The notes under the pieces were generated by a model, which saw nothing but the letters and a program-made list of their open reading frames with translations, was not told where the DNA came from and did not search any database. Made by a program: the position numbers and the translations under genes. 64,000 bases of DNA. Origin: a virus. The DNA lies in IMG/VR virus record IMGVR_UViG_3300045110_000102, positions 1 through 64,000 of that record. One strand, written 5' to 3'. This document shows positions 1-64,000 of this stretch, piece by piece. Positions within the stretch are counted from its first letter, which is position 1. Every line of letters begins with the position of its first letter.

Positions 1-933
1 CGGTCCGAAGAGATCACGCGTCGGCACGTGCGAGGCGCGATGCTGTCGCCGCCGGGATGGTTGAGCGAGATCATCGAGCGCGCGATTGCCAAGGGCATCG
101 AGCAGGCGGGTCAGGAGTTGAAGGCTACGCTCGATCATCTCGATCCGCTCGCGGTTCAGCAGTTGCACACGTTCGCTGCGGTGAACGAGGTCAAGGGCAT
201 TGCCAACGAGAGCAACCGGCGCATCGTGCGTCATATCGCGGACGCGATGGAAGCGAAGCAGTCGCCTGATGAATTGATGCGAGAAGTGCGTGCCACACTG
301 GAGAAGATCACACGCTATCGACTCAACATGCTGGTCAACACCGGAGTCGTGCGCGCCGTCAACGCAGGCAAGCTGTTCGCGTACGAGGATCAGGGTGTTC
401 GGCAGGTCGGCATCATCCCCGAGTGGATGCCGCAGATGGTGCATCGTGATCACATACACGACGCCAAGAGAAAAAAGCCAGCAGCACAGACCCGCACCGA
501 CATCACTCCAGAAGAAGATGAGACGCGCTACAAGTTCATGTCGCGCTGCGTGGACGAGCTTGGTGATGAGGACGAGTGCCAGTTGCTCTGGGAATTGGCG
601 CAGGATGATGTGGCGAGCAAGCCGCGCAAGTCGCGCTATAAGCGGGAAGCGAAGTCATCGCGCACGCAGCAGCGACGCGAGAAGGCTGAGCGAGAGCTTG
701 AGGCGCGGCTTCAAGGTGGTGTCGGCATTCTCACGGCAGGTGATGACAAGGTCTGCGACGATTGCAACGACATCGCTGCGCAAGCTCCGTACACGATAGA
801 TAAAGCGCGCGATCTGATTCCGGCGCATCCGAATTGTCGCTGCGCGTTCGTGCCGTACGATGACGAGCGCTACGCGCCAATCGATGAGATGGAAGAGCTT
901 TCCGAACAGATCGAGGAATTGTTCGGTGAGTGA
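1..933 (+). CDS. Head morphogenesis protein (Mu gpF / SPP1 gp7 family), 5'-truncated by the window edge
   Basis: Frame is open from base 1; C-terminal GDDKVCDDC...IPAHPNCRC motif typical of MuF. Confidence 0.85.
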   Translation, partial: RSEEITRRHVRGAMLSPPGWLSEIIERAIAKGIEQAGQELKATLDHLDPLAVQQLHTFAAVNEVKGIANESNRRIVRHIADAMEAKQSPDELMREVRATLEKITRYRLNMLVNTGVVRAVNAGKLFAYEDQGVRQVGIIPEWMPQMVHRDHIHDAKRKKPAAQTRTDITPEEDETRYKFMSRCVDELGDEDECQLLWELAQDDVASKPRKSRYKREAKSSRTQQRREKAERELEARLQGGVGILTAGDDKVCDDCNDIAAQAPYTIDKARDLIPAHPNCRCAFVPYDDERYAPIDEMEELSEQIEELFGE

Positions 934-1108
934 TTTGCAGCGCGGCTATCTGCCCGACGGCAAGGACCGACAGCATCCGGTGAAAGACCCTGATGACCGT
1001 GAGCAGGTGTCGGCACCGGCGCTGTGGCGTAACCCGGGAATCCGGACTTGGTACAGCACGGTTAATTATCCGAACGTGCCTACCGGTCCGGTGATCGATG
1101 TCAGATGA
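926..1108 (+). CDS. Small hypothetical protein (60 aa)
   Basis: GTG at 926 with GAGGA upstream; overlaps both neighbours in operon fashion. Confidence 0.55.
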
Positions 1109-4100
1109 CAAGTCAAAGGCAAAGATGCGCGGCTTCGTGGTGCAGAATTCTGCATCGCAGTCGCCGCCTGTCGATCCGCTTGATCCACTCGTCTGGCTGA
1201 TCAATCGCCTGCACGTTGATGAAGATGATCAACCGCTGCAGGAAGGAATCTTTTCTAACTACAACGACGACATCGTTGTCGAAGTAGACGAAGGCACGCT
1301 GGTTGGGCGCACCTCTCCAGCACGCGGGCCTGCTCAGCGCATCGTCGTCGCGTCCCCCCTGACGCTTGAAGACGGTGTGCTGACGGGCACGCCCGGCGGC
1401 GAGCAAGGTCCGCAAGGTCCTATCGGTCCGCAGGGTCCAATCGGTGCGACCGGTCAGCAAGGCGCGAAGGGCGACAAGGGCGATCAAGGTGTGCCCGGTC
1501 CGCAGGGGCCGAAGGGCAACGACGGTCAACGCGGTGCGCAAGGCGAGCGCGGCGCTGCAGGTCCGCAAGGTCCGAAGGGCGAGAGCGGCCCGCAAGGCCC
1601 GAAGGGCGATGTCGGTTTGCCCGGCGCGCCCGGTCCGCAAGGCGAAGACTCAACGGTGCCCGGCCCGCCGGGTGCAACAGGTGCGCAAGGTCCGCGCGGT
1701 CCCGCAGGTCCGCAGGGTGCAGCGTCAACGATCCCGGGACCGCAAGGCCCGCAGGGACCGCAAGGCGAGATCGGTCCTGCAGGTCCTGTCGGCGCTGACT
1801 CAACGGTGCCCGGTCCTGCAGGTCCTGCAGGTGCAGCAGGTGCGCAAGGCGAGCCCGGCCCGAGCGGTGCGGACTCAACGGTGCCGGGTCCTCCCGGTGC
1901 GATTGGTCCCGCTGGTCCGCAGGGATTGCAAGGTGATCAAGGCCCCGTCGGTCCGCAAGGATTGCAGGGCGTGCCCGGCGCTGAAGGCGCGGCATCAACA
2001 GTGCCGGGGCCTGAAGGCCCGCAGGGTGTGCAAGGTCCTGCAGGCGCTGATGGCGTCGATGGTGTTGATGGAGTCGATGGCGCACCCGGCGCGCAAGGTC
2101 CCGCTGGTGCCGAAGGTCCTGCAGGGCAACTCGGCGCGAAGGGCGATCAGGGCGACATGGGGCCGCAAGGTCCCGCTGGTGTGCCCGGCGCTCAAGGCGC
2201 GCAAGGCCCGCAGGGATTGCAAGGGCCGGAAGGCTCGCAAGGTGTCGCTGGTGCTGACTCAACAGTGCCCGGACCAGAGGGACCGCAAGGCGTCGCTGGT
2301 CCTGCGGGCGCGCAAGGCGCGCAAGGTGTTGCTGGTGTCGCTGGCCCGCAAGGTGCGAAGGGCGATGCAGGTGCCGACGGCCCGCAAGGTGTTGCTGGTG
2401 CCGATGGTGCTGACAGTGTTGTGCCGGGGCCGATGGGTCCTGCAGGCGCGCAAGGTGTGCAAGGCGTTGCAGGTCCCGCAGGTCCTGCAGGTGTGCAAGG
2501 TGAGAAGGGCGACACCGGTCCTGCAGGTGCTGATGGCGTCGGCGAAGTTGATGAAGCTCCGCTCGACGGAAAGATTTACGGACGCGTCAACGCGACGTGG
2601 ACCGAAGTCATCCACACCGGTGAAGGTGGCGGTGGTGAACAGGGTCCTGCAGGTCCGATGGGTCCTGCCGGTCCGCAAGGCGAGCCCGGTCAAGACGGCG
2701 TCGATGGAGAGCACGGCGTCGATGGCGCTCCCGGTGTGCAAGGCCCGATGGGTCCGCAAGGTCCCGCAGGTGCCGACGGCATCGACGGTGAAGACGGCGC
2801 AACAGGTGCGCCGGGAGCGCAGGGACCGAAGGGCGACACGGGTGCAGCAGGTCGCGACGGTGTCGATGGTGTAGACGGCGCGCCGGGCGAGCAAGGCGTT
2901 CAAGGTCCGAAGGGCGATCAAGGCGCGAGCGTCGTCGGTCCTGCTGGTCCGGCTGGCCCGCAAGGATTGCAAGGCCCGCAAGGTCTGCCCGGCGTCAAGG
3001 GTGCTGACGGTGTCGATGGTGTCGATGGTACGCCGGGCGCTGAAGGTCCGCGCGGCATCCAAGGCCCGCAAGGCGTACAGGGTGAGCCGGGTCCGATAGG
3101 TCCGCGCGGTGCCGACGGTGCTGATGGTGACGACGGCGCAGCAGGCGCGCAGGGACCGCAGGGCGCGCAAGGTCTGCAAGGTCCTCCGGGCGTCGCTGGT
3201 GCGGACTCGACCGTGCCGGGACCGCAAGGGCCGAAGGGTGATCAAGGTCAACAGGGCGCGCCCGGTGTTGATGGAGCGCAGGGTCCCGCAGGTGTCGCGG
3301 GTGCTGCAGGTGCCGACGGTGTGGACGGCGCGCCGGGCGAGCCCGGCGCTGATGGTGCCGACGGTGCCGATGGGCTGAACGGTCCGCCCGGATCGCGCGG
3401 CCCGCAAGGTGTGCAAGGCCCGCCCGGGATGGCGGGTGCGGAAGGTCCGCAAGGCGTACAGGGTCCCGAAGGTCCTGCAGGTCCGGAAGGTCCTGCATCG
3501 ACGGTCCCGGGGCCAGAAGGACCGGCGGGCCTTCCCGGTCCGGCTGGTCCCGTGGGTCCGCAAGGCCCGCAGGGTGTGCAGGGTTATCAGGGGCCGAAGG
3601 GCGACGCAGGCCCGCAAGGTGAAAGCGGTGCACAAGGCGAGCCCGGTGTTGACGGCGCTGACTCAACAGTACCGGGACCGCAGGGCGAATCGGGACCGCA
3701 AGGTGAACAAGGTGAGACCGGACCGCAGGGGCCGATAGGTCCGCAGGGTCCGCAAGGTTGGCAGGGTGAAGCGGGCGAAGTGCCCGAGGCTCCTGTCGAT
3801 GGCCGCATCTACGGTCGCATCAATCGCACGTGGCAAGAGGTCGTTCACGGCGAAGGCGGTGGCGGCGCAGCGCGCGTCATCATCTCCGACACTGCGCCAG
3901 CGAATGCAGTGCACGGCGATCTGTGGTGGCGTTCATCGTCTGGCACGATGTTCGTTCGCTTCGATGACGGGTCGAGCGCGCAATGGGTTGTCGAAGCGCA
4001 GTGGCCGATCATCACGAGCGACACGCCGCCGCAAGGCGTGCGCGTCAACACGCTGTGGTTCAAGTCCGCGACGCGTCAGACATTCATCCTCTATCAGGAT

Positions 4101-4331
4101 GCAAGCTCGACGCAGTGGATCGAGATCAGTGGTCCGTCTGGTCAAGCGTTGATCAGCGACACTCCGCCAGCCAACGCGCCGCAGGGTGCGTTCTGGTGGA
4201 GTTCAGCGAGTGGCGCGCTGTTCGTTCGCTACGGTTCGATATGGGCGCAGGCAATCATGCCTGCTGCAGAGAGTCCGACAATAGCGATGCTGCTCGCGCG
4301 CATCGAAGCGCTCGAAGCGAGACTCACGTGA
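1098..4331 (+). CDS. Giant collagen-like fibre protein with two foldon-like motifs and three C-terminal SDTxP...LWW repeats
   Basis: About 750-790 residues of Gly-X-Y; EAPxDGxxYGR...W motifs at ~2553 and ~3786. Confidence 0.9.
1407..3778 (+). repeat. Coding Gly-X-Y repeat (GGTCCGCAA-like 9-mers) with recurrent ADSTVPGP interruptions
   Basis: Visible directly in the DNA and the translation. Confidence 0.9.
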
Positions 4332-4344
4332 CGGAGAATGTTTG

Positions 4345-7257
4345 ATGGCGATGGATTTTCCGGACAACCCAACTGTCGGCGATGTCTATGGCCCGTACAC
4401 GTGGGACGGAGAGAAGTGGGTGACGATGTCGAGCGGCGGCGGTTCGACCGGCGGCATCACGCAGCAGGAAGCCGACGCGCGCTATGTCAATGTCGTGGGT
4501 GATCAGATGACCGGCGATCTCTCGTTTGAAAGTGCAAGCACGGACTCGCCAGCGAAGATCGTCGGCAAGGTCGGCGGCGTGGTGCGTTGGTCGATGAAGA
4601 TCGGCGGCACCGATCCTGCGAAGCTGCCGGGCGTCGAGTCGATGTTCGAGATCGATGTGCACAACGAAGACGGCAGCGTGAAGGGTCCCGCGCTGGTGGT
4701 CGATCCGTACGGCAACATCCATGTGCCGTACACGCTCGCGGTGCTCGGCAATTCTTGGTTCGCTGCAGGTGTGCGGCTCGGCAAAGACCCGACAGACAAT
4801 CTCGATGCAGTGACCAAGCAGTACGCCGATGGACTGGTGATCGAAGCCGGTGGCATGCCCGATGCGCCGAGCGATGCGCTGACATACGGACGACACGCGG
4901 CGACGTGGGAGTCCGTGTTCAGTCTCTCACGTGGCGGCACTGTCGCTGCAAGTGCTGGTGTCCGCTTCGCTGGCGACACGCAGTTCGATGGCCAGATCAA
5001 CGCGATGGGCGATCTCGAAGTCGCTGGCACCGCGCGCATGTACACCGATCCGGTGTTGCCGGAAGACCTTGCGCACAAGGCCTATGTCGATGCCGCTATC
5101 GCAGCAGGCGGAGGCAGTGGCGGTGGCGGTGGCGACTATCTTCCGCTCACTGGTGGCACGCTCACTGGCAAACTGATCGGAGCGCAGAGCGCAGAGGGCC
5201 GCGCCGATCCGATGATCGCGTTCGGCGATGGCTCAAGCGGCATCGCGTATCACGAGACGCGCGACGCTATCGCGATGTACTCGGTTAGCTGCGTGGTGAA
5301 CGGCATTCCGATCTGGACTGCGTTCTCCGACAAGAGTTGGGGCACGCAGTTCTGGCGACCGTGGCGCAGTTCGGTGATTGAAGAAGGCATGGCCGCGCCT
5401 GCGTACTCGTGGGCGGGCAACAGCAACAGCGGCATGTATAGCGAGGACGGCTCGTCTTCGGTTGGCTTCTCTGTCGCTGGCAGCGAGAAGCTGAAGCTGA
5501 TGACGGGCTCGATCCAAGTCGCGCCCGATATTCACTTCACGCTCGGCATGGACCCTGCTGATCCGATGAGCGCGGCGACGAAGCAGTACGTCGATGCGCA
5601 AGTCGCAGCAGGTGGTGGCGGCGGCACCGGCGGCGTGCCCGAGGCTCCTTCCGATGGAAAGCTCTACGGCAGAAAAGATGTTGCGTGGTCGGAGATCGTC
5701 GGCGGCGGCGGACTGCCCGACGCGCCGAGCAATGACGGCTACTACGGTCGGCACAACGGCAATTGGCAGCAGGTGCTCTCGATCAACGGCGGCGGCATCT
5801 CCGGCAATCTGTCGATAGGTGGACAGCTACAGGTTACGTCTTCCGTCTTCGCCAAAGTGTTCGAGGCGTGGGGCGATTCGCTCTACACCCACGGCGGCTA
5901 CGTTGGACTCTACAAGACCGCAGCCGGATTGAACGCGCGCGTCTATGGCGGACTCAATGACGAAGTGCGTCGGTGGGACGTCACGCTCGGCAACGAAGAG
6001 ATCGAGACGCCACTTACGAACACCGGCTCGAACTTCGAGATCGCATCGTATGACGATCTCGGCGAGCGTCGCATCGTCGCGAAGTTTGATCGTGCGACCG
6101 GGCTCGGCACCGTGTCCGGCAATCCTGTCAATGCGCTCGGCATCGCGACCAAGCAGTACGTTGACAGCAACGCAGGCGGCGGCGGTGGCGCATCGGTGAT
6201 CGCATCCGACACGATGCCGGTCGGCGCTGCGAACAACGTGCTGTGGTGGGACTCGACGCGAGGCAAGCTCTTCATCAACTACGCTGACGCGGACTCGACG
6301 CAGTTCGTCGAAGCCGTGAAGCTGCCGCCGCAGGTCGAGCCCGGCATCGAAGAAGCTCCGGTTGACTCCTCCGACATTCCGTACGCGCGCCGCAGGAATC
6401 GCTGGGTGCGCGTGCCGATGAAGGGGCACATCTGGGGGCTCAGTGTCTACGCTAGCAACACCGCGAACCCGGGCCTCGAAGGCGCTGATCCGCAGTTGCA
6501 GATGGCGGAGGGCTTCGGTGTCACCGGTGGTGAAGCGGTGGACAAGTGGGGCCGCTTCGTGATGCCTGACGGCGGCGGCTGGAAGGGCATGGGTCCGTTC
6601 GAAGAAGGCCGACAAGGTGCGGGCGGTCTGTGGTCATCGAGCGGTGACTACGTCGTGAAGCCCGATCAATGGTATCGCGTCTATCTGATCGGCAAGGATA
6701 ACGGCGAGACCGATCTTTGCTACACGCTCGAAGACTTCTGGCAACCGCCGACGGGCTTCACCGCGTATCGCCGCATCGGTATGGTGAAGACGAAGGCCGC
6801 AGGCATCGTCGGCATCCGCGCGTTTCACGCTGGCGGGCAAGGCGTCAACTATTGGTTCGATCCTCCGTGCGATCAACTGATCGCCAACCACACGGTCGGC
6901 GTGCCGAACAACGGCCTGCTCTTGTCCGCACCAGACGTCTACGGTGCAGAGGCGTTCGGCACCATCACGCTTGAGTGCGGCTCAACGCCCGGCGCGCATC
7001 TGCTCTATCCATCGGATCAGTTGTTTCAAGGCGGACCGCCTGTGCCGCTATCAAATGGCGGCGATCAATACTGGACGATCTCGGCGAACACGATGGGGCG
7101 CGCGACCGCGCAGTGGAATCTGCCGGTGTATTCCGCGACGCATCCGAGGAACGCAGGCTTCATCAACTCGCAGCATTCGACAACAAGCACCGACGTCGTG
7201 CGCATCTTCACGCGCGGCTGGGTTGATCCGCGCGGCGCAGACAAAGATCAGGATTGA
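4345..7257 (+). CDS. Fibre/adhesin-like virion protein (foldon-like motifs, ATKQYVD repeats)
   Basis: N-terminal DFPDNPTVGDVYGPYTWDGEKW; repeated P...A.TKQYVD and YLPLTGGTLTG fibre motifs. Confidence 0.8.
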   Translation: MAMDFPDNPTVGDVYGPYTWDGEKWVTMSSGGGSTGGITQQEADARYVNVVGDQMTGDLSFESASTDSPAKIVGKVGGVVRWSMKIGGTDPAKLPGVESMFEIDVHNEDGSVKGPALVVDPYGNIHVPYTLAVLGNSWFAAGVRLGKDPTDNLDAVTKQYADGLVIEAGGMPDAPSDALTYGRHAATWESVFSLSRGGTVAASAGVRFAGDTQFDGQINAMGDLEVAGTARMYTDPVLPEDLAHKAYVDAAIAAGGGSGGGGGDYLPLTGGTLTGKLIGAQSAEGRADPMIAFGDGSSGIAYHETRDAIAMYSVSCVVNGIPIWTAFSDKSWGTQFWRPWRSSVIEEGMAAPAYSWAGNSNSGMYSEDGSSSVGFSVAGSEKLKLMTGSIQVAPDIHFTLGMDPADPMSAATKQYVDAQVAAGGGGGTGGVPEAPSDGKLYGRKDVAWSEIVGGGGLPDAPSNDGYYGRHNGNWQQVLSINGGGISGNLSIGGQLQVTSSVFAKVFEAWGDSLYTHGGYVGLYKTAAGLNARVYGGLNDEVRRWDVTLGNEEIETPLTNTGSNFEIASYDDLGERRIVAKFDRATGLGTVSGNPVNALGIATKQYVDSNAGGGGGASVIASDTMPVGAANNVLWWDSTRGKLFINYADADSTQFVEAVKLPPQVEPGIEEAPVDSSDIPYARRRNRWVRVPMKGHIWGLSVYASNTANPGLEGADPQLQMAEGFGVTGGEAVDKWGRFVMPDGGGWKGMGPFEEGRQGAGGLWSSSGDYVVKPDQWYRVYLIGKDNGETDLCYTLEDFWQPPTGFTAYRRIGMVKTKAAGIVGIRAFHAGGQGVNYWFDPPCDQLIANHTVGVPNNGLLLSAPDVYGAEAFGTITLECGSTPGAHLLYPSDQLFQGGPPVPLSNGGDQYWTISANTMGRATAQWNLPVYSATHPRNAGFINSQHSTTSTDVVRIFTRGWVDPRGADKDQD

Positions 7258-10200
7258 TCATCATGGGATATAATTTTCCGAGCGCACCGATCTACGGCGA
7301 AGTCTACGAAGACTATGCGTGGGACGGCGAGAAGTGGATGTGCGGCAAGCTCTCCGCGCCCGGCTGGGTGCCGCAGGGCGCGCTGGTGCACATCGAATTC
7401 TATGGCGGCGTCGCGCGCGCGTGGGACGGCACCGGACTGCTCGATGGTGTCGGCATCAGTGCGCTGCTCGGCAACGATCCGAACGCGGGCATGTGGAGCG
7501 GCGGCAGCGAGTACTCGCCCGATGGCGTGACCGAGAACGGCTACGACTACAACGCATTCAACGGCAGCTACTACGCACCAGCGGCAGTCGGCGTGCTGAA
7601 GGCGCTGCTGCCGAACGCGCTCACCTATGTGGTGACGTGCAACTTCGATGAGTGGTACGCGGAAATGTACATGGCGCTGATTCCGGAAGGCGCTGACACC
7701 GGCAACGTCGAGATATGGTCAACGGTCGGCGGCAACATCGCTGCGTATACCGACAGCGGCGTGGGCCTTGAGCTTCCCGGCGCGTACAACACCGAGCCCG
7801 GCGTCTTCAAACAGAACCGCATCGCGTTCACGCATCGACCGCCGATTGATGGCGCAGAGGGATTGCTTGCGATCTCGGCGAACGGTAGCGAGGCGGTGCA
7901 GGCACCGCTGACCGGCGCTGACTTCCTCGGCGGACTGAACTCATCGTGGTACATCGACAACATCCCGCTGCACGCGATCACGATCTACGAAGAGCAGCCG
8001 GTCGAAGCGCTGCAGGTGCTGAGCAATCTTCACCTCGCGCCAGAGATCAGAGCGCTCACGCCGCGCGATGTCGAGATCAGCGGCGCTGCGTTCGAGCTAA
8101 CCGTGCAGGGCTTCTCGTTTGATGAAGCCGCAGTCGTGCAGGTCGATGGCGTCGATGTGCCGACGGTGTACTCCAGCGCAACGGTCTTGACCGCGACGCT
8201 GCAGGGCTCGGTGACGACGGCAACGGTGCAAGTCACCGTCAAGGGCGGCGATGCGCGCGTGAGCAACGCGCACGAAGTCGCGTTCTACGACAGGATCACC
8301 GGTCCGACGTGGGCGCTCGGCGCATCGGTGTTCATCGATCTGATCAAGCCCGGTCGCGTGTGGACCGGCACCGAAGTGCTCGACGCAGACGCCGCGACAG
8401 GCATCGGACTCTTCCTCGGCCACGACGATGCGACCAACGCGTATGTCGGCGGATCGTACACGTGCTACGACCAGCGCGTGGTGCAGATCGAGGGCTACAA
8501 TTCAAGCTGGCTCAACGGCACCAATCGCATCCCGGCATATCTCGACGCGATCAAGGAGTATCTGCTCAGCACCGAGGGCGCGACGCTGCAGGTGACGACG
8601 CGCACCACCGCAGGCTGGTGGGTGAAGCGACCGAAGCTCGTGTTCACGTCGAACAATGCGGCGAACTACATCACGGTGCAGCAGGCTGCTGCTGCCTACA
8701 CTCTCACGGCGCGCGCTGGTCCGCTCAACCTGACGGCAGATGGCTGCTTCGTCGAGCCAACGGGCGAGAGCTATGAGCAGTACATTCGCAATCGCTTCGC
8801 GCTGACGCTCGCGGGCACGCGCTTGGAGTTCGCAGCGAATGGCGTCGCCGCCAGCTTGGTCAGTGCAACGCTCACCGAGGCGGACCGTCCGTCAGCGAAC
8901 CCGCTGACCGGCATCGTTGAGGATGGCTACAACATCGAGAGCATTGCGCTCTATGCGCCGCTGCCCGACACCACGGGGCTCGTTGAACTGAGTTCGCTGG
9001 ATGCGACCGCACCGCCTGCGCTGGTGCCGACGCTGACCGGCATCAGCCCAGCGACCGGCGAGACTGGCGGCGCGGCCTTCACGCTTACCGCGACTGGCAC
9101 CAACTTCACCGCGACCAGCGTCATCAACGCTGGCAGCATCGATGTGGCGACGACGTTCGTCAGCGACACGACGTTGACCGCGAGCCTCACGCCGCCTTTG
9201 ATCGACGGCAACGTGCTGGTGCTCGTGAAGGATGGCGCGGCAACTACCACAGGGTTTGAGATTGTCTTCACGACGCCGATGCCTGCGCCTGACTGGGTGC
9301 CGGAAGGCGCGGAGGTCTTCATTGAATTCACCGGCGCAGGGACCGCGCGCGCATGGGATGGTGTTGCGGAGTACGACGCGGCGACGATTGAAGGCGCGCT
9401 GCTCGGCAAAGATGCCGACAGCGACATGTGGAATTACGACAGCCTCTACGATCCGGCAGCGATCACCGATCTCGGCTACGATTATTATTCTGTCAGTGCG
9501 GCGTACGCTCCAGCGGCGCTCGGCAAACTGAAGCAGATGCTGGCGGAAGGCCTGACGCTGGTCATCAAGTACGGGCTCAACAGTCTCCACAACGATCCGT
9601 ACCTCGCGTTCAACAGCGGCCAGCCGTCAGCCATCGAGATAAGTCTTAGCGTCGCCGAGGTCGTCAGCGTCTATTCGCCGAACGGCAGAGTGACTCTTGT
9701 CGGCCAAGCCTTTGACCAAGCGACCGCTGATGGCGAGCGCTATCCGAACGTGATCGCGTACACGCTGACGCCGACGCGCTCTGAAATCTCGATCAACGGC
9801 ATGCAGGCGAAGGCCGAGAATATGGGGCAAATCGATTTCCCCAACGGTCCGCCGACCGGGCTCTATCTCGACGGCGGCGACATCGTGAGCATCGCTGCGT
9901 ATCCACCGCAAGCGAAGGAGCAGTTGCCGCTGCTGAGCGCGGTGCCGGTCAAGGCCTACTCGGTGATGCCCGTGGAAGTGCCGATCAACACCACCATCGT
10001 CGAAGTCACCGTCAAGGGTGCCAACTTCTTCAACTGCGTCGTGCAGGTCGATGGCATCGATCAGCCGAACATCTTCACGGACAGCCCGACGTCAATCAGG
10101 ATGGTCTCTTGGAATTCCGGCATGACCGTCGGCGAAGAGAGAGTTGTCACGGTCAGAAACATCCTGACCGACGAGGTGTCGAGCGCAGTGCTGATGAGGC

Positions 10201-18977: not shown

Positions 18978-19582
18978 TGGCTGGGCTCAACCTCTTCATC
19001 GACACGACAGAGCTTGTCGAGTTCTCGGACAAGATGAAGAAGGCGGAGAAGGTCACCAAGCCGATCATCGCCGCAGGCATCAACGAAGTCGGTGATGGGT
19101 TTGTCTCCGTGCTCACGACCAGCGTCGCGCGATCAAGCGGCATGGACCCGGAGTCGGTGCGCGGGCTGCTCCGTGTCAAGCGCGCGAACCGGAGCAACCT
19201 TGAATACGTCGTGACGATGGACGAGTCCCTGATCGCGGGCAACGCCATCGAAGGCAAGCGCGAGAGCCGCGACTTCGGCAGGCGCGACCCTGAAGAACTG
19301 GTGATCATCGTCTCGAAGAAGGACGATCTTGTCTGCATGGATTGCGAAGAGCTTGCAGCGTCCGGGCCGATGCCGATGGAGATCGCGCGGCAGCACGTGC
19401 CGAAGCACAAGAACTGCCGCTGCATGATCCTGCCCTACGTGCGACCGGGCCGACGCCTGCAGGTGGAGAGAAGCAGAGGGCTCGGACGACCGAAGGGCGA
19501 TGACAGTCTGACATTGCGCCAACTGGCGCAAACGTTCCTCGACAAGACGGCAACCTCGATAAGAATCGAGATCACCAAATGA
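18977..19582 (+). CDS. Putative tail completion protein with a MuF-like Cys module
   Basis: Helical N-terminus; DDLVCMDC...PKHKNCRC. Confidence 0.6.
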   Translation: MAGLNLFIDTTELVEFSDKMKKAEKVTKPIIAAGINEVGDGFVSVLTTSVARSSGMDPESVRGLLRVKRANRSNLEYVVTMDESLIAGNAIEGKRESRDFGRRDPEELVIIVSKKDDLVCMDCEELAASGPMPMEIARQHVPKHKNCRCMILPYVRPGRRLQVERSRGLGRPKGDDSLTLRQLAQTFLDKTATSIRIEITK

Positions 19583-20274
19583 GCGACAAGTACCAGAAGC
19601 TGCTGCAGCAACTCGCTGATCTCCGCCGTCAGATGGCGGACACGCACCAGAGCGGCACCGTGCACGAGGTGAAGGGCACGAAGCTGCGGATGATGATGGG
19701 CAAGGACAAGGACGGCAAAGAGATTCTGAGTCCGTGGCTCAACACCTCGAACCATCGCGGCGGCGCGACCGAGCAGCGCTTCTACAAGAAGGGACAGACG
19801 CTGGCGATGATCTGTCCTAACGGCGACGTCTCGCAGGGCATGATCGCGCCGTACGCGCCGAGCAAGGAGTTCAAGACGCCGGAGCATGCCGACGGCAGCG
19901 GGCAGGATGAGGAGTCGTATCAACTCGACGACTATCGCGCGAAGCAGACGAAGGAAGGTTACGACAACTGGCTGCAGCCCGATGACTCGAAGGATCAGAA
20001 GGGCGGACAGCAAGGCGGTCAGCAGGGCGGCGGTGGTGGTGGCAAGAAGCAGCAGAAGGGCCACACCGGCGGCGACAAGGCGGTGATGAAGAGCCGCATG
20101 AACAAGGACGGTGGCATCACGCATCGCGTCGGCAAAGATGCGCGGCTGATGGCGCACAAGGAAGGCACGAAGATGCGCATGGCATCTGACTGGGTGGTGG
20201 TGAAGAAGGGCAAGATCATCTTCAGCCGACCACCGATCCTCGGCAAGGACCCGATCAAGAACGACGACAAGTAA
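19579..20274 (+). CDS. Baseplate assembly protein V (spike OB-fold)
   Basis: GTVHEV...LSPWL...GQTLAMICPNGD pattern; precedes gpW/gpJ. Confidence 0.75.
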   Translation: MSDKYQKLLQQLADLRRQMADTHQSGTVHEVKGTKLRMMMGKDKDGKEILSPWLNTSNHRGGATEQRFYKKGQTLAMICPNGDVSQGMIAPYAPSKEFKTPEHADGSGQDEESYQLDDYRAKQTKEGYDNWLQPDDSKDQKGGQQGGQQGGGGGGKKQQKGHTGGDKAVMKSRMNKDGGITHRVGKDARLMAHKEGTKMRMASDWVVVKKGKIIFSRPPILGKDPIKNDDK

Positions 20275-20291
20275 ACCAACAGGAGACAGCA

Positions 20292-20822
20292 ATGCCTACA
20301 CCAGAACAGCGAGCGGTCATTCTATCGAGCGAGCGTAACGCCCCGCGTCGGCAGGTGATCTTGCAGAAGTATTACGTCTACGACCCGGGCGTGCGCGCCA
20401 ACGATGAACTCGGCGGACTTCGTGTGCGCGATGAGAACGACGGCAAGGGACTGTTCGTCCTCGCCGCTCCGCAGATGATCCAGTACTGGATCGATCAGGG
20501 CTTGATGGGCGAGAAGCCGGTCGGTGAAATCTCCGACGCGGGCAAGAAGCTGCTCAACCAGATCACGCGCGGTCGCACCGAGAATCCGGATGAGACGCCG
20601 CCGCATCTGCCGAAGTACGACCGCATGATCCAGTCGGGATCGCCGGGCTCGGCGCTGAAGGAGCCGGTCTCGGTCGCGCGTCGCAAGCAGATGCAGAAGG
20701 CGAAGAAGGGCAACGACCGCGAAGCGAAGCGCAAGACGCCGGAGCAGCGTGGCCGCGTTGCGCCGACACCTCCGCGCAACGAAGCACCGAAGCCGCCGAT
20801 CATGGGCACGCCTGCGGAGTAG
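20292..20822 (+). CDS. Hypothetical protein
   Basis: AGGAG RBS; ORF track. Confidence 0.7.
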   Translation: MPTPEQRAVILSSERNAPRRQVILQKYYVYDPGVRANDELGGLRVRDENDGKGLFVLAAPQMIQYWIDQGLMGEKPVGEISDAGKKLLNQITRGRTENPDETPPHLPKYDRMIQSGSPGSALKEPVSVARRKQMQKAKKGNDREAKRKTPEQRGRVAPTPPRNEAPKPPIMGTPAE

Positions 20823-20825
20823 TAC

Positions 20826-21383
20826 GTGGCCGACAATCCCTACTACGACGTCAACGAGGAGATGTGGCCAGACCTGAAGTATGGCCGCATCGTTCTCCAC
20901 CCGGTCCGCATTGGAATGGATCGCTACACCGGCAAGATGCTGACCGGGTGGAATCACGTCGTCCAAAGCATGGTGCTGATCTTCGCGACACGGTTTCACG
21001 AGCGTGTGCTGCGTCGCTGGGTCGGCTCATTCGTCCCGCATCTAATCGGCAACAACGCGACCGAGACCACCATCGCGCGGTTCTACTGGGCGATTGCAAC
21101 GGGGCTCGATCTCTGGGAGCCGAACTATCGCATTCAGCGTGTGCGCGTCGGCAATCGCGACAGCGGCTCATCGCTGACATCTACTGAAGAGCTTCGCACC
21201 GGTCATCTCACCACGTCGATGGATGGCGTCTATCGTCCGCGCGGTCACCTCGGCAACGACGATCCAGAAGTGCGCCGGGCCATCGGTCTGACGTCGCGCG
21301 GTTATAATTTGTGGGAGCGCCAGCCCGGCTACATTCAGGGCGCGCCGCCTGATCTCATTGGTGAGCCGGGGAGAACGCCTTGA
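20826..21383 (+). CDS. Baseplate wedge protein W/gp25
   Basis: GMDRYTGKMLTGWNHVVQS...T...ERVLRR..GS..P...WEP motif. Confidence 0.85.
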   Translation: MADNPYYDVNEEMWPDLKYGRIVLHPVRIGMDRYTGKMLTGWNHVVQSMVLIFATRFHERVLRRWVGSFVPHLIGNNATETTIARFYWAIATGLDLWEPNYRIQRVRVGNRDSGSSLTSTEELRTGHLTTSMDGVYRPRGHLGNDDPEVRRAIGLTSRGYNLWERQPGYIQGAPPDLIGEPGRTP

Positions 21384-22342
21384 GCGACGTGTTCGATTAT
21401 CTCAATCCATCGCGCAGCGGACAGTCACTGACTGATCGGCTGAGCGAGCGCATCTCTGTGCTCGTGCCTGCGAACCTGCAGCCGATGGTCGTGCTGGAGA
21501 AGATCAACGTCGAGCAGATTCTCGCCGACCGCATGGCGCGACTGAAGGCGCTGTGGGCGAAGTACGATCCGCCGATGGCGGCGCAGTACGACGTCGAGAA
21601 CCTTGAGTTCGATCCGATCAAGATCAACCAAGAGGCCTGCAGCTACTTTGAATTGATGCTACGGGATCGCGTGAACCAAGCCGCACGCGCGATCACGCTG
21701 GCGTACGCGATCAGCACCGATCTCGATGCTATCGCGTCACGCTATCCCGGCGGTGTGCCGCGTCTCGAAGGCGAGAGCGATGATCGATATCGTCGCCGCA
21801 TCTGGCTGTCGCCGAACACGCTGAGCCCGCACGGCACCGCCGAGGCGTACGAGTTCTGGGCGCTGACCGCATCGCCGGAATTCCGCGACGTCACCGCGAT
21901 GCGCATGGTGATGCACGACTACTATCCGACGATCCTGATCACCTGCCTGATGGAGCCGCCAGCCGATCCGGAGCCGACACAGGAAATACTGGTGCGCACG
22001 CGCGCGTACATCCACGATCTTTCACGGCAAGGGCTCACCGATGTGATCTCGGTCAACCCGCCGAAGGTCAAGCACATCAACTACAAGATCGCGGTGTGGC
22101 TCTATCCCGGTGCGATGCCTGATCAGACGCTTGAGAAGATGAAGGACCGCGTCTTCAAGCTGATCGATAATCAGTACTGGCTCGGCCACGATCATTCGCT
22201 GATGGCGATCAACGCCGCGTGCGCGCTGCAGGGCGTGCATCACGTGGACATTCTCGAACCGACCGACGACGTCTTCGTCGGACCTGACTGGGTGATCAAG
22301 GTGGACAATGTGAGCGTGCTCATCGCCGGGCGCGCCATATGA
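21380..22342 (+). CDS. Baseplate J-like protein
   Basis: RVNQAARA..LAYA..TDLD, ESDDRYRRRI, GTAEAYEFWA. Confidence 0.9.
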   Translation: MSDVFDYLNPSRSGQSLTDRLSERISVLVPANLQPMVVLEKINVEQILADRMARLKALWAKYDPPMAAQYDVENLEFDPIKINQEACSYFELMLRDRVNQAARAITLAYAISTDLDAIASRYPGGVPRLEGESDDRYRRRIWLSPNTLSPHGTAEAYEFWALTASPEFRDVTAMRMVMHDYYPTILITCLMEPPADPEPTQEILVRTRAYIHDLSRQGLTDVISVNPPKVKHINYKIAVWLYPGAMPDQTLEKMKDRVFKLIDNQYWLGHDHSLMAINAACALQGVHHVDILEPTDDVFVGPDWVIKVDNVSVLIAGRAI

Positions 22343-23796
22343 GCGACATCGTCACTGAGGGACTCATTCAGGCACCGGGCGCGAAGCTGCTCTATCGCGC
22401 ATCGACCGGGCTTGAGAAGGCGATGGCCGACGTCGATGGCGAGCGGCTGATCGGCACCTATGCCGAGATCATCATCGACCAGTGGGACCCGTACCGCATC
22501 AGCTACACGAACCTGCCCTATCTCGCGTATGCGATGGGCACGCTGCTGTGGGAGGATGGCTGGAGCGAGAGCACGCAGCGCGAATGGACTGCGGTGCAGT
22601 TCACCTTCAAGAGCCTGCGCGGCACGCTCGCTGGCATCGAGATGGCGCTGGAATATTCCGGTCGCGACTTCTCGCCGCCGCAAGGTTACACGGTGCAAGA
22701 GGCGCTACGACCGCCGCAAGCGTTCTTCGCTTCGCCCGGTCTTACCAAGGAGGAGTTCGATTTCTGGATTCACAAGATGCCGGAGATCAGGATCACGTTC
22801 TCCGAGGGCGTCGGCTGGGACAGCGAAGACGTCCTGTTCTGCGGTGACGGTGGCGCTCAGTGGTTCGTCGGGCTTGATGATGGTGAGGCGCTGCATGGTC
22901 GCAAGGCTTTCCTTCGAGTGCGCGGCAAAGATATCCCGTTGCAGGTTTACACGTTCACCAAGGAGATCAACAGCAAGGTCTCGATTGACTACGAGCGCAT
23001 CTGCATTCCCGGCCTCGCCGGTCCAGCGTTCACGCAAGACGACTTCGTCAACGACGAGAACTTCGTCTGCGCTGAACTGAAAGTGCCGCAGCTTGTCACG
23101 GTGCGGATCGACGGCAGCTACGATCACGAACAGAGCGCGCTGCATCTCGACACGGTCGTGCCCGGCATGGACCCGATTGATGTGCGCTACGAACGCGACA
23201 GCGACATCGGCTGGGGCAACAGCTTCTTCTTCGTCGGCGATTGGTCTGATCATCGCAACACGCTGGAGCGTGACGATCCGCACCCATCGCATCCGATTGA
23301 GATCGCGCCGCCGATCACGCCAGAGCATCCGATAGCTTATCCGGAGTCAGGTCTGCCGACACAGCCGCCGCCGCTCCCGACGCAACCGGTGCCGATTGTC
23401 TACTACGCTGACGCTGGCTTCGATGCCGCGCGCATGTTGGCTGACCGCATCTTCCTGAACGATCCGGCGATTGCTGCGGCGATCACCGGCGGCGTCTCAT
23501 TCGTTGGTGTCGATTATGTCTCGTGGCCGCAGTACACGGCTGACCTGATGATCGACCTGCATATGAATGATGATTTCTGGAGTTGGTTCGCTGACGAAGG
23601 CTACACGAACGACGATAACTACTTCGCCAGTCACGTTGATCTACAAGACTTCGACCGCGCATGCCGCGCTGTCGTCGTCGCACAAGCGCTGCGAGATCGA
23701 GTGCGCACCGCCTATGACCCGACACGCTTAATCGAACTTCGCGAACGCGCTTGGACAGAAACCACGGTTGATCAGCAGGTCCCGAACTTGCTTTGA
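22339..23796 (+). CDS. Tail protein I-like (P2 gpI) with extended C-terminus
   Basis: WDP...LPYLAYA...W...WSE..QR...RGTLAGIEMAL. Confidence 0.8.
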   Translation: MSDIVTEGLIQAPGAKLLYRASTGLEKAMADVDGERLIGTYAEIIIDQWDPYRISYTNLPYLAYAMGTLLWEDGWSESTQREWTAVQFTFKSLRGTLAGIEMALEYSGRDFSPPQGYTVQEALRPPQAFFASPGLTKEEFDFWIHKMPEIRITFSEGVGWDSEDVLFCGDGGAQWFVGLDDGEALHGRKAFLRVRGKDIPLQVYTFTKEINSKVSIDYERICIPGLAGPAFTQDDFVNDENFVCAELKVPQLVTVRIDGSYDHEQSALHLDTVVPGMDPIDVRYERDSDIGWGNSFFFVGDWSDHRNTLERDDPHPSHPIEIAPPITPEHPIAYPESGLPTQPPPLPTQPVPIVYYADAGFDAARMLADRIFLNDPAIAAAITGGVSFVGVDYVSWPQYTADLMIDLHMNDDFWSWFADEGYTNDDNYFASHVDLQDFDRACRAVVVAQALRDRVRTAYDPTRLIELRERAWTETTVDQQVPNLL

Positions 23797-23809
23797 GGAG
23801 AGACAGCAG

Positions 23810-26212
23810 ATGGAACGCAAAGTAAATATTCAGGACTGGCAGAAGGTCACGGTCGAAGACTTTAACAACTTCGGTCTTTTCCCCCGCGCGTCCTTCGATC
23901 ACATCGTCGTCGATACGCTGATCCCCGACATGGCCTTCACCGGCTTCGCTGTCGTGCAGACAGCACCGGCTGTGGTGACGGTCGGCAGCGGTCGGCTCTA
24001 TCACGCTGGTCTTGTGTTCTACAACGACAACGAAGGCGGCACCTCGCTCGATCTGCTCAGCGTGCTGCCGGTGGTGACGCGGCGCTATGTCGGCGTGGTC
24101 GCATGGGGCCAAGAGATCGAGACGGACACCGAGCCGCGAACGTTCCTCACCGATCCGGTGACGCGCGCGACTGTGGCGCGTGTTGTCTCCACCGAGTCGC
24201 GGCGCTGGACGAACATCTCCACCGTGGTCGGCGCTGAAGGTCCTGACCCGCAGAAGCCAGCCATCGCATCGAATACGCTGGTGGTGGCGTGGATACTTCT
24301 CGACTCGACCGGCATCGTTGCGATCCAGATGGTTGAAGACAATCGCGCGCCGAACCTGCGCGATCTCGACAACCGCATGAACGAGAACGATGCATGGCGC
24401 ATCCGCACGACGTCGCGCCTCGATACGCTGGCGACCGATCTCGCCGCGCTGGCTGCACGTCTCGCTGGCACCGCATCGATGCAACTGGCGCTGCGGCTTG
24501 CCGCAGACATCGCGCGCGTGAAGGAGGAGCTTAATCTCCCCGACAGCTACACCTCATGGGGCGCGGATCACTTCCTGACCAACGACGAGTCCGACGTGCA
24601 CGACGTGCCGCCGAACCCGGACTACATCGCCAAGGTCGAGGAGGGCATTCGCTTCCCGAACGCTGCAGAGCGCGACTCGCAGATGTCGCTGTTGAACCCG
24701 CTCGATCCGGCGGTGATCAATCAGGCGAACTTCGTGCTGCCGCTCTATCACGAGAAGACACGGCTCGAAGTGCTCGGCAACGACAGCGAGTTGTCGATCT
24801 CGCAGTATCAATTCCAAACCATCTCTTGGGAATTGTGCACGAAGACCCGCACGCGCATCCGCTTTGGCACGCCGATGTATGTTTGCTACAACGGCTGCTG
24901 GTGGTTCGCGCCATCCGGTCAGGACTGGCAAACGTCAATCGGCATGGGCGAATGGGCGAACGGCTTCGGCGGCTCGACCGGCATGACGCCGAACACCGAT
25001 CTGATCTACGATCCGATCCGCAACATCCTGACGCGTGGCACCGAGACATTCCAAATCCTTGACGTGCAGGATGTCTCGACGCACACCGTGCTGCGCATCG
25101 CGCAGTTCTGGGTCGATGAGATCATCGACTCCTACTACTGGCGGCAGATCATCACCGTTGAAGGTCTCAGCGGTTCGGTGGTGGCGCAGTCGTTCCTGAA
25201 CTCGCAGGGCGGCTGGCTGACGTCGGTGGAATTGTTCTTCACGCGCATCGCCACATCCGGCGACGTGCACGCGCTGATCGTCGAGTGCAACGACGTCGGC
25301 GCGCCGAACTATCAGAAGGTGATCGCACGCTCGACCATCGTGTCGGACCTGCTGCGCTCGCCACCGTTCGCGACGAAGATCGGATTCCTTCCGACCTATC
25401 TGGCGAAGGGCAAGCGCTACGCTGTCGTGCTGCAGACGCCCGGCAATCACTTCGTGTCGCTGGTGCACAACAACAAGTTCGCGCAGGGCTCGCTGTTCAC
25501 ATCGACGGACGGCGCGTGGGCCTCGGGCGACCTGACCAAGGACATCGCACTGCGGCTGAACTTCGCGGAGTTCGAGTCCACCCGCTGCACCGTGCAACTG
25601 GCTGGCCTCGAATTGAATGGCGGCATCGCGGCCATCGATCTCAACTTCGATTCGACGCGTCCGCCGGGCACCACGATCTCATTCGAGATTCAGCACAACG
25701 GCGTGTGGGTGCCGCTCGGCTACTACGACAGCAATCCGCTGGTCGCGTTGCCGCCGCTGCTGCCACTGCGCTGCATCCTTGTCGGCACCACCGATGAGAT
25801 GCCGGGCATCGGCGTCGCTGCGAATTCGCGCTCGCTGACGTCGCGGCCTCGCAATGACTTCCGTCACATCTCGACGGTGCGGACGATGCCGAACCCGGTC
25901 AACACGGTCTACGTGGACTTCCGGCTCGACGCGTGGCGCGGTGAAGACAGTGCTGGCTACGAGTACCACACCTTCACGCCAGCGCTGTTGATCGGTGCGG
26001 GCTTCCAGAACGTGGTGCCGCCTGCAGTGATCGAGGATGAAGTCGCGCCGGACGATCCGACAGGATTGCGTCGTCGCTGCATCTGGGACCTTGCGTCGTT
26101 CGGTGGCACACCGATCACGGCTTACAAGATCAGATGCGAGGGCTGGTCGGACAACGCGCTCGCGCTGTTCCACGTTTCCGAGCGTGTCGATATCGGCATC
26201 AACCTCATGTGA
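23810..26212 (+). CDS. Baseplate wedge / virion structural protein
   Basis: AQSF...GWLTSVELFF, LAKGKRYAVVL, GSLFTSTDG.W...D motifs; GAGGAG RBS. Confidence 0.7.
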   Translation: MERKVNIQDWQKVTVEDFNNFGLFPRASFDHIVVDTLIPDMAFTGFAVVQTAPAVVTVGSGRLYHAGLVFYNDNEGGTSLDLLSVLPVVTRRYVGVVAWGQEIETDTEPRTFLTDPVTRATVARVVSTESRRWTNISTVVGAEGPDPQKPAIASNTLVVAWILLDSTGIVAIQMVEDNRAPNLRDLDNRMNENDAWRIRTTSRLDTLATDLAALAARLAGTASMQLALRLAADIARVKEELNLPDSYTSWGADHFLTNDESDVHDVPPNPDYIAKVEEGIRFPNAAERDSQMSLLNPLDPAVINQANFVLPLYHEKTRLEVLGNDSELSISQYQFQTISWELCTKTRTRIRFGTPMYVCYNGCWWFAPSGQDWQTSIGMGEWANGFGGSTGMTPNTDLIYDPIRNILTRGTETFQILDVQDVSTHTVLRIAQFWVDEIIDSYYWRQIITVEGLSGSVVAQSFLNSQGGWLTSVELFFTRIATSGDVHALIVECNDVGAPNYQKVIARSTIVSDLLRSPPFATKIGFLPTYLAKGKRYAVVLQTPGNHFVSLVHNNKFAQGSLFTSTDGAWASGDLTKDIALRLNFAEFESTRCTVQLAGLELNGGIAAIDLNFDSTRPPGTTISFEIQHNGVWVPLGYYDSNPLVALPPLLPLRCILVGTTDEMPGIGVAANSRSLTSRPRNDFRHISTVRTMPNPVNTVYVDFRLDAWRGEDSAGYEYHTFTPALLIGAGFQNVVPPAVIEDEVAPDDPTGLRRRCIWDLASFGGTPITAYKIRCEGWSDNALALFHVSERVDIGINLM

Positions 26213-26230
26213 TCAGGGAGAACTCAACAG

Positions 26231-26716
26231 ATGGCTACCGATAGATTCCCACAGCGCAACGCGACGATGCCGATGAGCGAAGAGCGCATCAGAGCCGCGC
26301 GCGCCAAGCTCGATCCCGGTCATGCATCACCGGCGAACTACCCGGCATCTGACGGCAAAGGATCGCGCCGCGAGATACGCAAGGGCGAGTGGCTCGATGA
26401 TCGCGTGATCACACCGAACGCACGCCCGACACCGTCGCCGCACAATCCTCCGCCGCTGCCAGACAAGCGAGAGCTTCCGGCGTCGTACGATCCGGCGATG
26501 GTGTACAACGTCAAGTTCGGCTCGCCTTGTCAGTATGTCGGGCGCATTCTCAATCCCGGTCGCGCGTACAAGATGACCGGCAATGTCTGCGCCGATCCGA
26601 ACGTGCAGCCGAAGATCATCGACGCAGTGCTGATCGGGCCGACACCAGCGCCGCCCGATGTCGGACCGACCACGACGAAGAGCGTCGCGCCAACCACGGC
26701 AAAGAAGAAGGCCTGA
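26231..26716 (+). CDS. Hypothetical protein (tail region)
   Basis: GGGAG RBS; ORF track. Confidence 0.7.
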   Translation: MATDRFPQRNATMPMSEERIRAARAKLDPGHASPANYPASDGKGSRREIRKGEWLDDRVITPNARPTPSPHNPPPLPDKRELPASYDPAMVYNVKFGSPCQYVGRILNPGRAYKMTGNVCADPNVQPKIIDAVLIGPTPAPPDVGPTTTKSVAPTTAKKKA

Positions 26717-26719
26717 CCG

Positions 26720-28555
26720 ATGGCACTGAAGCGGCTCGATGAAGAGTTCGAACTGAAGCCCGGCACGCAGTTGCTTCCGTACATGAAGCGATTGCTGCCG
26801 TCGCTTGAGGCTCGCTTCCAAGACTTGGAAGAAGTGGACCGCATGCTGACCAAGATCGGCGAGGACATTCGTGCGGCGGCATTGCTGCGCATGAATGACA
26901 TCCTGATCCCGGCAACCGAAGACATCCTCGCGGTCACCAAGCTCGGCTTCCTGCTCGCTCCGATCTCGACACCGTACACGCTCGTGCTCGGCTACATGGC
27001 GATGTACGTTGACGAAGGCGTGCAGCGCGACACGTTCACGCCGTCGCCTTATCTGATCATCGAGCACGTCGATGCGCCAGACGATTACGCCATCGCGCGG
27101 CTGGTCAACTACGATCAGAAGACCGGCATTCTTGAAGTGAACATCACGGCGATCCACGGCTCGCCCGGTCCGCATCCCTACATGGTGTCATCGACGCCGG
27201 GCATGGCGGATTCAGCGAAGCTCTACCACGACGCCATCACGCCGATGCACGAAGTGGTGGTGTCTGACCACGAGGAGGTGGTCTTCCTGCACGCCGAGAT
27301 CATGGCCGCAGCGCAAGCGCTGGCGGAGTCTGGTCTCGATGCTTACGCGTTCATTCGACGCGACGGCACCGTGCCGTTCGAGGCGCTGCAGGTTGGTCTC
27401 GCGCCGCCGTCGAACGCGAACGACAACTACATTCCGACCAGCGGATGGGTGCGCTCGCGCATCGTCGAGTACGTCAACACGGCGGTGAAGAAGACCGGCG
27501 ATGTGATGACCGGTCCGCTCACGATCCCGGCGTATCCGACGCAAGACGCGCACGCTGCCAGCAAGAAGTATGTCGATGATGCGTTCGGTGCTGGCGGCAC
27601 GATGCGCGGCGACCTGACGATCAACGACAGCTATCCTTCGCTGCTGATGAAGCCGACAGGCCCGCAGCAGGATCGATTGCTCGAAGGTCTCAACTATGAC
27701 GGCGCGCGCCGGTGGGTGATGGCGCTCGGCGATGGCTCTGACGACTTCGCGCTGTATCGCTACGGCGACGCGGGCAACTATCTCGGCACCGGGCTGCACA
27801 TCCGGCGCAGCGATGGCGGCGTGACGCTCGGGCCGATCTCCACCGGCTATCTCTCGAACGTCGGCGGCATGAACATCGACGGCGATCTTTATCTCCATCG
27901 CGGCACCAGCGGCACCGGCGTGGTCTTCCTCAATCACACCGGCAGCGCGTATCACTATTGGGACGGCGCGACGCACACCTTCACCGGTGGCGGCGGCGCG
28001 TTCCACGGTGGCATGAACGTGCATCACCTGAACTGCTACAGCATCAGCACGCAGGGACACTGGACGACGACGTGGGGAATGACGTCGCACGGGCCGATAG
28101 ACATCAACGGCGCGCTGACCATCCGTGGCGACATGGTCTTGGAGAGTCCGAACGCGAACTACATTCGGTTCTGGGATGGCACATGGGGCAACATGTACAT
28201 CCACCACAACGACGACAACATCGGCTTCCTCGGTCACGACGGCGGTTGGCGCGCGTACGTCAACAACTCCTCGCAGATGTGGCTCGGCGCGTACGGATGG
28301 ATTCACGACTACGTCAACAACACCGCGAGCCATCATGCGTGGACGGCAGCGAACCATCGCTACAATGAAGTGGTCTACAGGATTCGCTTCGCGCATCTCG
28401 GCGACGTGCAGCACTACTACAACCAATTGCAGGAGCCGTGGGGCGCAGGCGTGATCACCGGCATCACCGGTTGCTACTCGTCCTACTACGTGATCGGTCG
28501 CTATCGGCAATGCCACATGATGATCGCGGGCGGCTGGTACGCTGCAAGCTACTGA
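26720..28555 (+). CDS. Tail fibre protein
   Basis: GDVMTGPL, AASKKYVD fibre motifs; followed by a chaperone-like gene. Confidence 0.85.
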   Translation: MALKRLDEEFELKPGTQLLPYMKRLLPSLEARFQDLEEVDRMLTKIGEDIRAAALLRMNDILIPATEDILAVTKLGFLLAPISTPYTLVLGYMAMYVDEGVQRDTFTPSPYLIIEHVDAPDDYAIARLVNYDQKTGILEVNITAIHGSPGPHPYMVSSTPGMADSAKLYHDAITPMHEVVVSDHEEVVFLHAEIMAAAQALAESGLDAYAFIRRDGTVPFEALQVGLAPPSNANDNYIPTSGWVRSRIVEYVNTAVKKTGDVMTGPLTIPAYPTQDAHAASKKYVDDAFGAGGTMRGDLTINDSYPSLLMKPTGPQQDRLLEGLNYDGARRWVMALGDGSDDFALYRYGDAGNYLGTGLHIRRSDGGVTLGPISTGYLSNVGGMNIDGDLYLHRGTSGTGVVFLNHTGSAYHYWDGATHTFTGGGGAFHGGMNVHHLNCYSISTQGHWTTTWGMTSHGPIDINGALTIRGDMVLESPNANYIRFWDGTWGNMYIHHNDDNIGFLGHDGGWRAYVNNSSQMWLGAYGWIHDYVNNTASHHAWTAANHRYNEVVYRIRFAHLGDVQHYYNQLQEPWGAGVITGITGCYSSYYVIGRYRQCHMMIAGGWYAASY

Positions 28556-28564
28556 GGATTAACG

Positions 28565-29002
28565 ATGCTGGAATATATCGATCACGGCGACTGGGTTGCC
28601 TACAGGCCGGAGAAACACTGGCTGTTTGATCACAATCCGAGAGTGATGTTCTGCAAGCGCGTGTCCGATGGCGTTGATTGGTACGACTATCGCAGAGAGG
28701 TCGGCATCGCGACGTCAGTGTCGCTGAAGATGACGCTGAAGCAGTTCGAGGGTCGCTGGCAGGTGATGACCACGAACCGCGAAGGCGAGATGATCTGGCC
28801 GGAGAACACCAAGCTGATCGAGTTCGATTACGACGGCGAAGATCACGAGCGACTGTGGCGCAAGTTCTTCGATCTGAAGACGCGCGAATTCACCGATCCC
28901 GAGCCAATGTCGGAGCGACCGTTCGTCGAAGCGCTCGCGAAGGAGCTTGGCGTCGATCAGGACAAGCTCATCAAATTCTTGGAAGGGAGCCGACATGGCT
29001 GA
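28565..29002 (+). CDS. Tail fibre assembly chaperone
   Basis: RVSDGVDWYD motif; directly after the fibre gene. Confidence 0.7.
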   Translation: MLEYIDHGDWVAYRPEKHWLFDHNPRVMFCKRVSDGVDWYDYRREVGIATSVSLKMTLKQFEGRWQVMTTNREGEMIWPENTKLIEFDYDGEDHERLWRKFFDLKTREFTDPEPMSERPFVEALAKELGVDQDKLIKFLEGSRHG

Positions 29003-29288
29003 CATAGCTTTCTTTGAAGGGCGACAGACAAATCAGATTCCTGTCGCGCACGAGGTCTGGCCAAAGTCACCGCTGACGATGACGGCGATGACGATGGAGT
29101 GCAATCCTGTTGGGCAGGTGGTGGTGACGCCTATTGTGCAGGATCAGAACGTCGGCGACTACGTACGCGAGATTCGCATCTTCTCACTGGCATCGGCTGG
29201 TGTTGAGCCGAGGCTGTTGCTTGCAGTCAAGATGCACGGACTCACCGTCAAGCAGCTAGAGATCATCACGCCACCAAGCACGATGTAG
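28995..29288 (+). CDS. Hypothetical protein
   Basis: GGGAG RBS before ATG 28995. Confidence 0.65.
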   Translation: MADIAFFEGRQTNQIPVAHEVWPKSPLTMTAMTMECNPVGQVVVTPIVQDQNVGDYVREIRIFSLASAGVEPRLLLAVKMHGLTVKQLEIITPPSTM

Positions 29289-29319
29289 ATTCCCCCCGCT
29301 CACAAATAAGGAGACGACA

Positions 29320-31089
29320 ATGGGCGATCCGGTATTTGGTATTAGCATTCGCAAAGTCGATGAAGGCGCGCGGCCCGTACTTGCCGCCGACCTTTCCACC
29401 ATCGGACTCATCGGTCCCTCACCGCTGGCCGATCAGGTTATCTATCCGCTCGACACTCCGGTGTTCCTGAACTCGAACGATCACAACAAGACGAAGAAGC
29501 TCGGCTACTCCGGCTACCTCGCCGACGCTGTGCGCGCGATCAACGATCAGCTTGGCGAGACGCAGTTCGCTGGCCGCATCGTTGTGATCCGCACTGCGCA
29601 GGGCACCGACCCTGATCCCGCACTGGCGCTGCAGCAGACCATCAGCAACATCGCTGGCGACTCGCTGCAGGGCACCGGCATGTGGGCGTTCCTCAAGTCT
29701 GCAGCGAAGCTCGGCTTCACGCCGCGCATCCTGCTTGCGCCCGGCTACACCTCGCAGATGGCGAACGGCATCGGCAGGATCGAGCGCACCGCGCCCGGCC
29801 AGAACTACGTGATGGATCATCTCTATCCCATCGAGTTCGAGGGCGGCGGCATCAACGTGGTGCCCGCGACCGGCCACGCCATCGGCATGAGCAACGGCAC
29901 GCTCGGCCCGGTGGTGCTCGAACTGCCCGGCGCTTGGTACGACAGCCCGCCGACGGTGGTCGTTCCTCCGCCCGGCTACACCTGCACGGCTGCGGCCATC
30001 GGGACCGGTGGTCTCGGCTATACGGTCGGCGAGCAACTGATGATGCCTGACAACGTCATCCTCAACGTTGACTCGATTGATGACGTCGGCGGCAACGGCG
30101 CGATCCTCACAGCGAGCGTCGTCAATGCTGGCTTCATCGTCGGCACCACCGCGCCGCCGACGGTGCCGGTCGAGCCGCTGTCATCGACTGGTGCTGGCAC
30201 CGGCGCGACCTTCACCGAGACGTGGGACGTGAGCGGCGAGCTTGCAGCGTACGAAGCCGAGGTGATGGCGGGTGCGAATCCGATCGTCGCCAGCGCGACG
30301 CCGATCTGCAATCAGTTGCTCGGTCACATGATCGTCGAGAGCGCAGGCTCTTCGATGCAGAACGACTTCGACTGGCGTGAGACGATGCAGAGCCATCGCC
30401 TGATCGCACTGTCGGGCGGCTGTCGTGTGATGGACCCGATCACGTCGTACATCGTGATCCGTCCGCTCGCGCCGCGTATGGCTGGCATCATGATCCGTCG
30501 CGATCACGAGACCGGCGCGCCGTTCCACTCTGCGGCGAACCAAGCGGTGCAGGGCATCGTCAGCCCGAACCGCGACATCGGATTCAATCTGACCGACAGC
30601 GCGAACGAAGCGCAGGAGTTGCTCGGAGCGAACATCGGTGTGCTGGTGCGTGGCGAGATCGGCGACGACTTCGCAATCGCGTCGGGCGGCTTCGTGCTGA
30701 TCTCGACCGACAACGTCGGCGAAGACCCGATTTGGCAAATGTATAATGTCATGAGAGGACGCGATTACATTCACCTCGGGATGCTCAAGACGCTGCGCTT
30801 CTATCTCGGTCGCTACAACATCATCGGTCACACGGTGCAGGCGATCCTGAACACCATGCAGTTCTTCCTGCGCGACCTGCATGCCGATCAGCACATCCTC
30901 GGCTACAAGGTGAACTTCCGCACCGAGGGCAACTCGCCGGAGCAGATCAGGCTCGGCCATCTCACCGTCGGCTTCAAGGCAGAAGAGCCGCCGGTCCTCA
31001 AGCATCTCACCATCGAGTCTTCGCGCTATCGCGAAGCCATCGACGAGATGGTCGCCGATCTCGCAACGCAGTTGAATCTCGCTGCGTAA
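29320..31089 (+). CDS. Tail sheath protein
   Basis: STIGLIG, YPLDTPV, PRILLAPG, PFHSAAN, NSPEQIRLGHL motifs. Confidence 0.92.
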   Translation: MGDPVFGISIRKVDEGARPVLAADLSTIGLIGPSPLADQVIYPLDTPVFLNSNDHNKTKKLGYSGYLADAVRAINDQLGETQFAGRIVVIRTAQGTDPDPALALQQTISNIAGDSLQGTGMWAFLKSAAKLGFTPRILLAPGYTSQMANGIGRIERTAPGQNYVMDHLYPIEFEGGGINVVPATGHAIGMSNGTLGPVVLELPGAWYDSPPTVVVPPPGYTCTAAAIGTGGLGYTVGEQLMMPDNVILNVDSIDDVGGNGAILTASVVNAGFIVGTTAPPTVPVEPLSSTGAGTGATFTETWDVSGELAAYEAEVMAGANPIVASATPICNQLLGHMIVESAGSSMQNDFDWRETMQSHRLIALSGGCRVMDPITSYIVIRPLAPRMAGIMIRRDHETGAPFHSAANQAVQGIVSPNRDIGFNLTDSANEAQELLGANIGVLVRGEIGDDFAIASGGFVLISTDNVGEDPIWQMYNVMRGRDYIHLGMLKTLRFYLGRYNIIGHTVQAILNTMQFFLRDLHADQHILGYKVNFRTEGNSPEQIRLGHLTVGFKAEEPPVLKHLTIESSRYREAIDEMVADLATQLNLAA

Positions 31090-31185
31090 TATTCTCACCC
31101 GTTCGGGCAGCACGAACTGACGTGCTTAAAACTGTAGGGACGACTGCAAGCGTCCGCCCGAACACTTCTTGAAAGGAATGATTCA

Positions 31186-31770
31186 ATGGCAAACCTCGGC
31201 ACTATCTACGTGATGGAGTCCGCGAACCTGATCGTCGGCGACCGTGGCAACAACGGCTCGGCGGCGGGTATCTCGACGCATCTCGTGCTGCAAGAGTTGA
31301 AGCTCCCGATGCTGGAGGAGAACAACGTTGACCACGCACCCGGCGGCGCGCCGGTGGCAATCGAGATTCCCACGCACATCAACAAGCTCGAAGCGACGTT
31401 CAACCTCGCTGGCTGGGACCCGATGATCATGGGCAAGATCGGGCGAGAGGGATACGAGCATCACGTCTTCACCGCGTACGGACTGATCAGGGATCGTCGT
31501 ACCTCGACGGCGCTGCAGGCCATCGCGGTGATGCAGGGTCGGCTCGGTCGCGTCAATCCGACCGCGTTCTCGAAGGGCAACCTGATGGCGCACGAGTACT
31601 CGATCAAGACCATCGTGCACTATGAACTGTGGATGCAGATGTCGGCGGAGGACAAGGACCCGACCGAGATTTACTGGTGGGACTTCTTCACCTCGCGTCT
31701 GCGCAGTGGTCGCGAAGAACTCACCGACCGCATGGTCAACGTGCTCGCGATCCCGGCGAACCCGGTCTAA
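31186..31770 (+). CDS. Tail tube protein (P2 FII-like)
   Basis: ELKLP, INKLEATF, IYWWDFF; follows the sheath gene. Confidence 0.88.
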   Translation: MANLGTIYVMESANLIVGDRGNNGSAAGISTHLVLQELKLPMLEENNVDHAPGGAPVAIEIPTHINKLEATFNLAGWDPMIMGKIGREGYEHHVFTAYGLIRDRRTSTALQAIAVMQGRLGRVNPTAFSKGNLMAHEYSIKTIVHYELWMQMSAEDKDPTEIYWWDFFTSRLRSGREELTDRMVNVLAIPANPV

Positions 31771-31773
31771 GCG

Positions 31774-31941
31774 ATGGCGATGACAGTCGCGCAATTGATT
31801 GCCGAGCTTCAGAAGATGGAGGTCGGCAAGCGCGTCGTCGTCGCAGATCGCGACGGCGCGGGCGGTCACGAGGACATCGAGTTCATCGACAAGCGAGTCG
31901 ATAGGGGCGAAGACGTCGTCGCGATCTGGTTTCACCATTAA
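31774..31941 (+). CDS. Small hypothetical protein (55 aa, MTVAQLIAELQKM...)
   Basis: Translated by hand; fills the gap; common phage N-terminal pattern. Confidence 0.6.
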   Translation: MAMTVAQLIAELQKMEVGKRVVVADRDGAGGHEDIEFIDKRVDRGEDVVAIWFHH

Positions 31942-31952
31942 CGGGAGCGGCA

Positions 31953-32408
31953 GTGATCACGCACAATAAGATGGGCGGTCGCACCGTCGAGCTATTCATT
32001 CCGTTCGAGCACGGCGGCAAGAAGATCGAGAAGATCACCTTCTCGCCGCTGCTGCTCGGGCACGTGCTGCGCTGGAATGAAGGCGCGTGGAAAACCATGA
32101 TCGGCTTGCTGGTCGAGCTTGCCGACGTGGACGAGACAGTCGTTCGCGGTTTGCGCTATCCGGACGCCGACCGGATCATGGAGACGTTCCTCGGCATGCT
32201 GACGCCGGAGATACGCGACGACATCGGCAACAACCGCATCCCGACTCCGTTCAACGCCGACGAAGATGTCGAGGCTGCGATGCGAGCGGTCGCGGCAGGA
32301 CAGACGGCGAATGGCGGCGACGATGGTCAGGGGCTCGACCCATCCCTGATGCGTGGCCCGGGCGTGCCGCTGCCGGAAGCTGGATTCGATCTGAGCGAAG
32401 AACCCTGA
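31953..32408 (+). CDS. Tail assembly chaperone
   Basis: VELFIPFEHGGKKIEKITF; lies between tube and tape measure genes. Confidence 0.75.
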   Translation: MITHNKMGGRTVELFIPFEHGGKKIEKITFSPLLLGHVLRWNEGAWKTMIGLLVELADVDETVVRGLRYPDADRIMETFLGMLTPEIRDDIGNNRIPTPFNADEDVEAAMRAVAAGQTANGGDDGQGLDPSLMRGPGVPLPEAGFDLSEEP

Positions 32409-32421
32409 AAGGGTTTGAACG

Positions 32422-35400
32422 ATGGGCGCTAACGACCAAGAGACAACGGTCCGCATCACCGCCGAGGACAACACCAGCAAAGCGGTGACGTCTATCGGCG
32501 CGCGGTTCTATGCCCTGCACAAGGAAGCGCAGGCGATGTTCCGTGGCTACGCTGACGGCGCGCTGGTCAGCACCAAGTCCATCGAGATGTTCGCGAAGAA
32601 GAACAAGACCACCTTCGATGAAGCCTTCCAGCAGATGCAGAAGCTGCACGACGCCGAGAACAAAGCGTTCAAGGCGCGGCAGGACGCTGCCGCCAACACG
32701 GACAAGGACAACACGAAGCAGGCGGCTGGCGCGAAGGGTGTCGCCAAAGAACTGGCGGGGATGGCCGCGCGCTATCTGTCGGTCGCCGCTGCCGTCGATA
32801 TCGTGCGGCGTTCGTTCCTCGGCTTTGCCGACTTCGACAAGAAGATGCGGCTGATCCAGAACGGCACCGACGCGACCAAGGAGCAGATGAAGGAATTCTC
32901 CGCTGTCATCAAGCAGGTCTCGGCGGAGACCGGCGCAAGTCTCGACGACGTCGCCGAAGGCTTCAAGACATTGCAGGAGACCGCGAACCTCTCGCTCGCC
33001 GAGACGCAGAAGATATTGCCGGAGCTTGCGGTGCAGGCCGATGGCATGGGCGTCAGCGTCACGCAGCTTGGTCGGCTGATGGGCGAGATGATGCGCAACT
33101 TCAACATCCCGGCTGCGGATGCCAGCCGCGCGATGGAGATCATCTCGCACGGCGCGCGCAAGCTCGGGCTCAACGTCGGCGATCTCGGCCCGGCGATCTC
33201 TGGTCTCACGTCGTCGATGGCGGAGTGGGGATACACCGGGGCCGAAGGTGCGGCGCGCATGGTCGCGATGCTCGGCGAAGCGCGCAAGGCGACCGGCGAT
33301 TCCTCGAAGGCCGCGCAGGTTCTCAGCAACATCTTCGAGAAGCTCGGCTCGGGACAACTGGCAGAAGCGCTCGGCAAGAATCCGCAGATGCTCTACAAGC
33401 AACTGAAGGAGATTCAAGCCGCAGGCGGCGACGTCATGGGCGCGATTGTCGCCATGATGGAAAAGGCGACCGATCAGCGCAAGGTGGCTGAAGCCATCGG
33501 CGTTCGCGACATCAAGGTCGTGCGCAAGCTGACCGAGTCGTGGGGCGACATGACCGGCAAGATCACCGAAGCGAAGAACGCGCAAGGTGGTTACGCTGCA
33601 GGATTGAACACGCTCAACAGCGCGCAGGGTCGCGTCAATCAGTTGATGGCGAGCATCGTCGAGTTGATGAACTCGCTCGGCGCACTGCTCGATGCGCTCG
33701 GCGCAACCACCGCACTGAAGTTTCTCGCCGATCAGATCATGGCCGCAGTCAAAGGCATGGAGCGTCTGACCGAGTTGTGGAAGTGGATCACCGGGCAGGA
33801 GATCAAGAAGCCCGAATGGATTCCGCAGAGCGGCGCGGAGTTCAGGCATCGGCTGTGGGGCTCGCGCGAGTATGGCGGCTTCGGCGAATTGAAGCGACCG
33901 TGGGATCGCGAGAAGAACGCGCCGGGCATGACGAAGGAAGAGAAGGCGGCGGAGCAGAAGCGCATCGAGTCGATGTCGCCGCAAGAGAAGGCGCTGTACG
34001 AGCAGGGCTTGAAGCGCCAGCGCGAACTGAACCAGCAGATCGAGACCACGACCGGCAACATCAAGAAGATGTCGTTCGCGTTGCCGGACACGCCGGGCTT
34101 CAAGGTGTGGAAGACCGCGCTCGGTGTCCCGCAAGGCGGCGGCGCTCCGAGTGCTGGCTATGGTGGCAGCGGCGATGCGTCGGTGCTTCCTGCATCGTAC
34201 TCGCCGGGCGGCGGTCTCGTGCATCGCGCGAGCTACGGCGGCGGCGACGGCACGCCAATCGGCAATGCATTCTCGCGCGCGAACGCGATGGGCGCGGGCA
34301 CACGCAACGTCGTGGACTTCGCTGCGGCGCGCGCGCGTCGCGTGTCGTATGGCGGCAGCGCGGACGCGCGCACGCTCGATGCTGATTATCATCCCGGCGA
34401 AGGCGGTTACCTCGGCGGGCCGGGCGGCGGTGTCGGCCCCGGCTACGGTGGGCACGGTGCAGGCGGTCCGGGCATCCCCGGCATGGAGCGCGCTGGTCCC
34501 GGCGGCTATGGCTCATCCTATGGCGGCGGCAGTCAACCGCAGATGACGGGGCGCGGATCGTCGCTGCCGGGCGCTGGCGGAGAGCGCACGCACGCGAGCC
34601 TTCCACCACCGAGCGGACCGCAGTCGCCGACTGAACCGTCTGGTGCCGTCGATGAGCACGGGCACGCGCACACCGGTGTCGGCGGCTATAACTTCATGGG
34701 CAGCGAACGCGCACGGAGGATGGGTTACAACATCCAGCACGGAAGCCGCGAAGCGCAGATGCCGTTCGCGACTGGCATTCCGAAGGATGCATACGGCGGC
34801 AGGCTGTCAACGATCCGCGCGAACAAGTACGCCGGACCGGACATGGCGGGCTTCCTGAAAGACCTGCACGAGGCTGGCGCGCCGCTCGATCAATTCGCTG
34901 GTGCCTACGTCAACAAGCCACGGCAACACGGCTACGGCAACGCGCTCGACATCGAGACCGGCTTCGGCAGCGGACCGGACAACAGTCCAAAGCTCCACGC
35001 GTGGGCGATGAAGAACCCGGAGCTATTCAAGAAGATTCAAGCGCAGCGTCATATGCGCAACCTCGATCCGACATCCGGATCGACGGTGAAGGATTGGGGA
35101 CACTTCGAGTGGACGCCGACCGGCAGAGCGCCAGTGGGCCAGACGCAGACCGCGTCCGCCGATGCAGCAAACCCGATGGGTACGCCTGACACTGCGCCAG
35201 CGGCGGGCGGAACGGCATCAGGAGACTTCAAAGGGAATCGCGTCAACCAAGACGTCCTGAAGACGCGCATTCAACAAGCCAACTCCGAATGGATGAAGGA
35301 CCCCAAGAATCAACAGAAGATTTTCCGAACGCTTCAGGCTGAAGGCGGCGGCAACATAGCTGCCAACTTGGAGCAGATGTCGAACTACGCAGCGTCCAGA

Positions 35401-36138
35401 AACAAGAGCCTGCAACAGGTTGTGGAAGCTCGGGGCACCAAACAATTCTATGGTCCGCTTCGGCGTTTCCACGGTGATCCCGGCGCAGGGCGAATGATGC
35501 CGCATGAGCGTGATGCGTACAACAGCGCATGGACTCCACAGAAGCAGGCGGCGTGGGACAAGGCCAGCAACGAGGTGTTCTCTGGCGGGTCCAACAGAAT
35601 CAATTACGCAACCGATCAAGGAACGGTCGGCGATCCGAACTATGACCCGAACAGGATGACCAACGTCGGCGGCAATATGTTCGGTGTTCAACCGGGCACT
35701 GGAAAGTGGGTTAGTGCGCAGCGAGGTAAGCCACAAGTCGAAGGTCCAGTCACCGCTGTCGCCGAAGCGCCGAAGACTGAGACGCCAGCGACGACGCAGA
35801 CTGCAGAGGCAGGGCAAGACAACACGCCGCTCGGTCGCGCGTTCGCAGCGAGCCAACGCAGCAGGACGCGCGGCATTACCAGAGACCCGGTGCACGATGC
35901 TCAGATGGAGCGCCATCGCGAGGAGACCGAGGCGCTGAAGAAGAAGGACGCCGCAGCACCAGCGGAGGAGCCGTCGATCCCAGAGCGAGCGAAGAACGAA
36001 GTCGAGAAGCCGCTGCAGATGAATGTCAAGGTCAACCAGAACGACGTGCAATTCGCGCGCTCATCGATGAAGCGACAGGCTGATCGTGAGGTGCGCGAAG
36101 CGCGGTGGAGTTCGTACAGCGACATAGGTGCTGCATGA
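32422..36138 (+). CDS. Tape measure protein with C-terminal peptidoglycan hydrolase-like domains
   Basis: ITAEDNTS N-terminus, Ala-rich helical body; HGYGNALDI...DWGHFE motif. Confidence 0.88.
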   Translation: MGANDQETTVRITAEDNTSKAVTSIGARFYALHKEAQAMFRGYADGALVSTKSIEMFAKKNKTTFDEAFQQMQKLHDAENKAFKARQDAAANTDKDNTKQAAGAKGVAKELAGMAARYLSVAAAVDIVRRSFLGFADFDKKMRLIQNGTDATKEQMKEFSAVIKQVSAETGASLDDVAEGFKTLQETANLSLAETQKILPELAVQADGMGVSVTQLGRLMGEMMRNFNIPAADASRAMEIISHGARKLGLNVGDLGPAISGLTSSMAEWGYTGAEGAARMVAMLGEARKATGDSSKAAQVLSNIFEKLGSGQLAEALGKNPQMLYKQLKEIQAAGGDVMGAIVAMMEKATDQRKVAEAIGVRDIKVVRKLTESWGDMTGKITEAKNAQGGYAAGLNTLNSAQGRVNQLMASIVELMNSLGALLDALGATTALKFLADQIMAAVKGMERLTELWKWITGQEIKKPEWIPQSGAEFRHRLWGSREYGGFGELKRPWDREKNAPGMTKEEKAAEQKRIESMSPQEKALYEQGLKRQRELNQQIETTTGNIKKMSFALPDTPGFKVWKTALGVPQGGGAPSAGYGGSGDASVLPASYSPGGGLVHRASYGGGDGTPIGNAFSRANAMGAGTRNVVDFAAARARRVSYGGSADARTLDADYHPGEGGYLGGPGGGVGPGYGGHGAGGPGIPGMERAGPGGYGSSYGGGSQPQMTGRGSSLPGAGGERTHASLPPPSGPQSPTEPSGAVDEHGHAHTGVGGYNFMGSERARRMGYNIQHGSREAQMPFATGIPKDAYGGRLSTIRANKYAGPDMAGFLKDLHEAGAPLDQFAGAYVNKPRQHGYGNALDIETGFGSGPDNSPKLHAWAMKNPELFKKIQAQRHMRNLDPTSGSTVKDWGHFEWTPTGRAPVGQTQTASADAANPMGTPDTAPAAGGTASGDFKGNRVNQDVLKTRIQQANSEWMKDPKNQQKIFRTLQAEGGGNIAANLEQMSNYAASRNKSLQQVVEARGTKQFYGPLRRFHGDPGAGRMMPHERDAYNSAWTPQKQAAWDKASNEVFSGGSNRINYATDQGTVGDPNYDPNRMTNVGGNMFGVQPGTGKWVSAQRGKPQVEGPVTAVAEAPKTETPATTQTAEAGQDNTPLGRAFAASQRSRTRGITRDPVHDAQMERHREETEALKKKDAAAPAEEPSIPERAKNEVEKPLQMNVKVNQNDVQFARSSMKRQADREVREARWSSYSDIGAA

Positions 36139-36383
36139 GAGACCAAGACTGGGTCGTCACCTTCAAGGTTGAAACGCGTCAAGGCACATCGATCACCGAG
36201 TTCTATCGTGGCTCGCGCAACGAGTGCCTGCGCATCAAGGAGATGAGCACCAGCGGCGGCTCTGATGATCAGCAGGCAACGCGCGGCTGGCGCGCCATCG
36301 CCGGGCTTGCGCAGGAGTGGGACGACTTCATCGACCACGAGAGTCCGGTCGAGGTGTTTGCTGTTGCGATGATGGGGCGGTGA
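36135..36383 (+). CDS. Small hypothetical protein
   Basis: ATGA overlap with the tape measure stop. Confidence 0.55.
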   Translation: MRDQDWVVTFKVETRQGTSITEFYRGSRNECLRIKEMSTSGGSDDQQATRGWRAIAGLAQEWDDFIDHESPVEVFAVAMMGR

Positions 36384-36387
36384 TCGA

Positions 36388-37011
36388 ATGGCGAACTGGG
36401 TTCTGTTTCAATGGGGGCCGATTCAATTTCAGGTCTTTCCGTTCAACGTCAACGAGATGTCGCATCACACCGGTGCTGACTGGGCGAAGAAGGAGATCGC
36501 CGGTGCCGCGATGTATCGCGAGTGGGTTGGTGAGAACGACGAGCAGATCACGCTGAAGGGCCGCGTCTTCCCGCACTTCTTCGCGCGCGCTGCGTACACG
36601 CGCAAGATCAGACAGCCAGTGGTCGGCGGCGGAGCGGTGATGACCGTATCGCCCGACGAGAACAATCCGGTCGGCGGGCTGTTGCAGCAGCACACCGGCG
36701 GCGACTTCGCCAACAGCGGCGGGCTCACGCATCTCGACGTGATCGACAACATGCGCAGGCTCGGTCAGGCGCACGTGCTGATCCGTGGCGATGGCTGGCA
36801 CTTCGGCTGGTTCATCATCGAGACGCTCAATCGCGGACACTCGCTGATCGCGCCCGACGGCATCGGCCAGATGATCGAGTTCGAGGCGAGCTTCCAACGC
36901 GTGCCGATCCCGAACGACGGCGCGTCGAACTATGGACAGATCACGGGATCGGGTGGCGTGCAGAACGAAGCACCGTCACCGGCACCAGCGCCGCCGGACA
37001 GGTTCGCATGA
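36388..37011 (+). CDS. Tail protein U-like
   Basis: LFQWGPIQF, EWVGE..EQITLKGRVFP, LIRGDG..FGWFII. Confidence 0.85.
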   Translation: MANWVLFQWGPIQFQVFPFNVNEMSHHTGADWAKKEIAGAAMYREWVGENDEQITLKGRVFPHFFARAAYTRKIRQPVVGGGAVMTVSPDENNPVGGLLQQHTGGDFANSGGLTHLDVIDNMRRLGQAHVLIRGDGWHFGWFIIETLNRGHSLIAPDGIGQMIEFEASFQRVPIPNDGASNYGQITGSGGVQNEAPSPAPAPPDRFA

Positions 37012-37325
37012 CAGTCTCATCCTATGACGTGGTGACAGTCTCATCCGACTACATCACCGCCGACAGCATTCTGTGGAAGCGCTATCGCAACCGCGCGCCG
37101 AAGATGATCGAGCAGATGATGGATGACAATCCGCACCTCGCGAAGTGTCATCGCTATTCGCCGTTCCTTCCGGTCGGCACCGTGGTCCGCATCCCGATTG
37201 ACTTCGGCGTCTTGAGCGGCGCGCCGCAGCGCAAGAACACGGTCGTGCTGTGGGGCACGACTGGCGAGAGCGATCCGGAGCAGCAGATGTATCAAGGGAC
37301 ACGGAAGCCGGGGGAAGTGGTGTAG
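37008..37325 (+). CDS. Tail protein X-like
   Basis: D.ILWKRY...NPHLA...LPVGTVVRIP...LW. Confidence 0.85.
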   Translation: MTVSSYDVVTVSSDYITADSILWKRYRNRAPKMIEQMMDDNPHLAKCHRYSPFLPVGTVVRIPIDFGVLSGAPQRKNTVVLWGTTGESDPEQQMYQGTRKPGEVV

Positions 37326-38903
37326 ATGGCTGAGCATCAAGGTCCGCGTCGTCGCGCTGCATGTCACATCTGGGTCGCTGGCAAAGACGTGTCGGCGCGG
37401 CTGTCGCCGTATCTGATCTCGGTGCAGGTGATCGACTCGCTGTCTGAGATGCCTCAGTGCAACATCGAACTCGATGACCGCAATGCGGAGCTACAGATTC
37501 CGCCGGATGGCGATCCGATATACGTCGCGCTCGGCTGGGCAGGTGAAGGCCCGCGACTGTTTGAAGGCGGTCGCGGCAAGACGTTCGAGCACACCGCGAG
37601 CCTCGGGCTCATGGCTGGAGAGAAGGAAGCCGCGTGGGGCGGTCCCGGTATGGTGCCGGTGTTCATTGGATGGGTGACGTCGGTCGAGTCAGGCTTCGGT
37701 CGTCGTGGCGGCGGTCGTCGATTGTGGATCGAGGCCAAAGGCAACAACGACAAGAGCACGACGAAGGAGCTTCAACGTGGACACGTCGGAGAAGGAAAAC
37801 AGGAGGACGGTGGGGGAGGCTCTCAAGGAGGTGGGAGTGGCGGCGGCGCGGGTGGCTCGGGCGGCGGTGCGGGTGCTGGTGGCGGTGGTCAAATCCCAAT
37901 GCAGACGGCTCTCACGCAAGTGTTCGCGAAGTCCGGACTGAGCGTGAAGCTCTCGCCGCAGATGGCGAAGATCAAGCGCGACTATTGGAATTGGAATGAC
38001 TCGCCGATGAACCTCGGGCGACGTCTCGCCGAAGAGAACGGCGGCTTCTTCACGATCTCGAACAACATCGCATCGATGGTCGGCAAGGGTGAGTTCACCA
38101 ACGCCGACGGCACACCGATGCCGAACGTCGAGGCGGTGTGGGGCGTCAACCTGATCGGCTGGCGCATCAAGCCGTACACCTCGCGGCCACAGTACGGCGG
38201 CGCTGCTGCGCGGCACTTCGACTTCATGGAAGCTGCGTGGAAGACCGTCGAAGGAAAGGTCGGCGGCTCGACACCGTTCGGCGGAGCCGGTGCCATCGCG
38301 CATCAGATCGCATCGGTGGCTGACTCCGCAACCGCCGAGCAGAACAACGCGGGCGCTGCGGGCGATGCATCGAGCAATCGCGGGCACGGCTGGGTGCTGC
38401 TCAACGGCGAACCGAACTGCAAGGCTGGCGGCATGGTGACGATTGTCGGCGCGCGGCCCGGCATCGACTGCACCTATCTGATCGAGCAGGCCGAGCACAA
38501 CTACACGCGCGGCGTCGGCTATACCACGCGCTGCAACGTGATGTACCCGACGCCGATCCCGACCGATTGGGGATGGAGCAACGACCCGGGCATGGGAAAG
38601 ATTCCGACCGAGCGCGACAAGACGGTCGAGGAGAAGAAGGCCGACGTCGAGAAGAAGGCGGCGGACGAGCGCGCCGCAGAGATCGAGGAGGAGAAGAAGG
38701 CCATCGAAGAGCGGCAGCGCAGAGCCGATCAGGCGTTCATCGAAGAGCGCGCCAACTCAGACTTCGTCCCCGGGCGCGCGCCGTTCGATAATTACTGGGG
38801 ATGGATGAGCGGCGAGCCTAGCGCGCGCGACATCGCGGCGGCAAAGCTCTGGTACGAGCGCCGCAATCAGGCGCTGCCGCCTGCGTGGCAGAAGTATCAA
38901 TAG
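37326..38903 (+). CDS. Baseplate hub / late control D-like protein
   Basis: GKDVSARLSPYLISVQVID...IELDDR, VALGW, YLIEQAEHNY..GVGYTTR. Confidence 0.85.
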   Translation: MAEHQGPRRRAACHIWVAGKDVSARLSPYLISVQVIDSLSEMPQCNIELDDRNAELQIPPDGDPIYVALGWAGEGPRLFEGGRGKTFEHTASLGLMAGEKEAAWGGPGMVPVFIGWVTSVESGFGRRGGGRRLWIEAKGNNDKSTTKELQRGHVGEGKQEDGGGGSQGGGSGGGAGGSGGGAGAGGGGQIPMQTALTQVFAKSGLSVKLSPQMAKIKRDYWNWNDSPMNLGRRLAEENGGFFTISNNIASMVGKGEFTNADGTPMPNVEAVWGVNLIGWRIKPYTSRPQYGGAAARHFDFMEAAWKTVEGKVGGSTPFGGAGAIAHQIASVADSATAEQNNAGAAGDASSNRGHGWVLLNGEPNCKAGGMVTIVGARPGIDCTYLIEQAEHNYTRGVGYTTRCNVMYPTPIPTDWGWSNDPGMGKIPTERDKTVEEKKADVEKKAADERAAEIEEEKKAIEERQRRADQAFIEERANSDFVPGRAPFDNYWGWMSGEPSARDIAAAKLWYERRNQALPPAWQKYQ

Positions 38904-38915
38904 GGAGATTCACCC

Positions 38916-39557
38916 ATGACAACCATCGTCATCAGTTCGGGGCATGGAGCCAAGGTGCCGGGCGCGGACGGCATCATCAACGAAGTGCAGCAGGCCCGAC
39001 GCGTCGTTGATGCGCTGGCTGCGGAGTTGGAGTCGCGTGAGGTCAACGTGATCGTGTTTCACGACGACACCTCGACCAGTCAGGGCGAGAACCTCAACAC
39101 CATCGTTGCGGCGCATAATCGCGAGACGCGCGATCTCGACATCAGCGTGCACTTCAATGCGTTCGAGCAGCGCGAGGGTCCGGTCGGCACGGAGGTCTGG
39201 TACATCAGCCAGAAGAATCTCGCCGCGCAATTGTCGGCAGCGATGGCTGACGGTGGTGACTTCATTGATCGCGGCGCGAAGTACACCGATGATTTGAAGT
39301 TTCTCAACTCGACGAATAAGCCAGCCGTGCTGCTTGAGGTCTGCTTCGTGGACAGCGAGGAGGACTGCCGACTGTACGAGATGAACTTCACCACCATCAT
39401 CGAAGCGCTGGCTGACGTGTTCGCCGAGGGCGAGGAAGAGATCACCGAGCCGGTGCCGCCGCCGGGCGAAGAGATCATCCCGCCGCGCGTGGACATCTCG
39501 GTCAGCGGTGATGTGCTGATCTACGTCAACGGCGATCAGGTCGGCACGAAGGGTTGA
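38916..39557 (+). CDS. N-acetylmuramoyl-L-alanine amidase (Amidase_3) endolysin
   Basis: IVISSGHG, ISVHFNA, GTEVWY, PAVLLEVCFVD. Confidence 0.92.
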   Translation: MTTIVISSGHGAKVPGADGIINEVQQARRVVDALAAELESREVNVIVFHDDTSTSQGENLNTIVAAHNRETRDLDISVHFNAFEQREGPVGTEVWYISQKNLAAQLSAAMADGGDFIDRGAKYTDDLKFLNSTNKPAVLLEVCFVDSEEDCRLYEMNFTTIIEALADVFAEGEEEITEPVPPPGEEIIPPRVDISVSGDVLIYVNGDQVGTKG

Positions 39558-39561
39558 AGCC

Positions 39562-40125
39562 ATGCCAAATGAAACGCTGGTCATCTCCGTCGCTGGCGCG
39601 AACCTGATCAAGCACTTCGAGTCGTGTTTGAAGAAGAGCGGGCCGGATCGATTCACCGCATATAAATGTCCAGCGGGAGTCGCCACCATCGGATGGGGCA
39701 CGACATCGGAGAACGGGCACAAGATCACGATGGGTCTGGTGTGGTCGCAAGCGCAATGCGATGCCGCGTTCCTCAACGACATGCACGTCTTCGAGTCCGA
39801 CGTGCGCCGTCTCGTCAAGGTGAAGCTGGAGCAGTGGCAGTTCGATTCGCTCGTGAGCTTTTCATATAACTGCGGGGCCGGTGCGTTCGCTGGTTCGACT
39901 CTGTTGAAGAAGGTGAACGCGCAGGACTTCGATGCGGCGGCGCTGGAGTTTCACAAGTGGTGCAAGGCGAAGGGCAAGAAGCTCGATGGGCTTGTGCGCC
40001 GACGCGCGAGCGAGTCGCTGTTGTTTCAGAACATTGCGGATGAAGACTACGACGGCAAGCCTGACAAGATCATCAAGCCGCTCGATGATCCTATGCCGCA
40101 ACATGTGGACAAGCCGTCTCATTGA
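39562..40125 (+). CDS. GH24 lysozyme endolysin
   Basis: IKHFE...AYKCPAGVATIGWGTT, QFDSLVSFSYNCG, GLVRRRASE. Confidence 0.92.
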   Translation: MPNETLVISVAGANLIKHFESCLKKSGPDRFTAYKCPAGVATIGWGTTSENGHKITMGLVWSQAQCDAAFLNDMHVFESDVRRLVKVKLEQWQFDSLVSFSYNCGAGAFAGSTLLKKVNAQDFDAAALEFHKWCKAKGKKLDGLVRRRASESLLFQNIADEDYDGKPDKIIKPLDDPMPQHVDKPSH

Positions 40126-40138
40126 AGGAGTACTGCTT

Positions 40139-40309
40139 ATGACACTCGGTCTCGCATTCTGGATCATCATGCTCATCTGGTTCGTGTTCGGCGGGCTGGT
40201 TCACTTCGGCATGGTTGCTGCTGCCTACACTGGCGTCGGCACGCTGTTGCTGTTCGTGCTGTTCCTGATCTTGGGATGGCAGGTGTTCGGCGCGCCGCTG
40301 CATAAATGA
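40139..40309 (+). CDS. Small two-TM membrane protein (holin candidate)
   Basis: AAGGAG RBS; two hydrophobic segments; follows the endolysins. Confidence 0.6.
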   Translation: MTLGLAFWIIMLIWFVFGGLVHFGMVAAAYTGVGTLLLFVLFLILGWQVFGAPLHK

Positions 40310-40476
40310 GCGCGACGCTATGGGGCGTGGTGGTCGCAGCCCTGCTCGCTGTCGTGGTGTTGCTGTGGTCTACCGGCGCGCTTCGATCACCGACCCTGCC
40401 CGATGATCGCAAGTCGCAAGTCGATCCGCTGCCGCCGTATCCGAGCGGCCCGCCGTCGATCTGCAAAGGATGTTGA
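40306..40476 (+). CDS. Small membrane-anchored Pro-rich protein ending CKGC (56 aa)
   Basis: Translated by hand: MSATLWGVVVAALLAVVVLLW...PPSICKGC; ATGA overlap. Confidence 0.5.
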   Translation: MSATLWGVVVAALLAVVVLLWSTGALRSPTLPDDRKSQVDPLPPYPSGPPSICKGC

Positions 40477-40568
40477 GTTTGTGCTGGCTCTCGATCATCG
40501 TCGCGCTGATGGCTGGCGGGATCGCGGGCGTACTGGCGATGGCTGTCGTGAAGATCGCGAAGGACTGA
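40470..40568 (+). CDS. 32-aa single-TM peptide
   Basis: MLSLCWLSIIVALMAGGIAGVLAMAVVKIAKD; ends at the terminator. Confidence 0.4.
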   Translation: MLSLCWLSIIVALMAGGIAGVLAMAVVKIAKD

Positions 40569-40600
40569 AGGCCCGGGCTCATCACCCGGGCCTTTTTATT
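40568..40600 (+). terminator. Rho-independent terminator of the late operon
   Basis: AAGGCCCGGG-CTCATCA-CCCGGGCCTT followed by TTTATT. Confidence 0.85.
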
Positions 40601-40655
40601 TGTCAATCGCGTTAATCGTGTTGCCGCTAATTCTCCGCCACGATTAGCGCCACGA

Positions 40656-41300
40656 TTACGCCGTGACGGTGCGCCGTCGGCGTGCGAGCGCGAGCAGACC
40701 ACCGCACGCTGCGATGAGTCCGGGGATGCCAGCGCCAGCGACGGGGCCGGGCACTGCAAGCGGCGTGACGTCGATGCGATAGTGCTCGAAGTCAGTGATC
40801 GTGCCGCCGACATTTACGAGGTCGAGGTCCCAGATGCGTTCGCCGTTGATCGCTTGGAAGTCGAATCCGTTCTGTCCGTTGCCGAGAGCGTAGCCGCCGA
40901 AGTTAAAGTTCTTGAAGGTGCCGTCAGCTTCCAGCGCGGTGACGTGGAAGAACATACTGCCGCTGCCTTTGATGGAAAAGATTTCCCGCGTGACAGCAAG
41001 CTGTCCGATGTTGTCGCGATCAAAGATCGAGATGTCGAGGTCGGACGTGTTCACGATCTTGATGTCGTTTCCATTTGCAGCGCCGCTGAACGCGCCGTTG
41101 CCAGAGAGATCGCGGAAGCGCACCACCTCATCGTTCTGTCCGTTGAGCCGACCGAGGATCAGGTTGGTGCTGGCGATGTTGGTGAAGATGACGTTGTTGC
41201 CGGTGCCGCCTTGACCGGTGGTGTCGATGATGATGTCGGCGAAGGCTGGCGTTGCCAACGCAGTGAGGATCGCCGCGAGGGCGAGCAGCTTGGTCTTCAT
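40656..41300 (-). CDS. Exported protein with PEP-CTERM-like VPGPVAGAG sorting tail
   Basis: Signal peptide MKTKLLALAAILTALATPAFA; C-terminal VPGPVAGAGIPGL-TM-RRRR. Confidence 0.85.
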   Translation of the reverse strand: MKTKLLALAAILTALATPAFADIIIDTTGQGGTGNNVIFTNIASTNLILGRLNGQNDEVVRFRDLSGNGAFSGAANGNDIKIVNTSDLDISIFDRDNIGQLAVTREIFSIKGSGSMFFHVTALEADGTFKNFNFGGYALGNGQNGFDFQAINGERIWDLDLVNVGGTITDFEHYRIDVTPLAVPGPVAGAGIPGLIAACGGLLALARRRRTVTA

Positions 41301-41406
41301 GGGGAGCCCCTTGGTGTCAGTGTTTGCAAACGTGACCGGCGAACGGTACGCGCGCCGAGGTGCGCGAGCCAGCCGCATATTCTGGACACTGTGGACGGCA
41401 TAACTC

Positions 41407-41703
41407 CTACGTGGGGCGCGTCCGGCCCGGCGGGACAGGGACCCTGACCGACCTTGCCGCCTCAATGGCTCGTTTCCCGGCGGCATCTGCCGCGTCCATG
41501 AGTTGCTGAAGCTCGACCCATGTCACCGTAGCGCCCGGGGCCGAGGCCTCTCCAGCCCCCGCGCTGCTGATCCTGCGGGCCTTCCACGCCCGGGCTCTCC
41601 CGGCGGTCACCCGGCGGCGGTGGCACCTCGGACAGGTCGCCCGGCGAATCGCCCCCACGGGCTTCCAGCGGCGGTGACAGGCCTCACAAATCAGCAGGGT
41701 CAT
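41407..41703 (-). CDS. Zn-ribbon hypothetical protein
   Basis: CEAC...CPRC near the N-terminus. Confidence 0.45.
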   Translation of the reverse strand: MTLLICEACHRRWKPVGAIRRATCPRCHRRRVTAGRARAWKARRISSAGAGEASAPGATVTWVELQQLMDAADAAGKRAIEAARSVRVPVPPGRTRPT

Positions 41704-41762
41704 GGTCCGGTCGCGATCTCTCGTTAGCCCCTGTAGGGTCACTCAAACCCAAGGGAGAGCCT

Positions 41763-42293
41763 ATGCCTTACGTCACTGGATTCCTGAACGTTCACGAGGG
41801 CGGACAGCCCGACAACGCGCTGCCGGGTGGCGGCGGTCACCCATCGCAGGGACTGCCCGGCCACGGTCACCCGGGCCAAGGCCTGCCGATGCCGCCCAGC
41901 GGGACGCTGCCTGCGCCGCCGCCCGGCATGTGGCCGCCGCCGTCGCTCGGCAACCCGATCCTGCCAGCACCTCCCGGCACGCCGCCCGGCACCATCTGGC
42001 CATCGCCGGGACTCCCCGATCATCCGAGCAACGTGCTCCCGGGTGGCGGACACGCGAGCGGCCAGCCGATCCCGCCGCCGCCCGGCGGATCGATTGACAA
42101 CACGCTGCCGAGCGCGCCGCCGCAGGCAGGCAACGGTCTGCCGTCGAAGACCTACTGGATGATTTGCTACGCGCCGAATCTCGGATGGAAGTACGTCGCG
42201 GTCGATCCGTCGCTGACGCCCGGCCAAGGCTTGCCGCCTGCATCGGGCTCGATTGACAACACGCTGCCGCAGGCACCAGCGCCGAAGAAGTAG
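41763..42293 (+). CDS. Pro/Gly-rich low-complexity protein with DNTLP and GQGLP repeats
   Basis: GGGAG RBS; internal repeats. Confidence 0.75.
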   Translation: MPYVTGFLNVHEGGQPDNALPGGGGHPSQGLPGHGHPGQGLPMPPSGTLPAPPPGMWPPPSLGNPILPAPPGTPPGTIWPSPGLPDHPSNVLPGGGHASGQPIPPPPGGSIDNTLPSAPPQAGNGLPSKTYWMICYAPNLGWKYVAVDPSLTPGQGLPPASGSIDNTLPQAPAPKK

Positions 42294-42348
42294 AACATCA
42301 CGCACTTCGTCAACGCATTGGGCCAGCATCGGAAATATCCGTGCTGGC

Positions 42349-42615
42349 CTATTGCTTCCGGCCTGTCCCGGTGATGTGCGTGGTGTTGCTCTTGATCCAC
42401 TCGACCATGTCATCGCGCAGCACAAATCCCTCAAGCTGCTCGGCGAAGGCGTGCGCCTGTCCGATGCGATCCTGCTTGCCCTTGTCGGTCGAGATGATCT
42501 GGCACGCGACCGCCAGCGTCAGCGCGGTGCACGCTTCCGCGTTGTCCTCGCCAGCGAGGAGACCGTTGATCTGATCGACCAGCCGCACGACGTAGTCTTG
42601 TCGCTCATCGCTCAT
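42349..42615 (-). CDS. Hypothetical protein
   Basis: ATG overlapping the upstream stop; helical composition. Confidence 0.7.
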   Translation of the reverse strand: MSDERQDYVVRLVDQINGLLAGEDNAEACTALTLAVACQIISTDKGKQDRIGQAHAFAEQLEGFVLRDDMVEWIKSNTTHITGTGRKQ

Positions 42616-43001
42616 GTCTTCGGTCCTACGAGGAAGGTTGGAGGGGCGGGGATCGGCATGCGCAGCGAGCGCCACATGTGCAAGCAGTGCGGATGGAAGT
42701 TCACGTGCAGCGACTTCGGCGGATGATACTGCACGACCAGTTCTTCTTCCGCCCAGAAGATGTCCTTGACGAAGCACATCTCCTCCCACGTCGGACAGCG
42801 TTCCTCGCACGAGACCGACACGTGCTCCCATCCGTTCTCCTCATCGATGCCGCTCGATATCGCGAGCAACAGCGTCGTGCCGCCGCCCTTGACTGGCGCG
42901 AGCAGCTTGAACATTCCGGCGAGTCCATAGCTGTCGTCGCTCGCCATGTCGCCGGTGCGAACGCGGTTCGCCTGTAGCACCAGTGGAATGTAACGCCTCA
43001 C
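42612..43001 (-). CDS. Conserved phage hypothetical protein (WEHVSVS...CPTWEEM...HPHCLHMW family)
   Basis: Recognisable His/Cys motif pattern widespread in phages. Confidence 0.8.
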   Translation of the reverse strand: MRRYIPLVLQANRVRTGDMASDDSYGLAGMFKLLAPVKGGGTTLLLAISSGIDEENGWEHVSVSCEERCPTWEEMCFVKDIFWAEEELVVQYHPPKSLHVNFHPHCLHMWRSLRMPIPAPPTFLVGPKT

Positions 43002-43234
43002 CCGTTCACCGCTGGCTTCATGTTGCTGTTTGCGTCGATGAAGTGATCCATCAGGCTGCGCATCTTGATGCGCTCCTTGTCTGGCATCCGCTTCAGTCCC
43101 CACGCGATGCACGCAGCAAGCGCCATGATGCTGTCGCCGGTGGTCTCACCCTCCAGTACGTCGCCGATCCTCGTTGCCAGCGCGTTCATGTGCGCGGCCT
43201 GCTCCTGCGGTGTGCGCTTCTGATTGTCTGTCAT
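42998..43234 (-). CDS. Hypothetical protein
   Basis: Overlap packing; similar to 42349-42615. Confidence 0.7.
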   Translation of the reverse strand: MTDNQKRTPQEQAAHMNALATRIGDVLEGETTGDSIMALAACIAWGLKRMPDKERIKMRSLMDHFIDANSNMKPAVNG

Positions 43235-43241
43235 CACGCGC

Positions 43242-43673
43242 TCACTGCTTCGTGCCGGGATCGTACGCGTCGAGGAGCTTGTCGAGCCCTTGATCGGCGA
43301 CACTACATTCATCAACGAGGCGGCGATGGGCAACGTCTCGCGTGATCTTACCATCGCGAAGCTCGTGCATAATGCCGTTGACCTTAGCCATATTGCTCGC
43401 GATCTCTTCATTGCTGAGTTCATCCTTCACGTTGCTCTCCTTGTGCTGTCTGATCTGCTCTTCGAATATTCGCATCACGTCAGTGGTCGCGACGCCGTTG
43501 CTGATGCGGCTCGCCATGCCGCTCTGATCCCCGTACGGAAACACGAGCAGGATGAATCCGTTGTTGCGCTCGCCGCCGGTTGCGACCTTCTCGCCATTGA
43601 GAATCCGATCCAGCGCAGCCGCGAGGTTCTGCATCGCCTCGCTCATCGTCATCTCGATTCCGTCTTCGCTCAC
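43242..43673 (-). CDS. Hypothetical protein
   Basis: GFILLVFPY...RISN motif; GGAG RBS before GTG. Confidence 0.7.
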   Translation of the reverse strand: MSEDGIEMTMSEAMQNLAAALDRILNGEKVATGGERNNGFILLVFPYGDQSGMASRISNGVATTDVMRIFEEQIRQHKESNVKDELSNEEIASNMAKVNGIMHELRDGKITRDVAHRRLVDECSVADQGLDKLLDAYDPGTKQ

Positions 43674-43951
43674 AGTTCTTCTCCGTCCGAGTGATCCTTC
43701 TTCAGCGTCTCCAGTTCGGCTGAGACGCGCGTCGCGATGATCGAGTTGGTCGCGCGGTCCTCGGTCAGGTCGAAGCGTTTCTCTTTGTGCTTCGAGTACG
43801 CGATGATGTACCAGCGCATCTCGTCCATCTTGTACATCTTGCCGAGCGGCACCGTTGCGGTCTCGCCCATCTTCAATCGCTTGAGGATGTTGTGCACATA
43901 CTCCGACATCGTCTCCAGCTTCTGCTTCTGCTCCTGCCACGGCTCCATCAT
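43670..43951 (-). CDS. Hypothetical protein
   Basis: GAGGAG RBS; overlap packing. Confidence 0.7.
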   Translation of the reverse strand: MMEPWQEQKQKLETMSEYVHNILKRLKMGETATVPLGKMYKMDEMRWYIIAYSKHKEKRFDLTEDRATNSIIATRVSAELETLKKDHSDGEEL

Positions 43952-44154
43952 CTGTACTCCTCGATGCTGGTCGGCTGACCCATCAGCGTGATGTTGACCG
44001 AACCCTTCTTGAGTTGACCGAGGATGCTATCGGCAAGGTCGTTCGCCTTCTCGACGGTGCTAGCAACGAAGATCAGCCGCACCTCGCGGCCAATCACCTC
44101 GACGCGGACTCCCTTGCCGTAGTCGGGGTTGGTGAATTGTCGATCAGTCGCCAT
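43948..44154 (-). CDS. Hypothetical protein
   Basis: Overlap packing; AAGGA RBS. Confidence 0.65.
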   Translation of the reverse strand: MATDRQFTNPDYGKGVRVEVIGREVRLIFVASTVEKANDLADSILGQLKKGSVNITLMGQPTSIEEYR

Positions 44155-44366
44155 CAGTAGTCCTTCCGCGTGGTCTCGATCTGGTAGGCAAGGTCGCGCA
44201 TCCTCTCGATGGTCTTCGGCACGTTGTTCACTCCGATGGTCATCACGGCGTACACCTCGCCGTCCTCCCTTTCCAAGTTGAAGTGAATCGCCGTGCACTT
44301 CGGATCGCTGCACAGGCCCATGATGAAGCTGTGCGCCAGTTCGGCTGTCATCGTCTGCACCTCCAT
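44154..44366 (-). CDS. Hypothetical protein with CSDPKC motif
   Basis: ORF track; start may be the second Met. Confidence 0.65.
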   Translation of the reverse strand: MEVQTMTAELAHSFIMGLCSDPKCTAIHFNLEREDGEVYAVMTIGVNNVPKTIERMRDLAYQIETTRKDY

Positions 44367-44740
44367 GATTTGCCGCCGCGCGTGATCACCTTGCGCATGT
44401 GATGCCGTGTGCAGACGTCGCCGCGATCCGCAACGCGAGCGCGCGTGCGCTTCACTGGCGTTGGCTCATCATCGACCACGAGCACCGGCGGCACCTTCGA
44501 CTCCGGAGGATCGAGCACGATGCGCTCTGTCTTGACCGGCACCGGCTCGGTCGATGCGACCACCGGTCGCGCGATTTGAATCTCTCTGACCCTGTCCTGC
44601 TTCTTCAGCGGCTCGGCCTCGACCTGCAGGTTCGGCTTCGGCACCACGATGCGCTCGGCGCTTGGCACGCGCTGGATGGCGAACACCACCATCAGCGCGG
44701 CCAGAGCGGAGACGCCGAACCAAACACTACTCCGAGTCAA
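44348..44740 (-). CDS. Membrane-anchored protein with C-terminal CxRHxMRKV...SWRCRR motif
   Basis: N-terminal hydrophobic segment; start uncertain. Confidence 0.6.
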   Translation of the reverse strand: MTRSSVWFGVSALAALMVVFAIQRVPSAERIVVPKPNLQVEAEPLKKQDRVREIQIARPVVASTEPVPVKTERIVLDPPESKVPPVLVVDDEPTPVKRTRARVADRGDVCTRHHMRKVITRGGKSWRCRR

Positions 44741-44921
44741 TGGAGACCAGTGCAGATCGAACGAGAGCGGCTTCCACCGGATGGCCGTTCTCTTCCAGAA
44801 GGTTGATCGCGCTGTTGACGACTTCAACAAGCCGCCCATTGCGAGCGATGCTGCGCCGAAGTGCAGCGGCGAGATGCTCTCCGACTCGGAGCATGCGCTC
44901 GGTCCTCTCATCAGGCATCAT
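44727..44921 (-). CDS. Hypothetical protein
   Basis: Overlap packing. Confidence 0.6.
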   Translation of the reverse strand: MMPDERTERMLRVGEHLAAALRRSIARNGRLVEVVNSAINLLEENGHPVEAALVRSALVSIDSE

Positions 44922-45358
44922 CCCATCTTCTTCGTGAAGTCGTCGCACGCGTCGCGGATCGCCTTCGACAGATTGCTGGCTGTCTCGATCAGCAGCTTGG
45001 TGTGCTCGCCCTTGTTGCGTATCTGCTTCGCCGCTTCCTCGATGGTCTTGAGGTCGTGAAGCAACTCTGTCTGCGAAGCATCAAGCTGCGGCATCAGCGC
45101 CTTCACCATGTCGCCGAGCTTCTCGACCTGCTCCGCCGTGTGCTCGTACTGCGTCATCACCGCTTGCGCAGAGAGCTTGCCGAGATCGGGATTGTGCGCG
45201 TCGAGCATCGGGATGCCGTCCTCACGCGCGGGCGGCGGACGGCGCACCACTTCGGAGACTTCTTCTTCAAGCGTGCGCAGGTTGATGTGCTCGCGGCTGC
45301 GCGCCGGTGGGCGGACAGCGTTGCCGGTGCGCGGCAGTGTTGGCAGTTGTTCGTTCAT
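44918..45358 (-). CDS. Coiled-coil hypothetical protein
   Basis: AAAGGAG RBS; heptad-like C-terminal half. Confidence 0.75.
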   Translation of the reverse strand: MNEQLPTLPRTGNAVRPPARSREHINLRTLEEEVSEVVRRPPPAREDGIPMLDAHNPDLGKLSAQAVMTQYEHTAEQVEKLGDMVKALMPQLDASQTELLHDLKTIEEAAKQIRNKGEHTKLLIETASNLSKAIRDACDDFTKKMG

Positions 45359-45379
45359 TCGGTCGCTCCTTTGATGCGT

Positions 45380-45556
45380 TCAGTTGTGTAGATAGGGGAG
45401 AAGATTATCAGGCACCTTCTTCTTGCCGTGCCGGTGCATGAAGTTGGCGAACATGCGGCACTGCGCGTCGATGCGTTCTTCGATTGGAAGCCTGCGCGAT
45501 TCCTTCAGCATCTCCATGAGCGCAGGCAGTTCTCTGATGGCGGCATCTTCGCTCAC
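45380..45556 (-). CDS. Small hypothetical protein
   Basis: AAAGGAAG RBS before GTG. Confidence 0.6.
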   Translation of the reverse strand: MSEDAAIRELPALMEMLKESRRLPIEERIDAQCRMFANFMHRHGKKKVPDNLLPYLHN

Positions 45557-45879
45557 TGGTCGCTTCCTTTGATGCGTTGATATCTCGTGTAGTACTCGAT
45601 GCAGAGTTCGAAGGGATCGGGCACACCGTGTGCCGCCCACCATTCGAGTTCGTTGCCGTGCGCGTGCTGCGCCATGTGATGGTTGTGCTTCAGCGGCAAG
45701 GCCCAACGGTCATCGGGCTTGCCCCATCCCTTGTCTTTGCCGTGCTTGAATGACCGTGCGCGAAGATGCGCGGCATCACATGGCGGAGCTTGCAAGCAGC
45801 CGCACACGCAACGTTGCGAGCGCAGCCACTTGAGGTAGCCCGGATCACGCAGTGGCGGTTGCCGCTGCCGCAGTGTCAC
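45553..45879 (-). CDS. DUF968-like HNH-related protein
   Basis: YLKWLRSQRCVCGC...DAAHLR...KPDDRWALPL..HH..QH. Confidence 0.75.
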   Translation of the reverse strand: MTLRQRQPPLRDPGYLKWLRSQRCVCGCLQAPPCDAAHLRARSFKHGKDKGWGKPDDRWALPLKHNHHMAQHAHGNELEWWAAHGVPDPFELCIEYYTRYQRIKGSDQ

Positions 45880-46922
45880 CGGCGTTTGCCTTTGTTCGGC
45901 TCTTGCTTCGGCTTGCGGTCGGGCGGGAAGATGTCCGCTTGGACTTCGCCCTGCTGCTGCCCCGTGCCAGATGATCCGGCAGATTGTTCGCCATCCTTCG
46001 GATCGCCGCCGACAGCATCAGCGCTTCCGCCTTTGTCCGCACCGTCGTCGGCTCCAGCACGAGGCTGATCGCCCCGTCCTTCACCGACAGGTTCATCACC
46101 ACTTCCTTTGACAACTTCATCTTTCACCTCTTCTTTGACGACGTCGGAATTGACTTCGCCTTCTATGATCGAGTTGCGAGCCGCTGCCTGCGTGGCAACG
46201 TGCTCGACGTCGAAGCCTCGATCTCCTGCCGCGCGAGCCGCCTTGGCGTCGCGAAGTTTCTGTGCGTAGGCCGCAACCTTGCTGATCGGCATATCGACCG
46301 CTATCGATCCGTCATCGAGTTCGTCCGGCGTGTAGACGCCGAGCAGCACTTCGCTGGCGAACAGTCGGCACCATTGCCGCACGGTCGAGTAAGCAAGCTG
46401 CACCTCGGGCACCGTCTCCCACAGTGGCGAGCCACCGTAGCCGCCACCATCCCTGCGCTTCGGTCGTGCGTCGAGCATCTCCTTCAGCGTCGGGCTGGTG
46501 TACTCGTGCGGCCTCTCTTCGCCCCTGAATAGGCCGGACACCTTGCAGCGGCGCTGATCGCCTTCGCCGAGTATCTCGTGCCGCAGCCGCGTCTTCAGCG
46601 GAGCGCGCGCGGTGATCACCGCATGCACAAGCTGCGCCTCGAACGCGATCCGCTCTTCGCCCTTGTTCACTACCTGATAGGACTTCTCAGCGACGGCGAA
46701 CGGGTCCATCTGCCAGCGCAGCGCGCGCGAGCAGATCGCGAGACAGCCGCCGGGATTGCCGCGCAGATAGCCCGGCACTGCCGAGCCGGAGACCGCCATC
46801 AACTTGGCGAACTCCATCACCTGTCCCATGTTCTCCAGCGCGATGCCGCCGATCTCGGCATTCACTGTGATCGGTGCAGCGATAGCACGATCAACACGCC
46901 TCTCGATTTCAGTCACGTCCAT
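45876..46922 (-). CDS. recT: RecT-family ssDNA annealing protein
   Basis: VPGYLRGNPGGCLA...WQMDPFAVA...AFEAQLV...VLLGVYTPDE; next to a RecE-like gene. Confidence 0.85.
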   Translation of the reverse strand: MDVTEIERRVDRAIAAPITVNAEIGGIALENMGQVMEFAKLMAVSGSAVPGYLRGNPGGCLAICSRALRWQMDPFAVAEKSYQVVNKGEERIAFEAQLVHAVITARAPLKTRLRHEILGEGDQRRCKVSGLFRGEERPHEYTSPTLKEMLDARPKRRDGGGYGGSPLWETVPEVQLAYSTVRQWCRLFASEVLLGVYTPDELDDGSIAVDMPISKVAAYAQKLRDAKAARAAGDRGFDVEHVATQAAARNSIIEGEVNSDVVKEEVKDEVVKGSGDEPVGEGRGDQPRAGADDGADKGGSADAVGGDPKDGEQSAGSSGTGQQQGEVQADIFPPDRKPKQEPNKGKRR

Positions 46923-46948
46923 AGTCTTTGCTCCGTTTGAGTTCAGAT

Positions 46949-47884
46949 TTACGCAAGGCCTTCAGCCTTCAGTCGAGCGTCGATGCGCGCGCGCTTCTCG
47001 ATGCCGATGCCGAGCGCATCAAGGTCACCCTCGCCCGGTCCCGGCCAATGACCGGCGTCGATGCACCGGCGCACCTCGCGCATTGCCCATCGGTTCATCT
47101 GCCGACCGCGTCCCAAGTCTTCCTCGACCAGCGGGACGGTGCGCGCGCAGTACGGGCTCGCGGTCTCGACGAACATTAGCATGAACGAAGCGAACGGCAG
47201 ACCGAGTCCCTCGCAGACTTCGCCGATCAGCGCGCCTTGCTGCTGATATCCGAGATCGTGGATCGACGCCTGCAGCGCGTACGATGTCACCTCGCGCGCA
47301 GTCTTGAGATCAACGAAGTCGTCTTCCGTCGGCGGGATCACGTCGGGCCGCACCTTGATCCAGAGTCCAGTCTCCTTGTCCTTCCAGAAGCCGGAACACT
47401 CGACGTAGCCAGACAGCAGACCTTCATCCACCAGCGGTTCGAGCTTGAGACTCTTCGCCATCTGCACGATGGACTTCAACTCCTTCACCGTGACGATCAC
47501 GCGGCCTTCGCGTGCTTGCCGCTCATTCCATTCCTGACAGGCGTGCGCGTTGTTATTCCACTTCTTCTCTTCACCGGTCTTGCGGTCGCGATAGGTCTCG
47601 GGCTGCGCGGTGAACTTCGCATCGAACTTGTCTTCGCCGAGCAGCAGGTGATGCGCCGCCGAGCCGAGCAGCATCGGTCGCGTCACTTCGCGCGCTTCAC
47701 TCTCTGGGTTCTCGCACCACTGCGCGTGCATGTGCTTCGCGCTCTTGCTCCAGAGCGTGCGCAGGTTCGATGATGACACCGTCGGACCGTCGCAGAGGTC
47801 GGCGCTGTGATAGCGCTCGATGGGGATGCCCGAGTACCAGCCGGGCTTGGTTATTTTCTTGCCAGTCCACTTCGTCACTTGCAC
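46949..47884 (-). CDS. RecE/exonuclease VIII-like PD-(D/E)XK nuclease (DUF3799)
   Basis: YHS...VSSSNL, LGSAAH, KVRPD...VDLKT, GYQQQGA. Confidence 0.85.
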   Translation of the reverse strand: MQVTKWTGKKITKPGWYSGIPIERYHSADLCDGPTVSSSNLRTLWSKSAKHMHAQWCENPESEAREVTRPMLLGSAAHHLLLGEDKFDAKFTAQPETYRDRKTGEEKKWNNNAHACQEWNERQAREGRVIVTVKELKSIVQMAKSLKLEPLVDEGLLSGYVECSGFWKDKETGLWIKVRPDVIPPTEDDFVDLKTAREVTSYALQASIHDLGYQQQGALIGEVCEGLGLPFASFMLMFVETASPYCARTVPLVEEDLGRGRQMNRWAMREVRRCIDAGHWPGPGEGDLDALGIGIEKRARIDARLKAEGLA

Positions 47885-47928
47885 CTTGGTTGCTCCTTTG
47901 GTGTCGTCATAAATTGAGTCGAACGGCG

Positions 47929-47957
47929 ACCATAGCCTCTGGTCAATCCGTTTTCAA
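47929..47957 (-). promoter_or_regulatory. Putative sigma70 promoter for the leftward operon
   Basis: Minus strand TTGAAA-N17-TATGGT in the divergent intergenic region. Confidence 0.45.
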
Positions 47958-48008
47958 CCGGCTATTGTTAAACCTTCTATGGATTTTTCCAGAGGGTGAA
48001 CGAGAGAG

Positions 48009-48293
48009 ATGATGATGGGAGCACAGACCAATGGCTCTTCGCGCAAGCGGTTGCGCGGAGAGGTGATCAACCGCAGCAAGAACAGGGACAAGAAGCGCGA
48101 CGCGATCATGCGGACAGTCTTCGCGCGGCCCGGCTTTGCCAGCGAGATCGCCAAGCATCTGGGTGTTTCTCCACAGAATGTTTCTGCATGGAATCGCGTA
48201 CCGCCTCACCACGTGGTCGCGCTCGCGCCTATGCTGGGACTTCCGCCCGAGAAGATTCGCCCGGACATCTTCGGAGGGAGACGCAGGATTTGA
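48009..48293 (+). CDS. Cro/YdaS-like HTH transcription regulator
   Basis: SEIAKHLGVSPQNVSAWNRVP...IRPDIFG. Confidence 0.85.
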   Translation: MMMGAQTNGSSRKRLRGEVINRSKNRDKKRDAIMRTVFARPGFASEIAKHLGVSPQNVSAWNRVPPHHVVALAPMLGLPPEKIRPDIFGGRRRI

Positions 48294-48736
48294 ATTGGAC
48301 CGATGCCGCCGATGCGATGCTGGTCAAGCTGTGGGATAGCGGAGCCTCGCTCGGCTACGTGGCGGATGGATTGTGCCTCGCTGGCTACGTGGTGAGCCGC
48401 AACTCTGTCGCCGGTCGTAAGCACCGATTGACACAGAAGGGCGTGGTCTTCCGGCGCGTCGGTCCACCGATCAGGAGCAAGCCACTACGACAGCCTATCA
48501 ACCAGCAACGGAGCAAACGAATGAACACCAAAGCAACTGACACTCCTGTCGAGCCGTTTGATCACAGTACTCACGAGGGCATCGAGTATCTGGAGAACAT
48601 TGATGGATGCAAGGCCATCCTCGGCAAGCGCGGCGGGGCGTGGATGTTGCCGATGGTGTGCGGACGACGGAGGACAAGCGGAGAGCCGTACTGCAACGAG
48701 CACCTGATGATCTACACCAACCAGCAAAGGAAATGA
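48290..48736 (+). CDS. gcrA: GcrA-like cell-cycle transcription regulator
   Basis: NWTD...LVKLWDSGAS...VSRNSVAGRKHRL and C-terminal CK.ILG...CG...GEPYCNEH. Confidence 0.85.
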   Translation: MNWTDAADAMLVKLWDSGASLGYVADGLCLAGYVVSRNSVAGRKHRLTQKGVVFRRVGPPIRSKPLRQPINQQRSKRMNTKATDTPVEPFDHSTHEGIEYLENIDGCKAILGKRGGAWMLPMVCGRRRTSGEPYCNEHLMIYTNQQRK

Positions 48737-48737
48737 C

Positions 48738-49196
48738 ATGGCCAAAGCAGCGAAGACCACTGAAGTCGAGATCACCGAGAAGATGGTGAACAAGTTCGTC
48801 GGCGACATTCTCGAACGACAGGAGCGAATTGAATCCGCGCGCGGCACGTACATGAATGCCGCGCGTCGTGAGCGTGAGGCGATGACGACGATCTACGAAG
48901 GCCTCGCTGCGCGTGGCGTATCGCAGAAGTCGGCGAAGACCGAGATCAAGATCATCAATGCGCTTGAGCGGATCAAGGGCTGGATGTCCGATCTCGAAGT
49001 CGAAGATCGCAAGATGGTGCAGCGGCTCGCGAAGGTGCAGGGCGACAAGAAGCAGTTGCTGTTGTTCGGCGAACTACCAGCCGCACCGAAGCCCGAGAAG
49101 AAGAGCAAGGAGAAGAAGCCAGCCGAGCCGGTGCAGACCGATCTCGTTGAAGCAACCGCCGCCGCTGGCGCTCCATCACTGTCGCTGGTGTCGTGA
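48738..49196 (+). CDS. Putative GapR/DUF2312-like DNA-binding protein
   Basis: FVGDILERQERI...TIYEGLAARGVSQK..K..IKI resembles the GapR helix pattern (weak). Confidence 0.45.
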   Translation: MAKAAKTTEVEITEKMVNKFVGDILERQERIESARGTYMNAARREREAMTTIYEGLAARGVSQKSAKTEIKIINALERIKGWMSDLEVEDRKMVQRLAKVQGDKKQLLLFGELPAAPKPEKKSKEKKPAEPVQTDLVEATAAAGAPSLSLVS

Positions 49197-49202
49197 GGGT
49201 CG

Positions 49203-49790
49203 ATGCTGGGTAAGGAAGCAAACGCTGGAAGAGCACCGATGCGCGACCGACCGGGGGACCGTTACGACACGGCACCTCCGGCGGTTCACGCGCTGATGTC
49301 TGTCGAGAAGCTACCGCACTACATCTGGGAGCCAGCCGCTGGCAAAGGCAACATCGTCAAGGTGCTCCGCGCCGCCGGGCACCACGTGATCGCCACCGAC
49401 ATCAGGAAGCGCGGCTGTCCGGATGCGACGCTGACCAACTTCCTTGATCCGCAAGAGACCTATCTTGCCGACTGCATCCTGACCAATCCTCCGTACTCAT
49501 ACGCGACGGAGTTCATCAGCCGGTCGCTGGGGCTCGCGCCGCTGGTGATCATGCTGCTGCGTCTCAACTACCTCGAAGGCGGGACGCCGAAGACCGCAGC
49601 CGGGCGCGAGCGTGCGCGGGTGCTCGACAGACTCTCACGTGTGCACGTGTTCTCCAATCGCCTGCCGATGATGCATCGCGCTGGCTGGAAGGGGCCGCGC
49701 GCATCGAGCGCCATCGCGTTTGCTTGGTACGTGTGGGATCGCGATCACGTGGGACCGACAACAATCGACCGCATCAGATGGGAGCAGTGA
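49203..49790 (+). CDS. Putative DNA amino-methyltransferase
   Basis: YDTAP, IWEPAAGKG (SAM binding), ILTNPPY, FAWYVW. Confidence 0.8.
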   Translation: MLGKEANAGRAPMRDRPGDRYDTAPPAVHALMSVEKLPHYIWEPAAGKGNIVKVLRAAGHHVIATDIRKRGCPDATLTNFLDPQETYLADCILTNPPYSYATEFISRSLGLAPLVIMLLRLNYLEGGTPKTAAGRERARVLDRLSRVHVFSNRLPMMHRAGWKGPRASSAIAFAWYVWDRDHVGPTTIDRIRWEQ

Positions 49791-49791
49791 C

Positions 49792-50826
49792 GTGGCAGTG
49801 GTGTGGACTGATCCGAGGAAGGCAGCGAAGGCTGCGGAGAAAAAGTACGACGCGTTGAATCACCTGCTGTTTCAGTTCGGCGTGAACAATCTCACTGCCG
49901 ATCAATTCTGGGGACAGATGAACCAGAACGGCTGGGGGCAATCAGACATCGACGCATGGTGCGCCGATTATTACCAGAGGAGCGCAGAGGAAGATGCAAA
50001 GCAAGAAGCCAAACGAGAAGAAGGGCGGCATGGGTCCGCGCGAACAACAGCTTCGCGATATGCGCGAGGCGCGAGCGGACAAGGCGGCGCGAGCGGGTCG
50101 CGAGATGAGAACGGCGCAGGCCAAGAAGTTGATCGACCAAACTATCACCAAGCCGAACAAGCCCGCGCGCAAGCCCGCCAAGCAGCGAAGGGCCTCGGGC
50201 AGGGGGAGGTGATCCATCTACGCGAGGAGCGCAAGCAGCGCGCGATTGTCGTTGGGCAGGCGCGCTACGACTTCGCTCAGCGCAACGGCTACCTCAACTC
50301 CGGCGCGATGCTGGAAGCTCTCCCGCAGTTCAGCATCGACGGCGCGGTCGGCGAGTGCGGCATCGGCGACCGCCTCGGTCTGGAGTGGCACGAGAACATC
50401 GGCAAGATCGACGGCATCGATGTCGGCACGATAATCGAGGTGCGCTCGCGACCGCCCGGCAAGGAGCTTGGCATCCGAGACAGTGACCGGCGCTTCCTGC
50501 CGCACGTGTTCGTGTGGGTCTACAAAGACTACAGCGTGCGGATACTCGGCTGGCTCTATGGCTTCGAAGGCATGCACGAGAAGGACAGCGAGCTTCACCG
50601 GCAGCGATGGAATGAGAATTCTTACTGTTGGTACAACCCACCGCCGTATCGCTCATTCGAATCTCTGGAGCGCATCATTGCAGACGAGACCAAGGTCGCG
50701 CGCATCTTGGCGAAGCACATCGAGGATGAACCGCGCCGCGAGGAGAAGCGGAGGATTGAACGAGCGAGGCAGCGAGAGAGAGCGGCGGCAGCAGCGGCGG
50801 CTGCTGAAGAACAAGGCGGGGCGTGA
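49792..50826 (+). CDS. Hypothetical protein (possibly two genes read through; internal GTG start at 50209)
   Basis: Open frame; C-terminal half has GAVGECG...DGIDVG..IEVRSR, resembling a PD-(D/E)XK nuclease. Confidence 0.55.
   Translation: MAVVWTDPRKAAKAAEKKYDALNHLLFQFGVNNLTADQFWGQMNQNGWGQSDIDAWCADYYQRSAEEDAKQEAKREEGRHGSARTTASRYARGASGQGGASGSRDENGAGQEVDRPNYHQAEQARAQARQAAKGLGQGEVIHLREERKQRAIVVGQARYDFAQRNGYLNSGAMLEALPQFSIDGAVGECGIGDRLGLEWHENIGKIDGIDVGTIIEVRSRPPGKELGIRDSDRRFLPHVFVWVYKDYSVRILGWLYGFEGMHEKDSELHRQRWNENSYCWYNPPPYRSFESLERIIADETKVARILAKHIEDEPRREEKRRIERARQRERAAAAAAAAEEQGGA
49994..50212 (+). CDS. Small basic protein nested in another frame
   Basis: GAGGAAG RBS; its stop overlaps GTG 50209. 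Confidence 0.5.
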   Translation: MQSKKPNEKKGGMGPREQQLRDMREARADKAARAGREMRTAQAKKLIDQTITKPNKPARKPAKQRRASGRGR

Positions 50827-50890
50827 TGCATCCCCGAGCGCAGGCGACTGCGCTCCACGATGCACCACCGCATCATCGAGGAGATACTAC

Positions 50891-51550
50891 ATGAGGAAGT
50901 TTCTATTAGCCTGCACTGCGCTGGCCGCGATGTCATTGCCTGCCAGCGCTTCGGTCACGTTCGAGTCCAAGCTCAGCGGTACGGGCGACAACGTGATCTT
51001 CAACTCCTTGAGCGGCGACGTCGCGCTTGGAAGTCTGAACGGTCAGCATCAAGGTCTCGTCGAGTTCAGGGCGCTCGATGTCTCGACATTCAATGCCGCT
51101 GCTAACGGCAACGACATCAAGATCAACGGCACCAACAATCTGCAGATCGAGGTGCATGATCAACTGAACTCGTTCGTCATCGGCACCACCACGCAGGTGT
51201 TCTCGGTGATCGGCACTGGCAACCTGTTCGCGTTCGTGCGTGCTGTTGACGCCAATGGAGTTGAAGAGCCGCTCTTCACCTTCGACCTTGGCGATCTCGG
51301 CAATGGCCACGCTCAGAACGGGTTCACGTTCCACGCCACCGACGGCGAGGTGATGACCCGGCTGACGTTGCTCGTTCAGGATGGCACGCTCACTGAGTTC
51401 GAGCACTACCGCATCGACGTTGGTGTGGTGCCGACGGCTGCAGTGCCTGAAGCATCGACGTGGGCGATGATGATCGCTGGCTTCATCGGCGTTGGTGGTC
51501 TGGCGATGCGCAAGCGTCGTCGCGAAGGTCTCACGTTCCGTCTCGCGTAA
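50891..51550 (+). CDS. PEPxxWA-CTERM (PEP-CTERM) exported protein
   Basis: GAGGAG RBS; signal peptide; VPEASTWAMMIAGF-TM-RKRR. Confidence 0.9.
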   Translation: MRKFLLACTALAAMSLPASASVTFESKLSGTGDNVIFNSLSGDVALGSLNGQHQGLVEFRALDVSTFNAAANGNDIKINGTNNLQIEVHDQLNSFVIGTTTQVFSVIGTGNLFAFVRAVDANGVEEPLFTFDLGDLGNGHAQNGFTFHATDGEVMTRLTLLVQDGTLTEFEHYRIDVGVVPTAAVPEASTWAMMIAGFIGVGGLAMRKRRREGLTFRLA

Positions 51551-51560
51551 ACGAAGCGAT

Positions 51561-51592
51561 AAGGCAGTGCCCGACGTGTCGGGTGCTGCCTT
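51561..51592 (+). terminator. Strong hairpin after the PEP-CTERM gene
   Basis: AAGGCAGTGCCCGAC-GT-GTCGGGTGCTGCCTT. Confidence 0.5.
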
Positions 51593-51617
51593 GCAGCTTT
51601 GAGATAAAGGAGCAAGC

Positions 51618-53165
51618 ATGCTGCAGATTGTTGGATGGCTTCGCCAGAAGATCACCGCAGTCCTGTCCCGATACAAGCGCAAGACGATCCCACCGCCGCC
51701 AGTGCGAGCAACACCGAGGCCGCAACCAGAACCGAATTCAGAAGCCCCTGATGATCGCTTCGGCTACGGTCAGGAAGTGCCGCCCGGGCCGGAGCCTGAG
51801 CCGCCGCGCAAACGCGGACGCCCGGCAGTATCGGAAGAGATCAAGCTGCTTCGGAAGCGGCGTCTCAGTCACGACAAGTTCGTCACGCCACAAGGCGAGC
51901 TACCGCCGCCGGTCACGCGCGAGCCCAAGCCGCGCGTGGAGCGCGTCGAGTTGCCGCCGCTGCCCGAAGCTCCGCCGCCGAGGAAAACCTATGTGCGCGG
52001 CGTGCATCACGAAGACGCCGAGGATGTGCTGTACGACTCGACCGAGTTCTTCGGCATGTTCAACTTCAGAGACACGATCCTGCAGCAACTTGAACGCTAC
52101 TTCGTCTACCTCGCGCGCATGAAGAAGTACGACAAGGATTCCTACGGGCTCTATCGTCAGTACGGCGCAACGCTGCTGCCCTACATCGACACTGGCGCGC
52201 ATGACCGCCAAGGCATGAGCGAGGACGACAAGAAGAATCCACCGGGTCCGCTGCCGCTTATGCCGGAGTGGTTCAACCGCATGCGCCCGACGTTCGGCTG
52301 CTTCGTGTATGGCGCTGATCCCGAGACCGAGAAGTGGGAGCTTGTCAAAGACGCGGAGAAGAAGGGCTTCACGCGGTGGGTGCCGAAGTTCATGTACATC
52401 ACCAAGCACAAGAAGCCGCCGCCGACGCTGCAGATGAAGAGCGGCGGCGACATCTACTCGATGACCGTGTGGTGGGACCGACCGCATGATCCGACCAGCA
52501 AGCGCAAGTACGGCACGCCGACCGAGTTCGGAATGTTCGTCAGCAAGGACGGATCACAACTGATCGCGCTGCGCTCGCTGCGGACTCGCATCGTCAAGAT
52601 ATGGTCGAAGAAGCACAAGCAGAACGTTCGCTTCCCCGAGCGCGTGTGGGAGATACCCGACGAGTTCGAGTCGTGGGCGCGCAACAACGGCGAGGACGCG
52701 CAGCATTTTCTGGCGCGACTCTTCCTCACGTCGGTGGCGCGCATGTCGAACGTGCAGCGCGGCGTCGTGCGTGTCGCCGCCAGCAAGGACAACATGACCG
52801 CAGTGTTCTCGGTCAATCACGAGAAGATGGGATACTTCTTTCAGGATCGCGACATCCACATCGGCGACACCGGCGCGCGCAAGCGCATCTTCCACATGGT
52901 CAAGCCGCACACGCGCAGGGACGGGGCCGAGGTGCCGCTGCACTTCCGTGGCGAGCGCGAGTTCACGTGGGCTGGCTACGACGTGCGCATCACCGTGCCC
53001 GGGTGGGATCACCCGAACTTCGACGAGTTCGACGTCGGCACCATCGATGAGCACTGGCTTGATAAAAAGGAGTTGAAGGGGATGATGAACGAAGAAGAGC
53101 TTGGCCGCAGGCTGGCCGAGCGGATCAAGAAGGCGCAGCACGGGAGACACGATGGTCACCGATGA
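51618..53165 (+). CDS. Hypothetical phage protein (515 aa; C-terminal HMVKPHTR...HFRG motif)
   Basis: AAAGGAG RBS; long ORF with fitting codon usage. Confidence 0.8.
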   Translation: MLQIVGWLRQKITAVLSRYKRKTIPPPPVRATPRPQPEPNSEAPDDRFGYGQEVPPGPEPEPPRKRGRPAVSEEIKLLRKRRLSHDKFVTPQGELPPPVTREPKPRVERVELPPLPEAPPPRKTYVRGVHHEDAEDVLYDSTEFFGMFNFRDTILQQLERYFVYLARMKKYDKDSYGLYRQYGATLLPYIDTGAHDRQGMSEDDKKNPPGPLPLMPEWFNRMRPTFGCFVYGADPETEKWELVKDAEKKGFTRWVPKFMYITKHKKPPPTLQMKSGGDIYSMTVWWDRPHDPTSKRKYGTPTEFGMFVSKDGSQLIALRSLRTRIVKIWSKKHKQNVRFPERVWEIPDEFESWARNNGEDAQHFLARLFLTSVARMSNVQRGVVRVAASKDNMTAVFSVNHEKMGYFFQDRDIHIGDTGARKRIFHMVKPHTRRDGAEVPLHFRGEREFTWAGYDVRITVPGWDHPNFDEFDVGTIDEHWLDKKELKGMMNEEELGRRLAERIKKAQHGRHDGHR

Positions 53166-53694
53166 ACGCTTCACTGGCACCGTGCTCGCACTCGATCTCG
53201 CAACCGTCGCTGGATGGGCGCTCGGCAAGCCGGGCTCGACTCCGAAGTTTGGCACCATGCGGTTCGGCAAGCCCGGCGCATCGCGCGCCTCGATCTATCG
53301 CGTCTTCCGCACGTGGATGGATGGATGGTCTGGCCCGGCGACGACGCCCGACCTGATCGTCTACGAGTTACCGATGCAGCCGCTGCACATGCGAGGCAAG
53401 ACTAGCATCGACACCAGCAAGATGTTGATCGGTCTCGCCGAGCATCTCGAAGAATGGTGCTTCGATGTTGTCGAGCTTCGCGAAGCAACGGTGGGTCAAG
53501 TGCGCTCGCACTTTATTGGGCAGAACCTGAAGTCGGAGTTCGCTAAGCCTGCGACGGTCGAGCGTTGCCAGATGTTGGGATGGAAGGTCAACAACACTGA
53601 CGAAGCTGACGCGTGCGCGCTGTGGGATTACCAGTGCGGATTCCTCCGGCCCGATCTCGCGCACAAGACCACGCCGCTATTCCGGCGCAGGTGA
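53152..53694 (+). CDS. RuvC-like Holliday junction resolvase
   Basis: VLALDLATVAGWA, LIVYE, DEADACAL. Confidence 0.8.
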   Translation: MVTDERFTGTVLALDLATVAGWALGKPGSTPKFGTMRFGKPGASRASIYRVFRTWMDGWSGPATTPDLIVYELPMQPLHMRGKTSIDTSKMLIGLAEHLEEWCFDVVELREATVGQVRSHFIGQNLKSEFAKPATVERCQMLGWKVNNTDEADACALWDYQCGFLRPDLAHKTTPLFRRR

Positions 53695-53733
53695 TTCGCG
53701 GGACGCGCGGGCCTCGCGCGCATCAACGCGCAT

Positions 53734-53790
53734 TCCTACGTGGGGAGTGACTCCTACGTGGGGAGCGGACGCGGCTACGTGGGGAACGTC
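53734..53790. repeat. Three tandem copies of (TC)CTACGTGGGGA
   Basis: Copies at 53734, 53752 and 53775. Confidence 0.85.
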
Positions 53791-53935
53791 ATCAACGAAT
53801 AGCGGTGCGCTCGGGCGAATCACACCGCATCGTGAGTCAACCGAACTGTCCCGAATTGCCCGCTAATCTTTTTATGACCGGGAGGTGAAAAGGATTCGAC
53901 ACGCGCTGGCCGAGCGCGTCAGGGTCGCCACCGAG

Positions 53936-53976
53936 AAAAAAGAAGGGCGTCACCGGTTCACTGCCAGTGACGCCCT
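53936..53976 (-). terminator. Rho-independent terminator on the minus strand
   Basis: AGGGCGTCAC...GTGACGCCCT perfect 10-bp stem, preceded on + by AAAAAAGA. Confidence 0.65.
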
Positions 53977-54334
53977 AATCCGAGACCTTTGTCTGAAGCA
54001 AAGGCTGGATGCATTCGCGCGAATAAATACCATCCGCGCCCTGCCATCAAGCATTTTCCCCAGATGAAGGTTCCTCGGTCGGTCACGTCGGCCAAGAACC
54101 TGTTGCTGTGGGATGACTGCTCGGAGGCTCCCGGTCCCAAACACAGCCCGCCGTGATCGTACTGCCCTGAGCCGTGGGGAACGTCAGCTATTGGGCTGGC
54201 CCTTTGTCCACTTTGGGACGGCTGAACCAAGCGAGGACAACGAGTACTTCGGGACCGACCAGCCGGGACAGACCCTGCTGGTTATCCTTGGAGGAAAGTG
54301 GATAGGAGTGTCTGGAATCTGAAAAGGAGCAACG

Positions 54335-54529
54335 ATGACGAAGCGAATGGACTGGCGCAAGACGCGCAAATTCGAAGCGCGCGAAGAGAAGTATTCACCG
54401 GGCAAGGTGCTCGACAATGGTCGAGTGATCCGCGACGCGCCGCGCGATAAACTCGATGAGCGCGCTCGCTACGTAGAGCGCGCGTGGCTGAAGAAGCAAG
54501 GGCTCGGCCCGAACCTGAAGAAACAATGA
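54335..54529 (+). CDS. Small basic hypothetical protein
   Basis: AAAAGGAG RBS. Confidence 0.7.
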   Translation: MTKRMDWRKTRKFEAREEKYSPGKVLDNGRVIRDAPRDKLDERARYVERAWLKKQGLGPNLKKQ

Positions 54530-54534
54530 GGACT

Positions 54535-54563
54535 TGAAAGATCGGGAGACAAGCGGCTATTGT
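54535..54563 (+). promoter_or_regulatory. Putative sigma70 promoter
   Basis: TTGAAA-N18-TATTGT; the GGCTATTGT -10 region also occurs at 47960. Confidence 0.4.
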
Positions 54564-54590
54564 AAGATCGTCAAAGGAGCAACCACGACG

Positions 54591-54902
54591 ATGATGAAAC
54601 AAATTCCATTGAGGACCTACGACCTACTCGGCGGCATTCACAATCAATCGCCGATGGGATTGACGACAGAGAAGCACTGGTTCGTGCACGATAGCGGACG
54701 CCTCGGCATCGTGCTGCTCGACAACATCGACAAGGACTGGTCGTTCGTTGCGCTGGCGCATGATCCGCGCAAGCCGCACGGCATGTCGTTCCGCTGCTAC
54801 GATGTTGGCGCGAGCTTCAATGCGCCTGACGAAGCGCGCGATGCGCTGGCCATCGCGCTCGATCAAGAACCCGATCCAGTCTTCTTCACGGAGTCGGTGT
54901 GA
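54591..54902 (+). CDS. Hypothetical protein
   Basis: TCAAAGGAG RBS. Confidence 0.7.
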   Translation: MMKQIPLRTYDLLGGIHNQSPMGLTTEKHWFVHDSGRLGIVLLDNIDKDWSFVALAHDPRKPHGMSFRCYDVGASFNAPDEARDALAIALDQEPDPVFFTESV

Positions 54903-55279
54903 TGCAGCACCACAACGAGTTGCTGCTCACGGTGGTGGAGAGGTTATCCGACGCGACCAACCTGCTCCGCATCATTCTTCGTGAACGAGGCGCTACCGGT
55001 GCGATACAAGAGATGCCGGTCGATGAGAGCTTCCTCGACAAGCGTATCGCAGAGATCGACTTCGGCTCGGCGACAACGAAGCTCCACTGGATGTGCTTCA
55101 GCCACTTCGACTGCATCAGCCTGAACGGCGACTATCGCACCACGCCAATCACCACTGTGCGCGATCTAATCTCGCACAGCGAGGATGAGATGCTTCGCGT
55201 CTACAACATCGGACGCATCACAACGAAGCGCATCAAGGCGGTGCTGGCTGCGCACGGCTTCCAACTGAGGGTGCACTGA
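54899..55279 (+). CDS. Protein with an RNA polymerase alpha-CTD-like domain
   Basis: ITTVRDLISHSEDEMLRVYNIGRITTKRIKAVLAAHGFQL matches the alpha-CTD pattern. Confidence 0.75.
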   Translation: MMQHHNELLLTVVERLSDATNLLRIILRERGATGAIQEMPVDESFLDKRIAEIDFGSATTKLHWMCFSHFDCISLNGDYRTTPITTVRDLISHSEDEMLRVYNIGRITTKRIKAVLAAHGFQLRVH

Positions 55280-55443
55280 TGAACATTCCATCCCCGATCA
55301 AGGTCGCACGCAACACGTACCTCGTGCTCGACACGATACTGCTGCTGACGCTGCTCGGCTTCGCGCGCATCCTCAACTGGCTCGGGCTGATCCGTCTCGG
55401 CTGGGTCGTGATCCATTGGTGGCGAGGAGACCTGAAGCGATGA
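55279..55443 (+). CDS. Small hydrophobic protein (54 aa)
   Basis: Translated by hand; TGATG and ATGA coupling at both ends. Confidence 0.55.
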   Translation: MNIPSPIKVARNTYLVLDTILLLTLLGFARILNWLGLIRLGWVVIHWWRGDLKR

Positions 55444-56387
55444 CACGCGACACCATCGAGAAGTCGTTCGGTCGCTGGCGTGAGATACTGCCAGCGCTCG
55501 GCGTGCCATCAGCGATCCTCACCAACAAGCACCAGCCCTGCCCGATCTGCGGCGGCACTGATCGCTTCCGCTTCACCGACCGCACAAGGTCCGGTGATTT
55601 TTTCTGCAGCATGTGCGGCGCTGGCAAGGGCATGCAGTTGCTGATGCGTGTGAAGGGTTGGGACTTCAAGCAGGCAGCGCGCGAGGTCGATGCGATCATC
55701 GGAAACCTGCCGCTGCCGCAGCAAGGGCCGGAGTTCTATGCGAGCAAGGCGGCGAACCCTGCATCACTGCGTCGCCTGTACGGCGAGAGCTTAGCGGTGA
55801 GCGCCGCTGATCCGGTGGCGAAGTATCTGAAGCGTCGCGGCATCACATCGACCAGCAAGGCGCTGCGCTACATCGAGCGCATGAAGCACCAGCCAACGCA
55901 GCGACACTACGCCGGGATGCTCGCGGTGTTCTCCGATGCCGCTGGCAAGGCGGCGACGTTGCACCGAACCTTCCTGACCGAGGACTTCGACAAGCTCTGC
56001 ACGATGTTCATGCCGGGCACGGTGCCGAACGGCGGCGCGATCAGGCTGGCGCGCGAGGCGGAGACGATGGGTATCGCCGAAGGCATCGAGACCGCACTGT
56101 CGGCGAGCGATCTTCACGGCATGCCAGTGTGGGCAACGACGTCGTCGGTGATGCTGGAGAAGTGGCAACCGCCAGCGATAGCTAAGCACGTGGTGATCTT
56201 CGGCGACAATGATCTGAGCTTCACCGGACAGGCGTCGGCGTTCACGCTGGCGAAGCGGCTGACGCTCGAAGCCGAGAAGAATAGGATCGAGCTACGCGTC
56301 TCGGTCGCGATCCCCGCCGTGCCGGGCTTCGATTGGAATGACGTGGTGATGGAAGATGATGCAGCGCTGAAGATGGAGGTCGCGTGA
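55440..56387 (+). CDS. Primase (P4 alpha-like Zn-binding domain + TOPRIM)
   Basis: HQPCPICGGTDRFRF...CSMCG; IAEGIETALS; FGDND. Confidence 0.9.
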   Translation: MTRDTIEKSFGRWREILPALGVPSAILTNKHQPCPICGGTDRFRFTDRTRSGDFFCSMCGAGKGMQLLMRVKGWDFKQAAREVDAIIGNLPLPQQGPEFYASKAANPASLRRLYGESLAVSAADPVAKYLKRRGITSTSKALRYIERMKHQPTQRHYAGMLAVFSDAAGKAATLHRTFLTEDFDKLCTMFMPGTVPNGGAIRLAREAETMGIAEGIETALSASDLHGMPVWATTSSVMLEKWQPPAIAKHVVIFGDNDLSFTGQASAFTLAKRLTLEAEKNRIELRVSVAIPAVPGFDWNDVVMEDDAALKMEVA

Positions 56388-56680
56388 TGAGCAAAGAGCG
56401 AGACATGAATCAACTGCGTGCGGTGTTGGAGGAGTTCGCGCGGCGCGAGCGCGAGCCGGACTATCCCGAGGCGCTGATCAATCTGATCGACGCAATGCGC
56501 GCCTACATCAAGATCGATGTCGCCATCGCTGACGAGCTATTGAGCGAAGGTCAGATCACGCGCACCGAGTACACCAAGGGGATGATCGAGACCAAGCAGT
56601 TGATGATGATCCTGCGCAAGTTCGAAGCGCACGGCATCGACCCATCGCTGCACGGTACGATCAAGGAGCCGCGCCGATGA
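56384..56680 (+). CDS. Hypothetical protein
   Basis: Overlap packing. Confidence 0.65.
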   Translation: MMSKERDMNQLRAVLEEFARREREPDYPEALINLIDAMRAYIKIDVAIADELLSEGQITRTEYTKGMIETKQLMMILRKFEAHGIDPSLHGTIKEPRR

Positions 56681-58236
56681 TGCTCCCGCTCGAAGATGTA
56701 GCACCAGCGAGTATCCTGCGGGATGATCAGGAGAACGCACTGCAGACGCTGCGCGAGGCGGTCGGTCGCCGCGAGCACCGCATCTGCATGCAGGCACCGA
56801 CCGGCTGGGGCAAGACCGTGTTCGCTGCTGCACTGGTGAACGCGGCGCACCAGCGCAACAAGAAGGTGATGTTCACGGTGCCAGCGATCTCACTGATCGA
56901 CCAGACCGTCGGCATGTTCGCGAAGCAAGGCATCCTCGAAGTCGGCGTGATCCAAGCCAATCACCACATGACGAACTGGGATATGCCGATCCAAGTCTGC
57001 AGCGTGCAGACGTTGATGAAGCGCAAGGCGATGCCGAGCGTTGACGTCGTGCTGATCGACGAGGTGCACATCTGGTTCAATGCTTACGAGAAGTGGCTCG
57101 GCACCGGCAAGGAAGGCGACACGGACCGCGTGCCAGAGTGGCGCGGCATCCCGGTGATCGGGCTCTCGGCAACACCGTGGAGCAAAGGGCTCGGCACGTG
57201 GTTCAGTCACTTCCACAAGGCAGCGACGATCCGCGAGATGATCGAGGCTGGCCATCTGTCGAACTTCAAAGTCTATGCGCCATCGCATCCGGACCTGTCG
57301 AACGTTCGCACCACCGGCGGCGACTATCAGATCGATGAACTGTCCGAAGCGATGCAGGAAGGCAGGCTCGTTGCCGACGCGGTTGATACGTGGCTGAAGC
57401 TCGGTGAAGGCAGGCCGACGCTTTGCTATGCGGTGGACCGCGCGCACGCGATGAAGCTCAAGCTGCAGTTCGAAGCGGCTGGTGTGCCGTGCGGATATCA
57501 GGATCACATGACATCGGATTCTGATCGAGCGTGGCTGCGCAAAGACTTCCACAGCGGCAAGCTCAAGGTGGTGTGCAACGTCGAGACGTTGACCACCGGC
57601 ATCGATTGGGATGTGCGATGCATCGTGCTGTGCCGACCGACGCGCAGCGACATGCTGTTCACGCAGATCATCGGACGCGGACTGCGCAACGCGCCGGGCA
57701 AGGATCACTGCTTGATCCTCGATCACTCCGACAATCACAACCGGCTCGGCTTCGTCACTGACATCGACGAGAGCTACGTCGGACTGCACGTCGGTCAGAC
57801 GCCGCGCCACGACAATCGCACCAAGGAGATCAGACTGCCGAAGGAGTGCCAGCAGTGCGGATATCTGAAGATGCCGAAGATGTCGCGCTGCCCGGCGTGC
57901 GGGTTCGTTGCGCAGGTGCTGAGCAACGTCGAGCCCGATGCTGGAGAGCTTCGCGAGTTGCAGCCGAAGCCACCGAAGCCGAAGGCGGAGATCGTTACCG
58001 TCGAGCAGAAGGGCGTGTTCTACGCCGAGCTTAAGGGCTACGCGATCAAGAAGGGTTACAAGAACGGCTGGGCCTATCACAAATATCGCGAGCGCTTCGG
58101 TGTTGCGCCAGCGGGTGTGATCGACAAGGTGCGACCGATCATGCCGACGCTCAGCACATTGAACTGGATCAAGCACATTCAGATTGCATTCGCTAAGTCG
58201 AAGACGCGAACGTGGGACGGCGCGCGAGGCGGGTGA
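56677..58236 (+). CDS. SF2 DExH helicase with C-terminal Zn finger (RadD/YejH-like)
   Basis: APTGWGKT, IDEVH, GLSATP, LTTGID, QIIGRGLR, CQQC...CPAC. Confidence 0.92.
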   Translation: MMLPLEDVAPASILRDDQENALQTLREAVGRREHRICMQAPTGWGKTVFAAALVNAAHQRNKKVMFTVPAISLIDQTVGMFAKQGILEVGVIQANHHMTNWDMPIQVCSVQTLMKRKAMPSVDVVLIDEVHIWFNAYEKWLGTGKEGDTDRVPEWRGIPVIGLSATPWSKGLGTWFSHFHKAATIREMIEAGHLSNFKVYAPSHPDLSNVRTTGGDYQIDELSEAMQEGRLVADAVDTWLKLGEGRPTLCYAVDRAHAMKLKLQFEAAGVPCGYQDHMTSDSDRAWLRKDFHSGKLKVVCNVETLTTGIDWDVRCIVLCRPTRSDMLFTQIIGRGLRNAPGKDHCLILDHSDNHNRLGFVTDIDESYVGLHVGQTPRHDNRTKEIRLPKECQQCGYLKMPKMSRCPACGFVAQVLSNVEPDAGELRELQPKPPKPKAEIVTVEQKGVFYAELKGYAIKKGYKNGWAYHKYRERFGVAPAGVIDKVRPIMPTLSTLNWIKHIQIAFAKSKTRTWDGARGG

Positions 58237-58237
58237 T

Positions 58238-58876
58238 GTGAAACGAAGACGAGGAAGCCACAGCAAATCGAACTACGTCGTCGGGTACTTCTTCGACAGC
58301 CAGATCATTGATCGTGACTTCGATGACGACGAGCTTGATCTCGTAGCACTGCGCGACAGGATCACGGCGGGCAAGGCGGTCGCACTGCATCCAGATGGAG
58401 ATCGACGCGACACGATGGACGATCCGGTGCCGCTGCACAGTCACGTGCCGAACGGCGGATCGTACGCGGAATTCCCGAGCGTGTATCTGATCCTGAAGGA
58501 AGCGAAGGCGCAGCGCGAAGCTGACCGAGCACGGGACATCGAGCGCGAGAAGCGCAGGAAGGAGGTCGAGCAGATCACCACCACGCAGGTCGAGGAGCGC
58601 AAGCACAAGCCGTGGAAGCCGCCGCAGTGGGTGCCGAAGCCGTTCGATCCGCGCGAGTACGATTGGACGCCGGAGCAGGCGATGCTCAACAACATGCGGC
58701 TGAACGATCCGCTCGCGCCCGGCATCGCGCGCGTGTGGCAAGGCTACGTGATGATCAACGAAGGCGATACGAAGAACGCAACACTGGCAAATCACGATGT
58801 GCCGTGGCGCGAGGTGTGGAGAGGTCGTGGGAAAATCATTTACGAGAGGAGTATAAATTATGGCTGGGTTGGATGA
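58238..58876 (+). CDS. Hypothetical protein
   Basis: GTG right after the helicase stop. Confidence 0.65.
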   Translation: MKRRRGSHSKSNYVVGYFFDSQIIDRDFDDDELDLVALRDRITAGKAVALHPDGDRRDTMDDPVPLHSHVPNGGSYAEFPSVYLILKEAKAQREADRARDIEREKRRKEVEQITTTQVEERKHKPWKPPQWVPKPFDPREYDWTPEQAMLNNMRLNDPLAPGIARVWQGYVMINEGDTKNATLANHDVPWREVWRGRGKIIYERSINYGWVG

Positions 58877-59186
58877 TGAGATGCAGTCAGCGCTCGAAGC
58901 TGACGGAGAGAAGCTGCGCCAGTTGACCGGCGAGGATCACGGGCCGTTCGAGCTACCTGAATTCTCGGTCTGGCAATTCCTGATCGACGGAACGCAGGAG
59001 AAGGTGCGCGACCATGTCACCGCGCGCGAAGCGGTCGAGGCCGCGCGTCATTACACCAACAACGTCGCGACGAAGATGGGGGTCACCGAGCGCGTGATCA
59101 TCACCGACGGCGGCGACGACTGCGTGTTCGAGTGGAAGAAGGAAGAGGGCATCACGTTCCCGCCAGAAGCAAAGGGGCGACGATGA
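58860..59186 (+). CDS. Hypothetical protein (RVIITDGGDDCVFEWK family)
   Basis: GAGGAG RBS. Confidence 0.75.
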   Translation: MAGLDDEMQSALEADGEKLRQLTGEDHGPFELPEFSVWQFLIDGTQEKVRDHVTAREAVEAARHYTNNVATKMGVTERVIITDGGDDCVFEWKKEEGITFPPEAKGRR

Positions 59187-59488
59187 ACATCATTGAATAT
59201 CTGAAACGTCAGCGCGTGTTCTCGGAGCGGGCATTCGGCCCCGGCGACAGGGCGAAGGGAGTTGTGGATCACATCCGCAAGGAATTGGTGGAGGTTGAGC
59301 AAGACCCGCGCGATCTGAAAGAGTGGATCGACGTTGTGACGCTGGCGCTGGATGGCGCATGGCGGGCAGGCTTCTCGCCGGAACAGATCGCCGCTCAACT
59401 GGAAGCGACCCTCGCGCGCAATGAAGCCAGAGCGTGGCCCGATTGGCGCACCATGCCAGCAGACCAAGCAATCGAGCACATCCGATGA
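59183..59488 (+). CDS. DUF550 dATP/dGTP pyrophosphohydrolase-like protein
   Basis: FSERAFGPG.R..GVVDHIRKEL.EV...DL.EWIDV..LALDGAWR...N.AR.WPDW. Confidence 0.85.
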   Translation: MNIIEYLKRQRVFSERAFGPGDRAKGVVDHIRKELVEVEQDPRDLKEWIDVVTLALDGAWRAGFSPEQIAAQLEATLARNEARAWPDWRTMPADQAIEHIR

Positions 59489-59739
59489 GTCATCACACCA
59501 TCGAGTGGATCGACATGGAGAGGAAGCCGAAGGTCGCGCCGAACCCGGCGTATCCTGATGGCATCGACATCGACCTGTCGCGCGGTGCGGAGAAGACGTG
59601 CACCGTCGAGCTACCGTATCCGGCGAAGCGCATCGGCTACTACGTTGTCGCGTGCACCCAGTGCGACTTGCGCACCGGCATCACGACCGCCGGTCGCCCC
59701 GATGATCCGCGTTCAGTCAAACTGGAGTGCAAGCGATGA
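59485..59739 (+). CDS. Cys-containing hypothetical protein
   Basis: ATGA coupling; C...CTQC...C. Confidence 0.7.
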   Translation: MSHHTIEWIDMERKPKVAPNPAYPDGIDIDLSRGAEKTCTVELPYPAKRIGYYVVACTQCDLRTGITTAGRPDDPRSVKLECKR

Positions 59740-60044
59740 CGCACACGAAGGACCTGCTCGCCGACGAACTGATGAAGCTCGGCCTGATCAACATGAGTCT
59801 GCAGGCGCGCGGCGGCTACTACCACGACTTCCTGTCACCGCTGGCGACGCCGGAGATTCAACTCGTCAACGATCTGGCAGAGGCCGCGCGCAAGCGCAAC
59901 GACATCCGAGACCCGATCATGGAGTTGCGCCAGCGCGTGATCAATGGCGACTTCGATGCCAACCGCGAGGAGAGCGACGCGTGGGCGGCGAGCGAGGAAG
60001 GGCAGGATGCATTCCGCAGGCTGATCAGGGACAAGCCGTCGTGA
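59736..60044 (+). CDS. Hypothetical protein
   Basis: ATGA coupling; GYYHDFLS motif. Confidence 0.75.
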   Translation: MTHTKDLLADELMKLGLINMSLQARGGYYHDFLSPLATPEIQLVNDLAEAARKRNDIRDPIMELRQRVINGDFDANREESDAWAASEEGQDAFRRLIRDKPS

Positions 60045-60301
60045 GCGTGATCGACCGGGTGTCGCTGTGGGATCAGATCGCGGAGGTGAAGCGCGAGATT
60101 GATCAGCGCAAGCGCGTATACGTTAGGATGATTGCGCAGGAGAAGATGACCAAGGCAGAAGCAGAGCGACGCATGACGGTGATGTGCGCTGTGCTGGCGA
60201 CGCTGGAGCGATTACGCGGGCTGGGCAACAAGATCAACGACGAAGGAGAGCCCAATGACTCACGAGGAGGAATTAAAAGCACTGCAGAAGACGGTCCTTG
60301 A
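60041..60301 (+). CDS. Hypothetical protein (QIAEVKREI...RVY family)
   Basis: GTGA coupling. Confidence 0.7.
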   Translation: MSVIDRVSLWDQIAEVKREIDQRKRVYVRMIAQEKMTKAEAERRMTVMCAVLATLERLRGLGNKINDEGEPNDSRGGIKSTAEDGP

Positions 60302-60500
60302 ATTCGAAGAGGTGGCGACACGAGTGGAGGAGAGGTTCACAACGGCCTACGATCCGACCGTTGAGAGCAAGCGGGTCAACGTCTCGATGGGATGGTGGCT
60401 GGTGATCAAGCGCCTCGGGCTGGCGATATGGATCAGCGACACGAAGCCGGAGATCACATCCGGCGACCTGTTGTCGATCAGCATCAAGAAGGTCCCTTGA
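60255..60500 (+). CDS. Hypothetical protein
   Basis: AAGGAG RBS. Confidence 0.7.
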   Translation: MTHEEELKALQKTVLEFEEVATRVEERFTTAYDPTVESKRVNVSMGWWLVIKRLGLAIWISDTKPEITSGDLLSISIKKVP

Positions 60501-60521
60501 GATCGCAGCGGTGATCGCATA

Positions 60522-60626
60522 GGGTCCGGGCCTTCCAGCGGGCGAGACTTGGGTTTGAAGTTTGCTCCTTTGACCAAGACTCCGAGCGGACCGGAGGGGG
60601 CGGCGGCGCAAGCTGCTGCCCCTTCT
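60522..60626 (+). ncRNA. Candidate structured small RNA or 3' UTR with an anti-Shine-Dalgarno loop
   Basis: Nested stems plus a GCAA-tetraloop hairpin with G-U pairs (60597-60622). Confidence 0.4.
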
Positions 60627-60717
60627 GCGCGACTCCTACGTAGGGAACGTCATTGCAACCGGGGAGTTGAGGTCCCGGCGACATCCGTCGCCACCTTGAT
60701 CAAGGAAGGAAACGCAA

Positions 60718-60918
60718 ATGACGAACCAGAATCTGAAGAGCGCCGCCGAACAGGTGAAGGCATCGCTCGACAAGATCACGCAGGCCAAGGACAACCCGCA
60801 GCAGATGCAGCAGGCGATCAACGACGCGAAGCAGAAGGTCGATCAGCTTGTGCAGCAGGCGGACCAAGGTTCACAGCAGGCTGGCAGCGGCGGACAGAGC
60901 CAAGGCCAGCAGCGCTAA
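60718..60918 (+). CDS. Small Gln-rich helical protein
   Basis: AAGGAAGGA RBS; own terminator. Confidence 0.75.
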   Translation: MTNQNLKSAAEQVKASLDKITQAKDNPQQMQQAINDAKQKVDQLVQQADQGSQQAGSGGQSQGQQR

Positions 60919-60919
60919 T

Positions 60920-60962
60920 AAAAAAAGGCCCCCGACCACCACGCGGTGATCGGGGGCTTTTC
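60920..60962. terminator. Bidirectional terminator between convergent units
   Basis: A7-GGCCCCCGACCACC-ACGC-GGTGATCGGGGGC-TTTT. Confidence 0.8.
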
Positions 60963-60966
60963 AGTT

Positions 60967-61173
60967 TCAGTGATGCACGAGCGACATCACGTGTTCAGGT
61001 GTCAGATTATATCTCCTCATCACGAGCAGCAGCATCTCGACCGCAGCGGGGATCGAGTGCTTCTCAGCGATCCATTTCCGAACGGTGGTCTCGTTGACGT
61101 GGAAGAACGTCGCGGAGTCGATCTGCGTCAGCTTGAGATGAGAGATCGCGTCGCGATACTCATCGCCAGTCAT
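60967..61173 (-). CDS. Small XRE-like HTH protein
   Basis: LKLTQIDSATFFHVNETTVRKWI...IPAAV; AAAAGGA RBS. Confidence 0.8.
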   Translation of the reverse strand: MTGDEYRDAISHLKLTQIDSATFFHVNETTVRKWIAEKHSIPAAVEMLLLVMRRYNLTPEHVMSLVHH

Positions 61174-61187
61174 CGGTGCATTCCTTT

Positions 61188-61484
61188 TCAGTAGCGGCGT
61201 TGTGGATAGTAGGGCGCATGCGGTGGCGGCGGCGGGTCCGGGTATCGATTGACGGACACGTTGCTGCCGTAGATCGGATCGCGATATGGATCGACCGGAA
61301 CGCATTGCACGTTGGTCTTCATCTGCAGGCGCGCACCATTGATCGTCGCACTGGGCGGGACTTGGTATAGCGTCTGCGCGGCGTACTCGCAGGCCTCGCG
61401 TGAAGGCCAGTCGGTGTGGTTCGAATCGACAGACACGCTGCCGGTGTTCGACACCACGATCATCGCGTACATCAATCGCCACAT
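61188..61484 (-). CDS. Probably exported protein with two Cys and a Pro-rich tail
   Basis: Hydrophobic N-terminus; GGGAG RBS. Confidence 0.65.
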   Translation of the reverse strand: MWRLMYAMIVVSNTGSVSVDSNHTDWPSREACEYAAQTLYQVPPSATINGARLQMKTNVQCVPVDPYRDPIYGSNVSVNRYPDPPPPPHAPYYPQRRY

Positions 61485-61756
61485 GGTCGTGCTCCCTTCC
61501 TTCGCTCCATGCTGACGATCTCCACCTTGCCGAACGCACCGAACACCGTCTTGACCACGCGGTTCATTGCCTCGTGGTCGCTGGTGTCGTCGTTCGTCAG
61601 GCTGTAGGCAGCGCCGGAGATCATGTCGGCGGCGACTGCCATCAACACGACCGCGACGTCTTCCTCGTCGTCGAGTAGCTGGGTGACCAGCATGACCGAC
61701 TTGCGTGCTCGCTCGACTGCGGTCTTCGCGAGGTCGTTGACAATTGCTTGGCTCAT
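61472..61756 (-). CDS. Hypothetical protein
   Basis: AAGGAG RBS. Confidence 0.7.
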   Translation of the reverse strand: MSQAIVNDLAKTAVERARKSVMLVTQLLDDEEDVAVVLMAVAADMISGAAYSLTNDDTSDHEAMNRVVKTVFGAFGKVEIVSMERRKGARPCGD

Positions 61757-61986
61757 TTCCTGTTGCTCCTTATGGTGCCGGTCTGCTGACCGAGCGGGTT
61801 GTAGATCGTGGTCGTGCCGTTGCTCGTGACCGCGCGCCCGGTGTTCTGACCGAGCGCGTTCGAGAACGTGGTGGTGTTGCCGCTGGTCACAGCGCGGCCA
61901 GTCTCACGACCCATCGAGTCGCGGAAGGTTTGCTGCTGCGCCAGCGCTGGCGAGCACAGCAGCATCAGTGCGAGGAGGACTCTCAT
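61753..61986 (-). CDS. Secreted small protein with three TFxxxxGxxTG repeats
   Basis: Signal peptide MRVLLALMLLCSPALA. Confidence 0.75.
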   Translation of the reverse strand: MRVLLALMLLCSPALAQQQTFRDSMGRETGRAVTSGNTTTFSNALGQNTGRAVTSNGTTTIYNPLGQQTGTIRSNRK

Positions 61987-62537
61987 CGGGCGACCCACGG
62001 TCGGCGCGCCTTCGGCTTCGGGTTGGTCTTCGCGCGGGGCTTCTTCGTCGGCTGATCGAGCAGCCACTGCTGCCCGGCATCGAGGCCAAGCTCGTACAGC
62101 TTCGGCGCGGTGTGACGCGCGAAGAAGAAGTCGAGCACGCCATAGACGCCGTTGCGCAACGCCGCGCGCCGCACGTACGCGGTGGCGAACGGCACGCCGA
62201 AGTAGCCATAGACCTGACCGTTGTCTTCGATGGTCGGATCGACGACGACACCGTCGGCATCGACCAGCCACGCGTGATCGATGCCGACGCCGTGGATGTA
62301 GGCCTTGCCCTCGCAGTAGGTGAGGTCGGGATTCCACAGCGCGGTGTGCAGCGCGTTCATGAAGCAGCCGTGTCGCTCACCGCGCGGTCCATCGTACGTG
62401 TGAGGACCGATGCGATACGCGCGCGCGTGCGCCAGCATGAAGTCGTTGTAGACATTCGGCCCGAAGGCCTCCCGTCGGGTCTCGAAGTCGGCGCGCATGC
62501 CAACTTCAATCTCCTCCGGCGTGAGGGTGTTCATCAT
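61983..62537 (-). CDS. Hypothetical protein (CFMNA...YCEG...HAW motif, papain-like pattern)
   Basis: TCAAAGGAG RBS. Confidence 0.75.
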   Translation of the reverse strand: MMNTLTPEEIEVGMRADFETRREAFGPNVYNDFMLAHARAYRIGPHTYDGPRGERHGCFMNALHTALWNPDLTYCEGKAYIHGVGIDHAWLVDADGVVVDPTIEDNGQVYGYFGVPFATAYVRRAALRNGVYGVLDFFFARHTAPKLYELGLDAGQQWLLDQPTKKPRAKTNPKPKARRPWVAR

Positions 62538-62679
62538 TGTCTTTGCTCCTTTGATTGTTGATGTAGTGAAACAGTGCGACGCGGTCGTTGTCGTCGAGGC
62601 GCACGTCGCTGTAGGTCAGGGCTTCGATTCCTCGGCGCTGGAATAGTCTGGCCAGCGCTGCCAGTGTTCTCTCGTCCAT
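62506..62679 (-). CDS. Small hypothetical protein
   Basis: GGAG RBS. Confidence 0.55.
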   Translation of the reverse strand: MDERTLAALARLFQRRGIEALTYSDVRLDDNDRVALFHYINNQRSKDNDEHPHAGGD

Positions 62680-62705
62680 TGCATCTCCGTGTCTGGTTGA
62701 TAGGT

Positions 62706-62801
62706 TCAGAACGCCTGTCGCATCATGAGCAATGCGACCACAAGCAGGACAGCAGAGAAGACGGCGACCGCCGCCATCGCTGTCACCTCTTCGGTCCACA
62801 T
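62706..62801 (-). CDS. 31-aa single-TM peptide
   Basis: MWTEEVTAMAAVAVFSAVLLVVALLMMRQAF; GGGGA RBS. Confidence 0.4.
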   Translation of the reverse strand: MWTEEVTAMAAVAVFSAVLLVVALLMMRQAF

Positions 62802-62816
62802 GTCCGGGTCCCCCAT

Positions 62817-62848
62817 AGAAAAGCCCGGCAGCGGGATTGCTGCCGGGC
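62817..62848 (-). terminator. Rho-independent terminator
   Basis: Minus strand GCCCGGCAGC-AATCCC-GCTGCCGGGC-TTTTCT. Confidence 0.8.
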
Positions 62849-62866
62849 CGAGTGCGTCGTTGGTCG

Positions 62867-63343
62867 TCAGCCGTTGTTGATCAGGTCGAGCGCCGCCTTG
62901 CCTGTCAACGGCATCTTGCGAGTCTCACCAGACTTCTTCGCCTTCATCTTCGCGATGCGGCCAGCCGCCTTCGCCTTCTTGACCGAGGCCTGCTCGGCCT
63001 TGATCTCATCGGCGACCGCAGCATCCTTCGCGCTCCTACGTAGGAACGTCGGGATATCGAGATCAACGTCGCGCGGTGGCGGCGTGATCGCGGCATGTGC
63101 CTTGACCGGCGGCACCACCGTGACCGGACCATGCGGCGGGTCAGCGATGAATGAACCGGTCGGAGGGTCCGCAACGAACTTCACTTCAGGCTCCGCCGCC
63201 AGCGCCGCGATCATCTTCGCGCGCGCCAGCCGCTTCGCTTCCTTCTCCAGCTTGGCGAGGTTCGTCATCGTCAGCTTGAGCTTCGTCTTGTTCTTCGCGA
63301 TCAGTCTCTCGACGTGATCGAGGTCGCGCTTCTTCTTTGCCAT
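62867..63343 (-). CDS. Basic coiled-coil protein with an internal FtsZ-C-terminal-like peptide
   Basis: TCAAAGGAG RBS; DVDLDIPTFLRR. Confidence 0.8.
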   Translation of the reverse strand: MAKKKRDLDHVERLIAKNKTKLKLTMTNLAKLEKEAKRLARAKMIAALAAEPEVKFVADPPTGSFIADPPHGPVTVVPPVKAHAAITPPPRDVDLDIPTFLRRSAKDAAVADEIKAEQASVKKAKAAGRIAKMKAKKSGETRKMPLTGKAALDLINNG

Positions 63344-63524
63344 GTTGGCTCCTTTGATTGTCAAACAGCCCGCTCGACGAGCGAGCAGGTGAAGTGTAGC
63401 AAACGCACTTGCGCCAAATCGCGAGTCGAGCCGATGCGCATGCAGCAAACCACTGCAGCACAAGGGTCGAGCATCGCGATTTGGAAAACTTGACTCCGAT
63501 AAATACAGGGCGAGACGCGCGTGA

Positions 63525-63800
63525 TCAGCGCGGATCGTTATCGGAAACCACTGTGAGTGAAGGGGCGACGCTGACGGAAATATTTTTTCCGAGCGTCTCC
63601 TTCGCGATCTCACTGGCGCGGTCGAGCGCGCGAGCAAAGCCATCGTGCCAGCCCTCGCAGTACTCGCGAGCCATCCTGATCTTCAAGCACTGCTCGTCGC
63701 GGTTCTTGTAGCTCCAGCCGCGCACCTCAACGTCGTTGATGGTCACGGTGATCTCGCCTTCATCGTTGTCGATCAGGCGAGGGAAGTGTGGAGTGTTCAT
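63525..63800 (-). CDS. Hypothetical protein
   Basis: AAGGAG RBS. Confidence 0.7.
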   Translation of the reverse strand: MNTPHFPRLIDNDEGEITVTINDVEVRGWSYKNRDEQCLKIRMAREYCEGWHDGFARALDRASEIAKETLGKNISVSVAPSLTVVSDNDPR

Positions 63801-64000
63801 CGTGTCTGCTCCTTCGGTGCAGCGTAGCGGGGGCGGAAGCAATGACGCAGCACGAATAGCTGGCGGTCGAGGTGTCGCTCGATGCCGACGATGTCGTGCA
63901 CGAAGTGCTCATCGGGAGAGTCGAGCAGATCGTTGAGACGCAGCGGCACCGCGAGATGCGTGGCCACAAGGTCCATCTTCACGTCGCGCTCTTCGCGATC
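63797..64000 (-). CDS. Conserved phage hypothetical protein (MDL.ATH...PL.L..LL...HD..GI.RH.DR...CF.PR), 5'-truncated
   Basis: Recognisable motif; frame runs off the window edge. Confidence 0.7.
   Translation of the reverse strand, partial: DREERDVKMDLVATHLAVPLRLNDLLDSPDEHFVHDIVGIERHLDRQLFVLRHCFRPRYAAPKEQTR

What the first reader, a model, noticed from the sequence alone, without database searches (positions are those of the whole stretch)
40656..51550. Two paralogous phage surface proteins with different exosortase-type sorting tails
Seen: 40656-41300 (-) and 50891-51550 (+) share one passenger domain (GTG[N/D]NVIF, G.LNGQ, AANGNDIKI, QNGF.F.A..GE, FEHYRIDV) after a signal peptide. One ends VPGPVAGAGIPGL-TM-RRRR, the other VPEASTWAMMIAGF-TM-RKRR. 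The second is flanked by hairpins (GNRA-capped stem 50836-50855; 51561-51592) like a moron. Known: PEP-CTERM/PEPxxWA tails are processed by host exosortases and are linked to EPS-producing bacteria; no exosortase is visible here. Inference: the phage uses the host sorting machinery to display its own protein on the infected cell (receptor masking, superinfection exclusion or altered aggregation), and keeps two tail types to fit two sortases or hosts. This is my best candidate for an undescribed system.
Basis: partly seen in the sequence, partly recalled or inferred. Interest (0 to 1): 0.85.

Follow-up and report, generated by a model that had tools for sequence, protein, structure and literature searches.

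The report
Phage exported proteins with swappable sorting tails
An uncultured soil phage carries two copies of a small exported, sugar-binding-like protein, each ending in a different bacterial "address label". The family is found almost only in phages and trades these labels often, but no exosortase, the enzyme expected to read them, was found in the ten tail-bearing bacterial genomes tested.

Summary
Window 40656-41300(-) and 50891-51550(+) encode paralogues (40% identity, E 3e-41). Each has an AxA signal peptide, one beta-sandwich passenger and a C-terminal motif/TM-helix/Arg-cluster tail.

- **Tails.** The P0002 tail passes the PEP-CTERM cut-offs. The P0001 tail (VPGPxxGAGxPGL) matches no curated model, yet its profile finds 5,243 representative proteins with many different passengers.
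- **Carrier.** The 80.6-kb record is a near-complete myovirus-like phage with no exosortase and no tyrosine integrase.
- **Distribution.** At least 104 IMG/VR contigs carry the family, no cultured phage does, and only 2 of 185,579 species genomes do.
- **Tail swapping.** Tails changed at least 34 times on the passenger tree. Passengers 92-96% identical carry different tails.
- **Cassette behaviour.** In a related phage the same slot holds the same signal peptide, a different passenger and a PEPxxWA tail.

These are phage accessory envelope proteins with modular sorting-type tails. Exosortase dependence is not supported: ten cell genomes bearing these tails lack a detectable exosortase. Two copies in one phage is exceptional (25 other records have one).

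This scan had already noted the same kind of thing on other phage DNA (e1-5347713, e1-5356332). Function is inferred: envelope remodelling or superinfection exclusion.

The parts
40656..41300 (-). P0001 gene (214 aa plus stop): signal peptide, beta-sandwich passenger and VPGPxxGAGxPGL-TM-RRRR tail ('T2')
   Evidence: RBS-like AAGGGG lies upstream; homologues start at the same Met
41238..41300 (-). P0001 signal peptide (aa 1-21, MKTKLLALAAILTALATPAFA, AxA site)
   Evidence: sequence; an AxA site is present in 218 of 241 family members; the model shows an N-terminal helix
40761..41237 (-). P0001 passenger (aa 22-180), an all-beta jelly-roll sandwich
   Evidence: AF2 model, pLDDT 87; the fold resembles CBM29/22/32 and discoidin-type sandwiches, Z 6-8.8
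40659..40754 (-). P0001 tail (aa 183-214): VPGPVAGAGIPGL, TM helix, RRRR, ends in A
   Evidence: no NCBIfam or Pfam hit; the tail profile finds 5,243 representative proteins
40567..40595 (.). Strong hairpin between the convergent lysis cassette and P0001. It is an intrinsic terminator for the + strand late operon and a plain hairpin on the - strand
50891..51550 (+). P0002 gene (219 aa plus stop): signal peptide, paralogous passenger and PEP-CTERM/PEPxxWA-type tail ('T1')
50891..50950 (+). P0002 signal peptide (aa 1-20, MRKFLLACTALAAMSLPASA)
   Evidence: sequence; 21 of 22 residues are identical to the signal peptide of an unrelated-passenger protein in the same slot of L116
51443..51547 (+). 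P0002 tail (aa 185-219): VPEASTWAMMIAGF, TM helix, RKRRR, ends FRLA
   Evidence: TIGR02595 17.9 bits (cut-off 16), PF07589 20.8 (cut-off 20.7), NF035944 31.8 (cut-off 35)
50836..50874 (+). Conserved two-hairpin leader upstream of P0002: GAGCGCAG-GCGA-CTGCGCTC at 50836-50855 and GATGCA-CCAC-CGCATC at 50859-50874
   Evidence: both hairpins are kept in four related phage loci, with one compensatory change each
51560..51593 (+). 15-bp hairpin downstream of P0002, before the next gene at 51618
   Evidence: dG -31.4, z -6.7; relatives also have a hairpin here, but of different sequence

Best explanation
The two genes are accessory ('moron'-type) genes of an uncultured soil myovirus that probably infects an alphaproteobacterium.

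Each encodes a Sec-exported protein with a single domain. An AxA signal peptide is removed. A roughly 160-residue jelly-roll beta-sandwich of the carbohydrate-binding-module or lectin kind reaches the periplasm. A C-terminal tail (VP motif, one TM helix, an Arg cluster on the cytoplasmic side) holds the protein in the inner membrane.

The tail belongs to the PEP-CTERM class of sorting signals. One copy has the alphaproteobacterial PEPxxWA form. The other has an uncatalogued sister form, VPGPxxGAGxPGL. I infer that a host enzyme recognises the VP motif, and that the passenger is then released to or fixed on the cell envelope or exopolysaccharide layer. That enzyme would be an exosortase where one exists, and otherwise an unidentified one.

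There the passenger most likely binds a surface glycan and changes how the infected cell meets other phages (superinfection exclusion or receptor masking) or how it aggregates.

Shown: the paralogy, the domain layout, the phage context, the phage enrichment, the frequent tail and passenger swapping, and the accessory positions.
Inferred: export, cleavage, final location and function.
For: - **Paralogy.** 40% identity, E 3e-41.
- **Tail of P0002.** It passes the PEP-CTERM cut-offs.
- **Phage context.** The record encodes capsid, protease, sheath, tape measure, endolysins, RecT/exonuclease, primase, helicase and terminase. It is 95% complete by CheckV, and its ends overlap by 60 nt.
- **Phage enrichment.** At least 104 IMG/VR contigs hold a relative. 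No cultured phage does. Two of 185,579 species genomes do, and 3 of 301 genomes of one family.
- **Tail kinds.** Among 241 members: 121 VPGP-GAG, 102 PEPxxWA, 7 hybrid and 5 VPLPA-like.
- **Tail swapping.** At least 34 tail changes on the passenger tree, against 84.5 for shuffled labels. Passengers 92-96% identical carry different tails.
- **Cassette behaviour.** The same slot in relatives L108-L112 holds the family. In L116 it holds the same signal peptide, an unrelated passenger and a PEPxxWA tail.
- **Position of P0001.** It is convergent with the lysis cassette, just past its terminator. About ten other phage loci have the same arrangement beside the amidase endolysin.
- **The T2 tail is a real C-terminal module.** Its profile finds 5,243 representatives, almost always at the extreme C-terminus and on many passengers with signal peptides. 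In IMG/VR 188 stretches were confirmed as T2 tails; of 88 tail-bearing ORFs read in the 77 loci examined, 68 carry other passengers.
- **Cellular relatives.** Distant cell relatives carry PEPxxWA tails, and in G198 one lies 16 kb from an exosortase.
- **Fold.** The model is confident (pLDDT 87) and its best matches are CBM or lectin-like sandwiches.
Against: - No exosortase was found in the phage or in ten cell genomes that carry PEPxxWA or T2 tails.
- Exosortase is rare in the sampled family, 7 of 301 genomes.
- P0001's tail fails every curated sorting-domain model.
- No sigma-54 or PrsR-type site lies upstream of either gene.
- The host is unknown.
- There is no expression or processing evidence.
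- The fold matches are generic (Z at or below 8.8, TM at or below 0.5) and do not show glycan binding.
- No tyrosine integrase was found in this phage, and only 7 of 25 related records have one. Classical lysogenic conversion is therefore unlikely for most carriers.
Confidence: 0.55

Rival explanations
1. The tails are plain C-terminal membrane anchors. The proteins are never cleaved or sorted. They stay in the inner membrane with the beta-sandwich in the periplasm and act there, for example by blocking DNA entry of superinfecting phages or by binding peptidoglycan or periplasmic glycans. The conserved VP motif reflects shared descent and helix-capping needs, not recognition by an enzyme.
For: No exosortase was detectable in ten tail-bearing cell genomes. 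The model shows one long C-terminal helix followed by an Arg cluster. The positive-inside rule (established knowledge) predicts stable N-out/C-in anchoring.
Against: The motif before the helix is far more conserved than an anchor needs: V, P, P, G, A, G and P are invariant in 24 diverse tails. The same short module recurs on thousands of unrelated passengers, always at the extreme C-terminus. Tails are exchanged as whole units among recognised sorting-signal kinds. These are the hallmarks of sorting signals described in PMC1569441.
Confidence: 0.3
2. The proteins are accessories of the lysis system (spanin, antiholin or a lysis-timing factor), given that P0001 and about ten homologues lie next to the endolysin.
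For: P0001 lies next to the amidase/lysozyme/holin-like cassette. The same adjacency is seen in L010, L059, L061, L065, L066, L071, L072 and L075.
Against: P0001 is on the opposite strand, beyond the late-operon terminator. P0002 and its relatives sit in the early operon, far from the lysis genes. Most homologues have no lysis neighbour within the fetched flanks (up to 10 kb each side). A cleavable signal peptide plus a C-terminal helix fits neither known spanin type (established knowledge).
Confidence: 0.05
3. They are host genes, not phage genes. They would be bacterial PEP-CTERM genes caught in mis-assembled or mis-binned contigs, or in host DNA flanking a prophage.
For: Distant relatives exist in cell genomes (G198, G205). 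One closer relative lies in a 260-kb bacterial contig beside a histidine kinase.
Against: Both genes lie between phage genes in a record whose ends overlap. Many carriers are complete records with direct terminal repeats. The slot is syntenic across relatives. GC content does not differ from the rest of the phage.
Confidence: 0.03
4. They are virion or decoration proteins, for example a receptor-binding tip or capsid decoration, because the fold resembles tail-fibre tip domains.
For: There are weak fold matches to tail-fibre and tailspike domains.
Against: A Sec signal peptide plus a C-terminal TM helix and Arg cluster is incompatible with cytoplasmic virion assembly (established knowledge). 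The genes lie outside the structural module. The fold matches are generic.
Confidence: 0.02

Closest known systems
PEP-CTERM / exosortase (EpsH) sorting system (Haft et al. 2006, PMC1569441; TIGR02595, PF07589; variant PEPxxWA-CTERM NF035944)
   Same: Both have an N-terminal signal peptide, a diverse small passenger, and a C-terminal motif/TM helix/basic cluster. Both come from a soil habitat. P0002's tail passes the TIGR02595 and PF07589 cut-offs, and close homologues pass NF035944.
   Different: The genes are phage-encoded. No exosortase was found in the phage or in the tail-bearing cell genomes tested. No sigma-54 upstream element is present. P0001's tail has VPGP in place of PEP and matches no model. 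Only two copies occur in the phage genome.
VPLPA-CTERM (TIGR03370) and other PEP-CTERM sister signals
   Same: The architecture is the same and the motif also begins with VP. A few family members (P0037, P0114) score weakly for VPLPA-CTERM at 14.8-16.2 bits. Tails of all these kinds are interchanged on one passenger.
   Different: All scores are below the 25.35-bit cut-off. The dominant VPGPxxGAGxPGL form gets no hit at all.
Phage morons and envelope-directed accessory proteins: lambda Bor and Lom, T5 Llp, T4 Imm/Sp, P22 SieA (from my own knowledge, not tested here)
   Same: These are phage genes outside the core modules that send a protein into the host envelope by using a host targeting signal. 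The lambda bor gene likewise lies just past the lysis genes on the opposite strand. T5 Llp is made early and masks the receptor.
   Different: Those proteins use lipoprotein or plain TM signals, not a PEP-CTERM-class tail. There is no sequence or fold relation. Most carriers here show no tyrosine integrase.
Small PEP-CTERM proteins of bacteria: FxDxF family (NF038126) and flocculation-associated PepA (NF033554; floc formation in Zoogloea, abstract of PMC9012009)
   Same: They are about 200-aa secreted proteins with PEP-CTERM tails. Weak passenger-level hits were found: P0002 28.6 bits to FxDxF, and the cell relatives 41 bits to FxDxF and 35.9 bits to PepA.
   Different: All scores are below the family cut-offs (50 and 80 bits). 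The phage family has its own conserved motifs (GTGxNV, NGNDIKI, FEHYRID).

Membership tests
PEP-CTERM sorting domain (TIGR02595 / PF07589) | C-terminal PEP-like motif, TM helix and basic cluster that score above the curated cut-off | tested here: met
   This holds for P0002 only: TIGR02595 17.9 (cut-off 16) and PF07589 20.8 (cut-off 20.7). The margins are narrow, and the motif is VPEA rather than PEP.
PEP-CTERM sorting domain (TIGR02595 / PF07589) | The same feature, tested for P0001 | tested here: not met
   No NCBIfam or Pfam hit even at E <= 10. The layout is kept, but the motif is VPGPVAGAGIPG and has no Glu.
PEP-CTERM sorting domain (TIGR02595 / PF07589) | N-terminal signal peptide | tested here: met
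   Both proteins have a hydrophobic N-terminus with an AxA site. This is true of 218 of 241 family members. No dedicated signal-peptide predictor was run.
PEP-CTERM / exosortase system | An exosortase (EpsH family) in the same organism | tested here: inconclusive
   None is present in the 80.6-kb phage record. The host is unknown. None was found in G001, G002, G024, G088, G116, G121, G082, G011, G016 or G033 (the last nine carry these tails). One is present in G198. Several of these genomes are MAGs and may be incomplete.
PEP-CTERM / exosortase system | Sigma-54/PrsR-type cis element upstream (reported for Proteobacteria in PMC1569441) | tested here: not met
   No TGGCAC-N5-TTGCW-like site lies upstream of either gene. 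Window-wide matches are at chance level.
PEP-CTERM / exosortase system | The tail is removed or the protein is transferred by the sorting enzyme | not testable with these tools
   This needs proteomics or fractionation in a natural host.
PEPxxWA-CTERM (NF035944) | Score at or above 35 bits | tested here: not met
   P0002 scores 31.8 bits. Homologues with the same tail kind do pass: P0139 at 36.1 and the L116 slot protein at 39.7. P0002 is therefore a near miss of the same tail type.
VPLPA-CTERM (TIGR03370) | Score at or above 25.35 bits | tested here: not met
   P0001 and five other T2-tailed members give no hit. The VPLP-type members reach only 14.8-16.2 bits.
Phage moron (accessory gene inserted between core genes) | Lies outside the core modules, has its own boundaries (hairpins or terminators), and occurs patchily among related phages | tested here: met
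   P0001 is convergent and lies past the late terminator. P0002 has hairpins on both sides. The slot content varies, as in L116. The family sits in unrelated phage backbones.
Phage moron (accessory gene inserted between core genes) | Base composition deviates from the rest of the phage | tested here: not met
   GC is 0.62-0.63 around both genes against 0.60-0.63 elsewhere. GC3 is 0.77, typical of the phage's genes.
Carbohydrate-binding-module / galactose-binding-like beta-sandwich | Fold match clearly above background, with ligand-site residues present | tested here: inconclusive
   Foldseek gives CBM29 at E 3e-4, TM 0.35-0.49. VIA gives Z 8.8 (Vip1 receptor-binding domain) and Z 6-7.4 for CBM22/29/32 and discoidin domains. 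These values are in the generic range, and binding residues were not examined.

The most novel reading that the evidence does not exclude
VPGPxxGAGxPGL-TM-RRRR is an uncatalogued protein-sorting signal of soil bacteria, read by a sorting enzyme that is not a recognisable exosortase. Soil phages routinely load their own glycan-binding and other exported proteins with whichever tail their host reads. Tail type would then be a sequence-readable marker of host envelope machinery, and tail swaps would mark host shifts. The phage here, with both tail types, would be feeding two sorting routes in one cell.
Probability: 0.3. Interest if true: 0.8.

Novelty: new variant of a known kind. Interest (0 to 1): 0.62.

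Why it matters
PEP-CTERM-class signals are among the most common but least tested protein-sorting signals in environmental bacteria. I found no paper in the searched library that describes phage-borne versions.

If soil phages routinely send their own lectin-like proteins through this route, three things follow:
- There would be a new class of phage accessory functions at the cell surface (exclusion, receptor masking, aggregation or EPS remodelling).
- The VPGP-GAG tail, with about 5,000 representative proteins, would be a well-defined handle for finding the missing sorting enzyme by phylogenetic profiling.
- Tail type could help assign hosts to uncultured soil phages.

The absence of an exosortase in genomes that carry PEPxxWA tails also questions the assumed one-to-one link between such tails and exosortases in Alphaproteobacteria.

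Tried and rejected
- **Expression.** No RNA holder was listed among the public runs. Only soil DNA metagenomes hold the stretch.
- Contexts of homologues on non-IMG/VR contigs could not be read.
- **Passenger annotation.** PHROGs, Pfam and NCBIfam and a PDB sequence profile gave nothing for the passenger. The ESM Atlas gave only sub-0.9 leads. BFVD fold hits were weak.
- **Sigma-54 site.** The search was at chance level.
- **Lysogeny.** No tyrosine integrase is present in the record. No recombinase appeared among the remaining large ORFs scanned with PHROGs. Serine recombinases were not searched specifically.
- **Spanin or lysis role.** Rejected on strand, terminator and the position of P0002.
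- **Host-DNA artefact.** Rejected on synteny and on complete records with terminal repeats.
- **Which bacteria hold many T2 tails.** This failed. Only 1 of 401 genomes in a class-level sample and 7 of 151 in the family sample had any, at no more than 2 copies each. Cluster look-ups returned only unnamed metagenome proteins.
- **Literature.** Searches for PEPxxWA, and for PEP-CTERM or exosortase together with phage terms, found nothing on point.

Full report
**Observation**

The ORF listing and translate confirm two ORFs:
- P0001, window 40656-41300 on the minus strand, 214 aa.
- P0002, window 50891-51550 on the plus strand, 219 aa.

Both begin with a hydrophobic leader that ends AxA. P0001 ends AVPGPVAGAGIPGLIAACGGLLALARRRRTVTA. 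P0002 ends AVPEASTWAMMIAGFIGVGGLAMRKRRREGLTFRLA.

The hairpins are real:
- 50836-50855 is an 8-bp stem with a GCGA loop (-18.6 kcal/mol with flanks, z -4.2).
- 51560-51593 is a 15-bp stem (-31.4 kcal/mol, z -6.7).

**What carries the genes**

The window is the first 64 kb of an 80,644-base IMG/VR virus record that CheckV rates 95% complete. Bases 27-86 repeat at 80585-80644, so the assembly closes on itself.

PHROGs annotation shows a myovirus-like phage:
- MuF-like head protein, prohead protease, major head protein, tail sheath, tape measure and a tail protein.
- Two endolysins (amidase at 38916-39557, lysozyme at 39562-40125).
- A leftward early operon with RecT and an exonuclease.
- A Cro/CI-like gene at 48009.
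- A rightward early operon with a DNA methyltransferase, primase and helicase.
- Terminase and portal beyond the window.

No exosortase (PF09721) and no tyrosine integrase (PF00589) is present in the record. The closest cultured capsids are from Rhizobium phages at about 46% identity, which points to an alphaproteobacterial host. Public runs that hold the stretch are all soil metagenomes.

**Positions**

P0001 lies just past the lysis cassette and is convergent with it. After the lysozyme come a holin-like ORF and two small TM ORFs (read by eye). Then comes a strong terminator hairpin at 40567-40595. The stop codon of P0001 follows 60 nt further on, on the other strand. A small CxxC...CxxC ORF (41407-41702) lies upstream of P0001 on the same strand. 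From my own knowledge, this is the same kind of place where lambda keeps bor.

P0002 lies in the rightward early operon, between an unknown 368-aa gene and a 515-aa gene, with hairpins on both sides.

**Tails**

P0002's tail passes the curated cut-offs for PEP-CTERM: TIGR02595 at 17.9 (cut-off 16) and PF07589 at 20.8 (cut-off 20.7). It narrowly misses PEPxxWA-CTERM at 31.8 (cut-off 35).

P0001 gives no hit in NCBIfam or Pfam even at E <= 10. Five other members with the same tail kind also give no hit.

A profile of 24 such tails (A2; V, P, P, G, A, G and P are invariant) was searched against 1.84 billion representative proteins:
- It found 5,243 proteins at E <= 1e-3 and 271 at E <= 1e-10.
- The match is almost always at the very C-terminus.
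- The proteins are 45-450 aa long, with many unrelated passengers and typical signal peptides.

So VPGPxxGAGxPGL-TM-RRRR is a genuine, widespread C-terminal module with the PEP-CTERM layout. It is absent from the curated libraries I could search.

**The family and where it lives**

The two protein searches found 382 and 721 clusters (E <= 1e-3). All listed proteins are about 205-275 aa, come from metagenomes, and bear no functional name beyond a few generic automatic labels.

| Collection | Result |
|---|---|
| IMG/VR viral contigs | at least 104 contigs encode a relative |
| Cultured phages (50,697 records) | none |
| GTDB species genomes (185,579), pattern scan | 2 |
| One bacterial family (that of G001), profile search | 3 of 301 |

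Notes on the cell-genome hits:
- One of the two pattern-scan hits is a 52.7-kb contig binned in a Xanthobacteraceae MAG. A near-equal-length IMG/VR record (L079, 52,743 b) gives identical hit statistics, so it is probably the same phage.
- The other lies in a 260-kb contig between a histidine kinase and a Prim-Pol/AAA_25 gene.
- Two of the three profile hits are distant relatives (G198, G205), about 215 aa long with PEPxxWA tails. These score weakly for the FxDxF and PepA small PEP-CTERM families.

The phage family therefore looks like an offshoot of bacterial small PEP-CTERM proteins that has spread among soil phages.

The flanking genes differ widely between loci. About ten loci repeat the 'next to the amidase endolysin' arrangement. 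Of 25 long records, many of them complete with terminal repeats, all carry exactly one copy. Seven of the 25 have a tyrosine integrase. The two-copy, two-tail state of this phage is thus unusual, and most carriers are not obviously temperate.

**Modularity**

Among 241 members the tails fall into four kinds:

| Tail kind | Members |
|---|---|
| VPGP-GAG (T2) | 121 |
| PEPxxWA (T1) | 102 |
| Hybrid (VPGPxAG followed by VPEPxTWAMM) | 7 |
| VPLPA-like | 5 |
| Odd | 6 |

On a tree built from the passenger alone, the tail kind changes at least 34 times. Shuffled labels give a mean of 84.5. Passengers 92-96% identical carry different tails.

Relatives of this phage (L108-L112) keep a P0002 homologue in the same slot of a syntenic early region. 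In L116 the slot holds a protein with three notable parts:
- Its signal peptide is 21/22 identical to P0002's.
- Its tail is a PEPxxWA tail scoring 39.7 bits.
- Its passenger is unrelated.

That second passenger family (VPGGNQP..C.ICG ... NDGPDSFF) is itself common in IMG/VR with T2 tails. In IMG/VR 188 stretches were confirmed as T2 tails. Of the 88 tail-bearing ORFs I read in the 77 loci examined, 68 carry passengers other than the family studied here.

The slot's two-hairpin leader is conserved in all five sequences compared, with one compensatory change in each stem.

**Fold**

AlphaFold2 on a 40-sequence alignment gives a confident model (pLDDT 87). It has 13 strands forming one sandwich over residues 22-178, a short disordered linker, and one C-terminal helix over 192-213.
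- Foldseek's best PDB hits are CBM29 modules (E 3e-4, TM 0.35-0.49).
- VIA-align gives Z 8.8 to the receptor-binding domain of Vip1, and Z 6-7.4 to CBM22/29/32, discoidin domains and a tailspike domain.

This is the generic galactose-binding-like jelly roll. It suggests glycan or receptor binding but does not show it.

**The exosortase question**

Classical PEP-CTERM is defined partly by co-occurrence with EpsH (PMC1569441). I tested cell genomes that carry these tails.
- G002 has eight PEPxxWA proteins over the cut-off. G024, G088 and G116 have several each. G121, G082, G116, G011, G016 and G033 have T2 tails.
- None has a hit to PF09721, TIGR04178 or TIGR02602 where these were tested.
- The G198 exosortase used as a protein query against G002, G024, G088, G116 and G121 also found nothing.
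- G198 does have an exosortase, 16 kb from one of its distant family members.
- Across the sampled family, 7 of 301 genomes have an exosortase.

Some of these genomes are MAGs, so absence is not proven. Even so, the pattern does not support the assumption that these tails are read by a recognisable exosortase.

G116 holds both tail kinds. Two tails in one phage therefore need not mean two hosts.

**Verdict**

Its two computational checks (phage enrichment and tail swapping) come out positive.

The best reading is that these are phage accessory proteins directed into the host envelope by modular tails of the PEP-CTERM class. The passenger is lectin-like, and the function is probably at the cell surface during infection. 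P0002 is in an early operon, and most carriers lack an integrase.

Processing by an exosortase, surface display and exclusion are inferences. A plain membrane-anchor reading keeps about 0.3.

This scan had already noted the same kind of thing on two other phage genomes (e1-5347713, e1-5356332). My results were obtained independently and agree with those notes.

I found no paper in the searched library that describes phage-borne PEP-CTERM-type proteins.

Noticed in passing
window 50836-50874; L108, L109, L112, L116 at 7926-8000 or 1293-1367: A two-hairpin leader just upstream of the slot gene is conserved in five related phages, with one compensatory base-pair change in each stem. It is kept even where the passenger is replaced (L116). 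It may be a processing, stabilising or attenuation element for the cassette.
   Followed up: partly
L116:8001-8759 (+); L125-L201: A second phage-borne passenger family of about 250 aa (motifs VPGGNQP..C.ICG, NNGTGFPDYTLSGF, NDGPDSFF) occupies the same slot in L116, with P0002's signal peptide and a PEPxxWA tail. It is common in IMG/VR with VPGP-GAG tails. At least three further passenger families there also carry such tails.
   Followed up: partly
C-termini of P0001-P0241: The very last residue is Ala or Val in about 88% of family members, whatever the tail kind. PEPxxWA-type tails end [FLV]R[LFVM][AV] after the basic cluster, and the cell relatives do too. This looks like an extra conserved element on the cytoplasmic side and is unexplained.
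   Followed up: partly
G002, G024, G088, G116 (cell genomes): These genomes carry several PEPxxWA-CTERM proteins over the NCBIfam cut-off but have no detectable exosortase by PF09721 and TIGR02602 (TIGR04178 on G002 only) or by a protein query. This is at odds with the expected PEP-CTERM/EpsH co-occurrence.
   Followed up: partly
window 40125-40566 (+): After the two endolysins come a holin-like ORF and two small single-TM ORFs of about 55 and 34 aa (read by eye), ending at the terminator 40567-40595. They are probably the holin and spanin-like part of the lysis cassette.
   Followed up: no
window 41407-41702 (-) and 41763-42293 (+): A small CxxC...CxxC (zinc-ribbon-like) ORF lies directly upstream of P0001 on the same strand. 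A divergent 176-aa Pro/Gly-rich ORF (repeats of GxP/LPxxG) with a strong RBS also lies here and has no PHROG hit.
   Followed up: no
G000:C1 27-86 and 80585-80644: The two ends of the 80,644-base record share an identical 60-nt overlap. This suggests a circular or terminally redundant complete genome, although IMG/VR labels it 'linear'.
   Followed up: yes
G121:C7:23053-23285 (L099): Two adjacent short frames in a 10.3-Mb cell genome each end in a VPGP-GAG tail. They may be a tandem pair of tiny tail-bearing genes, or frameshifted pieces.
   Followed up: no

Follow-up and report, generated by a model that had tools for sequence, protein, structure and literature searches.

A conserved structured RNA of a soil phage with a loop complementary to the shared ribosome-binding site of the phage's early genes

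Many early genes of the phage investigated here start behind one and the same ribosome-binding site (RBS), and the 217-nt spacer between two small plus-strand genes, encoding proteins of 81 and 66 residues (Table 1), harbours a hairpin whose loop region is complementary to just this site. An earlier note, made from the sequence alone, had read the hairpin as part of a phage small RNA, or of a processed 3' untranslated region, that shuts off a regulon of early mRNAs as an early-to-late or immunity switch. Does the spacer indeed give rise to a conserved RNA, does its complementarity to the early leaders exceed that expected for any strong Shine-Dalgarno (SD) sequence, and which use would such an RNA most likely have?

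The window, i.e., the whole stretch of 64,000 nt that was analysed, comprises bases 1-64000 of an IMG/VR virus record of 80,644 bp (G+C 62%) that is rated 95% complete. DNA near-identical to window positions 60200-61000 is found in soil metagenome assemblies from about a dozen (~13) studies, and no RNA runs were found among the sequencing runs listed with the locus. A variant contig, represented by contigs from four soil DNA runs, differs by 4 substitutions in 801 nt, none of them inside the element, which is too few to be informative. A search of the phage GenBank collection for similar DNA found none. Because homologues of a neighbouring gene sit in Bradyrhizobium genomes and proviruses, the host of the phage is probably Bradyrhizobium or a close relative. 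Neither a tyrosine integrase nor a serine recombinase/resolvase was detected in the phage.

We derived the layout of the genome by combining a simple gene caller of our own with a GC3 frame plot, and the division into early and late regions follows gene content and position. Late structural genes are located on the plus strand from ~72.6 kb through the end of the record to 40.3 kb, and the early/DNA-metabolism region spans 40.6-71.3 kb. The latter consists of a rightward block (~48-60.9 kb) encoding a primase and a helicase, a leftward block (47.9-42.6 kb) encoding RecT and a PDDEXK nuclease, and a second leftward block (71.3-61.0 kb) encoding an AAA ATPase and many small ORFs. A strong bidirectional terminator (Table 1) lies between the rightward block and the leftward early operon that converges on it; leftward read-through past this terminator would yield an RNA fully antisense to the small RNA considered here. 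The long ORF at 59558-60301, for which a search of IMG/VR returned no relatives, was rejected as a single real gene based on the GC3 frame plot.

The shared RBS reads (T)CAAAGGAGCAA, followed after 2-7 nt by ATG, and precedes ~17 genes, all of them located between 44.9 and 70.6 kb; its consensus is TCAAAGGAGCAA and then A or C. Late genes are served by assorted ordinary RBSs (AGGAG, GAGG etc.) devoid of the CAA tail. When the 80.6-kb genome is searched for complements of at least 9 nt to the loop region of the hairpin, 22 sites are obtained, 17 of which lie directly before start codons, all in the early region (44.9-70.6 kb) and none at a late gene. Likewise, 15 of the 106 called leaders contain a contiguous complement of at least 9 nt, compared with a mean of 0.7 leaders for control sequences in which CTCC was kept and the flanks were shuffled. 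Within the window, TCAAAGGAGCAA with up to two mismatches occurs 10 times versus 3.2 times expected, a count that none of 100 shuffles attains. The individual matches claimed in the earlier note hold as well: both 13-nt exact complements are located just upstream of start codons (Table 1), and 10-11 nt are matched in the leaders of five further genes, with starts at 47884, 45358, 63343, 51618 and 54335. The element thus presents an accessible, CUCC-containing loop stretch, as is expected for an anti-SD RNA, with 9-13 nt of complementarity to 17 RBSs.

Pairing energies point in the same direction. With the opening costs of both partners included, 10 early-region genes and a single gene called 'late' reach -8 kcal/mol or below, and the latter call is probably an internal start made by the gene caller. 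The median energy is -1.1 kcal/mol for early and +3.8 kcal/mol for late leaders (Mann-Whitney P = 8e-5). Part of this contrast is inflated because early genes have stronger SD sequences than late ones, the AAGGAG part of the match being a feature of any strong SD. Our assessment relies on exact-match counts and on accessibility-corrected energies; duplex energies calculated for 28-nt apex segments mainly reflected GC-rich stem sequence and were set aside.

Table 1. Features of the element, its surroundings and its predicted target sites (window coordinates)
Feature	Position	Strand	Basis or remark
Gene of 81-aa protein, upstream; conserved family (alignment A1)	60255-60500	+	GC3 frame plot, homologue search
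Weak promoter-like site TTGAGA-N17-TAGGGT	60497-60525	+	8 of 12 consensus positions
Predicted small-RNA gene, ~100 nt	60533-60632	+	covariance model R1, 73.6 bits
Hairpin 1	60544-60582	+	RNAfold; outer stem GAG.CUUGG/CCAAG.CUC, inner weak stem UUGAAG/CUUUGA
Anti-RBS stretch, complementary to GGTCAAAGGAGCAAACTTC	60557-60575 (core 60561-60574)	+	genome-wide list of complementary sites
Hairpin 1 loop UUUGCUC, 7 nt	60561-60567	+	unpaired probability ~0.99, opening 0.07 kcal/mol
Hairpin 2	60592-60627	+	16-bp GC-rich stem with G-U pairs, GCAA loop; then CG CGA
Gene of 66-aa glutamine-rich coiled-coil protein, after the element	60718-60918	+	
Bidirectional intrinsic terminator, strong	60928-60957		terminator scan; 13-bp stem, U runs on both strands
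Predicted target RBS of gene 44918-45358	45365-45374	-	10 nt
Predicted target RBS of gene 46949-47884 (PDDEXK-like exonuclease)	47890-47900	-	11 nt
Predicted target GGAGCAAAC then gaATG	48510-48518	+	9 nt
Predicted target RBS of gene 51618-53165	51606-51615	+	10 nt; -12.9 kcal/mol
Predicted target RBS of gene 54335-54529	54323-54332	+	10 nt
Predicted target RBS of gene 54591-54902	54570-54582	+	13-nt exact complement
Predicted target RBS of gene 61472-61756	61763-61771	-	9 nt
Predicted target RBS of gene 61983-62537	62542-62554	-	13-nt exact complement; -11.5 kcal/mol, opening costs included
Predicted target RBS of gene 62867-63343	63348-63357	-	10 nt

The predicted small-RNA gene is built from a conserved 5' block (UUCCAGCG), hairpin 1, a GGACC linker and hairpin 2. 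As had been described, the core TTTGCTCCTTTGAC caps a stem formed by GAG-A-CTTGG (60544-60552) and CCAAG-A-CTC (60574-60582), and a GCAA-capped hairpin containing G-U pairs comes next. The sequence is as stated, and one point of the description needs correcting: the open loop of the predicted fold is restricted to UUUGCUC, with the CUUUGA part residing inside a weak A-U/G-U stem. Opening the entire 13-nt core costs 2.35 kcal/mol. When compared with shuffled sequences, the fold attains a z-score of -2.2 on the plus strand and of -0.3 on the minus strand. A Rho-independent terminator with a 3' U-tract, as looked for in Hfq-type small RNAs, was not found: hairpin 2 is followed by CGCGA, and the terminator scan made no call there, its only call being the hairpin at 60928-60957. 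Since a U-tract is lacking, both termination at hairpin 2 and Hfq-type binding are doubtful; some homologues possess short U-rich tails. The promoter-like site ends 7 nt 5' of the conserved block and overlaps the stop codon of the upstream gene, and it was not called by a generic sigma-70 scan of the window. Directly 3' of hairpin 2, at 60628-60655 on the plus strand, lies ACTCCTACGTAGGGAACGTC, which may be an operator or a promoter for the next gene (60718).

Homologues of the element were identified in seven other Bradyrhizobium phage or prophage sequences, and the family considered here comprises eight distinct sequences. The element is located directly 3' of the 81-aa gene in six of the eight homologous loci; loci with this arrangement are L065 (= L066, L067, L085), L069, L064, L070 and L083. 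A covariance model, R1, was built from five elements downstream of the 81-aa gene and scores 33-78 bits in L065, L070, L069, L064, L068 and L063, the last two being copies that do not adjoin an 81-aa gene. L068 is the same sequence as the site in Bradyrhizobium genome G143. Application of R1 to 151 Bradyrhizobium genomes yielded 4 hits, with true elements only in G001 and G143; the hits L092 and L093 are terminator-like and were rejected as false. In G001, the genome of Bradyrhizobium sp. BRP22, the prophage element occupies positions 392929-393010 of NZ_JADYVX010000003.1 on the minus strand. Three DNA pattern scans of IMG/VR returned chance matches or known loci only, as established with BLAST, the covariance model and visual inspection.

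The covariation in relatives to which the earlier note had looked is present. In a model-guided alignment of seven sequences, 92.2% of the pair cells are paired, versus ~45% after shifting the partners by 1-3 columns; changes on both sides compensate in 19 of 28 pairs (11 of 13 in helix 1, and 8 in helices 2 and 3, which are 98-100% paired); and 0 of 500 shuffles reach any of the observed structure measures, all of these being generous figures because the structure guided the alignment and its seven sequences are mutually related. RNAalifold, applied to a plain MAFFT alignment of five sequences, reports 12 compensatory pairs. There are 43 G-U cells versus 2 A-C cells, and the plus strand is therefore the RNA; 92% of the cells are able to pair if the RNA is read from the plus strand, compared with 71% if it is read from the minus strand. 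Seven of the eight variants have YUUGCUC as the loop of hairpin 1, L069 has UUUAGCUC, and both arms vary. Upstream, a TAnnnT box is found 5-8 nt before the 5' block, (A/T)TCCAGCG, in all six homologues having the block, and in five sequences a TTGNNN -35 element precedes the box at a distance of N17-18, as in TTGACG-N17-TATGCT of L069 and TTGCAA-N18-TATAAC of L070. The element is thus very probably a genuine, strand-specific structured RNA of ~100 nt, and it is probably a separate small-RNA gene.

Loop and shared RBS can be followed together through the relatives. In what we term lineage A, the phage of the window and G156 (85 kb, rated complete) have the loop regions GUUUGCUCCUUUGA and GGUUUGCUCCUUUAC, and 15 and, in G156, 17 leaders contain at least 9 nt, and up to 13 nt, of complement to the respective own loop. 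Lineage B is constituted by G002 and the prophage of Bradyrhizobium sp. BRP22, in which 7-9 clustered genes share the RBS plus spacer (U)UUUGGAGC(A/G)AGC(A/C)A-AUG, i.e., GGAGC(A/G)AGC(A/C)A before the start; the shared site is GGAGCAAGC, and the loop region GGCUUGCUCC is complementary to GGAGCAAGCC. GGAGCAA is followed by G in 9 of 9 of these BRP22 leaders and in most of those of G002, with C as the facing loop base, whereas in lineage A it is mostly followed by A or C and the loop base is U. The complementarity envisaged in the earlier note, which in the phage of the window concerns early and not late RBSs, recurs in G156 and, in altered form, in lineage B. AAAGGAGCAA-N2-7-ATG occurs 7 times in the 80.6-kb phage, 13 times in its 85-kb relative and 4 times in an 8.4-Mb Bradyrhizobium genome (8.7 and 15.2 versus 0.048 per 100 kb). 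For GGAGCAAGC-N1-5-ATG, six copies are clustered in a 4-kb part of the BRP22 prophage, compared with 16 in the other 8.4 Mb, the density per 100 kb being 16.4 in G002 and 0.19 in the host outside the prophage. The density of such sites in the phages exceeds that in a host genome ~90-300-fold, so that the shared RBS is phage-specific and does not reflect a host habit.

The link between element and regulon is seen in four of the seven element-carrying records examined and is absent in three, two of them incomplete: in G004 (81% complete), G005 (61%) and G157 (95%), the element is present and the shared-RBS gene set was not found. Since these three lack the set, the conserved loop may have another partner. 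G158, which serves as a negative control, contains the 81-aa gene and lacks both the element and the shared-RBS set. Taken as a whole, the reading offered by the earlier note is thus borne out in part, namely by the conserved strand-specific RNA with its promoter-like box and by the complementarity to a phage-specific RBS of early genes, and weakened by the three relatives devoid of a shared-RBS regulon.

Comparison with known systems suggests that the element belongs to no described family. Rfam 15, whose families include AbcR/alpha-r RNAs and phage antisense RNAs, gave no match at gathering thresholds for the whole 64-kb window and, for positions 60300-61000 at E-values up to 10, only weak partial hits. 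BjrC68 (RF02353), a small RNA of Bradyrhizobiaceae with a consensus hairpin nearly identical to the GCAA-capped, GC-rich terminal hairpin of the element, was rejected as an assignment: the local score is 21.0 bits, covers model positions 48-73 only and compares with a gathering threshold of 39 bits (homologue L070 scores 19.1 bits). The likeness is confined to hairpin 2, and the real BjrC68 of BRP22 (G001), which scores 99.8 bits, contains neither the UUGCUCC loop nor a related 5' half. AbcR1/2 and NfeR1/alpha-r14-r15 of Rhizobiales regulate several mRNAs by means of a CUCC-type anti-SD hairpin loop. The comparison with AbcR drawn in the earlier note stands as a functional analogy and fails as family membership, there being no Rfam match at the gathering threshold; AbcR-type RNAs are host-encoded and differ in sequence and architecture, whereas the RNA of the phage is proposed to act on genes of the phage itself.

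Phage-encoded small RNAs with phage genes as targets are known chiefly as antisense RNAs directed at a single target. c4 of P1/P7, sar of P22 and OOP of lambda are small phage RNAs whose loops pair at or near the RBS of phage mRNAs, and this pairing controls phage development or immunity (PMC12197685). Each of them acts on one target transcript that is encoded nearby or on the opposite strand, whereas ~15-17 dispersed genes would be addressed in trans here; compared with the P1 c4-type architecture, where the RNA is processed from the transcript of an immunity operon in which it precedes its only target, targets are many, dispersed and mostly located on the opposite strand. A 2025 review of phage-derived small RNAs describes no RNA that acts on an RBS common to many phage genes (PMC12197685). 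The T4 endoribonuclease RegB, in turn, cuts within the GGAG of early SD sequences (PMC1702504, PMC3014915), and RegB and the T4 translational repressor RegA resemble the proposed system in that many early mRNAs are shut off post-transcriptionally via a common RBS feature. Yet their effectors are proteins, and a base-pairing RNA is proposed here, so that the analogy is purely functional and implies no relation in sequence or structure.

Because the loop of a conserved RNA is the exact complement of the shared RBS, the element is a good candidate for the joint switch-off of early genes, and we assign a probability of roughly 0.5 to its being a trans-acting anti-RBS small RNA that represses the phage's early genes. 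Transcription of the RNA, its pairing in vivo, the direction of its effect and its timing are what we infer. The small RNA would be produced from its own weak promoter or, alternatively, released by processing at the 3' end of the operon upstream, probably in one of these two ways. The loop UUUGCUC would then nucleate pairing on GAGCAA(A) of the shared early RBS, and the duplex would extend into the weak 3' arm CUUUGA to yield 9-13 bp covering the SD sequence and the spacer. Binding of 30S subunits would thereby be blocked, and the mRNAs would probably be exposed to decay. In this manner ~15-17 early genes, among them those of RecT, the PDDEXK exonuclease, the helicase, the AAA ATPase and many small ORFs, could be shut off together, and late structural genes with ordinary RBSs would escape. 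To be titrated by one small RNA, ~17 mRNAs would require that it be highly abundant or that decay be catalytic. A use in the lytic cycle is favoured for the phage of the window since it has no detectable integrase, and early-to-late translational shut-off appears to be the most likely use there; carriers that are prophages could employ the RNA for immunity or exclusion.

It is conceivable that the element acts purely in cis as the 3' end of the upstream operon, where a double hairpin would stabilise or terminate the transcript and the likeness to the RBS would be a by-product, e.g., of an old inverted RBS duplication. Its position directly 3' of the 81-aa gene in six of eight loci would fit, as would the facts that no further feature separates it from a convergent gene in four of these six and that hairpin 2 resembles a GC-rich terminator or 3' stabiliser. 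A terminator, however, needs no conserved 7-nt loop in a separate upstream hairpin; moreover, the elements of L063 and L068 lie away from the 81-aa gene, the promoter-like box is kept at a fixed distance, and the loop flanks vary between lineages in step with the lineage's own RBS set. We thus regard a role purely in cis as rather unlikely. What the minus strand might have to offer is hardly credible by comparison: it does read TCAAAGGAGCAA, identical to the real RBSs, and could in principle hold the relic or live RBS of a minus-strand gene, but no ATG, GTG or TTG follows at RBS distance, neither here nor in any homologue, as the earlier note had observed for the window. In addition, the site is kept within a hairpin loop despite 40% protein divergence of the neighbouring gene, the G-U pairs assign the structure to the plus strand, and the minus-strand neighbour ends short of the site in four loci. 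Absent starts, strand evidence and conservation thus all contradict a relic, which that note had named among the findings that would overturn its reading.

The RNA could also be directed at the host, be it at host mRNAs through a generic CUCC anti-SD loop or at the GGAGCAAAC segment of 16S rRNA, with the match to the phage RBSs being secondary. The loop core is kept even in G004, G005 and G157, which are devoid of the RBS set; Bradyrhizobium 16S rRNA contains, at 716-729, GGGGAGCAAACAGG, to which the loop region is complementary over 7-10 nt in six of seven variants; and the host genome outside the prophage has 16 GGAGCAAGC-N1-5-ATG sites versus 5 for a reversed control. Nonetheless, the complementarity to phage RBSs is longer (up to 13 nt), involves 15-17 genes and concerns motifs whose density in phages is 90-300 times that in the host, whereas a 7-9-mer match within a 1.5-kb rRNA would arise by chance in several percent of cases and the 16S segment is one that we take to be base-paired in helix 24 of mature ribosomes; host targets appear unlikely to be the main ones. 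Finally, the RNA may not be made for the phage's own timing at all and, instead, enable a prophage or infecting phage to silence early genes of incoming relatives that carry the matching RBS. The carriers G001, G005 and G157 are prophages, the convergent gene beside the element encodes, by eye, a Cro/CI-like DNA-binding protein in four loci, and the loop of prophage G157, whose own RBS set is absent, is complementary over 10-11 nt to seven leaders of G002 and, again by eye, over 13 nt to an RBS of the BRP22 prophage at 387420. Such cross-matches hint at action between phages, but they come from one prophage lineage only, the best matches of the window phage are its own early genes, and neither an integrase nor a resolvase was detected in it, so that exclusion or immunity as the primary purpose seems quite unlikely.

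Returning to the RNA as a repressor of the phage's own early genes, it is tempting to speculate that early genes carry a lineage-specific 'barcode' of RBS plus spacer that is read by a co-evolving small RNA and is usable also between phages, a possibility that we put forward tentatively and consider doubtful in its full extent. If true, the element would do with an RNA what RegB/RegA do with proteins in T4, namely shut off early genes globally. Control of a whole temporal class of genes by a trans-acting RNA through a phage-private RBS would in itself be a new way to organise the programme of phage gene expression and would account for the retention of an identical RBS and spacer by ~15-17 unrelated early genes. 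Under the barcode reading, a resident phage could silence the barcode-matched early genes of an incoming relative, which would amount to homoimmunity or exclusion with a programmable seed, and the pairing of loop and RBS may turn out to be a reprogrammable handle for studying or engineering phage timing and exclusion in agriculturally important soil bacteria. Since one carrier is a prophage of the sequenced isolate Bradyrhizobium sp. BRP22, the idea is directly testable.

The two genes flanking the element encode proteins that could not be placed in known families. For the upstream 81-aa protein, the homologue search yielded 52 hits with the invariant motifs EE..V..R and S.GWWLV..R.G, the closest relatives being P0002 (81% identity) and P0003 (78%), and neither this protein nor the small neighbours gave a match in Pfam or PHROGs. 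Its AlphaFold model is a confident small β-barrel of five strands (pLDDT 86.8), for which Foldseek retrieved nothing at E <= 0.001; VIA-align ranked OB/Mop-like barrels and domains of ribosomal proteins S4e, S17 and S12 highest, with Z-scores up to 5.2, a value within the commonly seen range, and no family was therefore assigned. Based on its linkage to the element in six of eight loci, one idea is that the protein might be a nucleic-acid-binding partner of the RNA. The 66-aa protein encoded after the element had no family match above threshold and no relatives in a search of IMG/VR, and a homologue occupies the same place in phage G156 (L065).

Three further observations concern the pairing partners. 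In a third lineage, formed by G157 and G005, the loop comprises 11 nt between CAUG/CAUG arms, and each genome contains one exact complement to its own loop, at 41777-41787 in G157 (L117) and at 12340-12351 in G005 (L105). The two sites differ at the same base as the loops (GAGCAAGCACA versus GAGCAAACACA), and the G157 site spans the stop codon of a gene together with the start codon of an ORF with a signal-peptide-like beginning; as the flanks are weakly alike and not clearly homologous, this compensatory pair of loop and site was rejected as evidence. Along the 16S rRNA of BRP22 (L208, positions 719-729), the lineages extend the match to GGGGAGCAAACAGG on different sides, which may be chance. 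Between 67.7 and 70.2 kb of the phage genome (G000), three neighbouring leaders have in common a longer repeat around the RBS (about TCAACGCTCAAAGGAGCAACGAC), a pattern pointing to local duplication as the way in which the RBS cassette spreads, or to selection that spans more than 13 nt.

Follow-up and report, generated by a model that had tools for sequence, protein, structure and literature searches.

FtsA, MinC, ClpX, FtsE and anchors of the ZipA/FzlC type dock on the C-terminal peptide of FtsZ, which is bound by SlmA and ZapD as well. Phage proteins are also known to interfere with the bacterial divisome. T7 Gp0.4 and DicB are such division inhibitors, as are lambda Kil, P1 Icd and SPO1 gp56. 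The latter three are small early or accessory proteins directed against the host divisome (PMC3961180, PMC11897509, bioRxiv 10.1101/2020.02.06.938217). The described inhibitors bind either FtsZ, ZipA, MinC or proteins of the late divisome; none was described as a copy of the FtsZ tail, and full-text literature searches returned no paper describing a phage protein with such a copy. The division apparatus can also be used as a scaffold instead of being destroyed. This is the case for phi29 p1, a membrane-associated protein that binds FtsZ and, according to the passage of PMC3961180 in which it is cited, promotes the replication of phage DNA by associating with the Z-ring.

Free pieces of FtsZ's extreme C-terminus (354-383) are inhibitory to E. 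coli in vivo, and in AlphaFold models they lie on FtsA 2B (PMC10769210). The peptide alone binds weakly and obtains its avidity from the oligomerisation, or multivalency, of FtsZ (Du, Park and Lutkenhaus 2015, as related in a passage of PMC12607630). These inhibitory fragments and synthetic multivalent tails, in which the isolated tail inhibits growth in trans and avidity needs oligomerisation, are the laboratory equivalent of the decoy proposed below, with an artificial host sequence in the place of an evolved phage gene. Small or DNA-bound regulators link FtsZ to DNA or to the cell cycle, among them nucleoid occlusion factors of the SlmA/Noc type and FcrX. Sinorhizobium FcrX, predicted to be a coiled-coil protein of two helices, interacts with FtsZ (PMC11929396), and it is by this description that we liken it to the protein reported here.

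Here we describe a gene of a soil phage whose 158-aa product carries a peptide resembling the FtsZ tail. The analysed stretch of DNA, from here on the window, comprises positions 1-64,000 of an IMG/VR record of 80,644 bp that is ~95% complete according to CheckV. The protein shares with the C-terminal peptide of FtsZ both the core and the flanks, D-L-[DE]-I-P-x-F-L-R-R, together with a disordered Pro/Ala-rich linker of variable length in front of it. Multivalent display, which results from polymerisation in FtsZ, would in the phage protein depend on a putative coiled coil. In contrast to FtsZ, the phage protein possesses no tubulin/GTPase domain and its peptide is internal, being followed by a conserved basic helix-loop-helix of 55 residues instead of a variable tail of a few residues. 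To Kil, Icd and gp56 it is similar in kind, with interference with the divisome being predicted in its case, and Pfam, PHROG, NCBIfam and tblastn searches found no sequence relationship to these families. Unlike phi29 p1, which binds FtsZ, it would bind the partners of FtsZ, and whereas SlmA binds the FtsZ tail, the phage protein carries one. Phage interference with the divisome is already known, but motif mimicry as its means would be new. If this were true, the protein would target the opposite face of the interface, namely FtsA and the remaining receptors of the tail, by a new mechanism, and it would represent a ready-made competitive ligand, already tested by evolution, for a pocket that serves as an antibiotic target.

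Gene and protein architecture

The following features were assigned, in the order of transcription and in window coordinates.

63349..63354, minus strand: AAGGAG, the ribosome-binding site, separated by 5 nt from the ATG at 63343
62867..63343, minus strand: coding sequence of the 158-aa protein, stop codon included, supported by homologues and an invariant M1
63197..63322, minus strand: long, basic, amphipathic N-terminal helix, residues 8-49 (AlphaFold2 pLDDT ~95), a putative coiled-coil or oligomerisation element
63071..63196, minus strand: Pro-rich disordered linker, residues 50-91 (pLDDT 45-54 at residues ~50-90)
63035..63070, minus strand: look-alike of the FtsZ C-terminal peptide, residues 92-103, DVDLDIPTFLRR, assigned from conservation and FtsZ likeness
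62870..63034, minus strand: conserved basic helix-loop-helix tail, residues 104-158 (AlphaFold2 helices 105-138 and 149-157)
62822..62849, minus strand: intrinsic-terminator-like hairpin directly after the stop codon, 11 pairs, 9 of them G-C

The full translation of the coding sequence is MAKKKRDLDHVERLIAKNKTKLKLTMTNLAKLEKEAKRLARAKMIAALAAEPEVKFVADPPTGSFIADPPHGPVTVVPPVKAHAAITPPPRDVDLDIPTFLRRSAKDAAVADEIKAEQASVKKAKAAGRIAKMKAKKSGETRKMPLTGKAALDLINNG. A longer frame of 258 aa is present; the 158-aa start was preferred because M1 is invariant in the 43-sequence alignment, in which all homologues start at the same Met. The ribosome-binding site was read from the sequence (AAAGGAGCCAACATG on the minus strand). 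The terminator-like hairpin continues into the tail TTTCTATGGG, in which the T-run is short and weak (TTTCT). Just past this hairpin begins an ORF for a hydrophobic peptide of 36 aa (62706-62816, minus strand; MGDPDMWTEEVTAMAAVAVFSAVLLVVALLMMRQAF). Two related phages have it as well (tblastn E 1e-6 and 2e-5), though not next to their homologue of the gene studied here. The upstream neighbour at 63525-63800 (minus strand) encodes a protein of ~91 aa lacking a family assignment, and it is found directly upstream of the respective homologue in all related ~80-kb phages (L004, L006, L013, L018, L029, L030).

An AlphaFold2 model was built with the 43-sequence family alignment. Along the confidently predicted N-terminal helix, hydrophobic residues recur at the 3-4 spacing of heptads, a pattern that is conserved in the family consensus; L22 is invariant, while K31, L32 and R38 are conserved to at least 90% in the alignment. 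The heptad spacing makes it plausible that the helix forms a coiled coil. The linker contains 11 Pro in 43 residues. Its length and sequence are hypervariable across the family, resulting in a gap-rich alignment and in motif starts that range from residue 21 to residue 186. The motif region adopts no secondary structure in the model (pLDDT ~73), and the wider motif D92-A105 is DVDLDIPTFLRRSA, at 63029-63070. In the target protein 57 residues follow the motif core, close to the family median of 58. The invariant residues of the tail are K125, G128-R129-I130-A131, A135-K136, G139, M144-P145, G148, A150-A151 and I155. The net charge is +10 for the N-terminal helix and +7 for the tail, and the protein as a whole is strongly basic.

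Most of the architecture had been anticipated in the earlier note on this DNA. The strong ribosome-binding site, the own terminator, with the reservation of a weak T-run, and the Pro-rich linker, which is disordered in the model, were all recovered. The coiled coil stood as a confident helix with a heptad pattern, the coiled coil itself being only plausible. The motif is present, and its coordinates, given as 63032-63070, were one codon short. The tail is basic as proposed, although it is more than a mere basic stretch because it is as conserved as the peptide.

Conservation of the family and likeness to the FtsZ tail

A word-indexed search yielded 127 homologues, while a profile search yielded 584 clusters at 50% identity with E<=1e-3, 77 of them with E<=1e-30. 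Among the matches listed (120 from the word-indexed and 150 from the profile search), all were 70-250 aa long and nearly all came from metagenomic or viral contigs. Members of the full-length profile family combine the conserved peptide with a tail of the form GRIAKMKAK...MPLTGKAAL. The family is nameless: Pfam, PHROG and NCBIfam searches with the protein and 43 family members gave no significant or consistent match, tblastn against 50,697 deposited phage records gave none, and neither the whole protein nor residues 92-158 retrieved a usable match from the ESM Atlas. Foldseek found no match of the AlphaFold2 model in the PDB, as expected for isolated helices. Longer fused forms were not found when the whole protein was used as the query, which is weak evidence.

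Within this large and nameless family the peptide is strict. I97, P98, F100 and L101 are invariant in 43/43 aligned sequences, and R103 is conserved to at least 90%. In the wider set, 221 of 248 members have a strict IPxFL and 19 have conservative substitutions, leaving eight with variants such as IPAALKR. The flanks are less uniform in the family logo, with D(-3) in 160/221, L(-2) in 96/221, R(+5) in 119/221 and R(+6) in 214/221 members. As a DNA pattern, DIPxFLRR occurs once in the window and in 0/100 shuffles of it, and across the six frames of the 80.6-kb phage record there is a single IPxFL. Conservation in homologues had been set beforehand in the earlier note as the point on which the idea should fall, and the peptide passed this test. 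One distant homologue (L034) keeps helix and tail with a degenerate motif.

The class of FtsZ C-terminal peptides is characterised by the core [DE]-[IL]-P-x-F-[LI]-[RK]-[RKQ] with an acidic/Leu upstream flank, by a disordered linker of variable length and by a position within a few residues of the C-terminus. The target protein displays the first feature in DVDLDIPTFLRR and the second in its linker; its peptide lies away from the C-terminus. When the family profile was compared to 177,635 PDB sequences, the top four matches were FtsZ, aligned on the linker and ldIPaFLrrq, with E values of 0.6-0.8 that are not significant alone. A six-frame profile search of 401 genomes of the order Rhizobiales retrieved the true homologue and only four weak matches, all of them linker/peptide tails of FtsZ. 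Hence, in the PDB as in the genomes, the next-best matches of the profile after the homologues were exclusively FtsZ tails, which bears out the likeness to the FtsZ peptide claimed in the earlier note. We consider it well supported, on these sequence comparisons, that the peptide is a mimic of the FtsZ tail. No match to the tubulin GTPase (PF00091) or FtsZ_C (PF12327) domain was found in the phage, and because a GTPase domain is lacking the target protein is no FtsZ homologue.

The FtsZ of the likely host group ends with ...HLDIPAFLRRQAN or ...DLEIPTFLRRQQN. In the Rhizobiales the tails ...DDLEIPTFLRRQQN and ...DDLEIPAFLRRQAN were found, the former (DDLEIPTFLRRQQN) with an IPTFLRR identical to that of the target protein. 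In the 9.7-Mb genome of Bradyrhizobium sp. SRL28, the only real ORFs with IPxFL[..]R are those for FtsZ (...DDHLDIPAFLRRQAN), for an FtsZ paralogue (...VLDIPVFLNRKAN) and for the prophage homologue of the target protein (...EIDTSIPAFLQRKK). Further IPxFL[..]R sites in this genome were rejected as genes since they lie in antisense or non-coding frames. The paralogue (L036, 838-2094) is shorter, at 418 aa, and has its own variant tail, ...EEKVLDIPVFLNRKAN; Bradyrhizobium sp. SRL28 therefore possesses two distinct FtsZ tails.

Genomic setting and host

The structural genes of the phage occupy ~0-40 kb, and the terminase and portal genes 73.5-80.1 kb. Between them, the region 44-58 kb contains RecT, PDDEXK recombination genes, a GcrA-like gene, a gene for an RpoA-CTD-like protein, a primase and a helicase. 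The RpoA-CTD-like protein has 126 aa (window 54899-55279, plus strand), and its match to the RNA polymerase alpha C-terminal domain is marginal (PF03118, E 2e-5, 24.6 bits vs a cut-off of 23.8). The target gene is located near the distal end of a leftward block from ~71.3 to 61.2 kb, which lies between the replication and packaging modules and consists of ~20 mostly small unknown genes, including a classic AAA ATPase and a DUF6874 protein. This block is syntenic in related ~80-kb phages. The AAA ATPase, of the classic clade (G000 68625-70268, minus strand, equivalent to L001 7625-9268; PF00004 plus AAA_lid_3; phrog_8638), is accompanied by two conserved partner genes at 67776-68609 and 67362-67754 (phrog_11021 and phrog_11784), which are likewise syntenic in related phages. 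In a second, unrelated group of phages, the gene is the last one of an operon that starts with Cro/XRE-type regulators, and it faces lysis and tail genes. It is a non-structural accessory gene in both phage settings.

The phage probably infects alphaproteobacteria, more precisely Bradyrhizobium-like Rhizobiales, judging from its gene content and the homologues of the target protein. Its G+C content is ~62%. GcrA is an alphaproteobacterial hallmark, and the phage encodes a GcrA-family protein (window 48293-48712, plus strand; PF07750, E 9e-12, over the curated cut-off), which points to an alphaproteobacterial host and to possible manipulation of the cell cycle.

Homologues of the target protein in genomes were found only in a prophage of Bradyrhizobium sp. 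SRL28 and in a prophage of an Eremiobacterota MAG. Both lysogenic hosts encode FtsA and MinC; in Bradyrhizobium the gene for FtsA adjoins ftsZ (G001:C186). In the Eremiobacterota MAG, the host FtsZ and the prophage are located on the same contig. This FtsZ ends with DDIDVPAFLRYRG (DIDVPAFLRY) and the prophage protein has DDLTVPTFLQR, so that both members of the pair have Val at the Ile position, a residue that is rare in the family (~2%). The Val variant occurs also on a contig labelled Xanthobacteraceae. The pair is suggestive of a phage peptide that tracks the FtsZ tail of its host, but it is a single pair and anecdotal given the Xanthobacteraceae variant. No further prophage-host pair emerged when 401 genomes from the phylum Eremiobacterota and another 401 from the order Rhizobiales were searched. 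As a receptor for the peptide, a phage-encoded tubulin or FtsA was rejected since no tubulin, FtsZ_C or FtsA domain was found in the phage.

Possible roles of the peptide

We tentatively favor a role for the protein as an FtsZ-tail mimic that would fill the tail pocket of host partners, most likely of FtsA, and would thereby delay or block division; we give this reading a real, if not a commanding, chance of being correct. The N-terminal heptad helix is predicted to oligomerise the protein, which would turn an intrinsically weak peptide into a multivalent ligand in the same way as polymerisation does for FtsZ. The peptide would then occupy the FtsZ-tail pocket of host partners. Among these, FtsA is the likeliest, being more widely conserved than the others and encoded by both lysogenic hosts. 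By competing with FtsZ filaments the protein might delay or block division during infection, while the conserved basic tail that follows the peptide could provide a second contact, with DNA, with the acidic membrane or with the same partner. It is the architecture of a multivalent competitor, made up of a putatively oligomerising helix, a flexible linker and a peptide, that favors the tail mimic.

Several observations have to be set against a decoy. The peptide of FtsZ sits near the C-terminus, whereas that of the target protein is followed by 57 residues. Conservation of the basic tail equals or exceeds that of the peptide, suggesting that the peptide may not be the main effector. In L034 the motif is degenerate. 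Finally, enzymes such as MT-A70 methyltransferases carry the same 10-mer, and for them a decoy role is not obvious, which favors a docking tag. We thus regard a division-blocking decoy as plausible and probably too narrow.

The distribution of the 10-mer D-L-[DE]-I-P-x-F-L-R-R was assessed in IMG/VR with a back-translated pattern, which retrieved 33 stretches compared to 1 for the reversed peptide. Within ORFs lie 28 of the 33; none of these has a tubulin signature and only one belongs to the family of the target protein. After masking of the motif, the carrier ORFs fell into at least 12 unrelated groups. In four MT-A70 DNA methyltransferases (L048 1389-3737, L055 8679-10049, L057 3067-4740 and L068 3538-5007), a disordered linker is followed by DDLDIP[PTD]FLRR, 2-11 residues from the stop codon. 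Two other MT-A70 carriers (L060 and L065) have a 95-aa domain after the peptide. The other, unrelated carriers are L052/L061/L063, L053/L056/L070/L077, L072, L074, L071, the DUF5131 proteins L050/L066 and the DUF3102 proteins L047/L051. In carriers other than the methyltransferases, several of which are small proteins, an exact DL[DE]IPxFLRR is mostly situated at residues ~5-20 or at the C-terminus.

Peptide and basic tail (~92-158) also travel together. They occur alone in proteins of 72-101 aa, after an N-terminal helix in most family members including the target protein, fused N-terminally to a DUF3489 winged-helix domain via an H1-like AKP-rich spacer, and separately fused N-terminally to DUF3102. 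Examples of such fusions are L032 5947-6588 and P0227. By this distribution, peptide plus basic tail is a mobile module. We consider it quite possible, though short of probable, that the FtsZ-tail peptide is a widespread portable motif of phages and mobile elements, by which unrelated proteins plug into one host hub, likeliest FtsA. With the same reserve, its carriers may be taken to comprise the module of the target family, MT-A70 methyltransferases, DUF5131, DUF3102 and DUF3489 proteins as well as small proteins tagged at the N-terminus. That methyltransferases and DNA-binding proteins display this peptide suggests a recruitment code of a general kind. If the peptide is indeed such a portable motif, it would be the bacterial-virus counterpart of the motif mimicry of eukaryotic viruses, and the division-site/membrane hub would be a general landing pad for phage DNA-handling proteins.

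These carriers make a docking tag a serious rival of the tail mimic, although we rate it, taken by itself, as rather unlikely. Here, the peptide would recruit the protein and a cargo bound by its basic helices, most plausibly phage DNA, to FtsZ-tail receptors at the membrane or division site. The aim would be to place the protein and not to block division, much as phi29 p1 employs the Z-ring as a replication scaffold. The at least 12 unrelated carrier families, the C-terminal peptide behind a disordered linker in MT-A70 methyltransferases, the DUF5131 and DUF3102 carriers and the fusions of the module to DUF3489 and DUF3102 all accord with a tag, as do the strongly basic helix and tail of the target protein and the precedent of p1 (as cited in PMC3961180). 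A portable tag agrees with these data at least as well as a dedicated division inhibitor does. On the other side, no search supported a HeH/SAP/Rho_N-like or truncated HTH DNA-binding element in the tail. Docking and competition are moreover not exclusive, since any occupant of the pocket competes with FtsZ.

The receptor might also be phage-encoded or otherwise unrelated to division, for instance a partner in assembly or cargo loading, with the likeness to FtsZ being convergent. On phage proteins that differ widely from each other, the motif occurs in N-terminal, C-terminal and internal positions, which is reminiscent of cargo-loading or assembly tags, and the family is almost confined to viral contigs. 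We nevertheless consider such a receptor improbable: the likeness to host FtsZ spans ten residues including both flanks, the carriers belong to unrelated phage backbones without a common neighbour gene, and lysogens combine a prophage copy with an FtsZ of their own carrying the same peptide.

More improbable still is a protease handle, by which the peptide would tether its carriers to ClpX/ClpA. It could then serve as a degron for timed turnover, as part of an SspB-like adaptor (dimer, linker and tether peptide) or as a competitor shielding FtsZ or further substrates, variants that share the same small chance. As stated in a passage of PMC5256927, ClpXP requires two regions of E. coli FtsZ for recognition, one of them the C-terminus, and in many carriers the peptide lies at an extreme terminus, behind a linker that is disordered. 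In the family of the target protein, however, the peptide is internal, and no sequence feature is specific to ClpX.

Chance resemblance in a helical, basic, low-complexity protein, which might be entertained since short motifs can recur and the E values of the PDB profile search are not significant alone, is effectively refuted by the conservation data, with no instance in the 100 window shuffles, a strict IPxFL in the great majority of family members and a 33-fold excess over the reversed control.
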